DNA of 64,000 nt from Verrucomicrobiota bacterium. Lineage in GTDB: Bacteria > Verrucomicrobiota > Verrucomicrobiia > Limisphaerales > Palsa-1400. Position numbers and translations under genes: made by a program. Within the stretch, counting starts at the first letter, position 1. Every line of letters begins with the position of its first letter. This document shows positions 1 through 64,000 of this stretch, one piece after another. The stretch lies in contig JBEKVM010000029.1 of assembly GCA_049513975.1 (NCBI GenBank), positions 12,783 through 76,782 of the forward strand, written 5' to 3'. A model generated the notes under the pieces. It did not search any database, was not told the origin of the DNA, and saw only the letters and a list, made by a program, of their open reading frames with translations.

Positions 1-193
1 CTGGACACGACGGGGCCGCTGGTCGGGCCGGGCCACGCCGGGATAATAGTTGACAACGGCACGAACTGGTTCAGTTGCCATTTTGAAGCCGACGGGACGG
101 GGCGGCGCGGATCGGTGCTGGCCATGCTGCCGCTGCATTGGAAGGCCGACGGCTGGCCGGAACTGGACACCAAGGCGGCGAAATAATCCCACC

Positions 194-1657
194 ATGAATC
201 AGCCTCCAGCCGGATTTAGTTTTCAACAGGCCGCCCGGAACGCCCTCTTGCGGGCCGGATTCAAGCCGGATTTTCCCGCGCCCGTCCTGGCGCAGGTGAA
301 GGCGTTGCCGGATAGTCCTCCCGCCCCGTCCGGCGGTGATTTGCGCGATCGGCTCTGGTCGAGCATTGACAACCCGGACTCGCGCGATCTGGACCAGGTG
401 GAATGGGCGGAACGGCTGCCCGATGGCAACATCCGGGTGCTGGTGGGCGTCGCGGACGTGGATGCGGTGGTGAAGAGCGGCACGCCGGCCGATCTGCACG
501 CCCGGGACAACGCCACGTCGGTCTATACCGGCGGGCCGGTTTTTTCCATGCTGCCGGAAAGGCTTTCCACGGATTTGACCTCGCTGCGTCAAGATGAAGA
601 CCGGGCGGCGCTGATCATGGAGTTTGTGATGGGCGCGGAAGGGGAGGTCAAGTGCGCGGACGTCCGCACGGCGAGGTTGCGCAACAAGGCGCGGTTGAAT
701 TACGACCAAGCGGGCCAGTGGCTGGACGGAAAGGCCGGGGCTCCCTGTGAAGGCGCCGCCCCGGCGGGCCTGTGCGAACAATTGCGCTTGCAGCAGGAGG
801 CCAGCCAGCGCTTGAAGCGGTTCCGCGAGGAACGCGGCGCGCTGACGCTGGGCGACGTGGAAAGCGTGCCCATCGTGGTGGACGACCAGGTGCAGCGGTT
901 CGCGATTTTGCAGGAGAATTCGGCGCGGGACATCATCGAAAGTTTCATGATAGCGGCCAACGTGGCCATGGCGCGGTTTCTGCGGGAGCGGAATTCGCCC
1001 TGTCTGCGGCGGGTGGTGCGGACGCCCAAACGCTGGGACCGCATCCAGGAAATCGCCGGGCAACTGGGCTTCAAATTGCCGACGGATCCCGACCCGAAGG
1101 CGCTGGGGGAATTTTTGGAGCAAAGGAGGCAGGCCGATGCGATCCGTTTTCCCGAGTTGTCGCTGGCGATTTTGAAATCGCTGGGACCGGGGGTATATGT
1201 GGTGGAACGGCCGGGAACGGAGCACGAAGGGCATTTCGGACTGGCGCTCAACGATTACTCGCATTCCACGGCGCCGAACCGGCGCTACGCGGATTTGGCG
1301 ATGCAACGGCTGTTGAAGGCGAGCCTGAGCGGCGGCGCGGCGCCATATACGGAAGCCGAGCTGTCCGGTCTGGCCGATCACTGCACGGAGCGGGAGTCTG
1401 CGGCGCGGAAGGTGGAACGGTTCATGAAAAAGGTGGCGGCGGCGGCGATGCTGGCTTCGCAAATCGGGCAGGATTTTGAGGCGATTGTCACCGGCGCCTC
1501 GGAGAAGGGAACCTACGCGCGGTTGCTGAAGGTGCCGGCGGAAGGCCGGATTGTCCGTGGCGAAAGGGGGCTGGATGTGGGCGAGACAACCCGGGTGCGC
1601 CTGCTGGGGGTGAACGCGGAGCGTGGATTTATTGATTTCGAGCGCATCGCGGGTTAG
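194..1657 (+). CDS. RNB-domain 3'-5' exoribonuclease (RNase II/R family)
   Basis: ORF 50..1657. RNB-like core (HFGLALNDYSHSTAPNRRYADL) with an S1-like C-terminal tail. First ATG at 194 (MNQPPAG) preferred as start. Confidence 0.75.
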   Translation: MNQPPAGFSFQQAARNALLRAGFKPDFPAPVLAQVKALPDSPPAPSGGDLRDRLWSSIDNPDSRDLDQVEWAERLPDGNIRVLVGVADVDAVVKSGTPADLHARDNATSVYTGGPVFSMLPERLSTDLTSLRQDEDRAALIMEFVMGAEGEVKCADVRTARLRNKARLNYDQAGQWLDGKAGAPCEGAAPAGLCEQLRLQQEASQRLKRFREERGALTLGDVESVPIVVDDQVQRFAILQENSARDIIESFMIAANVAMARFLRERNSPCLRRVVRTPKRWDRIQEIAGQLGFKLPTDPDPKALGEFLEQRRQADAIRFPELSLAILKSLGPGVYVVERPGTEHEGHFGLALNDYSHSTAPNRRYADLAMQRLLKASLSGGAAPYTEAELSGLADHCTERESAARKVERFMKKVAAAAMLASQIGQDFEAIVTGASEKGTYARLLKVPAEGRIVRGERGLDVGETTRVRLLGVNAERGFIDFERIAG

Positions 1658-3768
1658 AAGCGCGCGGTGAGGGCGACGCCCCAGGTTTCCGGATCGCCGG
1701 GCTGGAGGATCAAGGAACTGAAGCCGGAGGCGGAAGCGGGGCCGGCGCCAAAGTTTTGGGCGTTGCTGAAGTAATGGCGGTCGAAAACATTTCGAGCGAA
1801 CAAACAAGCTTCAAAATTCCTGGTCTGGAAACCAATCTGCAGGTTGACCAGTTCATAGGAATCTTGCACGGTTGGCCCGGCCAGAGGGGCGCCGGTGTCG
1901 TCCAGGTGATAGCGTCCGATGCCAATGACGTCGCCGCGAACATAGGTGCGCCATGGAAGGCGATACGTGGCGGACAAATCGGCGGTAAATTCAGGGACGA
2001 AGCTGATGGGGTGGCCGGCGAGTTGGACGGGGAGGCCGCTGCTGGTGTCAAGAAAATTTTCGTAAGTGGCGCAAGTGTAACCGGCCGCGGCGCTCAACTC
2101 CAGGTCTTCCACCGGTTTGGCGGTGAGTTCCAGTTCCGCCCCGTAGCTGACGGCGCGATGGGCATTGAGCAGGCTGGCGATGAGGGGGTCCAGAGGCGAG
2201 ACCCTGATGACCTGACAGCCCCTGGTGTCGGTGTAAAACAAGGCCGCCCGGGTGGTGTATTTGTTGTCGTCACACGAGTTTTTGAGGCCCAATTCGTACT
2301 GCCAGGATCTGGCGGGCTGATAGGCATTATTGTTGATGAAGGAATTGAACCCGCCGCTTTGATAACCCTGGGCGACGCTGGCGTAGATTTCAGTTTGGGG
2401 CGTGAAATGCCAGGCGGCGGCAAACTTGGGCTGCACGGCGGAGAAGTCGGCGGAGGAATTAACGGGGGCCGGGCCGCCCAACGGGTTGACCACCGAGCCG
2501 TGGATGGACCGGTCGTCAAAAGTGGCGCGGAGTCCGGCGGTTAAATCCAGTTTTTCAAAGAGCGTGTAAGTGCCCTGTCCAAACCCGGCATAGGTTTGCC
2601 CGTCGGAATCGGTCACGCTGGGGGTGCCGCCGACGTAGCCGGAATCGGCGCGGAGGTCGTTGTCCAGGAAATAGAAGCCGGCCAGCCATTTGAAGGTGTC
2701 GGCGGTGTCGGGAGATTTCACGTGGAGCTCCTCGCCCCATTGTTCGAGGCGCGGCCGGGTGAAGCCTTCGGCGATGGGCAGGGCGGAAAAATCAAAGTCT
2801 TGCAACAGATTCTGCTTCCAATCCCGGTGGGTGGCGACCGAGGAGATGAGGGCCGGGCCGGTGTCGTAGGAAATTTTGAGGGCCTGATTGTCATCGGCGG
2901 CGTTGACGAAGCCGTCCACATTGCGATTGACGGCGAAGGGGCTGGGATCGGGCGGGACCGGCAGGGCCGGCGGAGCGGCAAAGGTAAAAGGGCCGGGGCG
3001 GTAGGTGGGGACAAATCCGTCATGGAACCGTTCCCCCGTGGCGGTGAAGGCGATTTTCCACGGTTCGCCGGGCGTCCAAATCAGTTCGGCCCGGCCGCTG
3101 AGTGTATCCTGCGTGTCCGGGTAATCATGGAGGAAGAGGTTGTGGACGTAGCCATCGCGAAAGCCGTAAAGGCCGGACAGATTCAAATAGAGTTGATTGT
3201 TGATGAGCGCGCCGCCGGCGCCGAGTTGATAACTCTGCGCGTTGTAATCGCCAAAACTGAGCGTGCCGGAGCCGTGCCAGTCGTTGCCGGGTTGCCTGGT
3301 GGTGATGTTCATGACGCCGCCCATGCCGCTCGCGCCGTAAAGCGTTCCTTGCTCGCCGCGGGCGAACTGAATGCCGGCCACGTCGTAGAGCGGCATGGCC
3401 CGGGAATTGAGATCGAAATAGGGAACATCGTCCACGTACATGCCGAGGACCGGTTCGCCGACGCCGAAACTGTTTTCGCGCAAGCCGCGGATGGAGAACT
3501 TGGGGGTGCGGTCGTCATTGGCGCCGAACACCGTGAGATTGGGCGTCTGGGCGGACAGGTCGCGGACGGAAGTGATTTCGCCGGGGCGCACCTCCTCGCC
3601 GGAGACCAGGGTGGTGGCGCTGCTGTCGGCCTGGGGAATGGGGGCGATGGAGACGCCTTCGACGGTGACGGGGGGCAATTGGCGGGTCTCGTTGGTGGGT
3701 TGGGCCGCGAGGGAAAAGAGGCCGAGATGAAGCAAGCCGGCAAGGGCGGCGGTCTTGAGATATTTCAT
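1654..3768 (-). CDS. TonB-dependent outer-membrane receptor
   Basis: ORF 1654..3828. Signal peptide from MKYLKTAALAG (ATG at 3768), plug-like N-terminus, long beta-barrel region, terminal aromatic ...LTARF. Confidence 0.85.
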   Translation of the reverse strand: MKYLKTAALAGLLHLGLFSLAAQPTNETRQLPPVTVEGVSIAPIPQADSSATTLVSGEEVRPGEITSVRDLSAQTPNLTVFGANDDRTPKFSIRGLRENSFGVGEPVLGMYVDDVPYFDLNSRAMPLYDVAGIQFARGEQGTLYGASGMGGVMNITTRQPGNDWHGSGTLSFGDYNAQSYQLGAGGALINNQLYLNLSGLYGFRDGYVHNLFLHDYPDTQDTLSGRAELIWTPGEPWKIAFTATGERFHDGFVPTYRPGPFTFAAPPALPVPPDPSPFAVNRNVDGFVNAADDNQALKISYDTGPALISSVATHRDWKQNLLQDFDFSALPIAEGFTRPRLEQWGEELHVKSPDTADTFKWLAGFYFLDNDLRADSGYVGGTPSVTDSDGQTYAGFGQGTYTLFEKLDLTAGLRATFDDRSIHGSVVNPLGGPAPVNSSADFSAVQPKFAAAWHFTPQTEIYASVAQGYQSGGFNSFINNNAYQPARSWQYELGLKNSCDDNKYTTRAALFYTDTRGCQVIRVSPLDPLIASLLNAHRAVSYGAELELTAKPVEDLELSAAAGYTCATYENFLDTSSGLPVQLAGHPISFVPEFTADLSATYRLPWRTYVRGDVIGIGRYHLDDTGAPLAGPTVQDSYELVNLQIGFQTRNFEACLFARNVFDRHYFSNAQNFGAGPASASGFSSLILQPGDPETWGVALTARF

Positions 3769-3884
3769 TTTATTGACGTGTCCTGCTTGAAACGCGCGGA
3801 TAAAACCAGCCCGGCGCGGGAATTGCAATGAATTTTTTGGCTTGATTTGGCGTGATTGGAATGGCTCATGTTTTTTGATGAATC

Positions 3885-4505
3885 ATGCCGGATAATTTCG
3901 CCCTGCTGAACGAGCCGCGCCGGCCCTGGCTGGATGCGGCGTTGCTGAAACAAAAGTTTCTCGCCCTTTCGTCTGAAATTCACCCGGACCGCGCGCACGA
4001 GGCGGGGGAAGCGGCACGGGAGGCCGCGACGCGCTGTTTTGCGGAGGTGAACGCGGCCTGGCAATGCCTGCGGGAACCGAAGGAGCGGCTGGGACATTTG
4101 CTGGAATTGGAATTGGGGGCGCGGCCCGCGGACGCGCAGGATGTGCCGGCGGCGGCGATGGATTTGTTTTTTGAAACGGGCCGGATTTGCCGGGAGACGG
4201 ACGCGTTTTTGGCGGCGAAAGGGAAAACCAGCTCGCCAGTGGTCAAGGCGCAAATGTTCGGGCGGGGAATGGAACTGGCCGGACAGTTGAACGGGCTGCA
4301 GCAAGTCATCCAACGGCGGCGGGAGGAGTTGCTGGCGGAGCTGCCGGGTCTGAATGCGGCGTGGGAGGCGGCGCCGGCGGCGGGGACGGCGGAGCGGGCG
4401 GCGGCGCTGCCGCTGGAGTCGCTGGAGCGGGTGTACCGGATGTTGAGCTACATCGCGCGCTGGACCGGACAAATCGAGGAACGGGTGGTGCAGCTTTCGT
4501 TTTGA
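3885..4505 (+). CDS. J-domain co-chaperone (HscB/DnaJ-like)
   Basis: N-terminal J-domain signature with HPD motif (SSEIHPDRAHE) in a 206-aa ORF. Confidence 0.6.
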   Translation: MPDNFALLNEPRRPWLDAALLKQKFLALSSEIHPDRAHEAGEAAREAATRCFAEVNAAWQCLREPKERLGHLLELELGARPADAQDVPAAAMDLFFETGRICRETDAFLAAKGKTSSPVVKAQMFGRGMELAGQLNGLQQVIQRRREELLAELPGLNAAWEAAPAAGTAERAAALPLESLERVYRMLSYIARWTGQIEERVVQLSF

Positions 4506-4613
4506 GCCGCAGGCGGGCAGTCAGGATATAAGGATTATTACTTGAATGTTTGGCAGGGACGTGGTTAACTAACTTTGAAGAGAGAAAGCCCTCGACTTAA
4601 GGAGAGACGCATC

Positions 4614-7600
4614 ATGCGCGCAAAAGAATTATTTGCCGGCAGGCCCGTCCATTTCCTGGTGCAGCCTAAACATCTTTTCCTTGCAGCGCTCATGCTGTTG
4701 CCGGCGGCGGCGGTTCCCAACGGCTCGGCGCAAGATGCGGCGCAGTTGATTTCCACCCATTCCAGCGCGCTGCCTTTGCCCGCCGGGGGCAACGGCGACT
4801 CGGTGGATCCGCAAATCAGCCCGGACGGACGGTTTGTGCTGTTTAACAGCACGGCGGGGAATTTGGCGCCGAATACGGGCGGGCAGTTGTGTTCCCAAGT
4901 TTATCTGCGCGACCGCGCCAGCAATACGACGACGCTGGTGAGCGTCAATCTCAATGGTTTTGGCGGGAACGGGAATTCGAGTTACGGGGGGATGACGCCG
5001 GACGGGCGCTATGTGGTGTTCACGAGCGATGCGAGCGATTTGGCGGCCGGAGAAACGAATAGATTCAGCGAGATATTTGTGCGGGACATGGCGGCCGGGA
5101 CGACGGTGCTGGCGAGCGTGTCCACCGGCGGGGTGGAAGGGAACGGAGTATCCAGTCATCCGGTCATGACGCCGGACGGGCGTTACGTGGCCTTCATCAG
5201 CACGGCGGGCAATCTGGCCGGTGGAGGCCAGGATAATCCTGACATTTTCCTGCGCGATCTGGCGGGGCAGACGACCGTGGCGATGAGCACGGCCGCCATC
5301 GGTTCCTCGTCCGGGGCAGCGATTTCCAGTCTTACGATCACGCCGAACGGGAGATATGTGGCGTTTGTCAGCACGGCGCTGAACTTGGTATCCGGCGTGA
5401 CGCAAGCCGGGGGCGAAGTCTATGTGCGCGACTTTACTGGGGGCGGGATCATTTGGGCGAGCAGCAATGCCACGACCACGGCCAAAGCGATTTTGGGAGG
5501 AAGCGCCACGCCGTCCTCCGAACACCCGGTCATCAGCGACGACGGGACGTGGGTGGCCTTCAAGACGGGGTCAAATAGCGTGTCGGGCGGCCGGGCCGTG
5601 ATTTTTGAATATAACACCGGTTCGGCGGCGCTGACGACGGTTTATACCAACGGGATATACGCGCTGCCGTGGAGCGACGATTTTTATGGGCCGGAAATGA
5701 CGCCGGACGGACGGTTCCTAGCATTCACGTCGGGAGAACAGGGGACCAACATTTATGGCAGCATCCGCCTTTGGGATTCCCAAACCGGCACCAATGCGCT
5801 GGTCAGCACGAATGGCAGCGGGGTGTATTCGGCCAACACCCTGGCGCAGGCGGCGTCGGTCACGCCGGACGGACATTATGTGGTGTTCCTGAGCAACGCG
5901 GGGGATTTGACGGGCAACACGGTTTCCAACGGCTCGCATATTTTCCGGCGCGACATGCCGGGAGGAAGCATGACGCTGGTGGATGTGGATACCAACGGGG
6001 CTGGCTCGACCGATTTCACGGGGACGTGCCCAAGTATCAGCAGCAACGGCCAGTTCATCGCCTTTTCCGGGCCGGATGGCGGACTGGTACCGTTGGACTT
6101 TAACGGCGCGAATGATGTGTTTGTAAGGGACGCGACCGGCGGGACGACGCAATTGATTTCGCAACGCAATCCATCCGTGCCGACACGGTCAGGCGACCGG
6201 TACAGTTCGGAAGATCCGCTTTCGATCAGCGCGGATGGGCGCTGGGTGGCGTTTGCCAGCTACGCCAATGATCTGGTGGCAAATGACACGAACAACGCGC
6301 GGGATGTTTTTGTGTGCGACCGCTGGAGCGGAAGCAACATTTTGGTGAGCGCCGGGCAAAGCGGAGGTTGCGCGCTGGGAGGGGACTCGATGACGCCGGT
6401 GATCAGCAGCAACGGGCAATACGTGGCGTTTGTCAGCGCGGCGACGAATCTGACCTCGGGCAATGTGATAACCAATGCCGGCACTTACAACGTTTATCGG
6501 CGAGACCTTCAGGCCCAGACGACGGTGCTGGCGAGCGTGAGCACCAATGGGGTGACGACGGGGGACAACGACTCGACCGGCCCGGTGATCAGCCAGGATG
6601 GACGGTATGTGGCGTTTCTGAGCAGGGCGCGCAACCTGGCGGCGGGGCTGACCGGAAGCGGGCCGAGCACGTTCTGGTACGATCTCGACGCGGGAACATC
6701 GCTGGCCCTGGGAGGAACAGGATGGGCGGGAGCTGCACCGACAATGAGCGCCGACGGACGTTACATTGCTTATGACATCCAACCCCAGGCGGTGTACGTT
6801 TGGGACACGCAGCAGGGGAAAAATATATTCACCAACTCCGGCGGTTTCGAGACGATCAGTCCCGACGGGTCGCGCCTGCTCTACGAATTGTTCCCCTCTG
6901 GCACGATCAAGGTCCAGGACTTGGTCAACGGAACCAACATGCTCACGGTCACGGGCGCGCCCAAGATCCGAAGTCCGGGGGTCTGGAGCGGGGACGGGCG
7001 GTTTGTCGCGCTGGTAACCTCTGTGGCGCTATCGGGACTGGACGGCAATCATACGAACGACGTTTATCTGGCCGATCTGCTTGCCGGGACGAACATTCTC
7101 GTCAGCGTGAATTCGAGTCTGACGGGGAGCGGGAATGCCGCGTCCGATTCGCCGGCGGTGAGTTGGGACGGGCGGTACGTGATCTTTCGCAGTTTTTCCA
7201 CCAATCTTGTCGCCGGGCACACCAACGCGCCCGACCTGTATCTCTACGACCGCATCAACGGCACGAACAGCCTTTTGACTCTGGAGCGACCGGCATCGGA
7301 CTGGATGCAGCGGCCGTCCAAACCGGTGATCAGCGTGGATGTCAGTTCGGCGGTGTTCCAAAGCTATGGCTCCGGACTGGGTCTCGGCCATGTCAGCCGG
7401 TTGCAGGACGTGTTCGCCGCCCTCCTGCCGCCCGCCGCGAACGCTGACAGCGACGGCGACGGCATCCCGGACTGGTGGATGATCCAGTATTTCGGGCATA
7501 TCACCGGCCAGGCCGGCGACCGGTCGCTGGCGCAGGACGATCCGAACGGCACGGGCATGACGACGTTGCAGGATTATATTGCGGGCACGAACCCGACTGA

Positions 7601-7832
7601 TCCCACGTCGGTTTTCCAAGTTTTGGTGGCGCCGCCCGGCTCGTCCGGCGGGAACGTGGCGCTGGTTTGGACCGCAGTGGCGGGGCGGAGCTACTCTGTG
7701 CAATTTAAGGACAGTCTGGATGATCCGCTCTGGCACGCCTTGGGCGGCACTCCGACGATTAACGGCAACCAGGGAGAATTTGCCGTGCCGACCGACAAGG
7801 CGAGCCGGTATTACAGGATCGTGGTGCAATAA
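4614..7832 (+). CDS. Large secreted PD40/TolB-like beta-propeller repeat protein with C-terminal Ca-binding-like DxDxDG motif
   Basis: More than 15 repeats of the type SPDGRYVAFxSxAxNL. DSDGDGIPDWW motif near the C-terminus. AAGGAG-like RBS before the ATG at 4614, followed by a hydrophobic signal region. Confidence 0.75.
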   Translation: MRAKELFAGRPVHFLVQPKHLFLAALMLLPAAAVPNGSAQDAAQLISTHSSALPLPAGGNGDSVDPQISPDGRFVLFNSTAGNLAPNTGGQLCSQVYLRDRASNTTTLVSVNLNGFGGNGNSSYGGMTPDGRYVVFTSDASDLAAGETNRFSEIFVRDMAAGTTVLASVSTGGVEGNGVSSHPVMTPDGRYVAFISTAGNLAGGGQDNPDIFLRDLAGQTTVAMSTAAIGSSSGAAISSLTITPNGRYVAFVSTALNLVSGVTQAGGEVYVRDFTGGGIIWASSNATTTAKAILGGSATPSSEHPVISDDGTWVAFKTGSNSVSGGRAVIFEYNTGSAALTTVYTNGIYALPWSDDFYGPEMTPDGRFLAFTSGEQGTNIYGSIRLWDSQTGTNALVSTNGSGVYSANTLAQAASVTPDGHYVVFLSNAGDLTGNTVSNGSHIFRRDMPGGSMTLVDVDTNGAGSTDFTGTCPSISSNGQFIAFSGPDGGLVPLDFNGANDVFVRDATGGTTQLISQRNPSVPTRSGDRYSSEDPLSISADGRWVAFASYANDLVANDTNNARDVFVCDRWSGSNILVSAGQSGGCALGGDSMTPVISSNGQYVAFVSAATNLTSGNVITNAGTYNVYRRDLQAQTTVLASVSTNGVTTGDNDSTGPVISQDGRYVAFLSRARNLAAGLTGSGPSTFWYDLDAGTSLALGGTGWAGAAPTMSADGRYIAYDIQPQAVYVWDTQQGKNIFTNSGGFETISPDGSRLLYELFPSGTIKVQDLVNGTNMLTVTGAPKIRSPGVWSGDGRFVALVTSVALSGLDGNHTNDVYLADLLAGTNILVSVNSSLTGSGNAASDSPAVSWDGRYVIFRSFSTNLVAGHTNAPDLYLYDRINGTNSLLTLERPASDWMQRPSKPVISVDVSSAVFQSYGSGLGLGHVSRLQDVFAALLPPAANADSDGDGIPDWWMIQYFGHITGQAGDRSLAQDDPNGTGMTTLQDYIAGTNPTDPTSVFQVLVAPPGSSGGNVALVWTAVAGRSYSVQFKDSLDDPLWHALGGTPTINGNQGEFAVPTDKASRYYRIVVQ

Positions 7833-7858
7833 CGAGTCCAGCGCGGCGAGGCGCCTCC

Positions 7859-8659
7859 TTACCAGAAGAAGTAAGGATCACCACCGTCGCCCGCCCTTGG
7901 CAGCATGTCGGTGAAATTCCGCCACTCGACATGGCCGTCGAGCATCCCGACATTGCCGCCGAGAGGGATCGAACCGTTCAAATGGGGACTGAGATGATGT
8001 TTTGTGTAACCACCGGGGACGACCACCCAATTGTAGGTGAGCATCGCGGCGTTAAGGGTGGGACCCGCCGGCGGAGGGACGCCATTCCCCGGGGTCAGGG
8101 TCGCGTCCGCCACAAGTGGGCGCGAGGCCGGTGTGACCGGATAATATGTGCCCAAATTGTTAACCCGCTGCATGGTCAAAGTGGCATTGATATTCGTGGA
8201 AAACAAATAGCTTCCCACCGGGGTCGTCCACATAGTGGAGACGCCTGGGACCGTGGTGGCATAACCGAGGACGCCGAACGTGCCTCCGAAATTGAAGAGG
8301 CTCCAATTATCCTGTTCCGTAAAACGCACAGATGTTCCCGGACAATATAAGGAGGTCCATTTCAGGCCGGTGTTTGTGACAAGGAAAATGTAAGCCTCCG
8401 GGGCGTCCCAAGCCCAATTGCCACCGTTAATGGTGGGAAGGTTGTCCTGGTTTTCGCCGCCATAGATTTGCAGGGCCAGGTCGTACTGCTCCAAATTGGC
8501 GGCGCACTGGGCGATGGCGGTTTTCCCGGTGACACGGCCCAGGGAGGGCAGGGCCATGACGGCCAGCAACGTCAGAACGGCCAGAAGGACCACAAGATCA
8601 ACCCGAGTGAGAGCGGAGTTGTCCGATTGCGGACGATGAAGCTTTTGGCTCATTTTCAT
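7859..8659 (-). CDS. Prepilin-type N-terminal domain / DUF1559-like (H-X9-DG-like) protein
   Basis: Hydrophobic pseudopilin-like N-terminus (LTRVDLVVLLAVLTLLAV) and C-terminal MLDGHVEW motif. AAGGAG lies 6 nt upstream of the ATG at 8659. Confidence 0.7.
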   Translation of the reverse strand: MKMSQKLHRPQSDNSALTRVDLVVLLAVLTLLAVMALPSLGRVTGKTAIAQCAANLEQYDLALQIYGGENQDNLPTINGGNWAWDAPEAYIFLVTNTGLKWTSLYCPGTSVRFTEQDNWSLFNFGGTFGVLGYATTVPGVSTMWTTPVGSYLFSTNINATLTMQRVNNLGTYYPVTPASRPLVADATLTPGNGVPPPAGPTLNAAMLTYNWVVVPGGYTKHHLSPHLNGSIPLGGNVGMLDGHVEWRNFTDMLPRAGDGGDPYFFW

Positions 8660-8744
8660 AGCACTCCTTATCAAGGATTGTTGATTCATATTCTACTTAA
8701 TTGGCTCCGCCAAAGCAAGAGGATTCGGCCAGCGGTTTCAAGCT

Positions 8745-8910
8745 CGGCCTGCGGGGAAACGCGGCGTGGGAAGCAGCGCCGGCGGCGGGTTCGGCGGGAC
8801 GGGCGGCGACGCTGCCGCTGGCGGCGTTGGAGCGGGGCTATGGGATGTTGAGCTACATCGGGCGCTGGACCGGGCAAATCGAGGAACGGGTGGCGCAGCT
8901 TTCGTTTTGA
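8745..8910 (+). pseudogene. Relic duplicate of the 3' end of the J-domain gene
   Basis: About 85% nucleotide identity to 4340..4505. Encodes LNAAWEAAPAAG...MLSYIGRWTGQIEERVAQLSF versus ...MLSYIARWTGQIEERVVQLSF, with no upstream J-domain. Confidence 0.7.
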
Positions 8911-8950
8911 CAGGGGCTATGAATTTTCTGGAAACCTCCTCTCCCCGGCC

Positions 8951-8978
8951 CTCTCCTCCACAGGTATGTGGAGGAGAG
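8951..8978 (+). terminator. 12-bp perfect hairpin after the relic gene end
   Basis: CTCTCCTCCACA-ggta-TGTGGAGGAGAG. No clear U-tract. Confidence 0.35.
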
Positions 8979-9077
8979 GGAGAAGACGCGCGGCGTTTCA
9001 AGCTTGCCGGGGAGGGGCTTAAATGAGAGGAAATGGGACGAGATTGCATGAATGAAGGTCTTTTTAGGCGGCATAGG

Positions 9078-9788
9078 ATGAGGCTGCGCGCGGCGGGGCT
9101 GGTTTTGCTGGCGCTGGCGGCCGCCCAGGCGGCGCTCCAGGCGCAAACGACCTGGCAGGAGGAGTTGGGCAAAATGCCGCTGACGAACCGCGTGGCGGAA
9201 CTGAACCGCTCGAATTGTGTGGCGGTAATGCTCGGCTCGTTTCGGCGCAATCCGGCGGTGAAGGGGTTGATTTTCATGCCGGGAGCCACGGATGAGTTTT
9301 ATTTCTTCCGGCGCGCGCGCGCCCGGCTGACCAACAGTTCGCCCACGCTGCTGGACGCGGTGGCGGCGCTGACGAACCAGACTTACATCCGCGCCACGGT
9401 GCGGGCGCCTTTTCTGCTGTTGCACACGGCGGAAGATCCGCTGGAGCCGATCGAGGTGGTGTTGGACGCGAAGGCGGCCGACGCGGCGAGGCGGCACAAA
9501 TTCGCCCGGGAGGCGCTCTATAATGACCGCGATTGGGATTACATGGAGCACCTGCTGGGGTTCTATCTCAACACCACGATGATTCCGAGGCCAAGGTCGC
9601 CTGACTCGAATCATTTCTTCCGCAACAGTTTTGTCGCGTTCGACCTGAACGGCTGGGAAGCGCTGGAGGCGTCGGCGCTGGCGGGGAAAACGAAATTTAC
9701 AGTCAAGAAGAGGTCCATTGTTTTTGAGGGGGACGCGCGGGAATTGGGCAAGCCGCCCATGGATGGGTTTTCCCTGATGCCGCATTGA
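9078..9788 (+). CDS. Hypothetical secreted protein
   Basis: ORF 9033..9788. Signal-like MRLRAAGLVLLALAAAQAALQA starts at the ATG at 9078. No recognisable domain. Confidence 0.5.
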   Translation: MRLRAAGLVLLALAAAQAALQAQTTWQEELGKMPLTNRVAELNRSNCVAVMLGSFRRNPAVKGLIFMPGATDEFYFFRRARARLTNSSPTLLDAVAALTNQTYIRATVRAPFLLLHTAEDPLEPIEVVLDAKAADAARRHKFAREALYNDRDWDYMEHLLGFYLNTTMIPRPRSPDSNHFFRNSFVAFDLNGWEALEASALAGKTKFTVKKRSIVFEGDARELGKPPMDGFSLMPH

Positions 9789-9907
9789 AGGAAGTGGGGA
9801 ATGCAGAGTGGGGAGTGCAGCGTGTAAAGTCAAAAAAAGTCCCCGGCCGCGGGATGGCCGCGGACGGGGATTGGGGACGGGGCGAATCGGATTGGGCGCA
9901 GCGTCAA

Positions 9908-10330
9908 TTACTGGTCATCCGGAGGCGGGCCGCCACCGCCAGGGCCATCCGGGCCGCCAGGACCACGGCCACCGGGACCACCAGGTCCACCTGGGCCGCC
10001 GAAGCCACCGGGGCCGCCCCGGCGCATCGGCGGGCCGAGCAAATCTTCCGGGGTCAAGGTGGTGGCGCCATTTTTGAGGAGTGTTTTCAAGGCGGCGGGA
10101 GCGTTGGCGATTTCGTTGGCATCAATCACGCCGTCGTGATTGGTGTCCAGCGCGAGGAAAACCGGCGGCAACGGGCGGCGTGCGCCCGGCCCGCCTTGCC
10201 GGCCCGGGGGCGGTCCGCCATTACCCCCCTGGCCCCCGGGGCCGGGGCCGTTATCCTGTTGGGCGATGATCACCCAGGTTGAAGCGCCGAGCGCCAACAT
10301 GGCCAGAACTGCTTTTGTCATTGTCTTCAT
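9908..10330 (-). CDS. Secreted EF-hand calcium-binding protein with Gly/Pro-rich tails
   Basis: Start MKTMTKAVLAMLALGAS (ATG at 10330). EF-hand loop DTNHDGVIDANE. GPGG-rich flanks. Confidence 0.7.
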   Translation of the reverse strand: MKTMTKAVLAMLALGASTWVIIAQQDNGPGPGGQGGNGGPPPGRQGGPGARRPLPPVFLALDTNHDGVIDANEIANAPAALKTLLKNGATTLTPEDLLGPPMRRGGPGGFGGPGGPGGPGGRGPGGPDGPGGGGPPPDDQ

Positions 10331-10721
10331 ATTTTGATTCCTTTCGTTGATTCGTTGTTTTGCGTGTTTGTCAAAGGCTGCTCCGACCACCGCGCGGGAG
10401 ACGCCGAGGTCGAAACAGAAAATTCGGTGGCCGGATAAAACCGCACTGGGAGCCGTGCGCGGCAATAGGCGGCGGGGGCCCTTTTGCCGGAGCGGCTGGA
10501 AGGGGAGAGGAGCATGAGCAGGAAGGGGGGGCCGGCGTTTTTCAGAGGCAGCATTTGAATCTTCATGCTGCCACGATACATCAGTGAACCTTAAGGGGAC
10601 GTTAAGGCTGAAATTTATTTGAAAAAAGTTTTTGGGGCGTTCTTCATGCAAACTTAAGGTTGGTTGTGAGAGAGTGACGGCGGGGCGGGGAGGTGTTAAA
10701 GTTCCCGCCGCCCGATGACGC

Positions 10722-11381
10722 ATGAGAATTCTAATTGTGGAAGATGAGCCGGATTTGCTCCGCAGCCTGGCGCAAGCGTTGCAGGAGGAGGGCTACGCCG
10801 TGGACACCGCCGCGGAGGGCGAAACGGGGCTGTTCAACGCGCAAAATTATGACTACGACGCGGTGGTGCTGGACGTGATGCTGCCCAAGGTGGACGGCTG
10901 GGAGATCTTGCGGCGGCTGCGCAAAACCAAAAAGACGCCGGTGCTGATGCTGACGGCGCGCGACCAGCCCAAAGACCGGGTGCGCGGACTGGACACGGGC
11001 GCGGACGATTACGTGGTCAAGCCGTTCGACCTGGCGGAATTGTTCGCGCGGCTGCGGGCGCTGATCCGGCGGAGCGCGGGCCGGACGAGCAACGTATTGA
11101 CGGCGGGGGACGTTGTGATTGACACGGGGGCGCGGCAGGTTTTGCGGGGCGGGCGGGAAGTGGCGCTGACGGCGCGGGAGTACGCGCTGGTGGAGTATCT
11201 GGCGCTGCACCAGGGCGAAGTGGTCACGCGCACGACGCTCTACGAGCATTTGTTCGACGAAAACGAAAGCACGCTGTCCAACTTGCTGGACGTGCATGTT
11301 TCCAACATCCGCAAGAAGCTGGGGGCGGACTTCATCATCACGCGGCGCGGGCACGGCTACTGCGTGGGAGGCGGGGCATGA
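10722..11381 (+). CDS. OmpR-family two-component response regulator
   Basis: Receiver domain (MRILIVEDEPDL...DVMLP) plus winged-helix C-terminus (...HVSNIRKKL..IITRRGHGY). Confidence 0.9.
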   Translation: MRILIVEDEPDLLRSLAQALQEEGYAVDTAAEGETGLFNAQNYDYDAVVLDVMLPKVDGWEILRRLRKTKKTPVLMLTARDQPKDRVRGLDTGADDYVVKPFDLAELFARLRALIRRSAGRTSNVLTAGDVVIDTGARQVLRGGREVALTAREYALVEYLALHQGEVVTRTTLYEHLFDENESTLSNLLDVHVSNIRKKLGADFIITRRGHGYCVGGGA

Positions 11382-12877
11382 TTTTCCGGTCCATCCGCTG
11401 GCGGCTGCAGCTTTGGTACGGCCTGGTTTTCCTGGCGCTGCTGGCGGGGTTTGGGTTGACGGCGTATGCCTTGCTGCGCAACGACCAGCTTCGCCACCTG
11501 GACGAGGAATTTCTGAGGCGGATGGGGCCGGTCTCCAACTCCTTGCGTCCACTGCGGGGCGGGCCGGGGCCGGACGGCCCCCGCATGGGCCGGGGCGGGC
11601 GGCGGGGTGACCGGGGTGATCGGGGCGGCCGGGGCGGTGACTTTCCAAACGGCGGACCACCGGAGGAGGGGATGTTTCCAGGCCCGGGCGAGCCGGGATT
11701 TCAATTTCATCTTCCATCGGAGCAGGCGGCGATGTTTGGCAGCGAGAGCAATTCTTTTTATTATGTGGTCTGGGCGCGGGACGGCAAGGAACTGGCGCGG
11801 TCGGTGGCCGCGCCGCCCGAGGTGCCGCGGCCGGAGGACACCCGGGCGCCGCAAGGACCGCCGGAGTGGCGAATGCGCGGAGTGTTCCGGGAGTTTTGGC
11901 ATCCCACGCCCGGCGGGGAAATGGTGCTGGTGGGACGTTCGATCGCGGAGGACCTGGCGGGGCTGCGGCTGCTGGCGTGGGAACTGGCGGGGGCGGGCGG
12001 GGTGGTGCTGTTGCTCGGTTTGACGGGCGGCTGGTGGGTGGCGACGCGGGCGATCCGGCCGATCGAAGACATCAGCGCCACAGCGGTGAAAATCGCGGCG
12101 GGGGATCTTTCCCAGCGCATCAGCGCGGCGGACACGGACAACGAGCTGGGCCGTTTGGCGGCGGTTTTAAATTCGACATTTGCGCGGCTGGAGGCGTCGT
12201 TCGCGCAGCAAAGGCAATTCACCTCGGACGCCGCGCATGAATTGCGCACGCCGATTACGGTGATGCTGACCCAGACGCAGACGGCGTTGAACCGGGAGCG
12301 CGGCGCGGCGGAATATCGGGCCACGGTGGAAGCCTGCCAGCGGGCGGCGCAACGGATGCGCAAGCTGATGGAATCCCTCCTGGAACTGGCGCGGCTGGAC
12401 GCGGGGCAGGAAACGCTGCAACGGGTGCCGTTTGACTTGTCGAAAACGGTGAACGAGTGCGTGGAGCTGGTGACGCCGCTGGCGGAAGCGCGGGGGCTGA
12501 GAATTCATTGCGCGGCGCCGGCGTTGCCGTGCGCAGGCGACCCGGAACGGATGGGCCAGGTCATCACCAATCTTCTGGGCAACGCCATCGAGTACAGCCA
12601 GGAATGCGGCGAGGTGCGAATCAGCGGGGAGAGACAAAGCGGGACGGTGAAATTGAGCGTGAGCAACAGCGGGCCGGGAATTGCGGTGGAGGATTTGCCG
12701 CGGATTTTCGAGCGATTTTATCGAGTGGACAAGGCGCGGTCGGGGAGCGGGGGACACACCGGGCTGGGGCTGGCGATTTCCAAGGCGATCGTGGAGGCGC
12801 ACGGGGGCAGCCTGGAAGCGGCCAGCCGGCCTGGAGAGGGGGCGACCTTCACGGTGCGGCTGCCGGAGGGGGGTTGA
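11378..12877 (+). CDS. Sensor histidine kinase (HAMP-HisKA-HATPase)
   Basis: 4-nt overlap with the regulator gene. H-box SDAAHELRTP, N/G boxes (NLLGNAIEY, GLGLAISK). Unusual Gly/Arg/Pro-rich sensor loop. Confidence 0.9.
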   Translation: MIFRSIRWRLQLWYGLVFLALLAGFGLTAYALLRNDQLRHLDEEFLRRMGPVSNSLRPLRGGPGPDGPRMGRGGRRGDRGDRGGRGGDFPNGGPPEEGMFPGPGEPGFQFHLPSEQAAMFGSESNSFYYVVWARDGKELARSVAAPPEVPRPEDTRAPQGPPEWRMRGVFREFWHPTPGGEMVLVGRSIAEDLAGLRLLAWELAGAGGVVLLLGLTGGWWVATRAIRPIEDISATAVKIAAGDLSQRISAADTDNELGRLAAVLNSTFARLEASFAQQRQFTSDAAHELRTPITVMLTQTQTALNRERGAAEYRATVEACQRAAQRMRKLMESLLELARLDAGQETLQRVPFDLSKTVNECVELVTPLAEARGLRIHCAAPALPCAGDPERMGQVITNLLGNAIEYSQECGEVRISGERQSGTVKLSVSNSGPGIAVEDLPRIFERFYRVDKARSGSGGHTGLGLAISKAIVEAHGGSLEAASRPGEGATFTVRLPEGG

Positions 12878-12977
12878 GAAGGCAGAAGGTTGAAGGTTGA
12901 AGGTTGAAGGTTGAAGGCTGAAGGCTGAAGGTTGAAGGTTGAAGGCTGAAGGCTGAAGGTTGAAGGTTGAAGGCTGA
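12874..12977. repeat. Tandem heptamer microsatellite (TTGAAGG/CTGAAGG), about 14 units
   Basis: Direct reading. Starts at the histidine-kinase stop codon. Confidence 0.9.
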
Positions 12978-13099
12978 ATCAATACGGAGGACAGGGCGGA
13001 GCGAGAGAAACCCACGTTTATTGTTGACGCTTCTGCCAGCGGTCGGGAGCTGCCGAGGAGGGTGGGCAATAGGCAACGCAGGAGGCCGTCGAGAACGAT

Positions 13100-14476
13100 T
13101 TGCAGTGCGGCGGAGGACCGGGGGGGATCAATGAATTTGCGCCTGATCCAAGCGATTACGCCGCGCTGCTACGTGCCTTGCAATTGGAGGACGGTGACGG
13201 AGCAGGGCGGGAAGGTGCGGGTGAAGGTTTTGCCCAGGCCGGTCACCTTCGCGGTCACGGGCACTATTCTTTGGGGTTCCTTGATGGAATTGGTGTCGTC
13301 CGGGCTGCTGGCGCTCAAGACGGTGGTTTGGCCGGCAGACTCGATGCCGGAAACGCCGCTGATCTCAACCTGCACATCCTGCGGCCGGCCGGCACTGTTG
13401 ACGACCTTCTGTATATTGCTGACTACAACAACAACCGCGTTCGCAAAGCGGATGCCAACGGCATCATTAGCACGGTGGGGGGCAATGGCATCCCGGGCTC
13501 TTCCGGGGACGGCGGCGCGGCCACCAATGCCAACCTGAATCATCCCCAAGGTGTGGGCTGGGACGCTTCCAGCAACCTGTATGTTGCTGACCTGGGCAAT
13601 CAGCGCATTCGCAAGGTAGGTGCCAACGGCATCATCACCACCATCGCTGGAAATGGGGGCCATATCTATTCCGGGGACGGCGGTGTCGCCACCAATGCCA
13701 GCCTGGATGCCCCTGCTGGAGTTGCGTTGGACGGCGCTGGCAATTTGTATATCGCCGACAGTTCAAACCAACGTATTCGCAAGGTGGACGCCAACGGCAT
13801 AATCACAACCGTGGCGGGCAATGGGACTTCAGGTTATATGGGAGATGGCGGTGCAGCCACCAATGGCCACCTCACCAGCCCAAACGGGGTGGCATTGGAT
13901 GCGTCGGGCAACCTGTATATCGCGGACTACAACAACAACCGCATTCGCAAGGCGGACCCGAATGGCGTTATCACCACCGTGGCGGGCGGAGGCGCGGGCG
14001 GCGACGGCGGCGCGGCCACGAACGCCAGCCTAAGCTTCCCCACCGGGGTGGCTTTGGATGTCTCTGGCAACCTATATATCGCCGACTCCGGTCACAATCG
14101 CATTCGCAAGGTGAATATTTCTGGTTCCCCGGCACTCAATTTAACCAATGTGAGTGCCAACGATGCCGGCAGGCACACCGTGGTGGTGGCAAGTTTTTAC
14201 GGCAGCGTGACCAGCGCCGTGGCCACGCTGACAGTCACCGACCCGCGCACCCCGCCGCAGATTATCGCCAGTGACGCCAGCTTCGGTTTCCTGACCAACC
14301 AGTTCGGGTTTAACCTCAGCGGCGCGGTCGGCCAGACGATTGTAGTGGATGGCTCGACGGATCTGGTGAATTGGACTCCGCTCTTCACCAATTGCTTATG
14401 CAGCAACCTGTTCTACTTCTGCGATCCGTGCTGGACCAATCCTCCGTGGCGCTTTTATCGGGCCAGGCTGCCGTGA
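13100..14476 (+). CDS. NHL-repeat beta-propeller protein with Ig-like C-terminal region
   Basis: Six repeats of the type NLYIADxxNxRIRKVxxNGIITTVAG. No signal peptide is visible, so the start is uncertain and the N-terminus may be damaged. Confidence 0.65.
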   Translation: MQCGGGPGGINEFAPDPSDYAALLRALQLEDGDGAGREGAGEGFAQAGHLRGHGHYSLGFLDGIGVVRAAGAQDGGLAGRLDAGNAADLNLHILRPAGTVDDLLYIADYNNNRVRKADANGIISTVGGNGIPGSSGDGGAATNANLNHPQGVGWDASSNLYVADLGNQRIRKVGANGIITTIAGNGGHIYSGDGGVATNASLDAPAGVALDGAGNLYIADSSNQRIRKVDANGIITTVAGNGTSGYMGDGGAATNGHLTSPNGVALDASGNLYIADYNNNRIRKADPNGVITTVAGGGAGGDGGAATNASLSFPTGVALDVSGNLYIADSGHNRIRKVNISGSPALNLTNVSANDAGRHTVVVASFYGSVTSAVATLTVTDPRTPPQIIASDASFGFLTNQFGFNLSGAVGQTIVVDGSTDLVNWTPLFTNCLCSNLFYFCDPCWTNPPWRFYRARLP

Positions 14477-14648
14477 GACACCGATGGGAAATGCTAAATG
14501 CTAAATGATAAAGTGGGTCTCCGGAGGGGAAGATGAATTGGATGGTGAGTTTTAACGGCGGTTGGGGAAGGATAAAAAGCGGCGGGCGGCGGCGGAAAGG
14601 AGTCACGGATCGAGTCTCGGCCTACCGATTTTGAATTCGGTCTTTTAA

Positions 14649-14765
14649 GGGCGCATCTTGATACAACCACCCTTGGATGGATCAAACCCCTCACCCTAAC
14701 CCTCTCCCCACTTCGTGGGGCGAGGGAATTGGCAAATCGCATGGTGGTGGTATCAAGATGCGCCC
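14649..14765. repeat. About 22-bp inverted repeat pair enclosing about 70 bp (MITE/REP-like)
   Basis: GGGCGCATCTTGATACAACCACC at 14649 versus the reverse complement of GGTGGTGGTATCAAGATGCGCCC ending at 14765. Confidence 0.55.
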
Positions 14766-14827
14766 GTTTTTTAAACGGAGGTTGTTAATGGCTCGCGCAG
14801 CGCTGGGACGCGGCTTATGTTGAGGGG

Positions 14828-15427
14828 ATGAGCAGGAAAGCGGAAAGAATTGCGGGGATGATGGCGGGGATGAAGGGGGAAGCGCCAAACGACAAGGGAG
14901 TGGACCGGCATTATGCGGGGTATTTTGAGTGTTTTAACCGGGGGCTTTTTTATGAGGCGCATGATGTGCTGGAACAGCTCTGGCTGAGGCAACGGGGCGG
15001 TCCGAACGGGCTTTTTTACAAGGGGCTGATCCAGTTGGCGGGGGCGTTTGTGCATTTGCAGAAGGACCGGAGGGGGCCGGCGGCGGCGTTGTTGAAGCTG
15101 GCGCGGAGGAATTTGCAGGGGTATCCGGCGGCGCATGAGGGGCTGGAGGTGCGGGAGGTTTTGGTTCTGATTGAAGGCTGGCTGGGAAAATTGGAGGAGG
15201 GAGTCAATCCGCTGGAGGAGGAGGGGCGGCCGAAGGAGATTAGGATTAAGATGAAGAATTGCGGCAATCCGCTGGCGGCGGAGGGTGGAGTTGTTGAAGG
15301 GGCTGGATCAAAAGGAATAATGGACGCCCGGGTAGAGGCATTGAATGGCCCCATGGTAGATGAGCCGGGCCAGGGGGCCGAAAAGTTGCCAGGCCAGGAT
15401 CATGCCGATGAAGGAGACTCCGGGTGA
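14828..15427 (+). CDS. DUF309-family protein
   Basis: YAGYFECFNRGLFYEAHDVLEQLWL...LIQLAGAFVHL signature. The 3' end overlaps the convergent gene by about 120 nt, so the true stop or extent is uncertain. Confidence 0.55.
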   Translation: MSRKAERIAGMMAGMKGEAPNDKGVDRHYAGYFECFNRGLFYEAHDVLEQLWLRQRGGPNGLFYKGLIQLAGAFVHLQKDRRGPAAALLKLARRNLQGYPAAHEGLEVREVLVLIEGWLGKLEEGVNPLEEEGRPKEIRIKMKNCGNPLAAEGGVVEGAGSKGIMDARVEALNGPMVDEPGQGAEKLPGQDHADEGDSG

Positions 15428-16021
15428 ACGCAGGAAGGCGGTGTAGCGGGCGGCGGCGGATTCGGAAAGACAGAGGAGGGGGAGGCTGGAGCCGTCGAGG
15501 GGAGGCAGTGGGATGAGGTTGAAGGCGAAGAGAAGGAGGTTGAGATAGAAAAAGACGCTGAGGAGGACGGCGGCCAGTTCGCAGAGGCCCGGGCGATTGG
15601 CCGAGACGAGGCGGGTGGCGTTGCTGATCTGTTCCGGGGCGGTAAACCAACCGAGGTGGAAGCCGAGGCGAATGAGGAGCGCGGCGGTGAGGCAGATGAG
15701 GAGGTTGGAGACCGGCCCGGCCAGGGCCATGAGGGCGGCGCGACGGGGGTGGCGACAAGCCCATTCCGGATCGTAGGGCGCGCTGGCCCAACCAATCATC
15801 CAGCCGCCCATGATGTAGGAAAGGATGGGGATAATGACCATGCCGAAGGGTTCGCGGCGGATGTGGGGAATGGGATCCAGTGTGACCTGGCCGCCGCGAT
15901 GGGCGGTGGGGTCCCCCAACTTTAAGGCGACGAGGGCATGGCTGGCTTCATGCAAGGTGGTGGAGAAGAGAAAAGCGAGGTACCAGGCGGCGCCGTTGAA
16001 GAGGGTGATTTGCGGGGACAT
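15308..16021 (-). CDS. Site-2 protease (peptidase M50) family membrane protein
   Basis: HEASHALV (HExxH) in a polytopic hydrophobic protein. Confidence 0.75.
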   Translation of the reverse strand: MSPQITLFNGAAWYLAFLFSTTLHEASHALVALKLGDPTAHRGGQVTLDPIPHIRREPFGMVIIPILSYIMGGWMIGWASAPYDPEWACRHPRRAALMALAGPVSNLLICLTAALLIRLGFHLGWFTAPEQISNATRLVSANRPGLCELAAVLLSVFFYLNLLLFAFNLIPLPPLDGSSLPLLCLSESAAARYTAFLRSPGVSFIGMILAWQLFGPLARLIYHGAIQCLYPGVHYSF

Positions 16022-16067
16022 GGTTTGGAACTGCCGGGAAGGAGGGGGCTGTCAAAAGAAGCAGACA

Positions 16068-16616
16068 TCAAGAGGGCATCATGCCGGTTTTGCGGGCGTA
16101 GTTAAAGAGGCCGCCGGCATCCACGACGGGGCGGACATCGCCGAGGGGTTTGAAGGGGTGGGTTTTTCCGGTCTTGGCAATGGTGACGGCGGCCCGGTCC
16201 AAATCCACGGTGACGACATCGCCGGTTTGCAAGGCGTCGCAGAGGCGGTCGGCGCATTCGCAGGGATAGAGTTCGCCGGTGGCCACGGAGTTGCGAAAGA
16301 AAATGCGGGCGAAACTTTCGGCGAGGACGACATGGCAGCCGGAGGAGCCGAGGGCGATGGGAGCGTGCTCGCGGGAGCTGCCGCAGCCGAAATTGCGGCC
16401 GGCGACGACGATGGGATAATCGCTTTGGAGTTTGCCTTGCTTGATGAAGCGGACGGGGTAAAGGGAGTCGGGCAGACCGGCGAGGGCGTGGCTGCCGAGT
16501 TTTTTGTATTCGGCGGGGATGGTGGGGACGAGGTTGAGGTATTGCGCGGAGATGATTTGGTCGGTGTCAATGTTGTCGCGCACGACGTAAACAGGGCCAG
16601 TAAAAACAGATTGCAT
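16068..16616 (-). CDS. Aconitase-family small subunit (LeuD-like, 3-isopropylmalate dehydratase small subunit family)
   Basis: NIDTDQIISAQYL and GRNFGCGSSREHAP motifs. No adjacent large subunit. Confidence 0.8.
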   Translation of the reverse strand: MQSVFTGPVYVVRDNIDTDQIISAQYLNLVPTIPAEYKKLGSHALAGLPDSLYPVRFIKQGKLQSDYPIVVAGRNFGCGSSREHAPIALGSSGCHVVLAESFARIFFRNSVATGELYPCECADRLCDALQTGDVVTVDLDRAAVTIAKTGKTHPFKPLGDVRPVVDAGGLFNYARKTGMMPS

Positions 16617-16747
16617 GGGTGGAATGTGCCCGAAGCGGAGGGGAATTCAAGGGTGTTGTTGCAGGGGAATGGGACGGGGGACTTATGGGACGCATGGGAA
16701 GGATAGGGCGAATGGCACGGATCGGACGCGCGGGCGGGAAGGGGCGG

Positions 16748-17848
16748 TTATTGTTGCGGGGTGGCCAGATAGGACTGCAATTGGCGGTGGCGTTCGGGGA
16801 GAGGGAGTTTGGCCAGTTGGGCGACGGCTTGGTAGAATTTTTCCAGGTCGCCGGCGTTGGCGCGGAGAAGGGAGTCGAAGGCGGGCACGAGATCGTAGTA
16901 GGCGGAGACGGTGTTGAGCTTGGCGTTGTTGATGGGCTGGTCGAACCAATCGTCGAAAGGGGATTGGCCGTCCCAGGAGGCTTTGAGAACGGAGTGGCTG
17001 GCGCGGAGTTGGGCGAGAATGTCCTGTTTGCGGGAGAGTTTGGCGGTGTCGGATAAGTTTGGGTTGTCATAGAGGGCCTGCAATTGGGCGCGGGCGGCCA
17101 TGATGAGGTCAATGAATTGATGGTCCTTGGCCAGATCGGCGCGGTAGCGGTCGCAAGCTTGGGGCGCAGAGGCAGCCAGGAGCCAGCGGCGCACGCCCTC
17201 GGACGCCACGGCGGTGGCGAAGGCTTCATTGAAGTCGGTGTCGCCGGGGACGAAGAGGCGCTGATGGGCCAGTTCGTGGAAAATAATTTCGGCAAGGGCG
17301 GAGTCGGGATCGTCTAGGAAGGTGTTGAGAACGGGGTCCCGGAACCAGCCGAGGGTGGAGTAGGTTTCGATGCCGTCCACATAGACATCCCAGCCTTTGT
17401 TGGCGAAGTCACCGGCATAACGGCGGGCGGGCTGTTCGTGAAAGTAGCCGCGATAGCTGACGCGGCCGACGATGGGGAACCACCAAGTCACGGGATCGAG
17501 GGAAAGGGCGGGGGCGATGTTGACGTTCCAGACGACAAATGGGCGGTGGAGGTCGGTGTATTTAAGGTAGCTCCGGCCGGCGGGGAGGAGGAGTTGTTGG
17601 GCGGCGAATTGGCGAATTGCCAAGATGGTTTCGAATTTGGCTTTGAGGGGGGCTGGAGTTTTTGGATCGGCGAGGAGCTTGGGGATGGACTGCTGATGGA
17701 GGAGGATTTGGCACTGGCCGGCGACGGCCTGCTGGTAGTAACCGACGGTCTGGCAGCCGGAAAGGGCGACAACCAGCAAGGCGCCAGCCAGCCCGCCGAG
17801 GCAACGGCGGAGAGTGGACCGGCGCGAACGGGGCGGGGCGTTATCCAA
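16748..17848 (-). CDS. Predicted zinc aminopeptidase (COG4324-like)
   Basis: Lipoprotein-like N-terminus (LSGCQ) and IFHELAHQ metal motif. Confidence 0.65.
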   Translation of the reverse strand: MDNAPPRSRRSTLRRCLGGLAGALLVVALSGCQTVGYYQQAVAGQCQILLHQQSIPKLLADPKTPAPLKAKFETILAIRQFAAQQLLLPAGRSYLKYTDLHRPFVVWNVNIAPALSLDPVTWWFPIVGRVSYRGYFHEQPARRYAGDFANKGWDVYVDGIETYSTLGWFRDPVLNTFLDDPDSALAEIIFHELAHQRLFVPGDTDFNEAFATAVASEGVRRWLLAASAPQACDRYRADLAKDHQFIDLIMAARAQLQALYDNPNLSDTAKLSRKQDILAQLRASHSVLKASWDGQSPFDDWFDQPINNAKLNTVSAYYDLVPAFDSLLRANAGDLEKFYQAVAQLAKLPLPERHRQLQSYLATPQQ

Positions 17849-17850
17849 GA

Positions 17851-18693
17851 TCAGTTGACGCCGAGGGCTTTTTTCACGGCCGGCTCCAAGGCTTCACCGC
17901 GGACGTTTTTGGCGATGATTTTGCCGGAGGTGTCGAGGAGGAAAGTGGCGGGGATGCTCTGGATGCCGTATTTGACCGCGAGGTCGTTCTGCCAGAACTT
18001 GCCGTCGAAATACTGGCGCCAAGGCATGTTATGGTCTTTGGTGAAGCTGATCAATTTGTCCTTGTCGCCGTCGCGATCGAGGCTGACGCCGATGATCTCG
18101 AAGCCCTTGTCGTGATATTTCTGGTAAACGGCGGCGACATTGGGGACTTCGCCGACGCAGGGGCCGCACCAAGTGGCCCAAAAATCAATCATGACCACCT
18201 TGCCTTTGTAGGCGGCGACGGACATGGGCTTGCCGTCCAGGTCCTTCACATCGAAATCGGGGAAGGCGGATTGGACGGCGAGGGCGTCTTGAATTTTTCT
18301 GGATTCTTCGCCCTTCTTGATGTTGGCGAGCATGGTGTCCACGTTTTTGGCCTGCTTGGAAGCGGGGAAGTCGCGCTGGAGTTGTTTGAGCATCTCGGAG
18401 CCTTTGTCCATTTGCTGGAAAACCTGGAGGTAAAGGGTGGCTTTCATGAAAGCGATGTTGGCCACGTCGTCGTTGGTTTCGCCTTTGTGCTTGGCGAGGA
18501 GGGCGTCGAACTCCTTGAGGTGGTCGGCCTGGTCGGCTTCGGTCCGATTCTGGCCGTCTTTGAGGCTGGCGGAGATGCGGAAGACCAAATTACTCAGTTC
18601 CAGCGCAGTGGCGCTTGGCTCGGCGGCGCGGGCGCGAAAAGAGGGAAGAAAAAGGGCGGCGACGGCGAGCATGGTGAGCAATCTGTTCTTCAT
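17851..18693 (-). CDS. TlpA-like thiol:disulfide oxidoreductase with N-terminal helical domain
   Basis: Signal peptide. Thioredoxin-fold motif FWATWCGPC. Confidence 0.8.
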   Translation of the reverse strand: MKNRLLTMLAVAALFLPSFRARAAEPSATALELSNLVFRISASLKDGQNRTEADQADHLKEFDALLAKHKGETNDDVANIAFMKATLYLQVFQQMDKGSEMLKQLQRDFPASKQAKNVDTMLANIKKGEESRKIQDALAVQSAFPDFDVKDLDGKPMSVAAYKGKVVMIDFWATWCGPCVGEVPNVAAVYQKYHDKGFEIIGVSLDRDGDKDKLISFTKDHNMPWRQYFDGKFWQNDLAVKYGIQSIPATFLLDTSGKIIAKNVRGEALEPAVKKALGVN

Positions 18694-18777
18694 AAAAGTC
18701 CTGAGTTTAAAACTGTTTGGAAATGTTCAACGACGGAGGAGAGCACGAGGCGGGGCGGAAAGCAAGGTTAATTGTCG

Positions 18778-18820
18778 GATTAAGGGATTAGGATTAGGAT
18801 TAAGAGATTAGGATTACGAA
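18778..18820. repeat. Tandem heptamer (GATTAGG/GATTAAG), about 6 units
   Basis: Direct reading between convergent gene ends. Confidence 0.85.
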
Positions 18821-19258
18821 TCAGCGTTTGGCGGCAGGGAGGGCCGGGGTCAGAAGGTCCACTTCGCCGCCATCGAGACCCAGGTGGCCGTCGCGCGGCT
18901 CGCAGCAGGATTGCATCTGGTTCCAAATGGTCTTGACGGACTCGGGGGCGTGTTCGGGCTTGGCGTGGCTGGCCCAGGTGAAAATCTCGATGAAGCGGGT
19001 CTGGCCGCCGCCATCCTTGTCGCGGACGATAACGTGGGGTTGGGCGGAAACCATGCGCTCCTTTTGATAAATGGCCCAGGCGCGCGCCAGGGTGTCTTGC
19101 AGTTGGGCTTCCTGGCCGGCTTTGACATGATAGGTGACCATGACCGTTTCAGGGGGGTCCGCTTTGGCCGGCGGAGTGCGTGGGGAATGGGACTTGGGGG
19201 TGGAACAGGCGGTCAAGGAGCCGAGGAAAAAGGCGAACCAGAGCGGGGTGATTTTCAT
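18821..19258 (-). CDS. Small lipoprotein, ABM/Dabb-like fold suspected
   Basis: MKITPLWFAFFLGSLTAC lipobox from the ATG at 19258. The upstream part of ORF 18821..19414 is Arg-rich noise. Confidence 0.5.
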   Translation of the reverse strand: MKITPLWFAFFLGSLTACSTPKSHSPRTPPAKADPPETVMVTYHVKAGQEAQLQDTLARAWAIYQKERMVSAQPHVIVRDKDGGGQTRFIEIFTWASHAKPEHAPESVKTIWNQMQSCCEPRDGHLGLDGGEVDLLTPALPAAKR

Positions 19259-19281
19259 AAGGCGGGGATAGCGGGCCGTAT

Positions 19282-19497
19282 TCATGCGAATACTAATCGG
19301 CCGCGCGGCAAGGGAATTTCCAAGCCGTCGTCTTTGGCGGTTTTGATCCAAAACTTGATGGCGTCTTCGGCGTTTTTTATGGCGGCGTGCCGTGTGGAGC
19401 CGTGGGCCATGCAACCGGGGAGCTCGGGCACATCAACCACGTAGGCTGTATCTTCCTCGCTCCACCAGACAATCATTTCATAGCGGTTGGGCTTCAT
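19282..19497 (-). CDS. hicB: HicB-family antitoxin
   Basis: YEMIVWWSEEDTAYVVDVPELPGCMAHG pattern. 4-nt overlap with the upstream hicA. Confidence 0.85.
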   Translation of the reverse strand: MKPNRYEMIVWWSEEDTAYVVDVPELPGCMAHGSTRHAAIKNAEDAIKFWIKTAKDDGLEIPLPRGRLVFA

Positions 19498-19736
19498 ATT
19501 AGTTTGTAATTTGCCAGAATTCTGCGGACTTGTCGAACTTGATAGGGCTTGGCGTTGGAGCCTTCGCGCTGGAGATTGATGCGTTCCAATACGCCTGTTT
19601 GGGTGAAAATATGATGGCTCGCCGAAACGCGCATCCGAAAACCTTTAGCCTGGAGCAGATGGCAAAGCTGGTCGAACCGGATGTTGGCGTCCGACTGGCC
19701 CCGAAGGATTTTTTCAAGGGTTTTTTCGGCACTCAT
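19494..19736 (-). CDS. hicA: HicA-family mRNA interferase toxin
   Basis: 80 aa with the ...GFRMRVSASHHIF... HicA signature. Confidence 0.85.
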   Translation of the reverse strand: MSAEKTLEKILRGQSDANIRFDQLCHLLQAKGFRMRVSASHHIFTQTGVLERINLQREGSNAKPYQVRQVRRILANYKLI

Positions 19737-19781
19737 TTTCGCATTGGATGGTATAGCTGGCGATTGTGTTTGTTCCCAATG

Positions 19782-21528
19782 TCATTGCTTTTGGGATTCC
19801 TTCGCCCATGTGTCCTTCAAGGTGATGGTGCGGTTGAAAATGAGATGGCCGGGGGCGCTCTCCTTGTCCAAGGCGAAGTAGGCCAGGCGCTCAAATTGAT
19901 AGCGGCATTCGGGCCTGGCGTCTTGCAAACCCGGCTCGCATTTGGCGGTGACGACTTCGAGGGAGCGCGGGTTGAGGTGTTGTTTGAAATCGCCGGCGGC
20001 GTCGGGTTCGGGGACGGTAAAGAGGCGGTCGTAGAGGCGGACTTGGGCGTCGGTGGCGTGGGGGGCGCTGACCCAGTGAATGGTGCCTTTGACTTTGCGG
20101 GCGGCGTTGGGGCCGCCGGTGCGGCTGTCGAAGTCGGCGGTGCAATGAAGTTGGGCGATGTTGCCGGCAGCATCTTTGACCACTTCATCGCACTTGATGA
20201 TGAAGGCGTATTTGAGGCGGACCTCGCCGCCGGGTTTGAGGCGGAAGAATTTGGGGGGCGGCGCTTCCATGAAATCGTCGCGCTCGATGAACAGTTCGCG
20301 GCTGAAGGGGATTTTGCGGGTGCCGGCGTTTTGGTCCTGGGGATTGTTGAGAGCATCGAGTTGCTCCACTTTGCCTTCGGGAAAATTGGTGATGATGAGT
20401 TTGAGGGGCCGCAGGACGGCCAGGCGGCGCAGGGCGCGCTGGTTCAAGTCCTCGCGGATGGCGTGTTCGAGGACGGCGACGTCGGTGATGCCGTTGTATT
20501 TGGTGATGCCGATGTGGTAGGCGAAATGGCGGAGGGCTTCGGGGGTGACGCCGCGGCGGCGCAGGCCGGAGATGGTGGGCATGCGGGGATCGTCCCAGCC
20601 GGTGACAATTTTATCGTTGACAAGTTGGAGGAGCTTGCGCTTGCTCATGACGGTGTAGCCGAGGCTGAGGCGGGCGAACTCGTATTGATGGGGAAGGGGC
20701 CGGGGCAGATCGAGGCTTTGCAGGAACCAATCGTAGAGGGGGCGGTGGACTTCGAATTCGAGGGTGCAGATGCTGTGGGTGATGCCTTCGAGGTAGTCGC
20801 TGAGGCAATGGGCGAAATCGTACATGGGATAAATGCACCATTTGGCGCCGGTGTGATGGTGCTCGGCGTGGCGGATGCGGTAGATGACGGGGTCGCGCAG
20901 CCAGATGTTGGGGGAGGCCATGTCAATTTTGGCGCGCAAGGTGCGGGTGCCGTTGGGAAATTCGCCGTTTTTCATGCGCTGGAGGAGGTCCAGGTTTTCG
21001 GCAATGGGACGGTCGCGAAAGGGGCTGTCCTGGCCGGGGCGGTCCGGGGCGCCGCGGTATTTGTCGGTGTCGTCGGGGGAGAGGTCGCAGATGTAGGCTT
21101 TGCCTTTTTTGACGAGGGTGACGGCGTAGTCGTAGAGTTGATCGAAATAGTCGGAGGCGTAGAAAGGCTCCTGGATTTCGGATTTCGGATTTCGGATTTC
21201 GGATTTTAAGACGGGCGGGAGATAGAAATCGGGTTTGCCGTTGCTGGTGACGGCTTCGGGGGTTTTGCCTTTGGGTTTGAGGCCCAACCGGTCGCCGGCC
21301 CAGCCGCCGATGAGCCAGTTGACGTCTTCCTGGATGGAGTCCACGTATTCGACGTCTTCCTTGGTGGGATTGGTGTCGTCCATGCGGAGGTTGCAGACGC
21401 CGCCGAATTCGCGGGAAGCGGGTGTGGATTTGGGCATAACGCTTCTCCGCCAGATGGGCGGCGACGATGTCGCGAATGAAATCGGCGGGGGCGGGCGGCG
21501 GAGTTTTATCTGGATTGGGCGTGGTCAT
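19782..21528 (-). pseudogene. glnS: Glutaminyl-tRNA synthetase with frameshift and deletion of the HIGH-motif segment
   Basis: N-terminal frame ends ...[23 protein letters not shown] (about 21426). The body continues in another frame, ...[19 protein letters not shown]... The about 25 aa PEPNGYLHIGHAKS..NFG block of GlnRS is absent. The rest (551 aa) is intact and strongly GlnRS-like, including VMSKRKL. Confidence 0.75.
21173..21207. repeat. (GGATTTC)x5 heptamer repeat inside the glnS body
   Basis: Translates as [14 protein letters not shown] within an about 45-aa insertion relative to canonical GlnRS. Confidence 0.85.
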
Positions 21529-21638
21529 GGTGCGGCGTTAAACATCATGGAGGAATATATCGGTTGTGGTTCTGTCATGGCAAGCCCGCTGGAGCGGATG
21601 GATGTTCGTGGTCAAGGCCGTCAAGGTTCAAAAATGTG

Positions 21639-21668
21639 GTTTGACCGGGTTTGACCGGGTTTGACCGG
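21639..21668. repeat. (GTTTGACCGG)x3 tandem repeat
   Basis: Direct reading. Confidence 0.85.
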
Positions 21669-21801
21669 ATGGGTTCGTTTGGCAGAATTCGACCGCGGCA
21701 GGTCGTGTTAGAGGCGGCGGTTGATTGGCCCGCCGATGGGTTGCGGCCGCGGAGCGAATTGGCCATTTTTTGCCATGTTGAGTCATAAGATTTATTTTTT
21801 T

Positions 21802-21840
21802 GCCTTTATTAACCTTTATTAGCCTTTATTAACCTTTATT
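21802..21840. repeat. (CCTTTATTAR)x4 tandem repeat
   Basis: Direct reading. Confidence 0.85.
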
Positions 21841-21923
21841 GGAATGGGGCCGGCGAATCCGGGCGCAAAGGCCAACGAGTTCAGCGCGGCCAGCCGGGAG
21901 CAAAGGAGTTGAACGACGGATAG

Positions 21924-21955
21924 AAAATGCAGAATGCAGAATGCAAAATGCAGAA
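21924..21955. repeat. Heptad repeat (GAATGCA family)
   Basis: AAAATGCAGAATGCAGAATGCAAAATGCAGAAT. Confidence 0.85.
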
Positions 21956-22069
21956 TTCCGAATCCGCTGCAATCCGCGGTAAAATCCTTGCGGAAAGTAG
22001 TGATGGCAGAGGAGGGAAGATCGTCCCTGTTGAATCGAGTGCTCCGGGATGCCGCGGCACGCTCCCCGC

Positions 22070-22180
22070 CCGCGCCTGCGCTGGCCGCATTCTCCCGGAT
22101 GCGGCCTTGGACTGTGCCTCCGTTTCTCACGCTGACGATTGAACCATAGGTTCTAATTTTTGTCAAGCCCCGGTTTGAAG
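22070..22180 (-). ncRNA. Conserved non-coding block, copy A (candidate promoter plus small RNA)
   Basis: 111 nt whose reverse complement aligns with 56510..56620. The first about 40 nt are identical (CTTCAAACCGGGGCTTGACAAAAATTAGAACCTATGGTT), then about 80% identity. No shared reading frame. Confidence 0.45.
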
Positions 22181-22181
22181 A

Positions 22182-22216
22182 AAATGCAGAATGAAGAATG
22201 CAGAATGCAGAATGAA
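22182..22216. repeat. Heptad repeat (GAATGCA/GAATGAA)
   Basis: AAATGCAGAATGAAGAATGCAGAATGCAGAATGAA. Confidence 0.85.
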
Positions 22217-22393
22217 AAATCGGCTTCCTTGGCGAATGTGACGCGCGACGAGGAAAGAGAACGGAGATGGGTGATTATGCCCCAGTGACGCGCTTTTGAC
22301 AAGTTTGTAAGCACTTACAGCGCAATCATTTGCACTTGAGATAGGGCGAAACCATAGTTTCATAATTCTCATGGCCTCCGGCGGGACACGCGG

Positions 22394-22600
22394 CCCCGAC
22401 GAGTGCATGGTCGTGAAGTCGCTGGATTCCAGCTTGCGCCCGGTGGCCGTGTGCAAACACCCCTTCGCAACATGGAATCCACCGCCATCACCACCAGGGA
22501 TTTGAAGGCATGGAGGGAAACCCGCTTTTGGAGCATCAATCTCGATTTCCACTCTCGCGGAGGGGGAAAAATCAGACGGTGCCATCACTCGCTCTCCGCC
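22394..22600. repeat. R-module copy 1 (about 200-bp non-coding module shared with the tRNA-Pro island)
   Basis: Aligns with 30581..30773 (GTGAAGTCGCTGGATTCCAGCTTGCGCC...CAACATGGAATCCACCGCCATCACCACCAGGGA...GGAGGGGGA.AAATCAGAC). Overlapping ORFs are in different frames in the two copies. Confidence 0.7.
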
Positions 22601-22637
22601 GTCTTGCCGAACGACCGGGACTCGCCTTTATACACAT

Positions 22638-23990
22638 TCAATACACTGTGGGTCGGATACGGTAGAAAGCGTTCGGAAATTGGTTCGTATCTGCCGATAC
22701 ATCAAAAAGCAAGTTGCTGCCCGCCCCCCGCAATTTGGCAACCGGTTGCCAGTTTGCCGCCAACAAATTAGTGGCTCGCTGAAGTTCGTACCAACGAAGC
22801 GGCGAAGTGTTCGACGCGCTCAGATGAAAGTTCGAGTTCCACCCTATGAGCAGGGGCGGACTTGAATTTGTGGGATTATTGCCAAGCATCCACTCTTGCA
22901 CGGTGGTGTATCCATCCGGGTCCGGAACCTGCATTTCCACGCTGTCATTAGTTGACAACCCGTAATAGTTCAACCAGCGGAAAGGGATTCCGTGCGTAGT
23001 TGTTTGCTCGATTGCGCAAATAGAATTGTCGGCTGGATTGAATGCATACAGTACATTCGTGTGGCTATCGAAAGCCATAATAGTCGTCGCAAATGGCATG
23101 CCTGCAATCTCGGTTGCATCACCATGAATCGGAAATGTCGTGGTATCCCAAATCGAGGCCTGCCCAAATGCAACAGTGCCATCGCAGTTCAGTGCGTAAA
23201 CCTGTTCCTGAAATAGACCGAACTGGTCTGAAAAATTCGTTGGATTGAAGAGTATCTGACCATAGGCCAGGCACCGGTTGTCGCCGGACACTGAATAATT
23301 GTCGTAACCCCAACCATAGGGATAAGGGCTATAATACTCGGTATCGTCCAGAGCAATCTGATCAGTGGAAACATCAAAGTCTCCCATTGCGCCGAGATTT
23401 CCATAGTACGTGTACTGCCCAAAGAGGTGAGTTTTATCCGAGAATATGACCATGTGGGTCTTTACGACGGCAAAGCTTCCCAAATCCGCGCCAGTGTCGG
23501 TATTCAGAGAATGCGCGTCGCCTCCATTCCAATCGTCAGATCCCGAGTTGTAGTAAAGCCGGCCCGGTCTGCCGGCGGTCACATTCTCGGCGACGACCGA
23601 TGTAATATACGAAGTAACTAAGGTTTGATTGATGAGCGCCACTACCCCAATGCGCCAAGAGCCGGGCAGCCCGGTTCCTGGTCCCTTATTCGCGATGTAG
23701 AGAAAGTTCCCGGTGCTATCAATGTCGAAGTCCGATGGGTCCTTTCCGACATAAATGCTGTTTTGGATCGATGCAGTCTGAAGATTAATGAAGAGAATTT
23801 CGCTGCCCTGCCGGTTGATGGCATAAACCCACGGTCGATGGGGATCGGGCAGAATTCGCACGACATTCGTGCCCAAGGGAATCTTCTCCGATATTGCCCA
23901 AGTGGCACCTGTCGCGCCACCACAACTGATGAGGAGCATGCCTGCACAAACTACTACTTCCGACATTCGATAAGGGAAATGCTTTTTCAT
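22638..23990 (-). CDS. Secreted beta-propeller (YVTN/lactonase-like) protein
   Basis: Signal-like N-terminus from MKKHFPYRM (ATG at 23990). Noticeably lower GC than the surroundings. Confidence 0.6.
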   Translation of the reverse strand: MKKHFPYRMSEVVVCAGMLLISCGGATGATWAISEKIPLGTNVVRILPDPHRPWVYAINRQGSEILFINLQTASIQNSIYVGKDPSDFDIDSTGNFLYIANKGPGTGLPGSWRIGVVALINQTLVTSYITSVVAENVTAGRPGRLYYNSGSDDWNGGDAHSLNTDTGADLGSFAVVKTHMVIFSDKTHLFGQYTYYGNLGAMGDFDVSTDQIALDDTEYYSPYPYGWGYDNYSVSGDNRCLAYGQILFNPTNFSDQFGLFQEQVYALNCDGTVAFGQASIWDTTTFPIHGDATEIAGMPFATTIMAFDSHTNVLYAFNPADNSICAIEQTTTHGIPFRWLNYYGLSTNDSVEMQVPDPDGYTTVQEWMLGNNPTNSSPPLLIGWNSNFHLSASNTSPLRWYELQRATNLLAANWQPVAKLRGAGSNLLFDVSADTNQFPNAFYRIRPTVY

Positions 23991-24000
23991 ATGTCCGACC

Positions 24001-24147
24001 TGAAGGATGTCGCCGCCAACACCCAAAATCAAACCTTTAATGCGGTTTTTCGTCTCAAATCAACAAAGGGAACAACGGCCTTGCACCAGTCTGGCGGAGC
24101 CTTGGCGCCGAACCGAGCAACGCCGGAAGGCGCTCCCTCCAAAGTGG
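24001..24147 (-). pseudogene. S-module copy 1: remnant of a Rep gene 3' end plus downstream leader
   Basis: Minus-strand translation ERLPALLGSAPRLRQTGARPLFPLLI* matches the Rep C-terminus ERIPALLGSVPRLRQAGAKRLFPLLI* at 31630... The leader up to the next start codon is also conserved. Confidence 0.65.
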
Positions 24148-24411
24148 TTTCTCGAGGTTTTCTGTGGATCTGGTCAGGCAACGGCGGATTTAGGAAGCCT
24201 GCGCGTCTCGCCGAAATTGAGTCCATGGGAAGGAATTGGCGAAGCAGTGGGGCGCGAGACGCACCCCACAGCGACCGGGACGGTCGCGCTCCCAATCCTG
24301 CCATTCTCATTGCCTGAAAGAGGCGGGCCGCGAGGGCGCGGCCCGCGGCACGCGGGGGCGCGCGCGCTCCCAGGAAGCAGGAAATATGTGCGATTAAGAT
24401 TAGGAGTAGGA

Positions 24412-25569
24412 TTAACGGTCGGACTTTAAGCCAAAGAGCCGGCGGTGTTCGAGGATGGCGTAGCGGTCGGTCATGCCGGAGAGGTAGTCGCAGATGGCGC
24501 GGAGCCAGCCGGCCCGACGGGCGCGCTTTTGGCTGGAGACGCCAATTTCCCGGGGATGTTCCAGGTAATAGGCGAAAAGGTCGCCCAGCATGGTGCCGGC
24601 GCGGTTGTTTGGCTCAAAGACGACAGGGCTGGAATAGAGATTCTGCAAAAGGTAGGCGCGGAGTTCGAGGTTCAAACGGCGGCGGCGAAGGCTGTGCTGG
24701 ACCAGGGGATGGGGCTGGAGGCGGACGTCGTCGGCGGATTGGACGCCGGAGGCGAGGATGGCGGCTTCGGTGGTCTGGACGACGTCGCGCACCTGGCGGT
24801 CAATGAGGCAGCGGATGATGAAGTAGCGGCGGGTTTCGTCGGGGAGGCGGGGGTGTTCGGCCAGGACGGCGCGGGAGGCTTCGGAAAATAGTTTGACTTC
24901 GCGGTTGAGTTTTTTTTCGGAGAGGAGGCCGGCTTCCAGGCCGTCATCGAGGTCGTGGCTGCAATAGGTGAGTTCGTCGGCGAGGTTGGCGACCTGGGCT
25001 TCGAGGGAGGGGGATTTTGGGGAGAAGCCGGGGCGGTGGCGGGGATGATCGTAGGGGGATTGGTGTTTGGCCAGGCCTTCGCGGGTTTCCCAGGTGAGGT
25101 TCAAGCCGCGGAAGGCGGGGTATTTTTCCTCGAGTTCCTCGACGATGCGGAGGCTCTGGCGGTTGTGCTCGAAGCCGCCGTGGCCGCGCATCAATTGGTC
25201 GAGGACTTCCTCGCCTTTGTGGCCGAAGGGGGCGTGGCCGAGATCATGGGCCAGGGCGATGGTTTCGGCGAGGTCCTGGTTGAGGTTGAGAGCGCTGGCG
25301 ATGTTGCGGGCGATGGCGGCGACTTCGATGGTGTGGGTGAGGCGGGTGCGAAGATGATCGCCGGTGCCGTTGAGGAAGACCTGGGTCTTGTATTCGAGGC
25401 GGCGGAAGGCGCGGGAGTGGATGACGCGGTCGCGGTCGCGCTGGTATTCGGTGCGCCAGAGGGCGCGGGGTTCGGGGTGGACGCGGCCGCGGGATTGGGC
25501 GCTGAGCTGGGCGTAAGGGGCGAGAGTCTGGCGTTCCCGTTGTTCGAGTTGTTCTCTGGAACAAGGCAT
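24412..25569 (-). CDS. dgt: dGTP triphosphohydrolase-like HD-domain protein
   Basis: RDRDRVIHSRAFRRLEYKTQVF and HDLGHAPFGH motifs. Confidence 0.85.
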   Translation of the reverse strand: MPCSREQLEQRERQTLAPYAQLSAQSRGRVHPEPRALWRTEYQRDRDRVIHSRAFRRLEYKTQVFLNGTGDHLRTRLTHTIEVAAIARNIASALNLNQDLAETIALAHDLGHAPFGHKGEEVLDQLMRGHGGFEHNRQSLRIVEELEEKYPAFRGLNLTWETREGLAKHQSPYDHPRHRPGFSPKSPSLEAQVANLADELTYCSHDLDDGLEAGLLSEKKLNREVKLFSEASRAVLAEHPRLPDETRRYFIIRCLIDRQVRDVVQTTEAAILASGVQSADDVRLQPHPLVQHSLRRRRLNLELRAYLLQNLYSSPVVFEPNNRAGTMLGDLFAYYLEHPREIGVSSQKRARRAGWLRAICDYLSGMTDRYAILEHRRLFGLKSDR

Positions 25570-25587
25570 GGCAGGCCGCCGGCGGGA

Positions 25588-26856
25588 TCAGTTGGCCAGG
25601 AGTTCCTGGACGGAGAAGCCGCGGAGTTCGAAGAGGCGGCGGATGGCGTCCTCGATGAGGTTGTTGGGGCAGGAGGCGCCGGCGGTGATGCCGACGGTGA
25701 TTTTACCCGGGGGCAGCCAGCCGAGGGTCTCGACTTCCTGCTGGAGCTGGAGGTTGTAGTGGCGGATCAATTTGTCGGAGACCATCATGGCGGCATTTTT
25801 GACAAAGTAAGTGGGGAGTTTGGCTTCGCCCATTTCGGCGAGATGGGAGGTGTTGGAGGAATTGTAGCCGCCGATGACGAGGAGGAGGTCCATGGGTTCG
25901 CAGAGCAGTTTTTCGAGGGCGTCCTGGCGTTCCTGGGTGGCGCCGCAAATGGTGTCAAAGAAGCGGAAGTGGCGGTCCAGTTGGCCGGGGCCGAAGCGGG
26001 CGATCATGGCGTTTTTGATGCGGCGCTGGACCTCTTCGGTTTCGCCGCGGAGCATGGTGGTTTGGTTGGCGACGCCGACGGCCTGGAGATGGATGTCGGG
26101 ATCGAAGCCGGCGGAATAAGCGCCGGCGAAGGTGTCGAGGAATTCCTGCTTGTTGCCGCCGTGGAGGATGTAGTTACAGACGTAATCGGTTTCGGCCAGG
26201 GTATAGACGACGAGGTAATGGCCCGGGCCGTCGGCGCCGGCCTGGGAGGTGGTGGCCTTGGTTTCCTCGTGTTTGGCCTTGCCGTGGATGATGCTGGTGA
26301 CGCGTTCCTTGGAGTATTGGCGGACGCGCTTCCAGACGCTCATGACGTCGCCGCAAGTGGTATCCACCAACCGGCAGCCCTTGGCCACCAATTTGGTGCG
26401 GGTGCCGACTTCGGTGCCGAAAGCGGGGATGATGACGACGTCGTCCTCGCGCAGACGATCCAATTCCTGTTCGGTGGGCTTGGGGGAAATGATCTGGATG
26501 CCCATGTTGTAAATCTGGTCGTTGACTTCGGGGTTGTGAATGATTTCGCCCAGGAGATAAATGGGCTGGGGCAGGGGAAAGACATTGCGGGCGGCGTAAG
26601 CGAGGTCAATGGCGCGTTCCACGCCGTAACAGAAGCCGTATTTCTTGGCCAATTTGACGGTGAGCAGGCCGTCGGCGCTGAGGACGTGGCCCTTGTCGCG
26701 AATGCGTTCGACCAGTTCGCTGCGGTAATGGGAGAGAACCTGGGCCTGGACGGCGGCCATGACATCAGGGCGGCGGAGATTGATTTTTTTTGGCGTTGAG
26801 CTGGGGTCTCCGTTGCCACGGCCATTCCCATTCCCATTTTGCGCGTTGTTGAGCAT
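25588..26856 (-). CDS. ispH: 4-hydroxy-3-methylbut-2-enyl diphosphate reductase
   Basis: FCYGVERAI, conserved Cys positions, SSNTSHL motif. Asn/Gly-rich N-terminal extension. Confidence 0.88.
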   Translation of the reverse strand: MLNNAQNGNGNGRGNGDPSSTPKKINLRRPDVMAAVQAQVLSHYRSELVERIRDKGHVLSADGLLTVKLAKKYGFCYGVERAIDLAYAARNVFPLPQPIYLLGEIIHNPEVNDQIYNMGIQIISPKPTEQELDRLREDDVVIIPAFGTEVGTRTKLVAKGCRLVDTTCGDVMSVWKRVRQYSKERVTSIIHGKAKHEETKATTSQAGADGPGHYLVVYTLAETDYVCNYILHGGNKQEFLDTFAGAYSAGFDPDIHLQAVGVANQTTMLRGETEEVQRRIKNAMIARFGPGQLDRHFRFFDTICGATQERQDALEKLLCEPMDLLLVIGGYNSSNTSHLAEMGEAKLPTYFVKNAAMMVSDKLIRHYNLQLQQEVETLGWLPPGKITVGITAGASCPNNLIEDAIRRLFELRGFSVQELLAN

Positions 26857-27022
26857 AACACCGCAAGTTTAGCATGGGTTGGGCGGGTTCAAAGGCTAAA
26901 ATATCGGCGCGCCCGATGAACGGGAATGGGACAAATAGGGCGAATGGGAGGGATCTGGACAAACACGGACGGCCACTTGGGCAGGTTTGTTGGCAAACGG
27001 CAGTGCTTAATGTGGCTGGAAT

Positions 27023-28153
27023 CTATGCCGAAGGGCGTGCGGCAACGCGGGCGGCGACGGCGCGGCAGATGTCGGCGGCGGCGGCGGGGCGGCCCAAGGC
27101 GGCGGCGGCCCGGGCCATGCCGGCGAGTTTTTTGGAGCCGAGAAGCCGGCCCAGACGAAAGGGGAGGTCTTCGACGCGATTGGCTTTGGCGGCGGCGCCG
27201 TGTTCGAGAAGGAAATCGCTGTTGGCGGCTTCCTGGCCGGGAATGGGATTGAGAATGAAGAGGGGTTTGCCCAGGGCCAGCGCCTCGGAGGTGGTCAAGC
27301 CGCCGGGTTTGGTGATGAGCAAATCGGAGACGGCCATGAGTTCGTGCATGTTGGCGACGAAGCCCAGGACGCGGGTGGGATGACGGCGGTCGGAGGAGGC
27401 CAGGTCGCGGCGAAGGCGGTCGTTGCGGCCGGCCACGACGAGGGTTTGAAAGGGGCGTTGGAGCTGATCGAGCGCGGCGAGGATTTGCGCGACCGGCCCC
27501 ATGCCGAATCCTCCGCTGAGAACGAGGAGAATGGGGAGATCGTCGCGCAGGCCAAGCTCTTTGCGCACGAGGGCGGCGTCAATGGGGCCGGAAAATTTTG
27601 CGGAGATGGGAATGCCGGTGACGAGGACCTGGGCGGCGGGGGCGCCGCGGGCGACAAGACGGGCCTTGGTTTCCTCGGCGGCGACGCAATAGAGGTCCAC
27701 GTTGGGGTCCATCCAGAGGGCGTGGGCCTCAAAATCGGTGACGATGCTGACGGTGAGAGGGGGAGGGCCGGGCCACTTTTTGCGGAGTCCGCCGAGGAGT
27801 TCGACGGGGAGGTAATGGGTGCAGAGGACGGCGTCGGGGGCGAATTGTTTGACGAAGCGGGCGAATTTGCGGGAGCTGTTCGAGCCGATGGCGTTTTTCC
27901 AGTGGGCCAGTTTTGCGACGAGGCTGGGGTTGTCCATTGTGTTGAAGACCAGACCCCAGAGTTCGGGGGCGTGGGCGATCAATTTGACGTAGCCATCGCT
28001 ATAGATTTTTTTGTGAAGCGGGGAAAAGAAGGTGAGGAGATCGAGGCGCTGGACGACGTCCTGGGGCCGGGCCTGAAGCCAGGTTTCATGGAGTGCGGCG
28101 GCGGCCTGGAGATGGCCTGCGCCGGCGGTAATGGTGGCGAGGAGAATGCGCAT
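27023..28153 (-). CDS. GT28-family glycosyltransferase (MGDG synthase / UgtP-like)
   Basis: MRILLATITAGAGHLQAA N-terminus and LITKPGGLTTSEALA C-terminal motif. Confidence 0.8.
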   Translation of the reverse strand: MRILLATITAGAGHLQAAAALHETWLQARPQDVVQRLDLLTFFSPLHKKIYSDGYVKLIAHAPELWGLVFNTMDNPSLVAKLAHWKNAIGSNSSRKFARFVKQFAPDAVLCTHYLPVELLGGLRKKWPGPPPLTVSIVTDFEAHALWMDPNVDLYCVAAEETKARLVARGAPAAQVLVTGIPISAKFSGPIDAALVRKELGLRDDLPILLVLSGGFGMGPVAQILAALDQLQRPFQTLVVAGRNDRLRRDLASSDRRHPTRVLGFVANMHELMAVSDLLITKPGGLTTSEALALGKPLFILNPIPGQEAANSDFLLEHGAAAKANRVEDLPFRLGRLLGSKKLAGMARAAAALGRPAAAADICRAVAARVAARPSA

Positions 28154-28296
28154 TAGGTCTGAGGGTTGTAATCGGAAGCCGGTGTTTAGTCCAACCGGAA
28201 AGGGCGGGGCTGGTGGAAGGCGTGCGGGCGTGCGGAACGGGCTGCCGTTGGCCTTGCATCAGTGGAAAGATGTGCCATGATGGAGGGCCGGTCGCG

Positions 28297-28373
28297 CCGG
28301 AGCGTAGCTCAGCCTGGTAGAGCACTTGGTTTGGGACCAAGACGTCGCAGGTTCAAATCCTGTCGCTCCGACC
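28297..28373 (+). tRNA. tRNA-Pro(TGG), canonical, CCA encoded
   Basis: CGGAGCG-TA-GCTC-AGCCTGGTA-GAGC-A-CTTGG-TTTGGGA-CCAAG-ACGTC-GCAGG-TTCAAAT-CCTGT-CGCTCCG-A-CCA. D-loop GG and T-loop TTCAAAT are present. Confidence 0.95.
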
Positions 28374-29637
28374 ATTTTGCCACTTTTGACCCATTGTGAC
28401 AGACAGGGACAAAAGGGGACTTTACCCCCGTAAACAAAGGACTTTTTTCACTTTCCGCCATCACCGGCAAAGTGACAATCGTTGACAGCAAATGACCCGC
28501 TTTGACCAGAGTTTGTGTGTCTAGTTGTGTGTCATCCGCCCCAGGGGTTTCCGCGCGATGGAAGCTCAGTTTCTGAATGGCCTCTTTCAACGGCAGCATT
28601 CGCGCATCGGTGTATGTCTTCGCCGTCTGGCTTGGGTCACGGTGCCTCATCAGCGCCATCCGCACGCGCTCGCTCGGTGTCCCTGGCGCAAGCTGCGTGC
28701 AGAACGTGACGCGGAAGCTGTGGAAGTCCAGCCGCCCGTCACCAGTGTCTTTCCAGTCAATTCCCGCCGCCTGCAAGTCCGCATAAAAGCGTTTGTAACC
28801 GGGGAACATCCCCTTGAAAATCAGTTGGTCCTGACTGCACGACGCGGGCTTGAGCTTCATCAATGCCGCCACAAGGTCAGGATGCAACGGCAGATCATCC
28901 TCGTAATGATTCTTGGAGATAGTCGCAGAGACGGTGATTCTCGGGTCCGCACCATCCAGCACCACGTCAGCCCACCGCAATTGCTTGATTTCGCCTCTGC
29001 GAATGCCCGTCAGCACCGCCAACAAGTAAATCGCCGCACGGCTCCCGGCGACGGCCAGCAGGCGCTGAATCTCCTCTGCCGTGTAAGACCGCCGCGCCCG
29101 TTTCTGGCGGCCTTGCACCCGCAGCAGTTCCACTTTCGCCAGCGGATTCCGTGCGATAAAACCCAAACGCTCCGCCCACTTGAGAAACGCCCGCATTGCC
29201 ACGAGATATTCGTTCAGGGTCTTTGGCGCTTTCTCCTGCTTTTGCCGCCACAGTTGAAACGACTCCGCGTTCACATCTTTGAAGTGTTCCCAGGCGCAAT
29301 CCCTCATCAGCGAGCCGACATAATTTTCCACGCCTTGCACGTATCGTTTCACACAACCGCTGGTTTTAAGCTCTTGGACGAAAACCGCAAAATGCCCCGC
29401 CAGGGGTCTTCCCGCCGCTTCCCGCATTTTCTCCGGCGCAATCAAGCCAACCGATTCTTGACTGTGATCTTTCAATATCTGTTGAAGTTTCTGGTCCGCC
29501 GAGCGCGGTTCCGTGACCTCAAGCGGAATGTCCCTCATCCTGTGTTCGCCGGGAAAGCGGACACGCGCCCGATATAACCGGGCATAAACCACCTTGCCGT
29601 TGCGCCGACGTTTTGGCCGATAAATGTAGGCAATCAT
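28309..29637 (-). CDS. Tyrosine recombinase / phage integrase
   Basis: R..HxxR..Y pattern (HSFRVTF..., LMRHRD...KTYTD). The last about 25 codons are read-through across the tRNA (WSERQDLNL), so the true 3' end is uncertain. Confidence 0.85.
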   Translation of the reverse strand: MIAYIYRPKRRRNGKVVYARLYRARVRFPGEHRMRDIPLEVTEPRSADQKLQQILKDHSQESVGLIAPEKMREAAGRPLAGHFAVFVQELKTSGCVKRYVQGVENYVGSLMRDCAWEHFKDVNAESFQLWRQKQEKAPKTLNEYLVAMRAFLKWAERLGFIARNPLAKVELLRVQGRQKRARRSYTAEEIQRLLAVAGSRAAIYLLAVLTGIRRGEIKQLRWADVVLDGADPRITVSATISKNHYEDDLPLHPDLVAALMKLKPASCSQDQLIFKGMFPGYKRFYADLQAAGIDWKDTGDGRLDFHSFRVTFCTQLAPGTPSERVRMALMRHRDPSQTAKTYTDARMLPLKEAIQKLSFHRAETPGADDTQLDTQTLVKAGHLLSTIVTLPVMAESEKSPLFTGVKSPFVPVCHNGSKVAKWSERQDLNLRRLGPKPSALPG

Positions 29638-29861
29638 ATTTTGCTCCTCTGGGGGAAATTCCCCCTTTGCTCGCGCATCCGCTCAAGAAACGCCTCAATA
29701 TCGCTTTGCATCAATCCCACCGCGCGGCCCACCCTCACCAAATGCGGCAGTTCGCCCCGGTCCGTCATCCGCCGCACCGACCGCACGCAAACACCCAGGC
29801 TGGCCGCAACCTCTCGCAATCTCATAACCCGGTCCAGTTTCTTTTCGCCTTCACCATTCAT
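29634..29861 (-). CDS. AlpA/excisionase-like helix-turn-helix protein
   Basis: MRLREVAASLGVCVRSVRRMTDRGELPHLVRVGRAV.. Overlaps the integrase start by 4 nt. Confidence 0.7.
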   Translation of the reverse strand: MNGEGEKKLDRVMRLREVAASLGVCVRSVRRMTDRGELPHLVRVGRAVGLMQSDIEAFLERMREQRGNFPQRSKI

Positions 29862-29877
29862 TTTTATCCTTTCATAC

Positions 29878-30393
29878 TCAAACCACCAGCCGACTTTCCA
29901 GATACGGCTTGGCCTTCTGCCGGGTTTCCGTGTTGATACAAAACCACTTCGCCCGAAGAATTCTGTCCGCCGACACGACATCCTCTTTCAGGAACAGCTT
30001 GGCACCCAGCCGGCCAAGCGGATTCCCAATGGCCTTGTCAATGTGACTCTCGTAAGCGACCCGGCTCTTGAACAAAAAGGCGAATGCCTCGGATTTCACC
30101 CAATTGGCAATGATCCGCGCGGAAGGCTCGATTGTGTCAAAAAACGCATTCCAACTCTTTTTGGGGTCGTTGAGCGCCTTCGTGATCGTGACGGCGCTTA
30201 ATTTGACGCCCTGTTCTTCCAGCAGGAACCGGCTGATTGCCCGCGCACTCATTCTTTGCGACGCCTCGAAAAGAAACGGGAACATTTCGATCACCAGCCC
30301 GCGATGGGCGGTGAACTCTGTTGATTTTGCGTGCCCGACCAATTTCAGGCCGATGTCAGTCGCACTCGTTGTTTTTTGATGGTCTTGTGCCAT
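29878..30393 (-). CDS. Hypothetical protein (island cargo)
   Basis: 171-aa ORF on the same strand as the island genes. No motif recognised. Confidence 0.45.
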   Translation of the reverse strand: MAQDHQKTTSATDIGLKLVGHAKSTEFTAHRGLVIEMFPFLFEASQRMSARAISRFLLEEQGVKLSAVTITKALNDPKKSWNAFFDTIEPSARIIANWVKSEAFAFLFKSRVAYESHIDKAIGNPLGRLGAKLFLKEDVVSADRILRAKWFCINTETRQKAKPYLESRLVV

Positions 30394-30580
30394 ATTGTTG
30401 GTGATCTTAACACCCTTATCAACCTTGTCAACCCCCTATTTTCAACAATTTTAAACACCGAGACCATGCCGCCACCCCCACCTCTGATAAAGGCATTTTC
30501 CCCGCGGCTCGTTCCCGTGTCGTCATCCGGCTTGCTAAAGGCAAGAAGGCCAAGCCGGATGCCAACACGCGAACGCTCCG

Positions 30581-30773
30581 CCCCGACAAGTGCCTGGTGG
30601 TGAAGTCGCTGGATTCCAGCTTGCGCCCTGTTTCCCCTTCGCAACATGGAATCCACCGCCATCACCACCAGGGAGTTGAAGGCAGCGCGGGCAGGCCGCT
30701 TTTGCGGGTCTCAATGATGTTTTCCGCTGTCGCGGAGGGGGAGAAATCAGACTGTGCCGTCACTCCATCTCCG
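30581..30773. repeat. R-module copy 2
   Basis: See 22394..22600. Confidence 0.7.
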
Positions 30774-30922
30774 AGGCCGCGAGGGACGATAACGCACGGA
30801 TGACGCCTAACACGGAAAGCTGAACCACCGCCGACTCGCGACGTGAGCCGCGTTAGCGAAACGGCAAGCGCCACCGGCGGTTCGCTCCGGCGACTTCGTT
30901 AGCCCACGGTGTCTTCACATTT

Positions 30923-31165
30923 CTAATGTCTCTTCCGCTCCCGGTCATAGTGCAGCTTCGTCGCAAAAGCCGCGACCACCAGAATCGGAACAGTGGCGAG
31001 AAGCCAAGGCAGTTCACGAGCGCCGAAGAGGGCCAGTGCGGCGAAGACGCCGATGACAAAATAGACACTCTCCCGACGATAACAGCACTGGCGATAGCTG
31101 CGACCGGAAGAACAAGCACAAGGCTCAATGAACTTCTTCGCCAGCCATGCCTTCGGACTTTTCAT
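30923..31165 (-). CDS. Small membrane protein with SEC-C-type Cys motif
   Basis: CACSSGRSYRQCC followed by two hydrophobic helices. Confidence 0.45.
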   Translation of the reverse strand: MKSPKAWLAKKFIEPCACSSGRSYRQCCYRRESVYFVIGVFAALALFGARELPWLLATVPILVVAAFATKLHYDRERKRH

Positions 31166-31287
31166 TGCAGTGTGCTTGGTGGCCTAAAGAAAAAAGCTGA
31201 ACCACCGCCGACCCGTGACGTGAACCGCGACAGCAGCACGAAAAGCGCCAACGGCGGTTGGCTCCGGCGACTTGTTTGGCGATGGGG

Positions 31288-31563
31288 TCATGACCTGAGT
31301 TCCGTGATGGCATAATAACCATACCTACCCAGTAAAATAATGGGGAAAACGCATAGGAGGCCTGCAACAACTCGCTGCCACATCACACCGTGGCGTAGCA
31401 CCGGAGCAACAAATAGCAATGCGAGACCGGCAAGTCCAAGATTCTCAAAATACCAAGAATCCGGATTTCTGTAGTCCTTAATGATGTAGCTAATGCGGCT
31501 CCAAAGAAACCACTGAACCGCGATGGCCCCAACGAACGCGAAAAGTGGATAGTTCTTTCTCAT
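31288..31563 (-). CDS. Small polytopic membrane protein
   Basis: 91 aa with three hydrophobic segments, AT-richer sequence. Confidence 0.45.
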   Translation of the reverse strand: MRKNYPLFAFVGAIAVQWFLWSRISYIIKDYRNPDSWYFENLGLAGLALLFVAPVLRHGVMWQRVVAGLLCVFPIILLGRYGYYAITELRS

Positions 31564-31566
31564 CCC

Positions 31567-31722
31567 AGAAGGATGTCGCCGCCGGCACCCAAAATCAAGC
31601 CTTTAATGCCGTTAATGCAGTTGTTCGTTTCAAATCAGCAGAGGGAACAACCGCTTTGCACCGGCCTGCCGAAGCCGGGGCACCGAACCGAGCAACGCCG
31701 GAATCCGCTCCATCCAAAATTC
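31567..31722. repeat. S-module copy 2 (Rep 3' end plus conserved leader)
   Basis: See 24001..24147. Confidence 0.7.
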
Positions 31723-32937
31723 AACGCCAGCAAATAGTTTGACAGTGAAATCCCGCGAGAACAACTGCCCCTTCCGCATCTTCGCCCGTTTCTCCTTCGG
31801 ACAGGTCGCCATGCGGTAACGGCGCATCACCCGGCGCAGTTTCAACGCCTGCCCGTTCGTCAACTCCAGTACATCCCGCCGACCGAGAGGCAGATTCTTG
31901 CGGCCAACAATGCCCCAAAACCGACCCGGCTTCGCGGACCAAATGCACTCGCCAATCTTCGCAACATACTTCTTCGCCGCGTACGCGAAGGCCCCACGCT
32001 TCGAGCCAAGCGTCTGAACCGACGTGCCCGCACGATAATGCTTCACCTCGCCGCTCCCAACCACGTCAAACCAATTCCGCGCAAACCAATTCGCAATCGA
32101 ATCTCCGTTCACCACAGACGGACACTTGCCATGCGGCTCCACACGAATGGCACACCATTCCTCGCGCTCATCCACCAAGGCACTGTGACCCTCCACCCAT
32201 TCGCCCCCGGCCAAAACATCCTCATCCCACACAACCACAAGTCCAATCATTCGGCGGCGCAAACGAACTTGCTCGGTCCGCATGGTCTTCCACTCGAAAC
32301 CCCACGGCACGCCCCAGACAAACGCATGGATATGCGGCGCGATCTTCCCCTTGTTCACCCCGCTTTTGCGAGGTTGAAATTCTAGCTTCCACATCAAACA
32401 GCCGTCAGGAAACCGACGGGCGAACCGCTTTGACATCGTATCAATGTGCCGCTTCACCTGTTCGCCATCCCAGGCGTAACGGTCAAACTCATCAGGATAC
32501 GTCAGACCCGCCATGAACGGCACCGCGCCATCTTCCACCTTCGCCAAGTAATCCAACATCCGCCGCCGTGACGCCGCCGTGAACTCCTCAATTTCGCCAC
32601 GCTCACCACCGCGACGCTCAGGCCCGCGCAAATGTCCCTCAGAACGGCACCGCAATTCCATGAAGCTCGCGTTGCGATAAACTTGCAACATGCCCTTGCT
32701 CGTATTTCGCGGTGAATTATGCACCTTAGACAAGCCAGGGCGAACGCATGTGGTCGGCGGCCAGGCGGCCGGTGAACCGTCCACCTGGCCACCGACCCGC
32801 ATTGCGGCGACAACGGCGGCAGCCTGCTCGAATGTAGTGACCGGGGAGGAATCGAAGGAATCATTGCGCACAATCCACCCCCAAACGCGACGCCCCAAGG
32901 AAAGTTGGCCCTCCCGCATCGTCCGTTGACACCACAT
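31630..32937 (-). CDS. Putative HUH-type rolling-circle replication initiator
   Basis: HUH-like APHIHAFVWG and Tyr motif AFAYAAKKYVAK. The start codon is not resolved. Confidence 0.55.
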   Translation of the reverse strand: MWCQRTMREGQLSLGRRVWGWIVRNDSFDSSPVTTFEQAAAVVAAMRVGGQVDGSPAAWPPTTCVRPGLSKVHNSPRNTSKGMLQVYRNASFMELRCRSEGHLRGPERRGGERGEIEEFTAASRRRMLDYLAKVEDGAVPFMAGLTYPDEFDRYAWDGEQVKRHIDTMSKRFARRFPDGCLMWKLEFQPRKSGVNKGKIAPHIHAFVWGVPWGFEWKTMRTEQVRLRRRMIGLVVVWDEDVLAGGEWVEGHSALVDEREEWCAIRVEPHGKCPSVVNGDSIANWFARNWFDVVGSGEVKHYRAGTSVQTLGSKRGAFAYAAKKYVAKIGECIWSAKPGRFWGIVGRKNLPLGRRDVLELTNGQALKLRRVMRRYRMATCPKEKRAKMRKGQLFSRDFTVKLFAGVEFWMERIPALLGSVPRLRQAGAKRLFPLLI

Positions 32938-33193
32938 TCCGCCGCAGAACCGGCGAGCAAAATGGCTCGCTGTCCGGTTCTGCTCGTTCTATTTCGCCGC
33001 CGTGCCGCCCTGGTATCACTGGCCCCCCTTGTCTGTGGCCGTGCTGGCAATGGCGAGGATTGCCACTTTGAGCGCCGCGTTGAGCCGGGGCCATGCCTTG
33101 ACTACTTGGGACAGGTCATGTAAGGAAGTGACCGGAGTTTGTGAGTCTCCTTGTGAGTCTCGCGTTGTAACTCCTTGATTATCAGCAGGCGGA

Positions 33194-33221
33194 GGCAGGT
33201 TCAAATCCTGTCGCTCCGACC
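33194..33221 (+). repeat. attR: duplicated tRNA-Pro 3' end
   Basis: Identical 28 bp to 28346..28373. Confidence 0.9.
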
Positions 33222-33346
33222 ACTTCATGACCCAGGGCTGGGGTTGGATTACCGGGTCGCCCGATCTGCAAATTCGCTCTTGCAGTTGGGTCGCTTTGAA
33301 TTGACAGCTTGGGAGAGCGAGCTTTTTGGCCCGCCCTCCCGGTGTT

Positions 33347-33931
33347 TTATTCCTTCACGAACAGCCTCCATTCGGGAATGCGGTGGGCGTTGCGGATGAG
33401 GGCGGAGGCCGGCAGCTCCTTGGGCGCGCGCGGCACGCGGAGCAATTTCAAGCCGGCTTCGTGGGGAAGGCGGTTGCCTTTGCGGGCGTTGACGTCTTTG
33501 CCGGCCCAAACCAGATTTTCCCAGGCGTTCTTGCCGCCGCGCGAACGGGGCAGGACGTGATCGAGGCTGCCATCTTCAGGGCGCAGGACGCGGCCGGTGT
33601 ATTGGCAGCGGTTGCCGTCGCGCTCGCGGATGGCGCGGGCGCAGAGCTTCGGGCGCTTCTTGGGCACCTTGGCGTAATTGACCGCGACGATGACCGTGGG
33701 CACACGGACCGGACCGCGGACGGTCCGCACGGCGTTGTCCTGCGGACGAATGGGCAGCGTGATCCACTCGTCCCAGGTCACGGGACGGATGTGGTTTTGG
33801 CCTTCGATGTCCAGAGCGGTCGCCACGTTGGTGGCCATCATGCAGAAGGCCTCCTGCGGCGTGCGAACGTTGACGGCCTGCCAGTTGCGGTTGAGCACCA
33901 GCACGAGCGATTTGTTCAGTATGTCATTCAT
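33347..33931 (-). CDS. HNH endonuclease
   Basis: Start MNDILNKS (ATG at 33931). HNH core CQYTG....LDHVLPRSRGGKNAWENLVWAGKDVNARKGN. Same strand as, and immediately downstream of, the tRNA-like array. Confidence 0.8.
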   Translation of the reverse strand: MNDILNKSLVLVLNRNWQAVNVRTPQEAFCMMATNVATALDIEGQNHIRPVTWDEWITLPIRPQDNAVRTVRGPVRVPTVIVAVNYAKVPKKRPKLCARAIRERDGNRCQYTGRVLRPEDGSLDHVLPRSRGGKNAWENLVWAGKDVNARKGNRLPHEAGLKLLRVPRAPKELPASALIRNAHRIPEWRLFVKE

Positions 33932-33937
33932 AAATTC

Positions 33938-34027
33938 AGTGATGAGTGGAGAGTGGAGAGTGATGAATGAAAAACCCGGCACTCCGCATTTCCCACTCTG
34001 CGCCCTGCACTCCCGACTCTGCATTTT
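33938..34027. repeat. Heptad-repeat hairpin a
   Basis: GAGTGGA/GAGTGAT/GAATGAA heptads face CACTCTG/CACTCCC/GACTCTG heptads. Confidence 0.7.
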
Positions 34028-34072
34028 CTTCCGGTGTTTGTTCTTTGTTGGTGCTTGCGCACAATTGGGAAT

Positions 34073-34147
34073 TGGCTGCCCCGCCTGGTTTTGCTCCAGG
34101 TCCTCCGGTTTCAGAGACCGGCGCACTCCTGAGTATGCAACGAGGCA
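34073..34147 (-). tRNA. tRNA-like Gln(CTG), CCA encoded
   Basis: TGCCTCG-TT-GCAT-ACTCAGGA-GTGC-G-CCGGT-CTCTGAA-ACCGG-AGGA-CCTGG-AGCAAAA-CCAGG-CGGGGCA-G-CCA. U1:A72 and G73. Confidence 0.7.
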
Positions 34148-34148
34148 A

Positions 34149-34222
34149 TGGTCGCCCGGGAAGGTTCTGCCCCTTCGATTTCTGGGTGTAGGCCGGACGT
34201 GATTCTATTTCACCACCGGGCG
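34149..34222 (-). tRNA. tRNA-like Val(TAC), CCA encoded
   Basis: CGCCCGG-TG-GTGA-AATAGAA-TCAC-G-TCCGG-CCTACAC-CCAGA-AATC-GAAGG-GGCAGAA-CCTTC-CCGGGCG-A-CCA. C33. Confidence 0.65.
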
Positions 34223-34240
34223 ATTTTGAGTTAAGAATTT

Positions 34241-34304
34241 GGAATGCGGAGTGCGGAATGAAGACGCCCCACTCTGCATTCTGCATTCTTCATTCTGCAT
34301 TTCC
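34241..34304. repeat. Heptad-repeat hairpin b
   Basis: GGAATGCGGAGTGCGGAATGAAGA...CTCTGCATTCTGCATTCTTCATTCTGCATTTCC. Confidence 0.75.
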
Positions 34305-34307
34305 GAG

Positions 34308-34381
34308 TGGCTGCCGGGGCTGGAGTTGCACCAACATATGCGCCTTCAAAGGGCGCTGTCCTACGATTAGACGACCCGGCA
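34308..34381 (-). tRNA. tRNA-like Gln(TTG), CCA encoded
   Basis: TGCCGGG-TC-GTCT-AATCGTA-GGAC-A-GCGCC-CTTTGAA-GGCGC-ATAT-GTTGG-TGCAACT-CCAGC-CCCGGCA-G-CCA. U1:A72 and G73. Confidence 0.75.
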
Positions 34382-34390
34382 AATGGGAAA

Positions 34391-34469
34391 TGATGAAGGA
34401 TGGAGGATGAAGGAAGAATTGAGGGCCGCTGCGATGTTTTGACTTCATCCTTCTTCCTTCATCCTTCTT
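34391..34469. repeat. Heptad-repeat hairpin c
   Basis: GATGAAGGATGGAGGATGAAGGAAGAA...TTCATCCTTCTTCCTTCATCCTTCTT. Confidence 0.75.
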
Positions 34470-34479
34470 ACTGGAAGAG

Positions 34480-34553
34480 TGGTGGCCCGCCAGGGTAACG
34501 CTCCCTGTTCAACGGCTTAAAAGACCGTTGCATCACTTTAATGCTTGCAGGCC
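34480..34553 (-). tRNA. tRNA-like Lys(TTT), CCA encoded
   Basis: GGCCTGC-AA-GCAT-TAAAGTG-ATGC-A-ACGGT-CTTTTAA-GCCGT-TGAA-CAGGG-AGCGTTA-CCCTG-GCGGGCC-A-CCA. A8. Confidence 0.75.
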
Positions 34554-34557
34554 ATGA

Positions 34558-34651
34558 CGATTGCGGATTGGCGATTGCGGATTGCGGATTTGAAGACAAA
34601 GGTCCGGCTGTCCGGGCGCGCTCTCAATTCGCAATTCGCAATCCGCAATTG
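34558..34651. repeat. Heptad-repeat hairpin d
   Basis: GATTGCGGATTGGCGATTGCGGATTGCGGATT...AATTCGCAATTCGCAATCCGCAATT. Confidence 0.75.
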
Positions 34652-34656
34652 AAAGA

Positions 34657-34728
34657 TGGAGCCTCCAGCCGGTGCTGCCCCGGCACGAATTCTTTACAAA
34701 AGAAATCCACAGGCTGCTGCATGGAGGC
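34657..34728 (-). tRNA. tRNA-like Thr(TGT), CCA encoded, reduced D-arm
   Basis: GCCTCCA-TG-CAGCAGCCTGTGGA-TTTCT-TTTGTAA-AGAAT-TCGT-GCCGG-GGCAGCA-CCGGC-TGGAGGC-T-CCA. Confidence 0.55.
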
Positions 34729-34766
34729 GCATTGGCTCGACGGGCCGTAGCTCGAAGAGCGAAGGC

Positions 34767-34838
34767 TGGTCGCAGTCCCCAGTGCTGCCCTGGGCAGAGC
34801 GGGCGTATGAAACCTGCCTGAGCGCTGGCTCGACTGCG
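34767..34838 (-). tRNA. tRNA-like with CAT anticodon (Met/Ile2 type), weak anticodon stem
   Basis: CGCAGTC-GA-GCCAGCGCTCAGG-CAGGT-TTCATAC-GCCCG-CTCTG-CCCAG-GGCAGCA-CTGGG-GACTGCG-A-CCA. Confidence 0.45.
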
Positions 34839-34883
34839 GTGGGCGAATGGCCGTCTTGGGGAAGGGCTTCACACGACCGAAAT

Positions 34884-34993
34884 TGGCGTCCCTGACCGGC
34901 TTTGCTCCCGCCTACGTTCAGATGCTACGGCGGGCAAGCCGGTGATCTCCTGCATGAGAGGCAGGCGTGTTGGCTGGGCTACACTACAGGGAT
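34884..34993 (-). tRNA. tRNA-like Glu(CTC) with about 39-nt hairpin insertion in the T-loop
   Basis: ATCCCTG-TA-GTGT-AGCCCAGCCA-ACAC-G-CCTGC-CTCTCAT-GCAGG-AGATC-ACCGG-[39 nt, CCCGCC..GGCGGG hairpin]-CCGGT-CAGGGAC-G-CCA. Confidence 0.4.
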
Positions 34994-34998
34994 GGAAT

Positions 34999-35090
34999 TG
35001 GTGCGCGCGTCCGGTAACGCTCCGGAACCCGGCACTGATCTAGTGCGATGCGGGGTATAAAGCCGCCGGCTCTCTTTGAGCTACGCGCGC
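34999..35090 (-). tRNA. Class II (long variable arm) tRNA-like, anticodon ambiguous (TAT best fit, TTA alternative)
   Basis: GCGCGCG-TA-GCTC-AAAGA-GAGC-CG-GCGGC-TTTATAC-CCCGC-ATC-GCACT-AGATC-AGTGC-CGGGT-TCCGG-AGCGTTA-CCGGA-CGCGCGC-A-CCA. Confidence 0.5.
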
Positions 35091-35095
35091 GCAAA

Positions 35096-35183
35096 TGGCG
35101 GAATGCCGTGGAGTTGCGCCACATGCCCGAAGGCACGCACTCGTTAGCACCGAGGCCCGGCTCGCTCGTCCGGTTGACATTCC
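35096..35183 (-). tRNA. tRNA-like Ser(GCT), class II, CCA encoded
   Basis: GGAATGT-CAA-CCGG-ACGAGCGAG-CCGG-GC-CTCG-GTGCTAA-CGAG-TGC-GTGCC-TTCG-GGCA-TGTGG-CGCAACT-CCACG-GCATTCC-G-CCA. Confidence 0.65.
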
Positions 35184-35186
35184 AAA

Positions 35187-35261
35187 TGGTGCCCGTGGCA
35201 GGACTTGCGCCTGCACTGTCGAAGGTTTGAGCTTCGCGCCTCTGCCTTGGGCTACACGGGC
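35187..35261 (-). tRNA. tRNA-like Leu(CAA) with short (class I) variable loop
   Basis: GCCCGTG-TA-GCCC-AAGGCAG-AGGC-G-CGAAG-CTCAAAC-CTTCG-ACAGT-GCAGG-CGCAAGT-CCTGC-CACGGGC-A-CCA. Confidence 0.75.
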
Positions 35262-35264
35262 TGT

Positions 35265-35339
35265 TGGTGCCCACGGCCGGATTTGCACCGACACTGGGCG
35301 CGTTTTAAGTGCGCTGTCTCTGCGTTGGACTACATGGGC
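35265..35339 (-). tRNA. tRNA-like Leu(TAA) with short variable loop
   Basis: GCCCATG-TA-GTCC-AACGCAG-AGAC-A-GCGCA-CTTAAAA-CGCGC-CCAGT-GTCGG-TGCAAAT-CCGGC-CGTGGGC-A-CCA. Confidence 0.7.
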
Positions 35340-35343
35340 AAGT

Positions 35344-35419
35344 TGGTACCGCGTGAAGGAATTGCACCCTCAACCTTCCCGTTCTGAGCGGGACGCCTCT
35401 GCTGTTGGGCTAACGCGGC
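35344..35419 (-). tRNA. tRNA-like Leu(CAG) with short variable loop
   Basis: GCCGCGT-TA-GCCC-AACAGCAG-AGGC-G-TCCCG-CTCAGAA-CGGGA-AGGTT-GAGGG-TGCAATT-CCTTC-ACGCGGT-A-CCA. Confidence 0.75.
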
Positions 35420-35425
35420 CTGGAT

Positions 35426-35501
35426 TGGCACTCCCGGAAGGACTCTCACCCTCATCTTCGACGTTCGAAGCGTCGCGCTCTGGTGATTGAGCTACGGGAG
35501 C
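35426..35501 (-). tRNA. tRNA-like Arg(TCG), CCA encoded
   Basis: GCTCCCG-TA-GCTC-AATCACCA-GAGC-G-CGACG-CTTCGAA-CGTCG-AAGAT-GAGGG-TGAGAGT-CCTTC-CGGGAGT-G-CCA. Confidence 0.75.
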
Positions 35502-35503
35502 GG

Positions 35504-35610
35504 GAAGAAGTGCAAAATGCGGAATGCAGAATGCAGAATGAAATGCCGCACACCATGCCTTGCCTTCGGGATGGTCTCACTCTGCATTCTTCACTCTCAA
35601 TTCTCCATTC
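35504..35610. repeat. Heptad-repeat hairpin e
   Basis: GAAGTGCAAAATGCGGAATGCAGAATGCAGAATGAAATG...CACTCTGCATTCTTCACTCTCAATTCTCCATTC. Confidence 0.75.
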
Positions 35611-35614
35611 GAAA

Positions 35615-35689
35615 TGGTGGGTTGCCGCGGAATTGCACCGCGTTCTCGCCGGTTAAGAGCCGGGACTTCACTGTAAAAGTTTGCAACCC
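35615..35689 (-). tRNA. tRNA-like Lys(CTT), CCA encoded
   Basis: GGGTTGC-AA-ACTT-TTACAGTG-AAGT-CCCGG-CTCTTAA-CCGGC-GAGAA-CGCGG-TGCAATT-CCGCG-GCAACCC-A-CCA. A8. Confidence 0.7.
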
Positions 35690-35691
35690 GG

Positions 35692-35768
35692 ACGCGACGC
35701 GATGGCGGAGTTGAACCGCCGCAGCCAGGTCTGTGAGGCCCTTGCCGGCACCGGTGTTCGCGTCGCGT
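35692..35768 (-). other. Hairpin element: 11-bp closing stem enclosing a T-arm with a canonical-type loop, not a cloverleaf
   Basis: Plus-strand arms ACGCGACGCGA (35692..35702) and TCGCGTCGCGT (35758..35768) pair. The minus sense contains GGCGG-TTCAACT-CCGCC. No anticodon arm could be found. Confidence 0.4.
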
Positions 35769-35819
35769 AAGTAATAATCGTCGTTGTTGATTGTCTCCAA
35801 AGGACGTAACAATCCAGGC

Positions 35820-36581
35820 ATGACGATTCCGGCTGAATTGCTGCAACGCCTGGCCGCCGCCAAAAGCGTGACGGTGCTGACGGGCGCCGGCGTGTCGGCG
35901 GAAAGCGGGGTCCCCACATTTCGCGATGCCCAGACCGGGCTGTGGGCGAAATTCAGTCCCGAAGAACTGGCCACGCCGCGCGCCTTCCGGCGAAATCCCC
36001 GCCTGGTTTGGGAATGGTATGAATGGCGGCGTGAGCTTGTCGCCGCCGCCAAGCCAAACCCGGCGCACCTCGCCCTGGCAGAAATGGAGAAGGTCTTTCC
36101 GCGGTTCCATCTCATCACGCAAAACGTGGACGGTCTGCATCAACGCGCTGGAAGCCGGCGGGTCATCGAACTGCACGGCAATATCATGCGCACGAAATGT
36201 TTTGACGAGGGCACGCTGGTTTCGAGTTGGAAAGACACCGGCGATGTCCCGCCGAAATGCCCGGCCTGTGGCGGCTGGTTGCGCCCCGACGTGGTTTGGT
36301 TTGAAGAGGCAATGCCGGAAGCGGAGATGGCACAGGCCGCGACGGCGAGCACGCATTGCGACGTCTTTTTTTCCATCGGCACGTCCACTGTTGTTTATCC
36401 CGCGGCCGCCCTGCCAGCGGAAGCGTTGCGCAGCGGGGCGACCGTGGCGGAGATCAATCCGCAACCCACACCATTCACGCCGCAGGCGCATTTTGCTCTG
36501 GCTGGGGCGGCCGGGGTTGTGTTGCCCGAATTGATGGAGGGCCTCAACGCCGTGCGTGGCGGGCTGCGCGCGTCGTCGTAG
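35820..36581 (+). CDS. cobB: Sir2-family NAD-dependent protein deacylase (CobB-like)
   Basis: GAGVSAESGVPTFRD, QNVDGLHQRAG, Zn ribbon C..C...CPACGG, FFSIGTS. Start MTIPAELL at 35820. Opposite strand to the array. Confidence 0.85.
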   Translation: MTIPAELLQRLAAAKSVTVLTGAGVSAESGVPTFRDAQTGLWAKFSPEELATPRAFRRNPRLVWEWYEWRRELVAAAKPNPAHLALAEMEKVFPRFHLITQNVDGLHQRAGSRRVIELHGNIMRTKCFDEGTLVSSWKDTGDVPPKCPACGGWLRPDVVWFEEAMPEAEMAQAATASTHCDVFFSIGTSTVVYPAAALPAEALRSGATVAEINPQPTPFTPQAHFALAGAAGVVLPELMEGLNAVRGGLRASS

Positions 36582-36636
36582 GCCCACCTCCGCTCTACGA
36601 GCTACGGCGGCCAACCTTCGCCGCGGCGAAGGTTGG
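36582..36636 (-). repeat. Partial E-type repeat with a perfect 12-bp hairpin that pairs the CCA of the Cys tRNA-like
   Basis: CCAACCTTCGCC-GC-GGCGAAGGTTGG (36611..36636) followed by CCGCCGTAGCTCGTAGAGCGG, homologous to the E repeats. Abuts the sirtuin stop codon. Confidence 0.55.
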
Positions 36637-36708
36637 AATCCCGTGCTGGAATTGCACCAGCCTTTGCGGTTCTGCAGACCGCCGCCTGAGCTGCTCGGCC
36701 AACGGGAC
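36634..36708 (-). tRNA. tRNA-like Cys(GCA), CCA encoded
   Basis: GTCCCGT-TG-GCCG-AGCAGCTCA-GGC-G-GCGGT-CTGCAGA-ACCGC-AAAG-GCTGG-TGCAATT-CCAGC-ACGGGAT-T-CCA. U73. Confidence 0.75.
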
Positions 36709-36720
36709 GCACTTCAAAAT

Positions 36721-36795
36721 TGGGGTGACCAACCGGAGTTGCACCGGCACAAACGCCGTCACGGGGCGTGATGCTGCTGTTACATCATGATCACC
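36721..36795 (-). tRNA. tRNA-like His(GTG) with encoded G-1 and C73
   Basis: (G-1)GTGATCA-TG-ATGT-AACAGCA-GCAT-C-ACGCC-CCGTGAC-GGCGT-TTGT-GCCGG-TGCAACT-CCGGT-TGGTCAC-C-CCA. C33. Confidence 0.75.
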
Positions 36796-36798
36796 ATG

Positions 36799-36892
36799 GC
36801 AAAAGTGCAAAGTTGTGAACGCAAAGTGCAGAGTGGAAGGCACCATGTTCGCGTCCTTCCATTCTTCACTCTGCATTCTGCCTTCTTCACTC
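36799..36892. repeat. Heptad-repeat hairpin f
   Basis: AAAGTGCAAAGTTGTGAACGCAAAGTGCAGAGTGGAAGG...CCTTCCATTCTTCACTCTGCATTCTGCCTTCTTCAC. Confidence 0.7.
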
Positions 36893-36895
36893 AAA

Positions 36896-36971
36896 TGGAG
36901 CCCCTGGCCGGACTCGCACCGGCGGATACGAGTTTACGAAACTCGCCCTGTTGCTGCTGAGGCACGGGGGC
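36896..36971 (-). tRNA. tRNA-like Thr(CGT), CCA encoded
   Basis: GCCCCCG-TG-CCTC-AGCAGCAAC-AGGG-CGAGT-TTCGTAA-ACTCG-TATCC-GCCGG-TGCGAGT-CCGGC-CAGGGGC-T-CCA. U73, as in the other Thr unit. Confidence 0.65.
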
Positions 36972-36973
36972 GG

Positions 36974-37099
36974 GAAAGAAAGGATGAAGGATGAAGGCTG
37001 AAGGCTAAAGTAAAGGCAAAAGCGAGCGATCAACAAGAGATTCTAATGCTCGCTGAGCAATCTTTTCCTTCATCCTTCATACTTCTTCCTTCTTACTTC
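36974..37099. repeat. Heptad-repeat hairpin g
   Basis: AAGGATGAAGGATGAAGGCTGAAGGCTAAAG...CCTTCATCCTTCATACTTCTTCCTTCTTACTTC. Confidence 0.7.
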
Positions 37100-37104
37100 A
37101 AAAC

Positions 37105-37150
37105 TGGCGCTCTCACATGGATTTGCACCATGAGGTTCTGGCTTCGTTAC
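37105..37150 (-). pseudogene. 3' fragment of a tRNA-like unit (CCA, acceptor strand, T-arm CATGG-TGCAAAT-CCATG), truncated at the adjacent CDS
   Basis: Plus strand TGG-C-GCTCTCA-CATGG-ATTTGCA-CCATG. No matching 5' acceptor strand. The region beyond 37147 is the 3' end of the ORF. Confidence 0.45.
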
Positions 37151-37719
37151 GGCCAAACACTCGCCCGGTTTGTCGCCAGGTTGTCGAGAATCCAGGTTTT
37201 GTTGCGAAGCGGAAAAAGAGTTAATCTCGACATGTTGTCAACATTACTGGCGGCCTCCCGGACCTCGGCCATATTCGGCAGGCGGACGTAATTGCTGCCT
37301 TCGATCATCACCTGGGGTGCTCGGTGCTCCATGTAGTCCCGTACGTAGCTGCCCAGGGAGCCGCTGTTCGGCGGCCAGTCCGAGGACCGTGGAAGATTCG
37401 TGGAACCACTCCGAAGATCAACGACAAATACCAACATGGACGTGTCGTCGTCGTCCACACACAAGAAGCGTTTGCCGTCCGCAAAAGCATAGAGACAAAG
37501 AGGACAATCAAAAAAGTCGCCCCATATACTGAACAACTTGGTTTCGCCGGCATAGACGGGATATTCCTTGTCCCCCCACCACAGAGGTGCTGGGAGCTTG
37601 ACAGCCGCCACGACTTTCCCGTTTGCGCGAAGCTTCACACTGCGCGTTCCCAATAGCTGCCATAGCGCCAAGCCAATGGCGGCGACTATGAGAATAAGAA
37701 TGACGATTCGTCGTTTCAC
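37147..37719 (-). CDS. Hypothetical membrane-anchored protein
   Basis: MKRRIVILILIVAAIGLALW anchor. Lower GC. Sits inside the array on the array strand. Confidence 0.5.
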   Translation of the reverse strand: MKRRIVILILIVAAIGLALWQLLGTRSVKLRANGKVVAAVKLPAPLWWGDKEYPVYAGETKLFSIWGDFFDCPLCLYAFADGKRFLCVDDDDTSMLVFVVDLRSGSTNLPRSSDWPPNSGSLGSYVRDYMEHRAPQVMIEGSNYVRLPNMAEVREAASNVDNMSRLTLFPLRNKTWILDNLATNRASVWP

Positions 37720-37810
37720 GATGTGCAGCGCCTGGAATCTATAAGCCTGGAACGCCCCTCGTAGCCATCATAAATTCGGGCTGACTCAGTTTCTTGCATT
37801 TAGAGCAAAT

Positions 37811-37888
37811 TGGCATCCGTGATCGGACTCGCACCGATTAGGCCCGGCTTGAAAGACCGGCTGCTCGATCTGCTTTGCATTCACGGAC
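37811..37888 (-). tRNA. tRNA-like Glu(TTC), CCA encoded, enlarged D-loop
   Basis: GTCCGTG-AA-TGC-AAAGCAGATCGA-GCA-G-CCGGT-CTTTCAA-GCCGG-GCCTA-ATCGG-TGCGAGT-CCGAT-CACGGAT-G-CCA. Confidence 0.65.
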
Positions 37889-37909
37889 TAATTGCGCAGG
37901 ACTGAGAAT

Positions 37910-37984
37910 TGGCCCCCGAGGTTGGTATCGCGCCAACGTCTCCTCCTCTTCAGGGAGGCGCTAATCTTCCTCAGCTACCCGGGG
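37910..37984 (-). tRNA. tRNA-like Phe(GAA), CCA encoded
   Basis: CCCCGGG-TA-GCTG-AGGAAGATT-AGC-G-CCTCC-CTGAAGA-GGAGG-AGAC-GTTGG-CGCGATA-CCAAC-CTCGGGG-G-CCA. Confidence 0.75.
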
Positions 37985-37990
37985 AATGAA

Positions 37991-38062
37991 TGGCCCGGTA
38001 GAGGGAGACTCTGTCGAGCTGTGACTAAATCGAGTCAGGGTTCGACGGAGTCTCCCTACCGG
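37991..38062 (-). ncRNA. CCA-terminated rod-like hairpin (acceptor-like stem stacked on a 7-bp stem, no cloverleaf)
   Basis: CCGGTAG-G-GAGACTC-C-GTCGA-ACCC-TGACT-CGATTT-AGTCA-CAGC-TCGAC-A-GAGTCTC-CCT-CTACCGG-G-CCA. Confidence 0.4.
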
Positions 38063-38070
38063 GAAAAGTA

Positions 38071-38141
38071 TCGTCCCGGCAGGTAATGCTCCTGCGTCTT
38101 CCGGTTATCAGCCGGGCGCTCTGCTCTTGAGCTACAGGACG
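38071..38141 (-). tRNA. tRNA-like Ile(GAT), the only member without an encoded CCA
   Basis: CGTCCTG-TA-GCTC-AAGAGCA-GAGC-G-CCCGG-CTGATAA-CCGGA-AGAC-GCAGG-AGCATTA-CCTGC-CGGGACG-A, followed by TAC. Confidence 0.7.
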
Positions 38142-38287
38142 GTGGTTAGTTGCGGTTTCAGGCCGAAGCGTTTGGCGGGGCGGAACACGATGTTCAGCTT
38201 GCCGATTGGCCGGATGCGCATGGCCCGATTTAGTTGGCAGCGCTTGCGAAAGAGCAACTGGCTTTGACAGCGGACAATGGGTTTCAT
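38132..38287 (-). CDS. Possible 51-aa very basic small ORF (below the ORF-track cutoff)
   Basis: ATG at 38287 with AAAGG 8 nt upstream. MKPIVRCQSQLLFRKRCQLNRAMRIRPIGKLNIVFRPAKRFGLKPQLTTVL*. The stop codon lies inside the 5' end of the Ile tRNA-like. Confidence 0.25.
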   Translation of the reverse strand: MKPIVRCQSQLLFRKRCQLNRAMRIRPIGKLNIVFRPAKRFGLKPQLTTVL

Positions 38288-38316
38288 GGGATTACCTTTC
38301 GTTAAGGGTTTGGAAT

Positions 38317-38418
38317 TGGCTTGCCGGGCCGAAGCCGCTTCCGGGAGGAGACATGGCCCGTCTTGGCTTCGCTTCGACGCGGCAGCCTGCGCCGCCCGCT
38401 GATGGAGGCGGCGAAAGC
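38317..38418 (-). repeat. E repeat copy 1 (CCA-terminated structured repeat plus hairpin)
   Basis: Family shared with 38919.., 39193.. and 39468... The plus strand starts AATTGGC(C/T)TGCC and ends GGCGAA(A/G)GCTGG. Confidence 0.6.
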
Positions 38419-38509
38419 TGGCGGAAGGCGTCGGTAACGCTCCGACCTCGGGTTTGAGCCGATCCTGTTTTCGGGACAGGCGCAGCCAGCTTATATCTGC
38501 CTGCCTTCC
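38419..38509 (-). tRNA. tRNA-like Ser(CGA), class II, CCA encoded
   Basis: GGAAGGC-AG-GCAG-ATATAAGCTGG-CTGC-G-CCTGT-CCCGAAA-ACAGG-A-TCGG-CTCAAAC-CCGA-G-GTCGG-AGCGTTA-CCGAC-GCCTTCC-G-CCA. C33. Confidence 0.7.
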
Positions 38510-38513
38510 TTAA

Positions 38514-38588
38514 GTGGAGAGTTGGGAGTAAAGAGTGTAGAATCGAAAATGCCTGTATTCTGCACTCTGCACTTTGCACTCTGCATTC
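38514..38588. repeat. Heptad-repeat hairpin h
   Basis: GTGGAGAGTTGGGAGTAAAGAGTGTAGAATCG...TATTCTGCACTCTGCACTTTGCACTCTGCATTC. Confidence 0.7.
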
Positions 38589-38592
38589 AAAA

Positions 38593-38666
38593 TGGCTGCC
38601 AGACTTGGACTCGCACCAAGACAAGCGGCTTAACAGGCCGCCGTGCTACTTTGACACCACCTGGCA
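38593..38666 (-). tRNA. tRNA-like Asn(GTT), CCA encoded
   Basis: TGCCAGG-TG-GTGT-CAAAGTAG-CAC-G-GCGGC-CTGTTAA-GCCGC-TTGT-CTTGG-TGCGAGT-CCAAG-TCTGGCA-G-CCA. Confidence 0.75.
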
Positions 38667-38668
38667 AT

Positions 38669-38745
38669 TGGCGCTGCCGGCAGGATTTGCACCCGCATAA
38701 GTTCGTTTAGAAGACGAACGCCTCATCTCGTTCGGCCACGGCAGC
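38669..38745 (-). tRNA. tRNA-like Arg(TCT), CCA encoded
   Basis: GCTGCCG-TG-GCCG-AACGAGATGA-GGC-G-TTCGT-CTTCTAA-ACGAA-CTTAT-GCGGG-TGCAAAT-CCTGC-CGGCAGC-G-CCA. Confidence 0.75.
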
Positions 38746-38754
38746 TTTTGGAAA

Positions 38755-38830
38755 TGGTCGGAATGGCAGGGTTTTCACCTGCGGCCTCCCGGTCCCAAGC
38801 CGGGTGCTCTAAAGACTGAGCTACATTCCG
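38755..38830 (-). tRNA. tRNA-like Pro(TGG), CCA encoded
   Basis: CGGAATG-TA-GCTC-AGTCTTTA-GAGC-A-CCCGG-CTTGGGA-CCGGG-AGGCC-GCAGG-TGAAAAC-CCTGC-CATTCCG-A-CCA. Confidence 0.75.
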
Positions 38831-38837
38831 TGAAGAA

Positions 38838-38913
38838 TGGCGGACCCGAAGGGAGTTGCACCCTCAACCCTCCCGCAGACAACGGGGCGCTCTGCTGATT
38901 GAGCTACGAGTCC
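38838..38913 (-). tRNA. tRNA-like Asp(GTC), CCA encoded
   Basis: GGACTCG-TA-GCTC-AATCAGCA-GAGC-G-CCCCG-TTGTCTG-CGGGA-GGGTT-GAGGG-TGCAACT-CCCTT-CGGGTCC-G-CCA. Confidence 0.7.
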
Positions 38914-38918
38914 GAAAT

Positions 38919-39019
38919 TGGCCTGCCCGCCGAAGCTGCGCAGGACGAGGCGTAAAGCCCGCCTTCGCTAAAGCTACGGCGCGGCAGCCTTCGCCCGCCG
39001 TTGCACAGCGGGCGAAGGC
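38919..39019 (-). repeat. E repeat copy 2
   Basis: Minus sense: GCCTTCGCCCGC-TGTGCAACG-GCGGGCGAAGGC hairpin, then CTGCCGCGCCGTAGCTTTAGCGAAGGCGGGCTTTACGCCTCGTCCTGCGCAGCTTCGGCGGGCAG-G-CCA. Confidence 0.65.
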
Positions 39020-39107
39020 TGGTGGGAAGTGCTGGTAACGCTCCAGTCGTCGCTTCCGACATGTTTTGAGACGTCCGGGTTACGGCCGGATTGCCGGATC
39101 ACTTCCC
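39020..39107 (-). tRNA. tRNA-like Tyr(GTA)?, 88 nt, D-arm reduced, long extra arm
   Basis: GGGAAGT-GA-TCCGGCAA-TCCGG-CCGTAAC-CCGGA-CGTCTCAAAACATGTCGGAAGCGACG-ACTGG-AGCGTTA-CCAGC-ACTTCCC-A-CCA. C33. Alternative folds are possible. Confidence 0.45.
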
Positions 39108-39113
39108 TGAAAT

Positions 39114-39186
39114 TGGTAGCGGGGGTGGGAGTTGCGCCCACGGAGGCAGAGCTTATGAGGCTCGCCTGAATCTCATTCTCCCCGCA
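39114..39186 (-). tRNA. tRNA-like Met-type (CAT), 1:72 mismatch, tiny D-loop
   Basis: TGCGGGG-A-GAAT-GAG-ATTC-AGGC-GAGC-CTCATAA-GCTC-TGCCTCC-GTGGG-CGCAACT-CCCAC-CCCCGCT-A-CCA. Confidence 0.55.
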
Positions 39187-39192
39187 GTGAAA

Positions 39193-39293
39193 TGGCCTGC
39201 CAGCCGTAGCTGTGCAGGACGAGGCGTAACGTCGGCCTTCGCTAAAGCTACGGCGCGGCAGCCTTCGCCCGCCGTTGCACAGCGGGCGAAGGC
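39193..39293 (-). repeat. E repeat copy 3
   Basis: Near-identical to copy 2 over the hairpin and the CGGCGCGGCAGCCTTCGCCCGCCGTTGCACAGCGGGCGAAGGCTGG block. Confidence 0.65.
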
Positions 39294-39368
39294 TGGTGGA
39301 GTCGGTGGGTAACGCTCCCACATCGGCTTGCTTGCAGGGCAAGTGCATTGCTTGTCTGCCACGACCCC
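39294..39368 (-). tRNA. tRNA-like Ala(TGC) with G3:U70
   Basis: GGGGTCG-TG-GCA-GACAAGCAA-TGC-A-CTTGC-CCTGCAA-GCAAG-CCGAT-GTGGG-AGCGTTA-CCCAC-CGACTCC-A-CCA. Position 3 G pairs with position 70 T. C33. Confidence 0.75.
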
Positions 39369-39383
39369 ATAAAGTCAAAAGAA

Positions 39384-39457
39384 TGGCAAGCCGCCCTGGT
39401 GCTGCCCCAGGCAAGCTGAGTTTTGGAGACTCTGCTGCACAGGCTGGTGCGCGACTT
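39384..39457 (-). tRNA. tRNA-like Trp(CCA), CCA encoded
   Basis: AAGTCGC-GCAC-CAGCCT-GTGC-AGCA-GAGT-CTCCAAA-ACTC-AGCTTG-CCTGG-GGCAGCA-CCAGG-GCGGCTT-G-CCA. Confidence 0.6.
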
Positions 39458-39467
39458 GTTTTGGAAT

Positions 39468-39567
39468 TGGCCTGCCAGCCGCAGCCGCGCAGGAGGAAAC
39501 GAAAAGCCCGCCTTCGCTGAAGCTGCGGCGGGCAGCCTTCACCCGTTGACATGCAGCGGGGGAAGGC
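39468..39567 (-). repeat. E repeat copy 4 (most diverged)
   Basis: The plus strand starts AATTGGCCTGCCAGCCGCAGCCGCGCAGG and ends GCAGCGGGGGAAGGCTGG. Confidence 0.55.
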
Positions 39568-39641
39568 TGGTGCGGTTGCCGGGAGTTGCGCCCGGACTTC
39601 CTCCGTGGCGGGGAGGCATTCTGCTGTTAAATCACAACCGC
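39568..39641 (-). tRNA. tRNA-like Gly(GCC), CCA encoded
   Basis: GCGGTTG-TG-ATTT-AACAGCAG-AAT-G-CCTCC-CCGCCAC-GGAGG-AAGT-CCGGG-CGCAACT-CCCGG-CAACCGC-A-CCA. C33. Confidence 0.75.
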
Positions 39642-39651
39642 GAAATTAGAA

Positions 39652-39679
39652 GGGCCGGGAGCGTTGCTGCTCCCGGCCC
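39652..39679. other. 11-bp perfect GC-rich hairpin 10 nt upstream of the first array unit
   Basis: GGGCCGGGAGC-gttgct-GCTCCCGGCCC. Confidence 0.6.
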
Positions 39680-39989
39680 ATGCCATTTCAACAAAGAACA
39701 AACACCTCTTGGCGATCTAAGCGATCCCAACCCGCGGTTTCACGGCGGCTGTTTCGGTGTTTAGGGGCACACCTCCTGCAAAGCCCTTAATATGTAAATC
39801 TAAAATTCGTCCTGTTCGTCCTGGGGACGTTGTCTTCCGGTCGTGGGCAGACCCCGCCGGTGAGGCTTCTCTGCTCGTCCCCGCCAAATTCAATTTGTCG
39901 CCAGAAGACATCACCTGGATGTCGCGTTATTCTTGTTCACAGATTGTCCATTTATCGTTGTTAATCGTTCACAGTCATGCTTTTCAGGG

Positions 39990-40026
39990 AAAATAAAAAA
40001 CCCTGCTTGCATGTCGGCAAGCAGGG
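39990..40026 (-). terminator. Rho-independent terminator (minus strand)
   Basis: CCCTGCTTGC-atgtcg-GCAAGCAGGG, with the A-run AAAATAAAAAA on the plus side, which is a U-tract on the minus strand. Confidence 0.6.
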
Positions 40027-40444
40027 TTGAGGAAGTTCTATTTCGTTCGTTACCTGCTTGCCATGAGTCTATCCAACTTGACCTGTTGTTCCGGGGCTGC
40101 GGTGGATAGACCAAGGCTAAACACACTACCCGGGTTATACCGGCTATGACGTGTCCCAATGGTCATTGGGGCCGCCGTCATCGGCCAACTCGCGGCTGAT
40201 ATGTTTAAGCAAGTTTTCATTGAACTTATAACACAGGTATCACGGAGTGTTCATTGCGTCAACTACTATTTAAAAATATTTTGAGATTTTTTTATTGCGC
40301 CCGGATTCATATATTCGGATAGGTTGATGTGAAATTCCTGACGCCCCGCGCAGTTTTTGCGCTGACGCCGTGAGATTGACGCGGGCCTGCCGCTTCTGTT
40401 TCTCCGGGATGATGAAGGAGCCGGCGGCAGGGTTTGGCCTCGCG

Positions 40445-40473
40445 TTGACTGAATGGCAAAATGATTTTAAAAT
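40445..40473 (+). promoter_or_regulatory. Sigma70-like promoter for the downstream hydrolase gene
   Basis: TTGACT, 17-nt spacer, TAAAAT. GAGGAAG RBS before the ATG at 40495. Confidence 0.5.
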
Positions 40474-40494
40474 AAAAAACTTAGAGGAAGCCTT

Positions 40495-43266
40495 ATGCGA
40501 ACCATGACCCTGATCGAAGGCGCGATGTCCCTGCTATTTGCCGCCACGGCACTGGCCGGGCCACACTGGACCGAACGCTACAACGTCGTCTGGACCACCC
40601 CGAGCAAGGATGCGGCCGGTTCGATGCCGCTGGGCAACGGCGAGGCCGGCATCAATCTGTGGGTGGAGGAGAACGGGGATCTGCTGTTCTACATCGGCCG
40701 AAGCGACTCGTTGAGCGAGATCTCCCGGCTTCTGAAAGTCGGGCAGGTGCGCGTGTCGCTGTCCCCCAATCCGTTTGTCACGGGCGCCCCGTTCCGCCAG
40801 GAGTTGAAACTGAGCGATGGCGTGTGCGAAATCACCGCCGGCGAGGGCGGGAAGAAGGTGACGCTGCGGGTCTTCGTGGGCAGCGATCGTCCGGTGGTGC
40901 ATGTGACGGGGCAGTCCGCCTCGCCGCTGACCGTGAAGGCAAGGGCTGAGTGCTGGCGCACGCAGCGCCGCGCGCTGCCCAAGGGAGACGAACAAGGTTC
41001 GGCCTGGACCCTGCGGGATGCGCCATTCGAACTTTATGAATCGGCGGATGTTTTCCCAGCCGGATTGGAAGGGGCGGCGGCCTGGTATCACCGCAACGAG
41101 GAATCCGTCGCTTTTCCATCCACCATCAAACACCAGTCGCTGGAGTCCGTGGCGGACCAGGCTCACGATCCGTTGTGGCATCGCACCTTCGGCGGGTGGC
41201 TGACCGGGGCGGAATTCAAGCCGGTGGATGGACACTCGATCCAGACCATTGCACCCGGCAGGTCGTTTGCGCTGCGCGTAGCGGCGCCGTGCGGCCAGAC
41301 GCCGACAGCGCAGGCCTGGATGGATGAGGCGAAACAACTCGCAGCCGAGGCTGCGGACGCCCCCGCCGCCCTGGGCCGCACCACGGCTTGGTGGCGGGAA
41401 TTCTGGGACCGCTCCTGGGTCATTACCGATGCCGGGATGGGAGGGCGGGTTGGCGGGGAACAGCATCCGCTGCGCATCGGCTACGACTCCAATAAACAGA
41501 ACCCGTTCCCCGGCGCCATCGGTCGCACGGCGGTCTTCAGCCGGCCACTCCCGCCGGAGGAAATCGCCCGGCTGGCCGCCGCCGCTCGTGACCAGACCAC
41601 TCCGATACAGGATGGTCTGCTGGCCGCCGGCGATGGAACTCCGCGCGAAATCCCCAAGGACAAATTGAACTTCAAACGCGGCTTCAGTCTGGAAGCCTGG
41701 ATCAAACTTGATCGGACTGAACCGGGCCGCATATTTGACAAGATAACCGCCGGCGGTTCGGATGGATTCCTTTTCGATACGCATCCCGGCGATACGCTGC
41801 GCCTGATCGTCGGCAGCAAAGTTCTGAGCGCTCCTCCCCGCACGATCCAAGCGGACGGCTGGCATCATGTGGCGGCCACCTTCGACAGCGGCACCGGCGC
41901 GGCAAGTATATATCTGGACGGGAAACTCCTGGCCGGGCAATCCGGGGATGACGTTTCCCCCATTGCGCGGGGCTACACCCTGCAACGCTACATGCAGGCC
42001 TGCGGCGGCCGCGGCGCCTATCCCATCAAGTTCAACGGCGGCATCTTCACGGTTGAACCCGAAGCCGTGGGCCGGCCGTACAACCCTGATTGGCGCGCCT
42101 GGGGCGACCCCCACTGGTTCCAGAACGTCCGCCACATGTATCACCCGATGCTGGCCGGCGGTGATTTCGAGATGATGGGCCCCTTCTTCCGAATGTACGA
42201 AACCGCCCGCCCCTTGTGCGAGGCGCGGGCCAGGCTCTATTACGGCGCGGAAGGCTGTTACTTTCCCGAAACCATGACGGTTTGGGGCGCCTATGCCAAC
42301 GGCGACTATGGCTGGCAGCGCGGCGATCATCCGCCCGGGGACATCCTGTGCAACTACTGGCGCTACGCCTGGAACCAGGGGCCGGAACTGGTCAGCCTGA
42401 TGCTCGACTACTGGGACTACACCCGCGATGAAGCCTTCCTGAGGCAGCAGGCTTTGCCGATGGCCGTTGCCGTGCTGAAGTACTTCGATACGCGCTTCAA
42501 GAAAGATGAAAAGGGCACGATTATTCTGGACCCCACCCAGTCGGTGGAAACCTTTTGGTGGGAGGTGGTCAACGACATGCCGAGCGTGGCGGGATTGAAC
42601 GACATCACGGCGCGGCTGAGCGCATTGCCGGAAAGACTGACCGCGGCGCCAGAGCGTGAGTTCTTCGCGAAGATGAAAGCGGCCTGCCCCGCGGTGCCGG
42701 TGGAGCAGGGCCGTCTGGCTCCCGCGCAGCAATACAAGGACCAGCGCAGCAACTGTGAGAATCCCGAACTCTACGCGGTTTGGCCCTTCCGGCTTTACGG
42801 CTTGGGCAAGCCGGGATTGGAAGAAGCCCGCGCCGCCTACGCCCACCGTGCCAACCACTTGGATGCGGGCTGGGGCTACGACGGCAACTGCGCCGCGTTA
42901 TTGGGCTTGACGGGGGAGGCCGCCCGCATTCTCCGGGTCAAATGCGCCAACTCCAACCCGGCCTACCGCTGGCCCGCCACCTGGGGACCGAATTTCGATT
43001 GGCTGCCCGATCAAAACCACGGGGGCAACCTGCTGAATACCACCCAGCTTATGCTGCTGCAAAGCCAGGGCGGCAAGCTCCGCCTGCTCCCCGCCTGGCC
43101 GAAGGATTGGGACGTGAGCTTCAAGTTGCACGCGCCCTGCAACACGACCGTCGAATGTGTGTATCGCGGTGGCAAGGTGGAGAAACTCACGGTGACGCCG
43201 TCCGCACGGGCGTCGGATGTCATACAGCCTGACAGCGAGACCGCAGAGGAGAGGGGGCAGCCATGA
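40495..43266 (+). CDS. Secreted LamG-domain-containing glycoside-hydrolase-like protein (DUF5703/GH95-like architecture suspected)
   Basis: Signal peptide. LamG-like block (FSLEAWIKLD...WHHVAATFDSGTGAASIYLDGKL). Large C-terminal alpha/alpha-toroid-like region. Confidence 0.65.
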   Translation: MRTMTLIEGAMSLLFAATALAGPHWTERYNVVWTTPSKDAAGSMPLGNGEAGINLWVEENGDLLFYIGRSDSLSEISRLLKVGQVRVSLSPNPFVTGAPFRQELKLSDGVCEITAGEGGKKVTLRVFVGSDRPVVHVTGQSASPLTVKARAECWRTQRRALPKGDEQGSAWTLRDAPFELYESADVFPAGLEGAAAWYHRNEESVAFPSTIKHQSLESVADQAHDPLWHRTFGGWLTGAEFKPVDGHSIQTIAPGRSFALRVAAPCGQTPTAQAWMDEAKQLAAEAADAPAALGRTTAWWREFWDRSWVITDAGMGGRVGGEQHPLRIGYDSNKQNPFPGAIGRTAVFSRPLPPEEIARLAAAARDQTTPIQDGLLAAGDGTPREIPKDKLNFKRGFSLEAWIKLDRTEPGRIFDKITAGGSDGFLFDTHPGDTLRLIVGSKVLSAPPRTIQADGWHHVAATFDSGTGAASIYLDGKLLAGQSGDDVSPIARGYTLQRYMQACGGRGAYPIKFNGGIFTVEPEAVGRPYNPDWRAWGDPHWFQNVRHMYHPMLAGGDFEMMGPFFRMYETARPLCEARARLYYGAEGCYFPETMTVWGAYANGDYGWQRGDHPPGDILCNYWRYAWNQGPELVSLMLDYWDYTRDEAFLRQQALPMAVAVLKYFDTRFKKDEKGTIILDPTQSVETFWWEVVNDMPSVAGLNDITARLSALPERLTAAPEREFFAKMKAACPAVPVEQGRLAPAQQYKDQRSNCENPELYAVWPFRLYGLGKPGLEEARAAYAHRANHLDAGWGYDGNCAALLGLTGEAARILRVKCANSNPAYRWPATWGPNFDWLPDQNHGGNLLNTTQLMLLQSQGGKLRLLPAWPKDWDVSFKLHAPCNTTVECVYRGGKVEKLTVTPSARASDVIQPDSETAEERGQP

Positions 43267-43373
43267 GTCAAGCAGAGGGAAATGGTTTGTTCGTTTTTTG
43301 TTTGGAAAGCGAGCTGGGGATTGCCGGCAGAGGGCCGGCAACCGGGCGGCATACCCACCCCTTTGGGGGTCTG

Positions 43374-43468
43374 GACCCGTTAACCCGTTAGGACCGTTGT
43401 CAATGAAGGACTTACATGAGGTCCGACCCGTTAGGTGACCCGTTAGAACCCGTTAGGAACCCGTTAGG
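43374..43468. repeat. Seven dispersed/tandem copies of CCGTTAR (iteron-like)
   Basis: GGACCCGTTAACCCGTTAGGACCGTT...GACCCGTTAGGTGACCCGTTAGAACCCGTTAGGAACCCGTTAGGGG. Confidence 0.8.
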
Positions 43469-43506
43469 GGCAAATGCAAAATTATAAATTATGAATTATA
43501 AATGAA

Positions 43507-43680
43507 GACGGTCGGGAAATGCGGAATGCAAAATGAAGAAGGGGGGCAGGATTAAGATAAGGATTATGATTAGGATACTGAGGATTTGGCTTGGTTCCAA
43601 AAACGGGTCGGCAGACTGGCAGGCGGGGGAAATGCAAAGTGCTGAATGCAGAATGAAGAATGAAGAAGGGGGCCGGCGGG
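43507..43680. repeat. Mixed heptad repeats (GAATGCA and GATTAGG families), same orientation
   Basis: GAAATGCGGAATGCAAAATGAAGAAG; GATTAAGATAAGGATTATGATTAGGATACTGAGGATT; AAATGCAAAGTGCTGAATGCAGAATGAAGAATGAAGAAG. Confidence 0.8.
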
Positions 43681-43891
43681 TGTGGAACGGAAACGTGGTT
43701 TTGATCTCGCCGTCTTTTGTGCAAACTGAGCGGGCTTTAACCGCGGATTTCGCGGATTTCACGGATAAGATTTGGGCAACCGCGCCGTCGCGCCGTTCCA
43801 ATCCGGGCTGAACCATCCGGCTAGGCATGTCAAGAATAAATGTGGCATCGTTAGGAACCGACCACTTTACCACTTTACGACCACTTTAGCT

Positions 43892-46800
43892 TTACGGCCT
43901 GCGGGCCGACTGGCGGGCGATTTCTTCGGCGAGCTTTTGTGGCTCGTGGCAGACGAGGAAATCCCATTGGCCGAGACGGCCCCAGTGGTTCACGGCGGAC
44001 AGCCAGCGGCGCGCGGCCTGGTGCTTGGCCTCCGTGTCCTCGTGGCTCTGGCCTTTTATTTCCAGAATGAGGGTGACGCCGCTGGCGAGTTTGACGAGGA
44101 AATCCGGCTCGTAAACGTGCGGGTTGCCGTACAGTTCATACGGGATGTTGAACTCGAGGCGGTCATTGCGGGCGTAGCAGGTGACAATTCCTTCTTTGGC
44201 GAGTTTTTCGAGCTGGAATACGGCGGCTTGTTCCCATGAATTGGTGTCGCACGCCACAAGATTTAAATGGCTTGCCTCGGTTATGAGGACCGGCTTGACG
44301 GTTTTGAAGTGGACGCTTTCGGTGCTGCCGATGGGCTTGTACCGGTTCAGCCTTGGCAAAAGGGGCGTCTCTCCCTTGGCGTCGTCGGGTGTGATGGCCG
44401 CAACCAAAAGTGAAACGATGCGCTGGGCGTAGGTTTGCAGGCCGATCTCGCATGGGTGGCAGCCGCAAAACTCCACTCTGGTGCCGATGTAATCCTGCAC
44501 AATCTTGAGGACCTGGGGAAATAATGTGACGCGGCTCTGGCGTTTCAAGCTTTCCTTCCCGGCATGGGCGGTCTCGGTCAGTTCCCGCACGATTTCCCGC
44601 GCGATTTCAAACGCGATGGTCTGCGGGTGAACCGAGGCATAATACTCGTGCCGGTTCACTTCCGTGAATCCGAAGCCGCCGTGCGCGCTCGGGTGTCCAA
44701 TTTGGTAGCCAACTTGCGGGCGGACAAAGGCGGCGGTCGGGGTGTTCCATGGGTCAAGCCCTGTGCGCTCGACCTGGCGGACGTCGCATTGAATCAGGTT
44801 CCGCTTTAGGTCCACCACGTAGCCTTCCACTATCGGGAAGCGGATTTCAAATTGTTTCCGGGCTGGCAGTGCCATGATTTCGTGTTTGGGGCGGTCTTCG
44901 GGCGGCGGGCCTCCGCCTGGTTCCCGGCCCTTGAACGGGATGAGCGAAAACGGCACGCCGAAAATGTCAACGTATTCGGCGGTGAGCAGACCGGTTTGGG
45001 GGTCGGGCGTGTAATCCATCCGGCGCAATCCCCGGCCAACAACCTGCTCGCAGAGGAGCTGGCTGTGAAAGGCGCGCAAGCCGAGGATCTGGGTCACGTT
45101 GTCGGCATCCCATCCTTCGCTCAGCATGTTAACGCTGACAACGCAGCGGATGCGCTCGCCGGGTTCCCCTACCTTTCCGACCGTGGAAACGATTTTTCGC
45201 AATTCTTCCGCCGCCTCTTTTCTGGTCGCTTTGGGGTCTTCGTTCTCGGCGGCCCTGAGGAGTTCTGAATCAATGCGGAGCGTGACCTCGGCGCCCTTTT
45301 GATTCCAAAGTTGCGGGAAACCATTGAGCCCGCTGCTGTAGGCTTTCTGCGGCTTGGCTATTTTCTTTCGCTTTGGGGAATCCTCATCCTCCTCTTCATC
45401 CGGGGAGTCGGCTGCAATCGTTTCCTCGCCGGAAATCATGCGGTGGAAGTGCTCGGCGATGTCCGTGTTATCGCAGACAATGATCATGACGGGCGGCTTG
45501 CGTTCCTGGCCGGGTGTTGCTTTCTGCATAACGTCGTATCGCTGTTTCCATTCGCCGGTGAGCGTGAGCAATGCGTCCTCGGCTTTGCGATAAACGACTT
45601 CGGGTTTGACTTTTCCTCCCGTGAATTTTTCGCCCGCTTTGAGGTCGCGGGTGATGTGCTCCCACAATTTGAAATACTTGGGGTCCGGCCGGCCGGTGTT
45701 GTCGATGGCCGGCAGGCGCGGAATTTTGGTGATGCCGCTTTCGATGGCGTCAACCAAGCTGAAATCGCTGACAATCCACGGGAAGGGCGAGCCTTCGGGG
45801 TAGCCGCTGCCGTGGATATAAAAGGGGGTGGCGGACATATCCACACAGAGGGCAATGCCGCACGCCGAATTGATCTTGTCCAGTCCCGATACCCACACCG
45901 TCGCGTCTTCTCTTTCCTTTTTTTCCTCTGGCGTGAGTTTTTCATCTTCGCCGACTGGCGCGGGCCGATAGGCGTGGTGGCCTTCATCGTTCAAGACCAT
46001 CAATGGCTCGGTTTCCCAAAGATCGCCAAGCCGATTTTGGGCAAAGGCTTCGGGCGTTTCTGGTCCGAGTTTTCCGACTGTGGCGCTGCCGACTTTGATG
46101 ACTTCGGACTCCGGCCCCAACCAGTGCCAGTTTGTCACCAAGACTTTCCCCTTGGCCAGTTCGCCGCGCAAGGTGGTGGGAACCAGATCGAATTGTTCGT
46201 AATAATTATCCACGTCGCCCGGGTACAGCACGGCAAGGCGTTCCTTGATCGTGAGATTTGGACACAGAACCAGGGCACGGCGGGGAAAGCGGGGATCGCC
46301 TGGCTTAGTGCCGCGGTTGCAGAAAGCCCATGAAATGAGCATCGCCATGAGAACGGTTTTGCCGCTTCCGGTGGCCATTTTGCAGGCGAAGCGCGGAATG
46401 GATTTTAGTCCTTGCTCGTTCGGGATGTCCGCCAGCTTGGGATGCTGCGCGATTTTCGTTATCCATTCGTGCGGGCGGGGATTCTGGCCTTGGCAAAGAG
46501 CGCGGTATTCCTCCGGGGCGAGCTTGGGCGTCCAGCGCGGTTTTTTGCCCTGGGCGAGAATTTCCCGCAAGTAGATGATCGTCTCAGCGGCTTCGATCTG
46601 GCAAAAAAACAGCCTTCGCGCTCTGTCTTGGCGCCACCAATGGCGAAGCAGTTGCTTCGTTGTTTCCGATCCGTTTTCCCAGCCTGATTCGCGCCAGCGT
46701 TTTACGTCTTCACGCAAGGCGTTCACCAGCGGCAGGTCGTCGCGTTCCTCCTCTGCGAGCAGGGACATTTGGGCGCTGCCGGTGCGTTCGCTTTTGAACC

Positions 46801-46945
46801 AATAACTTGCTGGCCGGCGATTGGGTGTTTTGCTGGGGATGCCGGTCTGCGTGTCGTAGAGCCAGTGGTGCTCCGGCTCGGTGTAGGGCGAGCAGAGAAT
46901 GGGATTCTCGACCGGCTGAATCGGGATTTGTTCTTCTTTGCTCAT
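43892..46945 (-). CDS. Type III restriction enzyme, Res subunit
   Basis: SF2 helicase motifs (MATGSGKT, VLNDEGHH, SEGWDA) plus a C-terminal nuclease region. 4-nt overlap with mod. Confidence 0.85.
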   Translation of the reverse strand: MSKEEQIPIQPVENPILCSPYTEPEHHWLYDTQTGIPSKTPNRRPASYWFKSERTGSAQMSLLAEEERDDLPLVNALREDVKRWRESGWENGSETTKQLLRHWWRQDRARRLFFCQIEAAETIIYLREILAQGKKPRWTPKLAPEEYRALCQGQNPRPHEWITKIAQHPKLADIPNEQGLKSIPRFACKMATGSGKTVLMAMLISWAFCNRGTKPGDPRFPRRALVLCPNLTIKERLAVLYPGDVDNYYEQFDLVPTTLRGELAKGKVLVTNWHWLGPESEVIKVGSATVGKLGPETPEAFAQNRLGDLWETEPLMVLNDEGHHAYRPAPVGEDEKLTPEEKKEREDATVWVSGLDKINSACGIALCVDMSATPFYIHGSGYPEGSPFPWIVSDFSLVDAIESGITKIPRLPAIDNTGRPDPKYFKLWEHITRDLKAGEKFTGGKVKPEVVYRKAEDALLTLTGEWKQRYDVMQKATPGQERKPPVMIIVCDNTDIAEHFHRMISGEETIAADSPDEEEDEDSPKRKKIAKPQKAYSSGLNGFPQLWNQKGAEVTLRIDSELLRAAENEDPKATRKEAAEELRKIVSTVGKVGEPGERIRCVVSVNMLSEGWDADNVTQILGLRAFHSQLLCEQVVGRGLRRMDYTPDPQTGLLTAEYVDIFGVPFSLIPFKGREPGGGPPPEDRPKHEIMALPARKQFEIRFPIVEGYVVDLKRNLIQCDVRQVERTGLDPWNTPTAAFVRPQVGYQIGHPSAHGGFGFTEVNRHEYYASVHPQTIAFEIAREIVRELTETAHAGKESLKRQSRVTLFPQVLKIVQDYIGTRVEFCGCHPCEIGLQTYAQRIVSLLVAAITPDDAKGETPLLPRLNRYKPIGSTESVHFKTVKPVLITEASHLNLVACDTNSWEQAAVFQLEKLAKEGIVTCYARNDRLEFNIPYELYGNPHVYEPDFLVKLASGVTLILEIKGQSHEDTEAKHQAARRWLSAVNHWGRLGQWDFLVCHEPQKLAEEIARQSARRP

Positions 46946-49900
46946 GGCAGCTCCATGACGCGCATTCCTTCGTTGCCGCGCGGGTCAATGACCTTGACTG
47001 CCACACGCCATTTCTCGCCCTTCTTTAGCCGGGGTGGTCGCGGAAAGGGCAGGCTCTCCAGGCCGCTCAATGCGGAAAACGCGTCTTCCTCAATTATGCC
47101 CCGGTCGCCCAGCGCCCTGGCCAGCTTGTCCCATTTGGTCTTGTCCGGGAAAAATGCCTGGCAAATGCAGAACGTCCGTCCGTCGTAATCGCTGTCCAGC
47201 CACCATGCGGCGATGCGTTCCTTGTTGGTCGGGAAAAGAGTATTGGTGACCGGGTCATAGACATCCATGCCCTCAACTTCGATGGTGTATGTGCCGTCCG
47301 ATTGTTTTGCCGGGCCTTTGATGCGCGGGGCGCTGAAAACGGTGAAAAGCTGGCTGCCGGGCTGGGTTTTTAGCAAGTCGCCCATCGCCACATCGGGGCG
47401 AATGAGCGCCATGTGCAATCGCAATTTCGGGTGGCTGCCGCCTGCAATGGCGTCCTGGGCGGCTGCGTCGAAGCCAAAGGCGGCAAATACAACGTCGTCA
47501 TAGGCTTTGCGGTTTGCATCGCGAATAACGTCCTCCACTTGGTAGGCGGTGAGGTTGCCGACGTCGGGGCCGATGGTTACTGCGACGTGGCGTTGTCTCT
47601 GGTCGCCGTTGGCCCATTCGCCCTCGGCATGGATGAGAGAGGCGCCGGTGATTGGTTCAAGGCGGCCGAATTTCATGTTTTTGTTTCCGGGGAAATCCAC
47701 GCCGCTGGCTTTCAGGAGACGGATGACTTTATCAAGGTGGGCCTCCACGTTCTGAACCTCGGCGGCGGATGTGGGCTGGCTCGCGTCGGCGGTGGGAATG
47801 AACGTTTCCAGCGGCTCCGGTGCGCCGCCGATGGGTGTCTCTAGCCCTTCTTCCACGGCGATGACACCTTCCACGGTGAATGGGCCGCTGACGCGGACAA
47901 TGCCCGGCACTTCTTCCGGTTTGTCCACGAGTTCTTCCATCTCGGCGTTGGCTGCAATGCACTGATTGACCTCGTCCATTTTTGAACGCCAGGCTTGGCG
48001 GTATTGCTTCAAGGCTTCCTGCAATGGTTTGGGCCAGTCGGGATCGGTGTCGAACGGGACTTCCCACTCCTGCCATTGCTGTTGGCGAGTTGGGGATTGT
48101 GGATTGCCGGGAAGCAACCAACGGCGGCGGTCGGCTTCGGTGATACTTTTCTTTCCCTCTTCCCGTTCCTTCCGCTTGAGTTTTTCGGCCACGAGGGCCG
48201 ATTGCTCAGGCGTCACTTGCTTGAGAGCGGCGTTCAGTTCCTGGAGGCGCTGGGCGAGAATTGGCCCGTGTTTGGCGAAGATGGGGTCCAGCGATGTGTT
48301 GCGGGCGATGCTTTTGAGTGTAACGTGTGGCAGGGTTGTACAGGAAAAAGTTTTCGGTTGATCTCCTGCGTTTTTCAGCCAGGTGCCTTTCGGGTTGCGG
48401 GTCAGGTCCTCGGCGCTCAGTTCGCGCAGTTTGAAATAGGGGAAGCGGGCCGTGAGAAGCCGTTGCTTGGCCAATGCTAGTGCGACACGGCTTGTGTCGA
48501 GTGTAATCCATCGGCGTCCCCATTGCTCGGCCACATAAGCCGTGGTCCCGCTGCCGCATGTTGGGTCTAACACCAAATCCCCGGGATCTGTCGTCATTAG
48601 GAGACAGCGCTGAACCACTTTGGTTGTGGTTTGAACCACGTATATCTTGTCTTGCTCGGCGGTCCCCATTGTGTCAGCCCATAAGTTTCCGAGGACGCTC
48701 GCGGAAAAGTCGTGGAAATACTTCTTGAAGTTCGCGAATTCGCGCGTCTTAAGAAGTCGCTCGGCATTCTTCAACCGCTGCATCCCTGTGGCGTTCGTTT
48801 TCCAGCCGCCCTTCTTGGGGCGTCTTACTTGCTCACCGTCAAGTCCAAAGTCGAACGTAGTGGATTCGCTTGCTGTTTCTGATGTCAGGGGATCGCCCCT
48901 CCATGCGCGGGCGTTTTTCGGGACACTCTCGGGGTCTTCGCGCTCTTCGTCTAAAATCGGACGGGACCATCCTTCGGGAAGCTCGATGCGCGCGAATCTC
49001 GCTCCGGCACCCTCCCGGAGGTCCTTCGTGACGTAAAGGGGATTGTATTTCATTCCATCGAAGTCGCGGGAGTACCAGAGGAGATAATCGGAGACGTTGT
49101 CGAGTCTCGCCTCGCCCATGCCGCCAGTCTTTTTAACCGTGATGAGGGAGATGAAGTTGTCGGCGCGGAAGACCTCATCCATGAGGCAGCGCACGCGGTG
49201 GATGTTCTCGTCGCTGATTTGAACGAAAATTGATCCTGTGTTGGCAAGTAATTCTTTTGCCATCGCCAAGCGGTCGCGGAGATAAGCCAGATAGGAATGG
49301 ATTCCAAGCGTCCAAGTATCGCGGTAGGCTTTGACCATTTCCGGCTCGCGCGTCAGGTCTTGCTCGCGGTCTTTCACGTCGCGCTGCCCGAGCTGCGGCT
49401 GGAAATTGGAACTGAATTTGATTCCGTAGGGCGGATCGAAATAGATCATCTGCACCTTGCCGGCCAGGTCTTCGCGGCGGGCCAGGCTCGCCATGACTTG
49501 CAGGGAGTCGCCCAAAATGAGCCGGTTGGACCAATCCACGTCGTATTTGTAAAACTGGACGGCCTCGGCGTAGGATTGCTGCGGGTCGGCAAAAAGTTCG
49601 CGCTGCACGTCCTGCCTGGCCAGCACGCGCAAGATGGCTTGGGTGGAAACGCGCTCGTGGATGTGAAGGGCGACCGGTTCGACTTCAAACCACGGCTTTT
49701 CGCGTTTGCCGGACCATTCAAGCCAAGGCTCGTGGTTGCGGAGAGCGGCAGCAAGGGTGCGGGCTTCGTCCTCCGTCAATGCCCGTTTGCGCGAAGTTTG
49801 GAGAAGTTCGGGCAGGCGGTCAGTTTCCGTCGCGTCCGTGGCGGAGCGGAGCGTAGGTGGCAAGTGCGGATTGTACTCGTACCTGAGCTTGGGCGCTTCT

Positions 49901-50016
49901 TGCAGGATGCCCTGGGACTCAAGCCCGGCCGGCGGGATGTTCTTCCGTTTGGTTGGGTATTTGTACGACGCGACATCCCCGCTGGCGGCGGGCGGCCCGA
50001 CATTTTTGCGCGGCAT
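46942..50016 (-). CDS. Type III DNA methyltransferase, Mod subunit (long form)
   Basis: IYFDPPYGIKF catalytic motif and DPTCGSGTTA SAM motif. About 400-aa C-terminal extension. Confidence 0.85.
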   Translation of the reverse strand: MPRKNVGPPAASGDVASYKYPTKRKNIPPAGLESQGILQEAPKLRYEYNPHLPPTLRSATDATETDRLPELLQTSRKRALTEDEARTLAAALRNHEPWLEWSGKREKPWFEVEPVALHIHERVSTQAILRVLARQDVQRELFADPQQSYAEAVQFYKYDVDWSNRLILGDSLQVMASLARREDLAGKVQMIYFDPPYGIKFSSNFQPQLGQRDVKDREQDLTREPEMVKAYRDTWTLGIHSYLAYLRDRLAMAKELLANTGSIFVQISDENIHRVRCLMDEVFRADNFISLITVKKTGGMGEARLDNVSDYLLWYSRDFDGMKYNPLYVTKDLREGAGARFARIELPEGWSRPILDEEREDPESVPKNARAWRGDPLTSETASESTTFDFGLDGEQVRRPKKGGWKTNATGMQRLKNAERLLKTREFANFKKYFHDFSASVLGNLWADTMGTAEQDKIYVVQTTTKVVQRCLLMTTDPGDLVLDPTCGSGTTAYVAEQWGRRWITLDTSRVALALAKQRLLTARFPYFKLRELSAEDLTRNPKGTWLKNAGDQPKTFSCTTLPHVTLKSIARNTSLDPIFAKHGPILAQRLQELNAALKQVTPEQSALVAEKLKRKEREEGKKSITEADRRRWLLPGNPQSPTRQQQWQEWEVPFDTDPDWPKPLQEALKQYRQAWRSKMDEVNQCIAANAEMEELVDKPEEVPGIVRVSGPFTVEGVIAVEEGLETPIGGAPEPLETFIPTADASQPTSAAEVQNVEAHLDKVIRLLKASGVDFPGNKNMKFGRLEPITGASLIHAEGEWANGDQRQRHVAVTIGPDVGNLTAYQVEDVIRDANRKAYDDVVFAAFGFDAAAQDAIAGGSHPKLRLHMALIRPDVAMGDLLKTQPGSQLFTVFSAPRIKGPAKQSDGTYTIEVEGMDVYDPVTNTLFPTNKERIAAWWLDSDYDGRTFCICQAFFPDKTKWDKLARALGDRGIIEEDAFSALSGLESLPFPRPPRLKKGEKWRVAVKVIDPRGNEGMRVMELP

Positions 50017-50504
50017 GGTTCAGCCTTGGTTTTGGCAGCCCGGGCCGTTGTCGGGATGGCTTGCGTTCTGTGAAAGGGATTCCGTGCCGAAAAATGAAGG
50101 GGCGTGACCTACACACGCTCCTTCACAGGCACGGAGATGCCCTTTACGGAACGCTTTCGGGCACGCCCGAGTGGGCATGCCTTCGAGCGCCGTCCGTAAA
50201 GTCGAAATTCTCCGTTTCGTGAAGGACAGCAGCCGAAGCTACGCGAATTGATTCTTGTTAAAAATTCTGGTCGTTTTTGCTCTTGTCTGAAAACGCGAGA
50301 CTATGCCGTGAGCTTCCGCGATGCAATCACTGAGTTTTCGCCGCGCTCATTTTCAGCGGAGGCAAGTCGGCTTCGGGCGATTTGGGCAATCGCTGGCATG
50401 TCGGCTGTGGTGCGATGGGTGTTTGGGCGCAACACGGGCGATTTGCCAACGCGACCGCGGAGTCCGTCACCGCCCTGCCCACTCATGACTGACGGATCAT
50501 AAAC

Positions 50505-52505
50505 TCACCCCAACTCCGGTTTCCGGGTCAAAACCCAGATGTGGCTGCGAACGGCTTCGACTAATGGGTCCGCACTCGTCTGGTCAAGGCGGCGCAGGAT
50601 TTTTTCCCAGCGGTAGGCGAAGCTGCCGCCGGTGTCGTACTTGCAATGTTGGAAGAGGGTGTCGAAGGAGCGGCGGCGTTTGCGATAGTCTTCCTGGATG
50701 TGAACAAACCGCTCACGAAATGCGGTGAGATAGACCCGGGCGAATCCGGTTCCGTTGGACAGGAGTTTGGCCCGGGTGTTGACGGGCCGGGCGTAATGTT
50801 CGGCAAAGGCGTCCAACGGACGTTCGTATTCGCCGAAAGCGCCACTGTGATCGCTGACCAGAATCTCCGCCGGCAGCCCCTCCTCGTCTTCCCGGATGAC
50901 TTCGTCGCCATCGTCGAAGACCGGGGAGGCGCCCTGGTACAAAGCCCGGCCGACGATCATGTTGGAGGCGGCGGCCTTGCCAAGCAGGGTGGCCAGCCGG
51001 ATGGCGTAGTCGGCCCGCGCCAGTTTTTCCATGGGCACTTTGTCGCTGGCGACGCCTTCCAGATAGTCGCGCTCGAAGTAGGTGGTGCGAATGAGCTGCC
51101 CGCGATACTTTCCCGCCAGGCCAGTGTAGGTTTCGTTCAGGCGCCGCATGACGACACGGGAGGGCAGGTTCATGCCCAACTGGCGGCAGCCGAGCCTTCG
51201 ATCCAGCCAGTAATCGGTGTAATCGTCGCTTTCCTCGATGGATTGAAGAAGCTCCTTGCCTTCGTCCAGATGCTCCCACACGCCCCACTTGAGCAAGCGC
51301 ATGAAGCGTTTGATGGGCTGGTGCTCGCCGTGCGAGCGCAGTTCGGCCAGGTAAACGCCGCGGCGGCCCACCTTCTGCGGACGTTCCTTGGAGAGGGATT
51401 CGGGGAGGCGGCCGAGATTGATATATTCGATGTCTCCGTATTCCCGGATCATGTTGAAAATGATGCCTTTGGCTCGCGGATCAAACAGCTTTTGCAGGGC
51501 CTGATCCTCGGGATGACGGGCCGCCTCTTCGAAGAGGGGATCCAGGAGAAACTCGCCTTCCTCGAAACGGCCGCCGGGCAGCCACTCCACATGCAGATAG
51601 AATTCGGGGCTTAGTCCGCTGAGGATCTGGTCGGTCTGGGTTTCGCTGCCCTCGAGAAAGAGGGTCGCGATCATGCGATGGCCCCAGGCTTCATTGGCGC
51701 CATTATCCCGCTGGAAGGCCTCATGCACGGCGGAAATGAAATGGCGTTTGAGCGCCTCATATTGGGCGCGCAATTCAGCGGCGGCGAGCTGCCCGAAGAC
51801 CACGCCGGCAAAAAGGGCCGGGCCGCAATGCCGCAAATCCGCGGCAAAAAAATCCAGTTCCAGACGCCCCAGATGGTTGCGGCGGATCGAGTAGTTGGCA
51901 ATTTCCTGAAGCTGCCGCGCCAAGGCGGCGTCATCCAGAGCGCCCAGATTTGCGAACTCCGCGCAGGTCAGCCAGCGCGTGCCGGTCAGCCGGTTGTAGA
52001 AGTAAATGGGCAGCTCTTCAATCGCCACCTTGGAACTCAAGATCAGCCTGGCTTGCTCCTCCTTCGTCGTCGGGATGGCGCTGAGCCGCCAACACTCGCC
52101 CCGCCGCTTGATCGCCTCCCGCACGCGCCGGTCCGCCACCGAGAGGAACATAATCCGCCGCTTGGAAACCAGCTCCTGCAACAGTTCATCGGCGGCGAAG
52201 GCCAAATCCATCCGGGCGGGATTGGGGCGGATCAGGACCTGGCCGGGATCGAAAATGAGATCCACCGAGTTGCGGCAAATCTTTTCCTCTTCCTCCAGGC
52301 TGAGCGGTGCGAGCGCGTCTTTGGCCCGCTGGCGGTTGATCGACTCGAGGAAAGCAGACCGCTGGCACGCATGAACGTCCGGCGGCAGCGTGTAGAGCGT
52401 CTTCTGGCCCACAAACAAAGTCCCGATCCGCACCTTCTGCCGGCCCTGTTCGTCCCGTTCGAACGGAGGGGGCCCAATTAGTTCCAGTTCCAAATCCATG
52501 CTCAC
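50505..52505 (-). CDS. Large hypothetical protein (orphan), upstream of and co-directional with the Type III R-M operon
   Basis: 666-aa ORF with good coding texture. I recognise no family. Any resemblance to atypical (AceK-like) kinases is weak. Confidence 0.6.
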   Translation of the reverse strand: MSMDLELELIGPPPFERDEQGRQKVRIGTLFVGQKTLYTLPPDVHACQRSAFLESINRQRAKDALAPLSLEEEEKICRNSVDLIFDPGQVLIRPNPARMDLAFAADELLQELVSKRRIMFLSVADRRVREAIKRRGECWRLSAIPTTKEEQARLILSSKVAIEELPIYFYNRLTGTRWLTCAEFANLGALDDAALARQLQEIANYSIRRNHLGRLELDFFAADLRHCGPALFAGVVFGQLAAAELRAQYEALKRHFISAVHEAFQRDNGANEAWGHRMIATLFLEGSETQTDQILSGLSPEFYLHVEWLPGGRFEEGEFLLDPLFEEAARHPEDQALQKLFDPRAKGIIFNMIREYGDIEYINLGRLPESLSKERPQKVGRRGVYLAELRSHGEHQPIKRFMRLLKWGVWEHLDEGKELLQSIEESDDYTDYWLDRRLGCRQLGMNLPSRVVMRRLNETYTGLAGKYRGQLIRTTYFERDYLEGVASDKVPMEKLARADYAIRLATLLGKAAASNMIVGRALYQGASPVFDDGDEVIREDEEGLPAEILVSDHSGAFGEYERPLDAFAEHYARPVNTRAKLLSNGTGFARVYLTAFRERFVHIQEDYRKRRRSFDTLFQHCKYDTGGSFAYRWEKILRRLDQTSADPLVEAVRSHIWVLTRKPELG

Positions 52506-52656
52506 GCCCCAGTTTTAGCAGCAGACGGCGGAGACGGCAAGCAAGCGAAAGCGACGCCAGGCCGGAAAAAAGAAAAATGCGCGGCGAGGCATAATGAGAT
52601 TGGCGCTCCCGCAAGCGGGATGACTGCTCATAGAGCACTCTGGACGCCCCGGCACA

Positions 52657-52872
52657 ATGATCTCGAAACCGGTACTTAGAGCGATGCTCTTCGCCGCGCG
52701 ATGGTATTTATGCCACCCCGCTGAAAAAAAGCCAGCCGAAGTTATGGCCCTGTATTTCATGCACTACAATTTCGTCCGCATTCACCAGACCTTGCGGGTC
52801 ACGCCAGCGATGGAGGCGGGGATTGCCGACCACGTTTGGGGCATGGAAGAAATTGTGGCTCTCCTGCCTTGA
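52657..52872 (+). pseudogene. C-terminal fragment of a DDE transposase
   Basis: ALYFMHYNFVRIHQTLRVTPAMEAGIADHVW is typical of a transposase C-terminus. No catalytic N-terminal part is present. Confidence 0.6.
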
Positions 52873-52896
52873 TTTTCAGACGCGGCGGGTTCAGGT

Positions 52897-53277
52897 TTGT
52901 GTGGCGTTAATCCATCATTCATCATGCGTATCATTTTATTGCTTTTCATTACGGCTGCATTGCCAATCGCGTGGTTGGTTGCAGATTTCAAGGCCCCTCC
53001 AATCATCCGCCGCATTCTGGGCATTGTGACAATTTTATGGTCATTCGGGGTCGCCTCGTTGGTTGGGATTTTACAGGTCTTTGACGCCAATATCTATTTT
53101 ACAGGAGCCACTAAGGATTTGCTCACCAACTCGGTTCAGGCACTCAAGGCTGGTAAAACGGAGACAGTGATTCGGGAATGGGTGCGCGCTGATGACCAGT
53201 TTCACCCTACTTACGAAAATCGTGCGGCATACCAACAGATTGTGGATGGGGCAATCGAAGGGATGAAAAAACCATAA
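52897..53277 (+). CDS. Small membrane protein, AT-rich
   Basis: 126 aa with three hydrophobic helices. Composition differs clearly from the flanks. Confidence 0.5.
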   Translation: MCGVNPSFIMRIILLLFITAALPIAWLVADFKAPPIIRRILGIVTILWSFGVASLVGILQVFDANIYFTGATKDLLTNSVQALKAGKTETVIREWVRADDQFHPTYENRAAYQQIVDGAIEGMKKP

Positions 53278-53324
53278 ACGCCTCTTCGATTCAAATTGAT
53301 ACACTACCGAAGTTATTCACAAAA

Positions 53325-55196
53325 CTATTCACCGTCCCGCCCGCCGCCGTCCCCGGGAGGCGGATGGGCGGGTTCGTCCGGCTGCTTGTGAAACTGGAGG
53401 CTGTGCAGCTTGTGATAAACGCCGCCCAGGGCCAGCAGTTCGGCGTGGCGGCCCGTTTCCACAATCCGTCCCTCGTCAAGAACAAGGATAACGTCGGCGT
53501 GCTGCACGGTGGAAAGGCGGTGGGCGATGCAAATGGTGGTCCGCCCTTTCATCAGTTCATCCAGCGCGGCCTGCACCATGCGCTCCGATTCGCTGTCCAG
53601 CGAACTGGTGGCTTCATCCAGGACGAGGATGGGCGCGTTTTTCAAAATGGCCCGGGCAATGGAAAGCCGCTGCCGCTGCCCGCCGGAAAGGGTCACGCCT
53701 TTCTCCCCAATCCCCGCTTCATAGCCGCCCGTCTTCTCCATGATGAATTCGTGGGCATGGGCGTGTCTGGCCGCTTCCTCCACTTCGCCGGCGCTGGCGC
53801 CGGGCCGCCCGCAGGCGATGTTGTTGCGAATGGTGTCGTTGAAAAGAATGACCTCCTGGGTGACGACGGCGATCTGGGAGTGAAGGTCGTGCAGGGCCAC
53901 CTCGCGCAAGTCCACCCCGCCGATGCGCACGGCGCCCGCCGTGGGATCGTAGAAGCGCAAGAGCAGGTTGGTCAGCGTGGTTTTGCCGGAGCCGGTCCGG
54001 CCGACCAGGGCCACCATCCGGCCGGGTTTGACTTTCAACTGGATGTCGCGCAGGACCAGACCGGCTCCATAGCCGAAGCTGACGTTGTCAAAATGAATTT
54101 CCGCGCCGGCGGCGCGCAGCGGCGCCGGTTGGGCGGCGTCGGTCAGGGTGTTGGGGATGGCGAGCAGTTCAAAGACCCGCTGGGTGGCGGCCTGGGCCTG
54201 GGTCATCTGGCTGTGCAGGCGGATCAGGTTTTTAATGGGGGCGTAGAGCATGAGCAGCGCGGTGACAAAAGTGAGAAATTCGAGCGAGGTCGAACGGCCG
54301 GCCATATAGAGAAACATTCCGGCGATGCCGAGGGAGCCTGCGAATTCAATCAACGGTCCCGGAGATTCGGTGGCGCGGACCACCCGCATGCAGTTGCTGC
54401 GGAAGATACTCACGCTGGCTTTGAACTGGTTGACCACCACCGCTTCCAGATTGTAAGCCTTGATGATGCGGTTGCCGGTGAAGGATTCGTGCATGACTTT
54501 GCCCAGCGCGGCCAGTTCGGTTTGGATGGCCGCGCCGGCCCGCCGGACTTTGCGGCTGTAAACCGTAATCGGAATCATGCACAACGGAAACACCAGCAAA
54601 GAGATGACTGTCAATTTCGGTTCCACCTTGACCATCATGTATAAATAGGTCAGGAGGGTGACGGGACAAGAAATCAGGGTGACCAGGGAGACGGCGATCA
54701 TATTCTGCAGGACCAGAACGTCGCTGTTGCGCGAGATCAATTCACCCGTGCTGTTTTTTGTGAAGAAACTCAGGGGCAGGTTGAGCAGATGCTCGAACAG
54801 CCGGACGCGCAAATCGCAGATGGTGCGCAACGCCACCCAGGCCATGAGATACGAACTGAGATAGGCCACGATGCCGCGCACCAACACCACCAAAGGGATC
54901 AGGCTCACGATCAGGATCTTCCAAGTCATGGAGCCGGCCGTCTGGGCGGCGACCCACTGTTTCATCTGGATAAACATTTCGCGCACCCAGCCCGGCACCC
55001 AATGCGGCACGGCGCCGGCCAGTTTTTGCAAATCCTCCGGGTGATTATTCGTAAACATCACGCAGAAAACAAATGCCGCCGTTCCCAGGACCAGCGGCTG
55101 GCCAAGCCCGTTCAAAATTCCAAAAAACACCCCCAGGAGGAACCGTCCCTTGTAGGGCCGGTTTAATTCCCACAGCTTAAAAAGAAATTTAATCAT
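53325..55196 (-). CDS. msbA: ABC transporter permease/ATPase fusion (MsbA-like lipid exporter)
   Basis: Six TM segments plus Walker A GRTGSGKTT, LSGGQRQR and Walker B ILVLDEATS. Start MIKFLFKLW at 55196. Confidence 0.8.
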   Translation of the reverse strand: MIKFLFKLWELNRPYKGRFLLGVFFGILNGLGQPLVLGTAAFVFCVMFTNNHPEDLQKLAGAVPHWVPGWVREMFIQMKQWVAAQTAGSMTWKILIVSLIPLVVLVRGIVAYLSSYLMAWVALRTICDLRVRLFEHLLNLPLSFFTKNSTGELISRNSDVLVLQNMIAVSLVTLISCPVTLLTYLYMMVKVEPKLTVISLLVFPLCMIPITVYSRKVRRAGAAIQTELAALGKVMHESFTGNRIIKAYNLEAVVVNQFKASVSIFRSNCMRVVRATESPGPLIEFAGSLGIAGMFLYMAGRSTSLEFLTFVTALLMLYAPIKNLIRLHSQMTQAQAATQRVFELLAIPNTLTDAAQPAPLRAAGAEIHFDNVSFGYGAGLVLRDIQLKVKPGRMVALVGRTGSGKTTLTNLLLRFYDPTAGAVRIGGVDLREVALHDLHSQIAVVTQEVILFNDTIRNNIACGRPGASAGEVEEAARHAHAHEFIMEKTGGYEAGIGEKGVTLSGGQRQRLSIARAILKNAPILVLDEATSSLDSESERMVQAALDELMKGRTTICIAHRLSTVQHADVILVLDEGRIVETGRHAELLALGGVYHKLHSLQFHKQPDEPAHPPPGDGGGRDGE

Positions 55197-55233
55197 GCGC
55201 GCTTCGGCCAGTATGCCCCGTGGGGCGCAAACT

Positions 55234-56319
55234 TCAAAGTTTAAGGTGCTGGGCGGAAATGGGCCACAGGGGGCGAATGGCATCAAACACCTCGGTCACA
55301 GAAATGGAGGCCAGACACTCGGCCCCGCCCCGGGCCTGGCAATCGTTCCGGCCCGTTTCAATGCAACGGCAGCCCGCCGCCAGAAACTTGTGCTGGAGTG
55401 TCGCGGGCGGCAGCCATTCCTTCAACCCGGGATATTTGCGGAAGAGGGTGAAGGTGGAAACGCCCAGGGCCACGGCCAGATGCAAGACGCCGGAATCCGC
55501 GCCGAGGTGCAGCCGGCAGCGTTGCAGCAACGCCGCCAATTGTCCGAGGCTCAGGCCCGGCAGACACAGCAGCCGCGCATCGGGCACGGCGTCGCCCAGC
55601 CGGTCCAGCCGTTCCGACTCACGGGCGTTGGCCGCGGCGGTGGCCACCAGTTGCACGGCCGGGTCGCTCTCCAGAATCATCCTGGCCAGTTCCACCCAGT
55701 TTTCCAGCGGCCATTCCTTGAGCGGCGTGCTGGCGTTGATGGAAAGGTGAATGGCATTGGCCGGGATGTTGGCCGCGGCCGATTCCCGCGCTTTCTCCGG
55801 CACGCGCAAATCAAACCGGGGCGGCTCCAGCGAGAAACCCGCCGCCGCCAGCACGTTCCGCCGTTGCGCGTAAACCGGGAGATCCCGCCCTTGCCGCGGC
55901 ACCCAATTCCCAATCACCCACCGGTTCCAAAAATGGCGGCGCCCGCCCTCCTGCGCCAACTGCCACTTCGCGCCCGTCAACGCCGTCAGGAAAATCGTGC
56001 GGTCCGATCCGCTGAAATTAAAGGCCGCGTCATACTTTTCCCGACGCAACGCGCCGATAATGTCCCAATGCCGCCACCAGGCCGGGCTTTGCGGCGTCAG
56101 CGGAAACGCCCAGGCCCGGTCCACACACGGGGCCAAACCGAGCAATTCCGCCCCGACCGCGGCGGACAAAGTATGAAGCTGCGCCGCCGGATAATGCCGT
56201 TTGATTTCCCACAACGCCGGAACCAGATGGACCGAATCGCCGAGGAAGCCCAAATCCACCACGATGATTTTGCGCGCCGATTTGGTTTGCTCGTAAAAAT
56301 TTGCGCCCACAGCCTGCAT
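55234..56319 (-). CDS. GT9-family glycosyltransferase (LPS heptosyltransferase-like)
   Basis: KIIVVDLGFLGDSVHLVPAL and C-terminal GADSGVLHLAVALG motifs. Confidence 0.8.
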   Translation of the reverse strand: MQAVGANFYEQTKSARKIIVVDLGFLGDSVHLVPALWEIKRHYPAAQLHTLSAAVGAELLGLAPCVDRAWAFPLTPQSPAWWRHWDIIGALRREKYDAAFNFSGSDRTIFLTALTGAKWQLAQEGGRRHFWNRWVIGNWVPRQGRDLPVYAQRRNVLAAAGFSLEPPRFDLRVPEKARESAAANIPANAIHLSINASTPLKEWPLENWVELARMILESDPAVQLVATAAANARESERLDRLGDAVPDARLLCLPGLSLGQLAALLQRCRLHLGADSGVLHLAVALGVSTFTLFRKYPGLKEWLPPATLQHKFLAAGCRCIETGRNDCQARGGAECLASISVTEVFDAIRPLWPISAQHLKL

Positions 56320-56509
56320 GTCGTCCTCTACTTAATGGCAACCCGCCGGATTGGCGAGAGCAAAATCATCCGGGACAGACGCATCCCAATTGACGGCATG
56401 GGGCATACCCATAAATGTCTTTTCTGTCGCCGACCTCATCCACCACCAGGCACGCGCCTTCCAGTGCAAGAAGCCGCTTCTTCATTTTGCATTCTTCATT
56501 CTGCCTTTT

Positions 56510-56620
56510 CTTCAAACCGGGGCTTGACAAAAATTAGAACCTATGGTTGAATTGCCAGCGTGAGACACGTAGGCAGAGTCCAAGGCCGCCTCCGGGAGGA
56601 TGCGCCCAGCGCAGGCGCGG
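56510..56620 (+). ncRNA. Conserved non-coding block, copy B
   Basis: See 22070..22180. Contains TTGACA at 56524..56529. Preceded by a heptad-repeat arm (56480..56508). Confidence 0.45.
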
Positions 56621-57007
56621 AGCGAAAGGCGGCGTCCCAAACCAGGAGAAGATTTCTGCCACAAACGAACGCAAGCAACACAGAGACAAGAGGTTATGCT
56701 GTTTTTTTCTTTGGGATTCTTAACGCAAAGTCGCAAGGGCGCGGCGCAAAGAGTTTTTTCCGCCTTGGCCTCTTGGCGTCTTGGCGACTCTTGCCCCGAA
56801 AGCTCTCGGGGTTGACAGTTGAACACTCTTTTTTAGCCGTGGAATCCGCGGTTCAATTTGTTTGTTTGAGCCTCCGTCGCGCTGTGCTCTTTTGTGGCAA
56901 ATTCGTTTTGATTGCGGCCCCTTGCGTGGCGCCTTTTGCGCCTTTTTGCGGTGAATCAACACAAGCGCCTCTCCATGAACAACTTGCGCGCAAAAACGAG
57001 CTTTCCC

Positions 57008-57050
57008 AATCAAGGCCAATCAAGTCCAATCAAGGTAAATCAAGGTATTT
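57008..57050. repeat. (CAATCAAGKY)x4 tandem repeat
   Basis: CAATCAAGGCCAATCAAGTCCAATCAAGGTAAATCAAGGT. Confidence 0.8.
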
Positions 57051-57328
57051 TCCATGGCCTCTGCGTCATCAAAATGGTTGAATTCGCGCCATCACGAAGC
57101 CCCTCCCGATCCGGGTTCACCTCCATCCCTGTATGGCTAAATATGAGTAAACACGACCAAATACGACCAAATACGACCCATGCACAAATCCCCAACGGAA
57201 AAATCTCCCGGCTTCCCCGCGACATTCGTGAGCAGACCCACTCCCAGTTGCGCGACGGCCATTCCGCCGGGCCAATCGTTCAGAACTGTGAATTATGACT
57301 GACTTGGGCGGACGGAACTGGTAAAATA

Positions 57329-57565
57329 ATGAGCATGAAAATGGCGACAACCCCGGCGGAGCAGCGGCGCTGGATGCGACAATGGCGCGAGGCGGCCATT
57401 ATGCTGGATGAGGTTAAGCGGGATGAATTGGCCAACCTCACCGAGCATGAGGCGTGGCGGCAAATCGAGGGGCTGCTTTCCCTCGCTCCTTACTACCGCC
57501 GCCTCTCGCGCACCTCCGGCCTGGTCAAACAGCAGGCTTGGTTTCACAAACGGAACAGGAAATGA
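57329..57565 (+). CDS. Small helical protein, putative antitoxin partner
   Basis: 78 aa. Its stop overlaps the next start (ATGA). Confidence 0.45.
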   Translation: MSMKMATTPAEQRRWMRQWREAAIMLDEVKRDELANLTEHEAWRQIEGLLSLAPYYRRLSRTSGLVKQQAWFHKRNRK

Positions 57566-58173
57566 ACAATGTCATCGCCGCCGCGCTTGAGTTACAGGCA
57601 GTTTGCCAGCAGCACGGCTGGCGATTTTGTTTTATTGGCGGAATCGCGGTGCAGCGCTGGAGCGAACCCAGATTCACGAACGATGCGGACCTTACTTTGC
57701 TGACCGGTTTTGGCTCGGAGAACGCCTTTATCCGGCCTCTGCTCGAGGTCTTTGTCCCCAGGAGACCCGATGCCGCTGAGTTTGCGTTGCGCAGCCGCGT
57801 TCTGCTCCTCAAGAATTCCGAAGGCGTTGGTCTGGATGTTGCCTTGGGCGCGTCCCCGTTTGAAACGCACACCATTGAGCGATCCTCGCCGTTTGTGTTT
57901 CCCACCGGCCAGTCTCTTATTACCTGCTCGGCTGAAGATTTGCTGGTGCATAAATGCTTCGCCAACCGCGACAAGGATTGGCTGGATGTGGACGGCATCC
58001 TGGCGCGGCAGTGGAATAAACTGAATTTAAAACTGGTGCGGACGGAATTGAAGCCGCTGGCGGAGTTGAAGGAGGAGCCGGAGATTATCGCCCGGCTCGA
58101 AGAAAAGATCGCCCGCCACAACCAGCCCTTCACCCGCATCAAACCCACCAAACCGAGGAAAAAACGACGGTGA
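57562..58173 (+). CDS. Nucleotidyltransferase-fold protein (AbiEii/MNT-like)
   Basis: Start MNNVIAAALE at 57562. GGIAVQRW...TNDADL pattern typical of minimal nucleotidyltransferases. Confidence 0.55.
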   Translation: MNNVIAAALELQAVCQQHGWRFCFIGGIAVQRWSEPRFTNDADLTLLTGFGSENAFIRPLLEVFVPRRPDAAEFALRSRVLLLKNSEGVGLDVALGASPFETHTIERSSPFVFPTGQSLITCSAEDLLVHKCFANRDKDWLDVDGILARQWNKLNLKLVRTELKPLAELKEEPEIIARLEEKIARHNQPFTRIKPTKPRKKRR

Positions 58174-58961
58174 ATAAATTGCCCATCTCGGTCTGCATGA
58201 TTTCCGGCGCGGAAGCCCAACGGATCGGCCATGCCCTGGCCAGCGTGGCGGGATGGACTTCCGAGATTATTGTCGTGCTGAACGAGGATGTGGCCGACGG
58301 CACGGACCAGATCGCGGCCTCCCATGGCGCCAGGGTTTTTCGCGAGGCGTGGAAGGGCCACATCGCCCAAAAGAATTCCGCCATGCAAAAGGCAACCCAA
58401 CCCTGGATTCTGGGATTGGACGCCGACGAAGCAGTTTCGGAGGAATTGCGCGACGAAATTCTGGCTCTCCAACTCCCGTTCTCAAACTGTGCCGCCTACA
58501 GTTTTCCGCGCCGCACTTTTTTTCTTGGCCGGTGGATTCGTCATGGCGACTGGTATCCAGACCGTTGCGCCCGGCTGTGGCAGCAGGGGAAAGCCCGCTG
58601 GGAGGGCGTTGATCCCCATGATTCCTTGCGGGTGGACGGCGCCACCGGCAAGTTGCGTCACGACCTGCTCCATTATTCCAATCCCAACATCAGCAGCTAC
58701 GTGCGGAAAATCAATTACTTCGCCGATCTGCATCTGCAACGGCAACTGGCCGAAAAGGCGCGCTGGTCCGCCGCCGGCGCCATTTTTCGCGCAGCCTGGC
58801 GCTTTGTGCGCGCGTATTTTTTCCGCCTGGGATTCCTGGATGGGTATCCCGGCTTTTTCATCGCGGCTTCCACCGCCTATTCCACCCTCGTCCGGCACAG
58901 CCGCCTCTTCGAGCATTTGCAAACCGCCCAGCCGCCATGCGCGCCCCCTCAATCTCGTTGA
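58170..58961 (+). CDS. GT2-family glycosyltransferase
   Basis: ISVCMISGAEAQRI..., LGLDADE (DxD). Confidence 0.8.
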   Translation: MNKLPISVCMISGAEAQRIGHALASVAGWTSEIIVVLNEDVADGTDQIAASHGARVFREAWKGHIAQKNSAMQKATQPWILGLDADEAVSEELRDEILALQLPFSNCAAYSFPRRTFFLGRWIRHGDWYPDRCARLWQQGKARWEGVDPHDSLRVDGATGKLRHDLLHYSNPNISSYVRKINYFADLHLQRQLAEKARWSAAGAIFRAAWRFVRAYFFRLGFLDGYPGFFIAASTAYSTLVRHSRLFEHLQTAQPPCAPPQSR

Positions 58962-59749
58962 TCATTTCCACCTACGAGCGGCCCGGCCCGCTGGAGCAGG
59001 TCTTGCAGGGCGTCCGGCGCCAGTCGGAAATGCCGCTGGAGATTTTGATTGCGGACGACGGCTCCGGCCCCGCCACCCGCGCCTTGATCAGCCAATGGCA
59101 GGCACGGCTGGCCGCCCCCTTGCGCCACCTCTGGCAGCCCGACCAGGGCTTCCGCAAAACCCTCATTCTCAACCAGGCGGTCGCGGCGGCCAAAGGCGAT
59201 TACATCGTCCTGCTCGACGGGGATTGCGTGCCGCATGCAAAATTCATCGCCGACCACGGCGCGCTGGCGGAAAAAAATTTCTGGGTGCAGGGCCGCCGCT
59301 GTTTTGTGCGGGAAAAGTTCGCCCCGGCCTTTTCCGCCGCCGCCACGCCCGTCTGCCAATGGATGCTGGCTGGACGAATCACCGGCCTGGCCAAGGCGGT
59401 TCACCTTCCCTTTCCGCTGGTGCGCCGCAACACCGGCCAGCGCGGCATCATCGGCTGCAACATGGGATTCTGGCGCGAGGACCTTCTCGCCATCAACGGG
59501 TTCGACGAGGAATATACCGGGTGGGGCATTGGCGAGGACTCCGACCTGGGCACGCGGCTTTACCATCTGGGCCGGCCGCGCAAATTTGTTTATGGCCACG
59601 CCATTGTTTATCATCTGAACCACCCCATGCTCGGTCGCAGCCACCTCGAAGCCAGCCGCCAGCGCCTGGCCGAAACCATCCGCTCCGGCAAAATCCGTTG
59701 TGCGCGCGGGATCGAACCATATCTTCCCAACGCCGCCCGGCCCGCATGA
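58937..59749 (+). CDS. GT2-family glycosyltransferase
   Basis: ISLIISTYERP..., LLDGDCVP (DxD). Confidence 0.8.
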   Translation: MRAPSISLIISTYERPGPLEQVLQGVRRQSEMPLEILIADDGSGPATRALISQWQARLAAPLRHLWQPDQGFRKTLILNQAVAAAKGDYIVLLDGDCVPHAKFIADHGALAEKNFWVQGRRCFVREKFAPAFSAAATPVCQWMLAGRITGLAKAVHLPFPLVRRNTGQRGIIGCNMGFWREDLLAINGFDEEYTGWGIGEDSDLGTRLYHLGRPRKFVYGHAIVYHLNHPMLGRSHLEASRQRLAETIRSGKIRCARGIEPYLPNAARPA

Positions 59750-60957
59750 AATCCACCCTTGAAGCGGACCGCGTGAAATTGCGGATTTTGCATCTCAATT
59801 CCCTCCTCACCGGCGGCGGGACTGACGACCAATGCGTCCAACTGGCGGCCGGGCTGCAGCAACTGGGCCAGCACGTCATGCTCGCCGGTCCGGGCGGGCG
59901 GGATTTTTCCAAAATCATCGCCGCTGCCGGGCTGCCGTTCCTGGACACGGGAAATGATGCGTCCAAGTTTAGATATATACTGCGCGCGGCCCGTTGGATT
60001 CGCCTGGAAAAAATTCAAATTGTCCACGGCCACCACGGACGCGACCTGTGGCCCGCGATTTTCGCCGCAAAAATGTCCGGCGCAAAACCGAAGATTGTCC
60101 TCACCCGCCACCTGGCGAAAAGCCCCGCCTCCTTCGCCAGCCGCCGTTTCTTGCTCGGCCAATGCGACGCGCTCATCGCCGTTTCCGAATTCGTGGCGCG
60201 CGTCCTGCGCGAAGGGATTTATGAGCCGGATTCGCCGGAGAAGGAACGGCGCCGCCGTCCGCCGCTGCGCGGGGATTTTAGCAAGATTCATGTCATTTAC
60301 GGCGGGATTGACACCGGCCGGTTCCGCCCCTCCGGCGCGGCGGAGAAAAGGCGCGAGCTGGGGTTGGAGCCCGGGCATTTCGCGTTTGCCGTGGTGGGCG
60401 GTTATGATTTGCCGCGCGGCAAAGGCCAGCGCGAGTTTTTGATGGCCGCGGCCCGGGTGCATGAGAAAATTCCGCGGGCGCGGTTTCTCATCATTGGCCG
60501 CGGCAGCATGGCGGGGATTTTGCGGGCGGACATCGCGCGCCTCGGACTGGCCGGCAAAGCGTGGCTGACGCCGTACGCGGCGGACATGCCTTCCGTTATG
60601 AACGCCATTGATTGCCTGGTGCATCCGCAGATTGGCACCGAAGCGCTGGGGTTGGTCATCTGCGAAGCGCACGCCTGCGGCAAACCGGTCATCGCGTCCG
60701 CGCTGGACGGAATTCCGGAGGCCTTTCGCGCCGGCAATTATGGGCGGCTGGTGGCGCCCGAAAACGTCGCCGAACTGGCCGGGGCGATGGAGGCGCAGGC
60801 GGCCCAGCCGGGGCTGGACGCCGCCGCCGCCGCCGCCCTCCACGAAAAAGTGACGCGCGTCTTCTCCCTGGAACGCTCCGCCAAAGAGGTCTTGCGGCTC
60901 TATGGTGATTTGTTATCGTGCGCCAGTTTTACCGCCAGCCCGCCGCCAGGCGGTTGA
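59746..60957 (+). CDS. GT4-family glycosyltransferase
   Basis: ATG at 59746 overlaps the previous stop. LRILHLNSLLTGGGTD... and E..GLVICEAHACGKPVIAS motif. Confidence 0.8.
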   Translation: MKSTLEADRVKLRILHLNSLLTGGGTDDQCVQLAAGLQQLGQHVMLAGPGGRDFSKIIAAAGLPFLDTGNDASKFRYILRAARWIRLEKIQIVHGHHGRDLWPAIFAAKMSGAKPKIVLTRHLAKSPASFASRRFLLGQCDALIAVSEFVARVLREGIYEPDSPEKERRRRPPLRGDFSKIHVIYGGIDTGRFRPSGAAEKRRELGLEPGHFAFAVVGGYDLPRGKGQREFLMAAARVHEKIPRARFLIIGRGSMAGILRADIARLGLAGKAWLTPYAADMPSVMNAIDCLVHPQIGTEALGLVICEAHACGKPVIASALDGIPEAFRAGNYGRLVAPENVAELAGAMEAQAAQPGLDAAAAAALHEKVTRVFSLERSAKEVLRLYGDLLSCASFTASPPPGG

Positions 60958-60964
60958 AAAGAAC

Positions 60965-61885
60965 ATGAAAATTCGCCTGGATTTTTGCGATTTTTGGCCG
61001 GGGTTTCCCAAGACGGATAATTTTTTTTATCACCTTCTGCGCGAACGGTTCGAGGTGGAAATCTGCGACCGGCCGGACTTTTTGATCTTCGCCGACCCCG
61101 GACAGCATGTCCACCGGGTGCATAATTGCGTGAAGATTTTTGTGGCCATCGAGGTGTTCCTGCCGGATTTCCGCTGGTGCGATTATGCCTTCACCTGCCA
61201 TTATCTGGATGACCCGCGCCACCTGCGGCTGCCCTATTACGCCTGGAGCCCATGTCCGCCGTCGCCGGGAAGCGGGGAAGAAATCGCGCGGGTGATGGCG
61301 GCCAAGACCAAGTTTTGCAGTTTCATCGTCACCAACGCGAAACGGAAGAAAACCCATAAGCGCGTCGAATTCTTCCATCGCCTTTCCCAATATAAAAAGG
61401 TGGATTCCGGGGGCGCGGCCTGGAACAACATCGGGCGCGTCATTCCAAGAGGGGCCAACCATAAACTGGAATTTAACCTTCCCTACAAATTCAGCATCGC
61501 CTTTGAAAACGGGTCAACGCCGGGTTATACGACGGAGAAAATTGTGGATGCCATCAAGGCGCGGTGCGTGCCGATTTATTGGGGAAATCCGCGGATCGGA
61601 GAAGAGTTCAACCCCAAAAGCTTTCTCAATTATTTCGATTTTCCGAGCGAAGAGGCGCTGATTGAAAAGATCATCGAACTGGACCGTGACGACGCCAAGT
61701 ACCTGGAGTATCTGCGCCAGCCTTTTTTTCACAACAACCAGCCCAATGAATTCTTCAGCCACGAACGGCTGCTGAATCAGTTTGAAAAGATATTCACCAC
61801 CCCGATCACGCCGGTCTCGGCCCGGCGCTATCCGCTGCAAATTGACCGTTGGATTCCGGTGCTGAAGAACCGGTCCAATCAATGA
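60965..61885 (+). CDS. GT10-family alpha-1,3-fucosyltransferase-like
   Basis: MKIRLDFCDFWPGF N-terminus, FCSFIVTNA and FSIAFENGSTPGYTTEKI motifs. Confidence 0.75.
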   Translation: MKIRLDFCDFWPGFPKTDNFFYHLLRERFEVEICDRPDFLIFADPGQHVHRVHNCVKIFVAIEVFLPDFRWCDYAFTCHYLDDPRHLRLPYYAWSPCPPSPGSGEEIARVMAAKTKFCSFIVTNAKRKKTHKRVEFFHRLSQYKKVDSGGAAWNNIGRVIPRGANHKLEFNLPYKFSIAFENGSTPGYTTEKIVDAIKARCVPIYWGNPRIGEEFNPKSFLNYFDFPSEEALIEKIIELDRDDAKYLEYLRQPFFHNNQPNEFFSHERLLNQFEKIFTTPITPVSARRYPLQIDRWIPVLKNRSNQ

Positions 61886-61924
61886 CAATGCTTCAGTCAT
61901 GGGTGGGCTATATCAGATAGGGCC

Positions 61925-62000
61925 GGCAGTCCTCTGCCCGCCGCACGAAGGTGGTGTGAGGTGGATTCTACCAATGCCCGACGGCGGGCAGAGGACTGCC
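61925..62000. terminator. 19-bp inverted repeat between convergent genes
   Basis: GGCAGTCCTCTGCCCGCCG ... CGGCGGGCAGAGGACTGCC. Confidence 0.5.
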
Positions 62001-62028
62001 CGCCCTACCACCCCACGACGCATTGCCA

Positions 62029-63021
62029 TCAATGATACTGGGCTGGCGCACCGGCCAGGACACGGCGGGTGATTTGGCTGATTTTGCGCCGGGCCTGGCC
62101 CCGGGCCAGGCGCGCCCGCCAGGCGGAGGGTTGGAGAATCCACGGGGTTTTAGCGCGGCGCAGCCTGTCCAGCTCGTCCTGCGCCAGGGCGGCCATGTTC
62201 AGCGCCGGCTCCAGTTCGGCCCAGTGGACCGCCTCCAGTATTGCGGGCAGCGCCGGGTTGCGGGAGCGCTGCTGCGCGATGACGTTCTGGGCCAGCCGAA
62301 ACATTTTCAAGGCCAGGGAGTCAACGTGATAACCCGCCAGCGAATAGGCCTTGGGGTGCAGGCGAAAGGTGGAGAAACGTTGCGGCGTCACGGCAATTTT
62401 GAAGTCGAAAATATTTTGCACTCCCCAGGCGCCGTCGCCGGCGGTTCCGAACTCCAGGGGAAAGGGGCGTTGCCGGAGACAATCGGTCCGATACAGGTTG
62501 CTGGCTGAACTGCCGGGCAGGGCGCACCACAGGTGCGTCACCGTGAACAGAAATTGGTCGGCGGTGGAAAGCAACTCGGGCCGGACCATTTTTCGTCCTT
62601 CCAGGATTTCATCAATCAACCACCGGCTGTCCGGCAGCGCGTGGCCGGCGGCGTTGACGAAACGGGGCTTGCTGATCACCAGGTCGCATTGGAACTCCTC
62701 CGCCACTTGCAAAAGATGTTCCAGGCCGGGGCGGGTGATGGCATCGCCCACCGTGGCGATATACACATATTTGGCGCTGACCTTTTGAATCCCGTAGTTC
62801 CAGGATTGGTACAAACCGGGAGGATGCGTCCAATAAGTCGTGCAGGCAGGCGGCAGACTGGCTCTTAACATTTCCACCGTCCCATCTTGCGAGTCGCTGT
62901 CCACCACCACAATTTCCTGCGCCCGGTCAATCCAGGGCAGGAGAGAGGCGATATGTTCGGGCAGGAGGGGGGCGCAATTGCGGGTGGGGATCAGCACCCC
63001 GATGGTTGGAGTGGCGCTCAT
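62029..63021 (-). CDS. GT2-family glycosyltransferase
   Basis: IGVLIPTRNCAPLL..., VVDSDSQDGT. Confidence 0.8.
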   Translation of the reverse strand: MSATPTIGVLIPTRNCAPLLPEHIASLLPWIDRAQEIVVVDSDSQDGTVEMLRASLPPACTTYWTHPPGLYQSWNYGIQKVSAKYVYIATVGDAITRPGLEHLLQVAEEFQCDLVISKPRFVNAAGHALPDSRWLIDEILEGRKMVRPELLSTADQFLFTVTHLWCALPGSSASNLYRTDCLRQRPFPLEFGTAGDGAWGVQNIFDFKIAVTPQRFSTFRLHPKAYSLAGYHVDSLALKMFRLAQNVIAQQRSRNPALPAILEAVHWAELEPALNMAALAQDELDRLRRAKTPWILQPSAWRARLARGQARRKISQITRRVLAGAPAQYH

Positions 63022-63025
63022 GGAT

Positions 63026-63913
63026 TTAGCCCGAAACCGGCGGATCATTCAGGACCATCAGGCGCGCCAGTTGGTCGAGAGTGACGCGAGGTTGCCAGCC
63101 GAGGGAGCGGATGCGGGACGGATTGCTGACCAGGCGCGAGTACTCGGGCGCGAAGCCCGGCTTCTCCACGACATATTCACGCCAGTCGCAATGGACGGCG
63201 GCAAAACAGGCCTTGGCCCAGTCGGCGATGCTGTAAGCGATGCCGCTGCCGAGGTTGGCCTCGAGGATGGCGTCTTGTTGGGTCAGGGCCAGGATGGCTT
63301 CCACCATGTCGCCGGCAAAAGTCCATTCTTTCTCGACCGACAGGTCCCCCAGTTCCAGGCGGAACTTTTCGCCCGCGCCGGCCCGCCGCGCCGCCGTGGC
63401 AATGGTTTGGCTGACATGGCCCGGCTTGCGCAGCGGGCTTTCGTGGTGGAAAAGATAGCCAAAGAAAACGTTGACCCCCAGTTGGCGGTAGTAACGCGCC
63501 AGGAAGTTGGAATAATTGCGCACGGCGGCATAGGCGCTGGCCGCATCCATCGGATCATCCTCTGAAATCGGCCGGCCGCGATTGACAAATTGGAGGGCGC
63601 TGCCCGCCAGGAAAACCCTCGAACCCCGGCTGTGGCGATGGACCGCCTCCAGGATGTTCAAGGTGCCGGTGCCGATGGTGGCGTGGTTCTCCGCCGCCGC
63701 TTCATGGCCGGTGCTGGAACGCGCCGCCAGATGGAAAATCATCTCCGGCCGGCGCTCGCCAATGAGCCGGCTGACCAGGCTGGCATCGGCCACATCGCCG
63801 ATAATCGGGGCCTGTTGCCGGGCCACCGCCGCCACCCTCCAGCCGCGCTCCTGTGCCAGCCGCCGCAGATATTGGCCATCCTGGCCGTTGGCGCCGAAAA
63901 TGAGGATTTCCAT
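63026..63913 (-). CDS. NAD-dependent epimerase/dehydratase (short GDP-sugar dehydratase-like)
   Basis: MEILIFGANGQDGQYL Rossmann N-terminus and YAAVRNY (YxxxK-like) region. Confidence 0.75.
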   Translation of the reverse strand: MEILIFGANGQDGQYLRRLAQERGWRVAAVARQQAPIIGDVADASLVSRLIGERRPEMIFHLAARSSTGHEAAAENHATIGTGTLNILEAVHRHSRGSRVFLAGSALQFVNRGRPISEDDPMDAASAYAAVRNYSNFLARYYRQLGVNVFFGYLFHHESPLRKPGHVSQTIATAARRAGAGEKFRLELGDLSVEKEWTFAGDMVEAILALTQQDAILEANLGSGIAYSIADWAKACFAAVHCDWREYVVEKPGFAPEYSRLVSNPSRIRSLGWQPRVTLDQLARLMVLNDPPVSG

Positions 63914-64000
63914 CTGACTCCAATGGGCGCGCCCTGGCCCTGCTACTTTTGTTGGATGACTTCGATGGCCGGCAGCGGAAAAATAAAGCCGGCCCCTTTT

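Follow-up and report, generated by a model that had tools for sequence, protein, structure and literature searches.

Long tRNA arrays that spread by horizontal transfer, the L-arrays, have been reported in Verrucomicrobia, Planctomycetes and other phyla, and their type example is the trn operon which Anabaena/Nostoc sp. PCC 7120 carries on its plasmid delta (PMC8421152, Santamaria-Gomez et al. 2021; PMC4758250, Tran et al. 2016). According to the former paper, 23 of the 26 tRNAs of the Anabaena array are aminoacylated in vivo and L-arrays carry a co-regulated homing endonuclease, which in Anabaena is all8564; a sponge role is raised and cleavage of array tRNAs is reported, and the array tRNAs are described as possibly taking part in translation (PMC8421152). 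Homing endonucleases accompany tRNA clusters of phages as well, for example that of T4 with SegB, according to two reports (PMC8421152; PMC13096335).

Here we describe an array of this known kind in which nearly all units have a rewired elbow. It lies in a stretch of 64,000 nucleotides from a Verrucomicrobiota bacterium (the window). The array occupies about 5.6 kb of the minus strand (34073-39641) and comprises 30 intact tRNA units and a disrupted one, every unit being in the same orientation and all 20 amino acids being represented; the co-oriented run is interrupted by one opposite-strand SIR2 gene and by one ORF of 190 amino acids. The hallmark of L-arrays, roughly 20-43 tRNA genes of the same orientation that are near enough for co-transcription, is therefore found in the window. 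Common to L-arrays and the window are also a spacing of the tRNA genes that ranges from several bases to several hundred, CCA encoded in many units, a patchy distribution of such arrays across phyla, and an adjoining HNH homing endonuclease which is homologous to that of Anabaena: the HNH ORF matches the HNH gene heading the Nostoc PCC 7120 trn operon with a tblastn E value of 4e-13 and 42% identity over amino acids 105-200.

The resemblance to the Anabaena trn operon extends to idiosyncrasies of single units, namely Leu of class-I length, U73 in Thr, the Phe acceptor CCCC, the Ala acceptor GGGGTC and U1:A72 in both Gln and Asn. However, with a single exception the Anabaena units show GG in the D-loop and TTC in the T-loop, as is canonical, whereas A18 together with G55 is found nearly throughout the window array. 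The lineage of the window also differs from the Anabaena L-array by C33 in several units, a Tyr that does not form a cloverleaf, an Ile(UAU) with a long arm, and a leader RNA and an ORF of 51 amino acids which are both conserved; the portions of the L-array literature that we searched make no mention of any of these features or of A18/G55. The shared idiosyncrasies taken together with the differing elbow thus place the window array among the L-arrays, on a branch where nearly all units carry A18/G55.

The array and its surroundings

The units were called by combining ARAGORN, Rfam, a cloverleaf parser and a scan for a 7-bp acceptor stem with an adjoining 5-bp T-stem, a 7-nt loop and NCCA, and the irregular units were resolved with the help of RNAfold and homologues (Table 1). 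ARAGORN alone made 16 calls in the minus-strand cluster at 34.3-39.4 kb, among them tRNA-Ala(TGC) at 39294-39368. The Rfam model RF00005 matched 18 array units, 17 of them above the gathering threshold (38-64 bits against 29 bits), and Ile(UAU) fell slightly under it with 28.2 bits. Missed by RF00005 or below its threshold were Trp, Tyr, Ser(CGA), Ser(GCU), Glu(UUC), Glu(CUC), Lys(UUU), Lys(CUU), Thr(UGU), both CAU units and Ala, the last of which was not detected by the Rfam tRNA model at all. The same cloverleaf parser, when applied to the plus strand of the entire window, returned only tRNA-Pro at 28298-28374, which is the one canonical tRNA of the window. The anticodon set of the array covers the codons only in part, and the array alone would therefore be unable to support translation.

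Table 1. Positions of the array units and of the elements that adjoin them in the window.
Feature	Position	Strand	Characteristics and basis
Conserved structured leader RNA	39680..39795	-	upstream of first tRNA; compensatory changes in three helices, 19 arrays
Strong hairpin	39652-39679	-	between leader RNA and first tRNA
tRNA-Gly(GCC), first array unit	39568..39641	-	C2:G71, G3:C70, A73, C33
tRNA-Trp(CCA)	39384..39457	-	A1:U72, G73, tiny D-arm, T-loop GGCAGCA; RNAfold, 12 homologues
tRNA-Ala(UGC)	39294..39368	-	G3:U70, A73, encoded CCA, T-loop AGCGUUA, C33; ARAGORN and parser
CAU-anticodon unit	39114..39186	-	possibly initiator-like; U1.U72 mismatch (C1.U72 in array L078), A73; RNAfold, homologues
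tRNA-Tyr(GUA)-like	39020..39107	-	A73, C33, no D-arm; bases 10-14 pair with segment 3' of anticodon arm
tRNA-Asp(GUC), Pro(UGG), Arg(UCU), Asn(GUU), adjacent	38593..38913	-	Asp G73; Pro C1:G72, A73; Arg G73; Asn U1:A72, G73; ARAGORN, Rfam, parser
tRNA-Ser(CGA)	38419..38509	-	long variable arm, acceptor G1-G2-A3, G73, C33
tRNA-Ile(GAU)	38071..38141	-	A73, C4:G69, CCA not encoded
tRNA-Phe(GAA), Glu(UUC)	37811..37984	-	Phe C1:G72, G73; Glu U2:A71, G73; ARAGORN, stem scan, parser
Disrupted Arg(GCG)	37105..37806	-	5' acceptor remnant near 37806; T-arm and 3' acceptor 37105-37140
tRNA-Thr(CGU), His(GUG), Cys(GCA)	36634..36971	-	Thr G1:C72, C2:G71, U73; His G-1, C73; Cys U73; ARAGORN, Rfam, parser
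tRNA-Lys(CUU), Arg(UCG), Ser(GCU)	35096..35689	-	Lys A73; Arg G73; Ser G73, long arm; ARAGORN, Rfam, parser, RNAfold
tRNA-Leu(CAG), Leu(UAA), Leu(CAA)	35096..35689	-	A73, no long variable arm; same methods as neighbouring Lys(CUU)
tRNA-Ile(UAU)-like	34999..35090	-	long variable arm, 5-nt D-loop, C4:G69, A73; 8 homologues
tRNA-Glu(CUC)	34884..34993	-	31-nt hairpin inserted in T-loop; A1.C72, U2:A71, G73
Second CAU unit, Thr(UGU), Lys(UUU)	34073..34838	-	CAU unit A73; Thr U73; Lys A73; ARAGORN, Rfam, scan, parser, RNAfold
tRNA-Gln(UUG), Val(UAC), Gln(CUG)	34073..34838	-	Gln(UUG) U1:A72, G73 (34308-34381); Val A73, C33; Gln(CUG) U1:A72, G73 (34073-34147)
HNH homing-endonuclease gene	33347..33970	-	directly downstream of array; Pfam HNH_4/HNH_5

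The two halves of the disrupted Arg(GCG) unit are about 640 bp apart and the gap holds the 190-aa ORF (37147-37719), which, like the 51-aa ORF, has no Pfam match. Rfam gave no match for the leader RNA, the inter-unit hairpins or the X elements; the latter, which we considered as candidate tRNA-like genes, fold as two hairpins with a GCCA end but are nearly confined to this window. A leader peptide was considered for the conserved leader and rejected, since its reading frame varies between arrays. A scan for promoter and terminator consensus sequences gave scores near the shuffle expectation.

HNH homologues adjoin the arrays in at least 24 genome loci and in 15 viral loci, and viral carriers include IMG/VR contigs of up to 343 kb which harbor arrays with the same elbow together with HNH homologues. 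The locus shares with the T4-type phage clusters that a tRNA cluster adjoins a homing endonuclease on a mobile genome. However, no phage structural genes were seen near the array in the window, and the integrase element that lies next to it stops before the array. The integrase, HTH and Rep-like genes at 28309-32937 belong to a separate 4.9-kb element inserted into tRNA-Pro, whose 3' end is repeated over 28 nt at 33195-33222 and marks the right-hand boundary of this element. We considered that the array might be part of this tRNA-Pro island and rejected it, because the right repeat ends at 33222 and thus leaves both the array and the HNH gene outside. No att repeat bounding the array was found in the window, and the GC content of the array matches that of its flanks.

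Identity determinants in the window and across the family

The preliminary description of this DNA had claimed that the units retain classical aminoacylation determinants, and each determinant that it listed was recovered by parsing the structures. The Ala(TGC) unit has the acceptor GGGGTCG/CGACTCC, hence G3:U70, followed by A73 and CCA; the His unit (36721-36794, acceptor GTGATCA/TGGTCAC) has C73 opposite an encoded G-1, which is the G at 36795; the Cys unit (36634-36708) has U73; and both Gln units combine U1:A72 with G73. G73 is present in Asn, Asp, two Glu and two Ser units, and A73 in two Lys, three Leu, two Ile, Val, Pro, Tyr and both CAU units. The list was nevertheless selective, for it left out Gly with A73 and Phe with G73. 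The bacterial discriminator rule prescribes U73 for Gly and A73 for Phe.

Beyond that list, the window units contain A1:U72 with G73 in Trp, C1:G72 in Pro, C2:G71 with G3:C70 in Gly, G1:C72 with C2:G71 in Thr, G1-G2-A3 in Ser, U2:A71 in Glu and C4:G69 in Ile. The Ala, His, Gln, Pro, Trp and Ile elements (G3:U70, G-1:C73, U1:A72, C1:G72, A1:U72 and C4:G69, respectively) agree with the canonical identity sets, of which Giege and co-workers are said to have published compilations. The Gln acceptor, on the other hand, has C3:G70 instead of G3:C70, and positions 37 and 38 of the window Asp are U and G, the E. coli base at 38 being C.

A statistical test against chance, the outcome of which the preliminary description had named as a possible refutation, was carried out by permuting the 30 discriminators among the 30 units 200,000 times. 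The strict E. coli N73 rule holds in 26 of the 30 units against a shuffle mean of 13.0, and not one of the 200,000 shuffles reaches this value. The exceptions are Gly (A), Phe (G) and two Thr units (U), and the match rises to 28/30 if U73 is accepted for Thr. When a single unit per amino acid is counted, 17 of 20 match, which is attained by 5 of the 200,000 shuffles. The agreement with the determinants of bacterial synthetases is thus well beyond chance in the window, and the outcome that would have refuted the claim did not occur.

The same is observed in related arrays, which we found in Verrucomicrobiota, Planctomycetota, Acidobacteriota, Myxococcota, Cyanobacteria and viral contigs. A genome collection was scanned for two G55-type T-arms 60-90 nt apart, and of the 119 loci returned, 36 besides the window are arrays with at least 7 units having non-TTC T-loops, mostly from Verrucomicrobiota and Planctomycetota MAGs. 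They hold 476 units (one more unit, with a stop anticodon, is left out of this set), and 379 of these follow the strict N73 rule, compared with 212 +/- 8.8 when N73 is shuffled within arrays, i.e., the match lies about 19 standard deviations over the shuffles. A73 is found in Ala (18/18), Ile (29/29), Lys (21/21), Leu (33/33), Val (26/26) and Pro (30/31), G73 in Asp (21/21), Asn (26/26), Trp (6/6), Ser (5/5) and Gln (23/26), and U73 in Cys (23/24) and Thr (33/38). C1:G72 is present in all 32 Pro units and A1:U72 in all 6 Trp units. G3:U70 occurs in 19/19 Ala units with the window included and in 0/479 units of other classes, although G.U pairs exist at every other acceptor position. The base at -1 is G in 14 of the 24 His units as compared to 18/474 in the other classes. 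Altogether, the acceptor determinants of Ala, His, Gln, Pro, Trp, Gly, Thr and Ser, which are present in the window units, predominate across the family.

Some classes are less uniform. About a third of the family members of His are without G-1/C73, a third of those of Glu have A73, and C4:G69, present in both window Ile units, occurs in 16/30 Ile units family-wide. N73 is mixed in Gly (A 21, U 9 in genome arrays; U 28, A 16 in viral contigs) and in Phe (A 19, G 6 in genome arrays; A 20, G 7 in viral contigs). U73 in Thr is the family norm, and it is also seen in the canonical units within these loci.

The scan of viral contigs with the same T-arm pattern gave 120 loci with 586 G55-type units, and this set independently reproduces the determinant table of the genome arrays: Ala has A73 in 24/25 and G3:U70 in 25/25 units, U73 is found in Cys (22/22) and Thr (54/58), G73 in Asp (14/14) and Asn (16/16), and A73 in Ile (28/28), Lys (32/32), Leu (59/61), Pro (33/33), Val (33/33) and Tyr (13/13).

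The arrays have meanwhile diverged considerably, their typical nucleotide identity being 70-80%. Within a class, the identity between arrays is 0.40-0.65 for the acceptor 5' strand and 0.35-0.61 for the anticodon-stem strand, and the stems are still paired despite a sequence divergence of about 50%, the anticodon stems being upheld by compensatory changes. N73, however, is identical (1.00) across all pairs in nine classes (Ala, Asp, Ile, Lys, Leu, Asn, Val, Trp and Ser). Because N73 and G3:U70 are fixed against stems that have diverged and yet remain paired, purifying selection for cognate charging is indicated; judged by these comparisons, the conservation of the determinants reflects selection and not recent descent of the arrays. 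The earlier suggestion that these RNAs can be charged now or could be until recently, as opposed to being random repeats of tRNA shape, thereby gains support both from the shuffles and from the conservation across arrays.

The altered elbow and other departures from canonical tRNA

In canonical tRNAs the elbow is formed by G18-G19 of the D-loop and T54-Psi55-C56 of the T-loop, U55 being pseudouridine-55 in the mature molecule. All 21 parsed array units of the window carry non-TTC T-loops, and positions 54-56 read N-G-C in 28 of the 30 intact units, whereas Pro and Arg(UCG) have UGA. Common T-loop forms are UGCRANU, AGCGUUA, GGCAGCA and CGCGAUA. The D-loop ends in AGCA or AGUA, as compared to GGUA or GGCA in canonical tRNAs. 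These two changes go together: among all parsed units, U55 is accompanied by a GG D-loop in 187/187 cases and G55-C56 by AG in 446/476 (Fisher p ~1e-133), the association holds inside seven mixed arrays (54/54 versus 51/57), and 518 of the 586 G55-type units of the viral set fit it. The Arg class is an exception, with G55 followed by A56 or G56 and with AU-rich D-loops. Of the core and tertiary determinants in the bacterial identity sets (the long arm and tertiary set of Leu, G15:G48 of Cys, A20 of Arg, C38 of Asp and G20 of Phe), the long arm of Leu is mostly missing and C38 of the window Asp is replaced by G38, and the D-loops of the Arg units are rich in A.

Therefore, what had been called an odd core is, as read from this covariation, a compensated swap of G18/U55 to A18/G55 with G19:C56 kept, and not decay. 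A 2-bp GC/GC kissing pair between a GC of the D-loop and G55-C56 of the T-loop was also considered, but only 62% of the D-loops contain GC, and it was dropped because the covariation of A18-G19 with G55-C56 fits the data much better. A concerted swap at 18/55 that spares G19:C56 indicates that the elbow is probably retained in spite of the change, and with it the L-shape which synthetases need; this is consistent with the notion that the units can be charged. We infer a functional role of the changed elbow. In the literature that we searched there is no report of an A18/G55 elbow or of non-canonical array tRNAs.

The anticodon loops are canonical apart from position 33 and an unusual position 37. 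U33 before the anticodon is near-universal, but 71 of the 498 units of the family have C33, which in the window is found in Gly, Ala, Ser(CGA), His, Val and Tyr. Position 37 is A or G in nearly all units; it is G in most Pro units and mostly G in Phe (the window Phe included), variable in Asp, and mostly A in Leu, while the Tyr homologues have CUGUAAA. The Leu units of the family are without a long variable arm in 32/36 cases, and the Arg anticodon is GCG in place of ACG throughout the family. Compared with canonical bacterial elongator tRNAs, the array units share the cloverleaf, the 7-bp acceptor stem, the 5-bp T stem and the N73 rule, and they differ in that the array is without G18/U55 and has Gly with A73, Phe with G73 and G37, the short Leu and Arg GCG. 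Mitochondrial-type tRNAs, whose D-loop and T-loop interact less, also depart from the G18-G19/T54-Psi55-C56 consensus and are charged nonetheless; however, the array has a single compensated swap in which G19:C56 is preserved and the elbow is not lost, and its stems are regular and rich in G+C. The C33, the short Leu, the odd position 37, the non-cloverleaf Tyr, the long-armed Ile(UAU), the insert in Glu(CUC), the disrupted Arg(GCG) and the incomplete codon coverage all caution against assuming full canonical function.

Charging, competing explanations and implications

The explanation which we consider likely as a whole is that the array is an L-array of real tRNAs, which would be charged by the cognate synthetases of the host and probably form a supplementary pool for translation. 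According to this proposal, the array units keep those acceptor-end and anticodon determinants that would be read by the cognate host synthetase, each unit would thereby be charged with the amino acid which its anticodon specifies, and the charged tRNAs would probably serve translation as an extra or conditional pool. Both charging and action in translation are put forward here on the basis of sequence, and the precedent of charging in the homologous Anabaena L-array supports the view that the units may be chargeable.

One could argue that the determinants match by coincidence, since A and G dominate the discriminators and the baseline match is already about 43%. Such a composition effect is next to negligible as an explanation when the outcome of the shuffles in the window and in the family is considered, and when even rare determinants stand in the classes where they are expected (U73 in Cys, C73 with G-1 in His, G3:U70 in Ala). 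Very improbable, if somewhat less so, is that the units are decaying pseudogenes or tRNA-derived repeats which inherited their identity elements from recently functional ancestors. One unit is indeed disrupted, another has an insertion in the T-loop, and many escape the default finders (ARAGORN called 16 in the array and Rfam matched 18). However, stems of the same class are only about 50% identical between arrays and have kept their pairing, N73 and G3:U70, positions 18 and 55 of the core changed in concert, and the pattern recurs in about 1,060 G55-type units (476 from genome contigs and 586 from viral contigs) of two collections, the arrays being too diverged in nucleotide identity to be very recent copies of each other.

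More weight, though still that of an unlikely alternative, has to be given to the notion that the units mimic tRNAs, whether charged or only chargeable, and act mainly outside translation, as decoys or sponges for toxins that cleave tRNA or for nucleases of defence systems, or as aminoacyl donors to other pathways, in which case the identity elements would be kept because a mimic must resemble the cognate tRNA. The sponge idea and the cleavage of array tRNAs reported for Anabaena speak for it (PMC8421152), the altered elbow, C33 and the unusual position 37 could impair function on the ribosome, and phages and mobile elements carry the arrays along. On the other hand, all 20 amino acids are covered, the anticodon loops are otherwise canonical, the anticodon stems are upheld by compensatory changes, translation was named as a possible role of the Anabaena array tRNAs, and a decoy for an anticodon nuclease would need neither N73 nor G3:U70. 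A decoy or another non-translational role thus explains the conservation of N73 and G3:U70 less well than functional tRNAs do.

Going further than a supplementary pool of charged tRNAs, one could imagine a portable, near-complete alternative tRNA set, a reading that in its entirety is rather doubtful and that we offer tentatively. The A18/G55 elbow would here replace G18/pseudouridine-55 with every synthetase determinant kept, and the host would still charge the tRNAs, which in turn might escape or ignore the readers of the canonical elbow or T-loop; candidates for what is evaded are modification by TruB and TrmA, tRNA nucleases or defence systems directed at the elbow, and sensors of the elbow such as the T-box. 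The conserved structured leader RNA would gate the expression of the set, and the HNH endonuclease would drive its spread among PVC bacteria and large phages.

That working L-array tRNAs retain their identity elements is to be expected. If the units are indeed such tRNAs, the near-universal contact between G18 and pseudouridine-55 would be replaceable by another pair, with the synthetase identity intact, in natural tRNAs that number in the hundreds and include every specificity, and nature would have made an experiment that separates the parts of a tRNA needed for charging from those needed for other partners. Between a third and a half of such genes escape the standard tRNA finders, and the tRNA counts of Verrucomicrobiota, Planctomycetota and large phages are therefore underestimated. 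With its leader RNA and its endonuclease, this branch of L-arrays would be a compact system for probing what supernumerary mobile tRNA sets are for.

Elbow covariation and anticodon-loop departures

The positions forming the contact between D-loop and T-loop (the elbow) covary throughout the family, that is, among related arrays whose units mostly carry G55-type T-loops. The comparison covered all tRNA units of the window array (34073-39641, minus strand), loci L004, L039, L040, L056, L061, L093 and others from the genome contigs, as well as L122-L241 from the viral contigs. An A18-G19 D-loop accompanies a G55-C56 T-loop in 446 of 476 units from genomes and in 518 of 586 from viral contigs, and G18-G19 is found in all units with U55 (187/187). 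The same association is seen inside mixed arrays, where both elbow types occur together. The Arg units differ: their G55 is followed by A56 or G56 and their D-loops are AU-rich.

The anticodon loops depart from the usual pattern as well. The near-universal U33 is replaced by C33 in the Gly, Ala, Ser(CGA), His, Val and Tyr units of the window; in the family C33 occurs in 71 of 498 units, chiefly those of the Val, Ile, Ala and His classes. In at least 29 loci among L004-L115, from different phyla, the array has an Arg unit that reads with GCG (loop NUGCGAA) instead of the ACG that is usual in bacteria. Most Phe units of these loci have G37.

Unusual tRNA units

The Tyr(GUA) unit does not fold as a cloverleaf. 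It is devoid of a D-arm. A long stretch follows the anticodon arm on the 3' side, and YCGGA within this stretch forms a helix with bases 10-14 (UCCGR), in which two pairs show compensatory changes. A possible GUC/GAC stem, invariant in sequence, would be crossed by this helix. CAAAAC and GGAAG are conserved motifs of the unit. The Ile(UAU)-like unit combines A73 and a 5-nt D-loop with a long variable arm, and the stem of this arm covaries; a C.C mismatch closes the anticodon loop in the window and L063 copies. A class-I shape, with a variable loop of 4-6 nt, is seen in 32 of 36 family Leu units, as in the Leu units of the Anabaena array (the L-array prototype), and position 37 is mostly A, in contrast to the G37 of bacterial CUN-reading Leu tRNAs. 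The tRNA-like element, conserved across six further arrays, lacks CCA. Its acceptor-like stem measures 11 bp (CGCGACGCGAA/UUCGCGUCGCG) and its D-arm is tiny; it also has a CUCACAG loop and a canonical T-arm (GGUUCAACUCC).

Features of the array and its surroundings
Feature	Position	Strand	Remark
Leader RNA	39680-39795	-	structured, conserved; upstream of first tRNA
Hairpin accompanying leader RNA	39652-39679	-	
Tyr(GUA) unit	39020-39107	-	non-cloverleaf; also L074, L078, L081, L091, L053, L030
51-aa ORF	38141-38296	-	end coincides with start of tRNA-Ile(GAU)
Split Arg(GCG) unit	37105-37806	-	
SIR2-family (CobB-like) gene	35784-36581	+	mid-array, strand opposite to tRNA units
tRNA-like element	35693-35767	-	just upstream of Lys(CUU)
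Leu units	35187-35419	-	
tRNA-Ile(UAU)-like unit	34999-35090	-	8 homologues
Repeated element, ~100 nt	39460-39567, 39190-39293, 38915-39019, 38320-38418, about 36590-36633, 34729-34766		
Long inverted repeats	34389-34472, 34560-34649, 35511-35607, 36817-36885, 36980-37084, 38002-38057		between units
Integrative element, 4.9 kb	28298-33222		insertion in canonical tRNA-Pro(UGG)

Genes, insertions and repeats

The 51-aa ORF encodes a very basic protein (MKPIVRCQSQLLFRKRC...RFGLKPQLTTVL) that has no Pfam match and is kept in seven other arrays at 49-63% identity. The Arg(GCG) unit, intact in L053 and L100, is split in the window by about 640 bp holding a 190-aa ORF (37147-37719) with no family match. 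The integrative element is bordered by a 28-nt direct repeat (28347-28374 and 33195-33222) and encodes a tyrosine integrase as well as an HTH_17 and a Rep-like protein.

Directly after the CCA of five or six window tRNAs lies the repeated element, which is nearly missing from other arrays. In it a 15-bp hairpin is followed by a long, imperfect one and then by GCCAAUU; the Glu(CUC) unit (34884-34993) has a related hairpin as an insert in its T-loop. The inverted repeats oppose a purine-rich arm to a pyrimidine-rich one, differ in sequence from one to the next, and may be processing signals or terminators.

Leader RNA

The leader RNA is also found in at least 18 other arrays, has no Rfam match and shows no conserved reading frame. 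It forms the helices GGUGU/ACACC and CCGC/GCGG and, as a third, a variable hairpin; compensatory changes are present in each. An invariant GGAGG stands on the 5' side and GGUGUUYGUUC on the 3' side. This leader may regulate the array.
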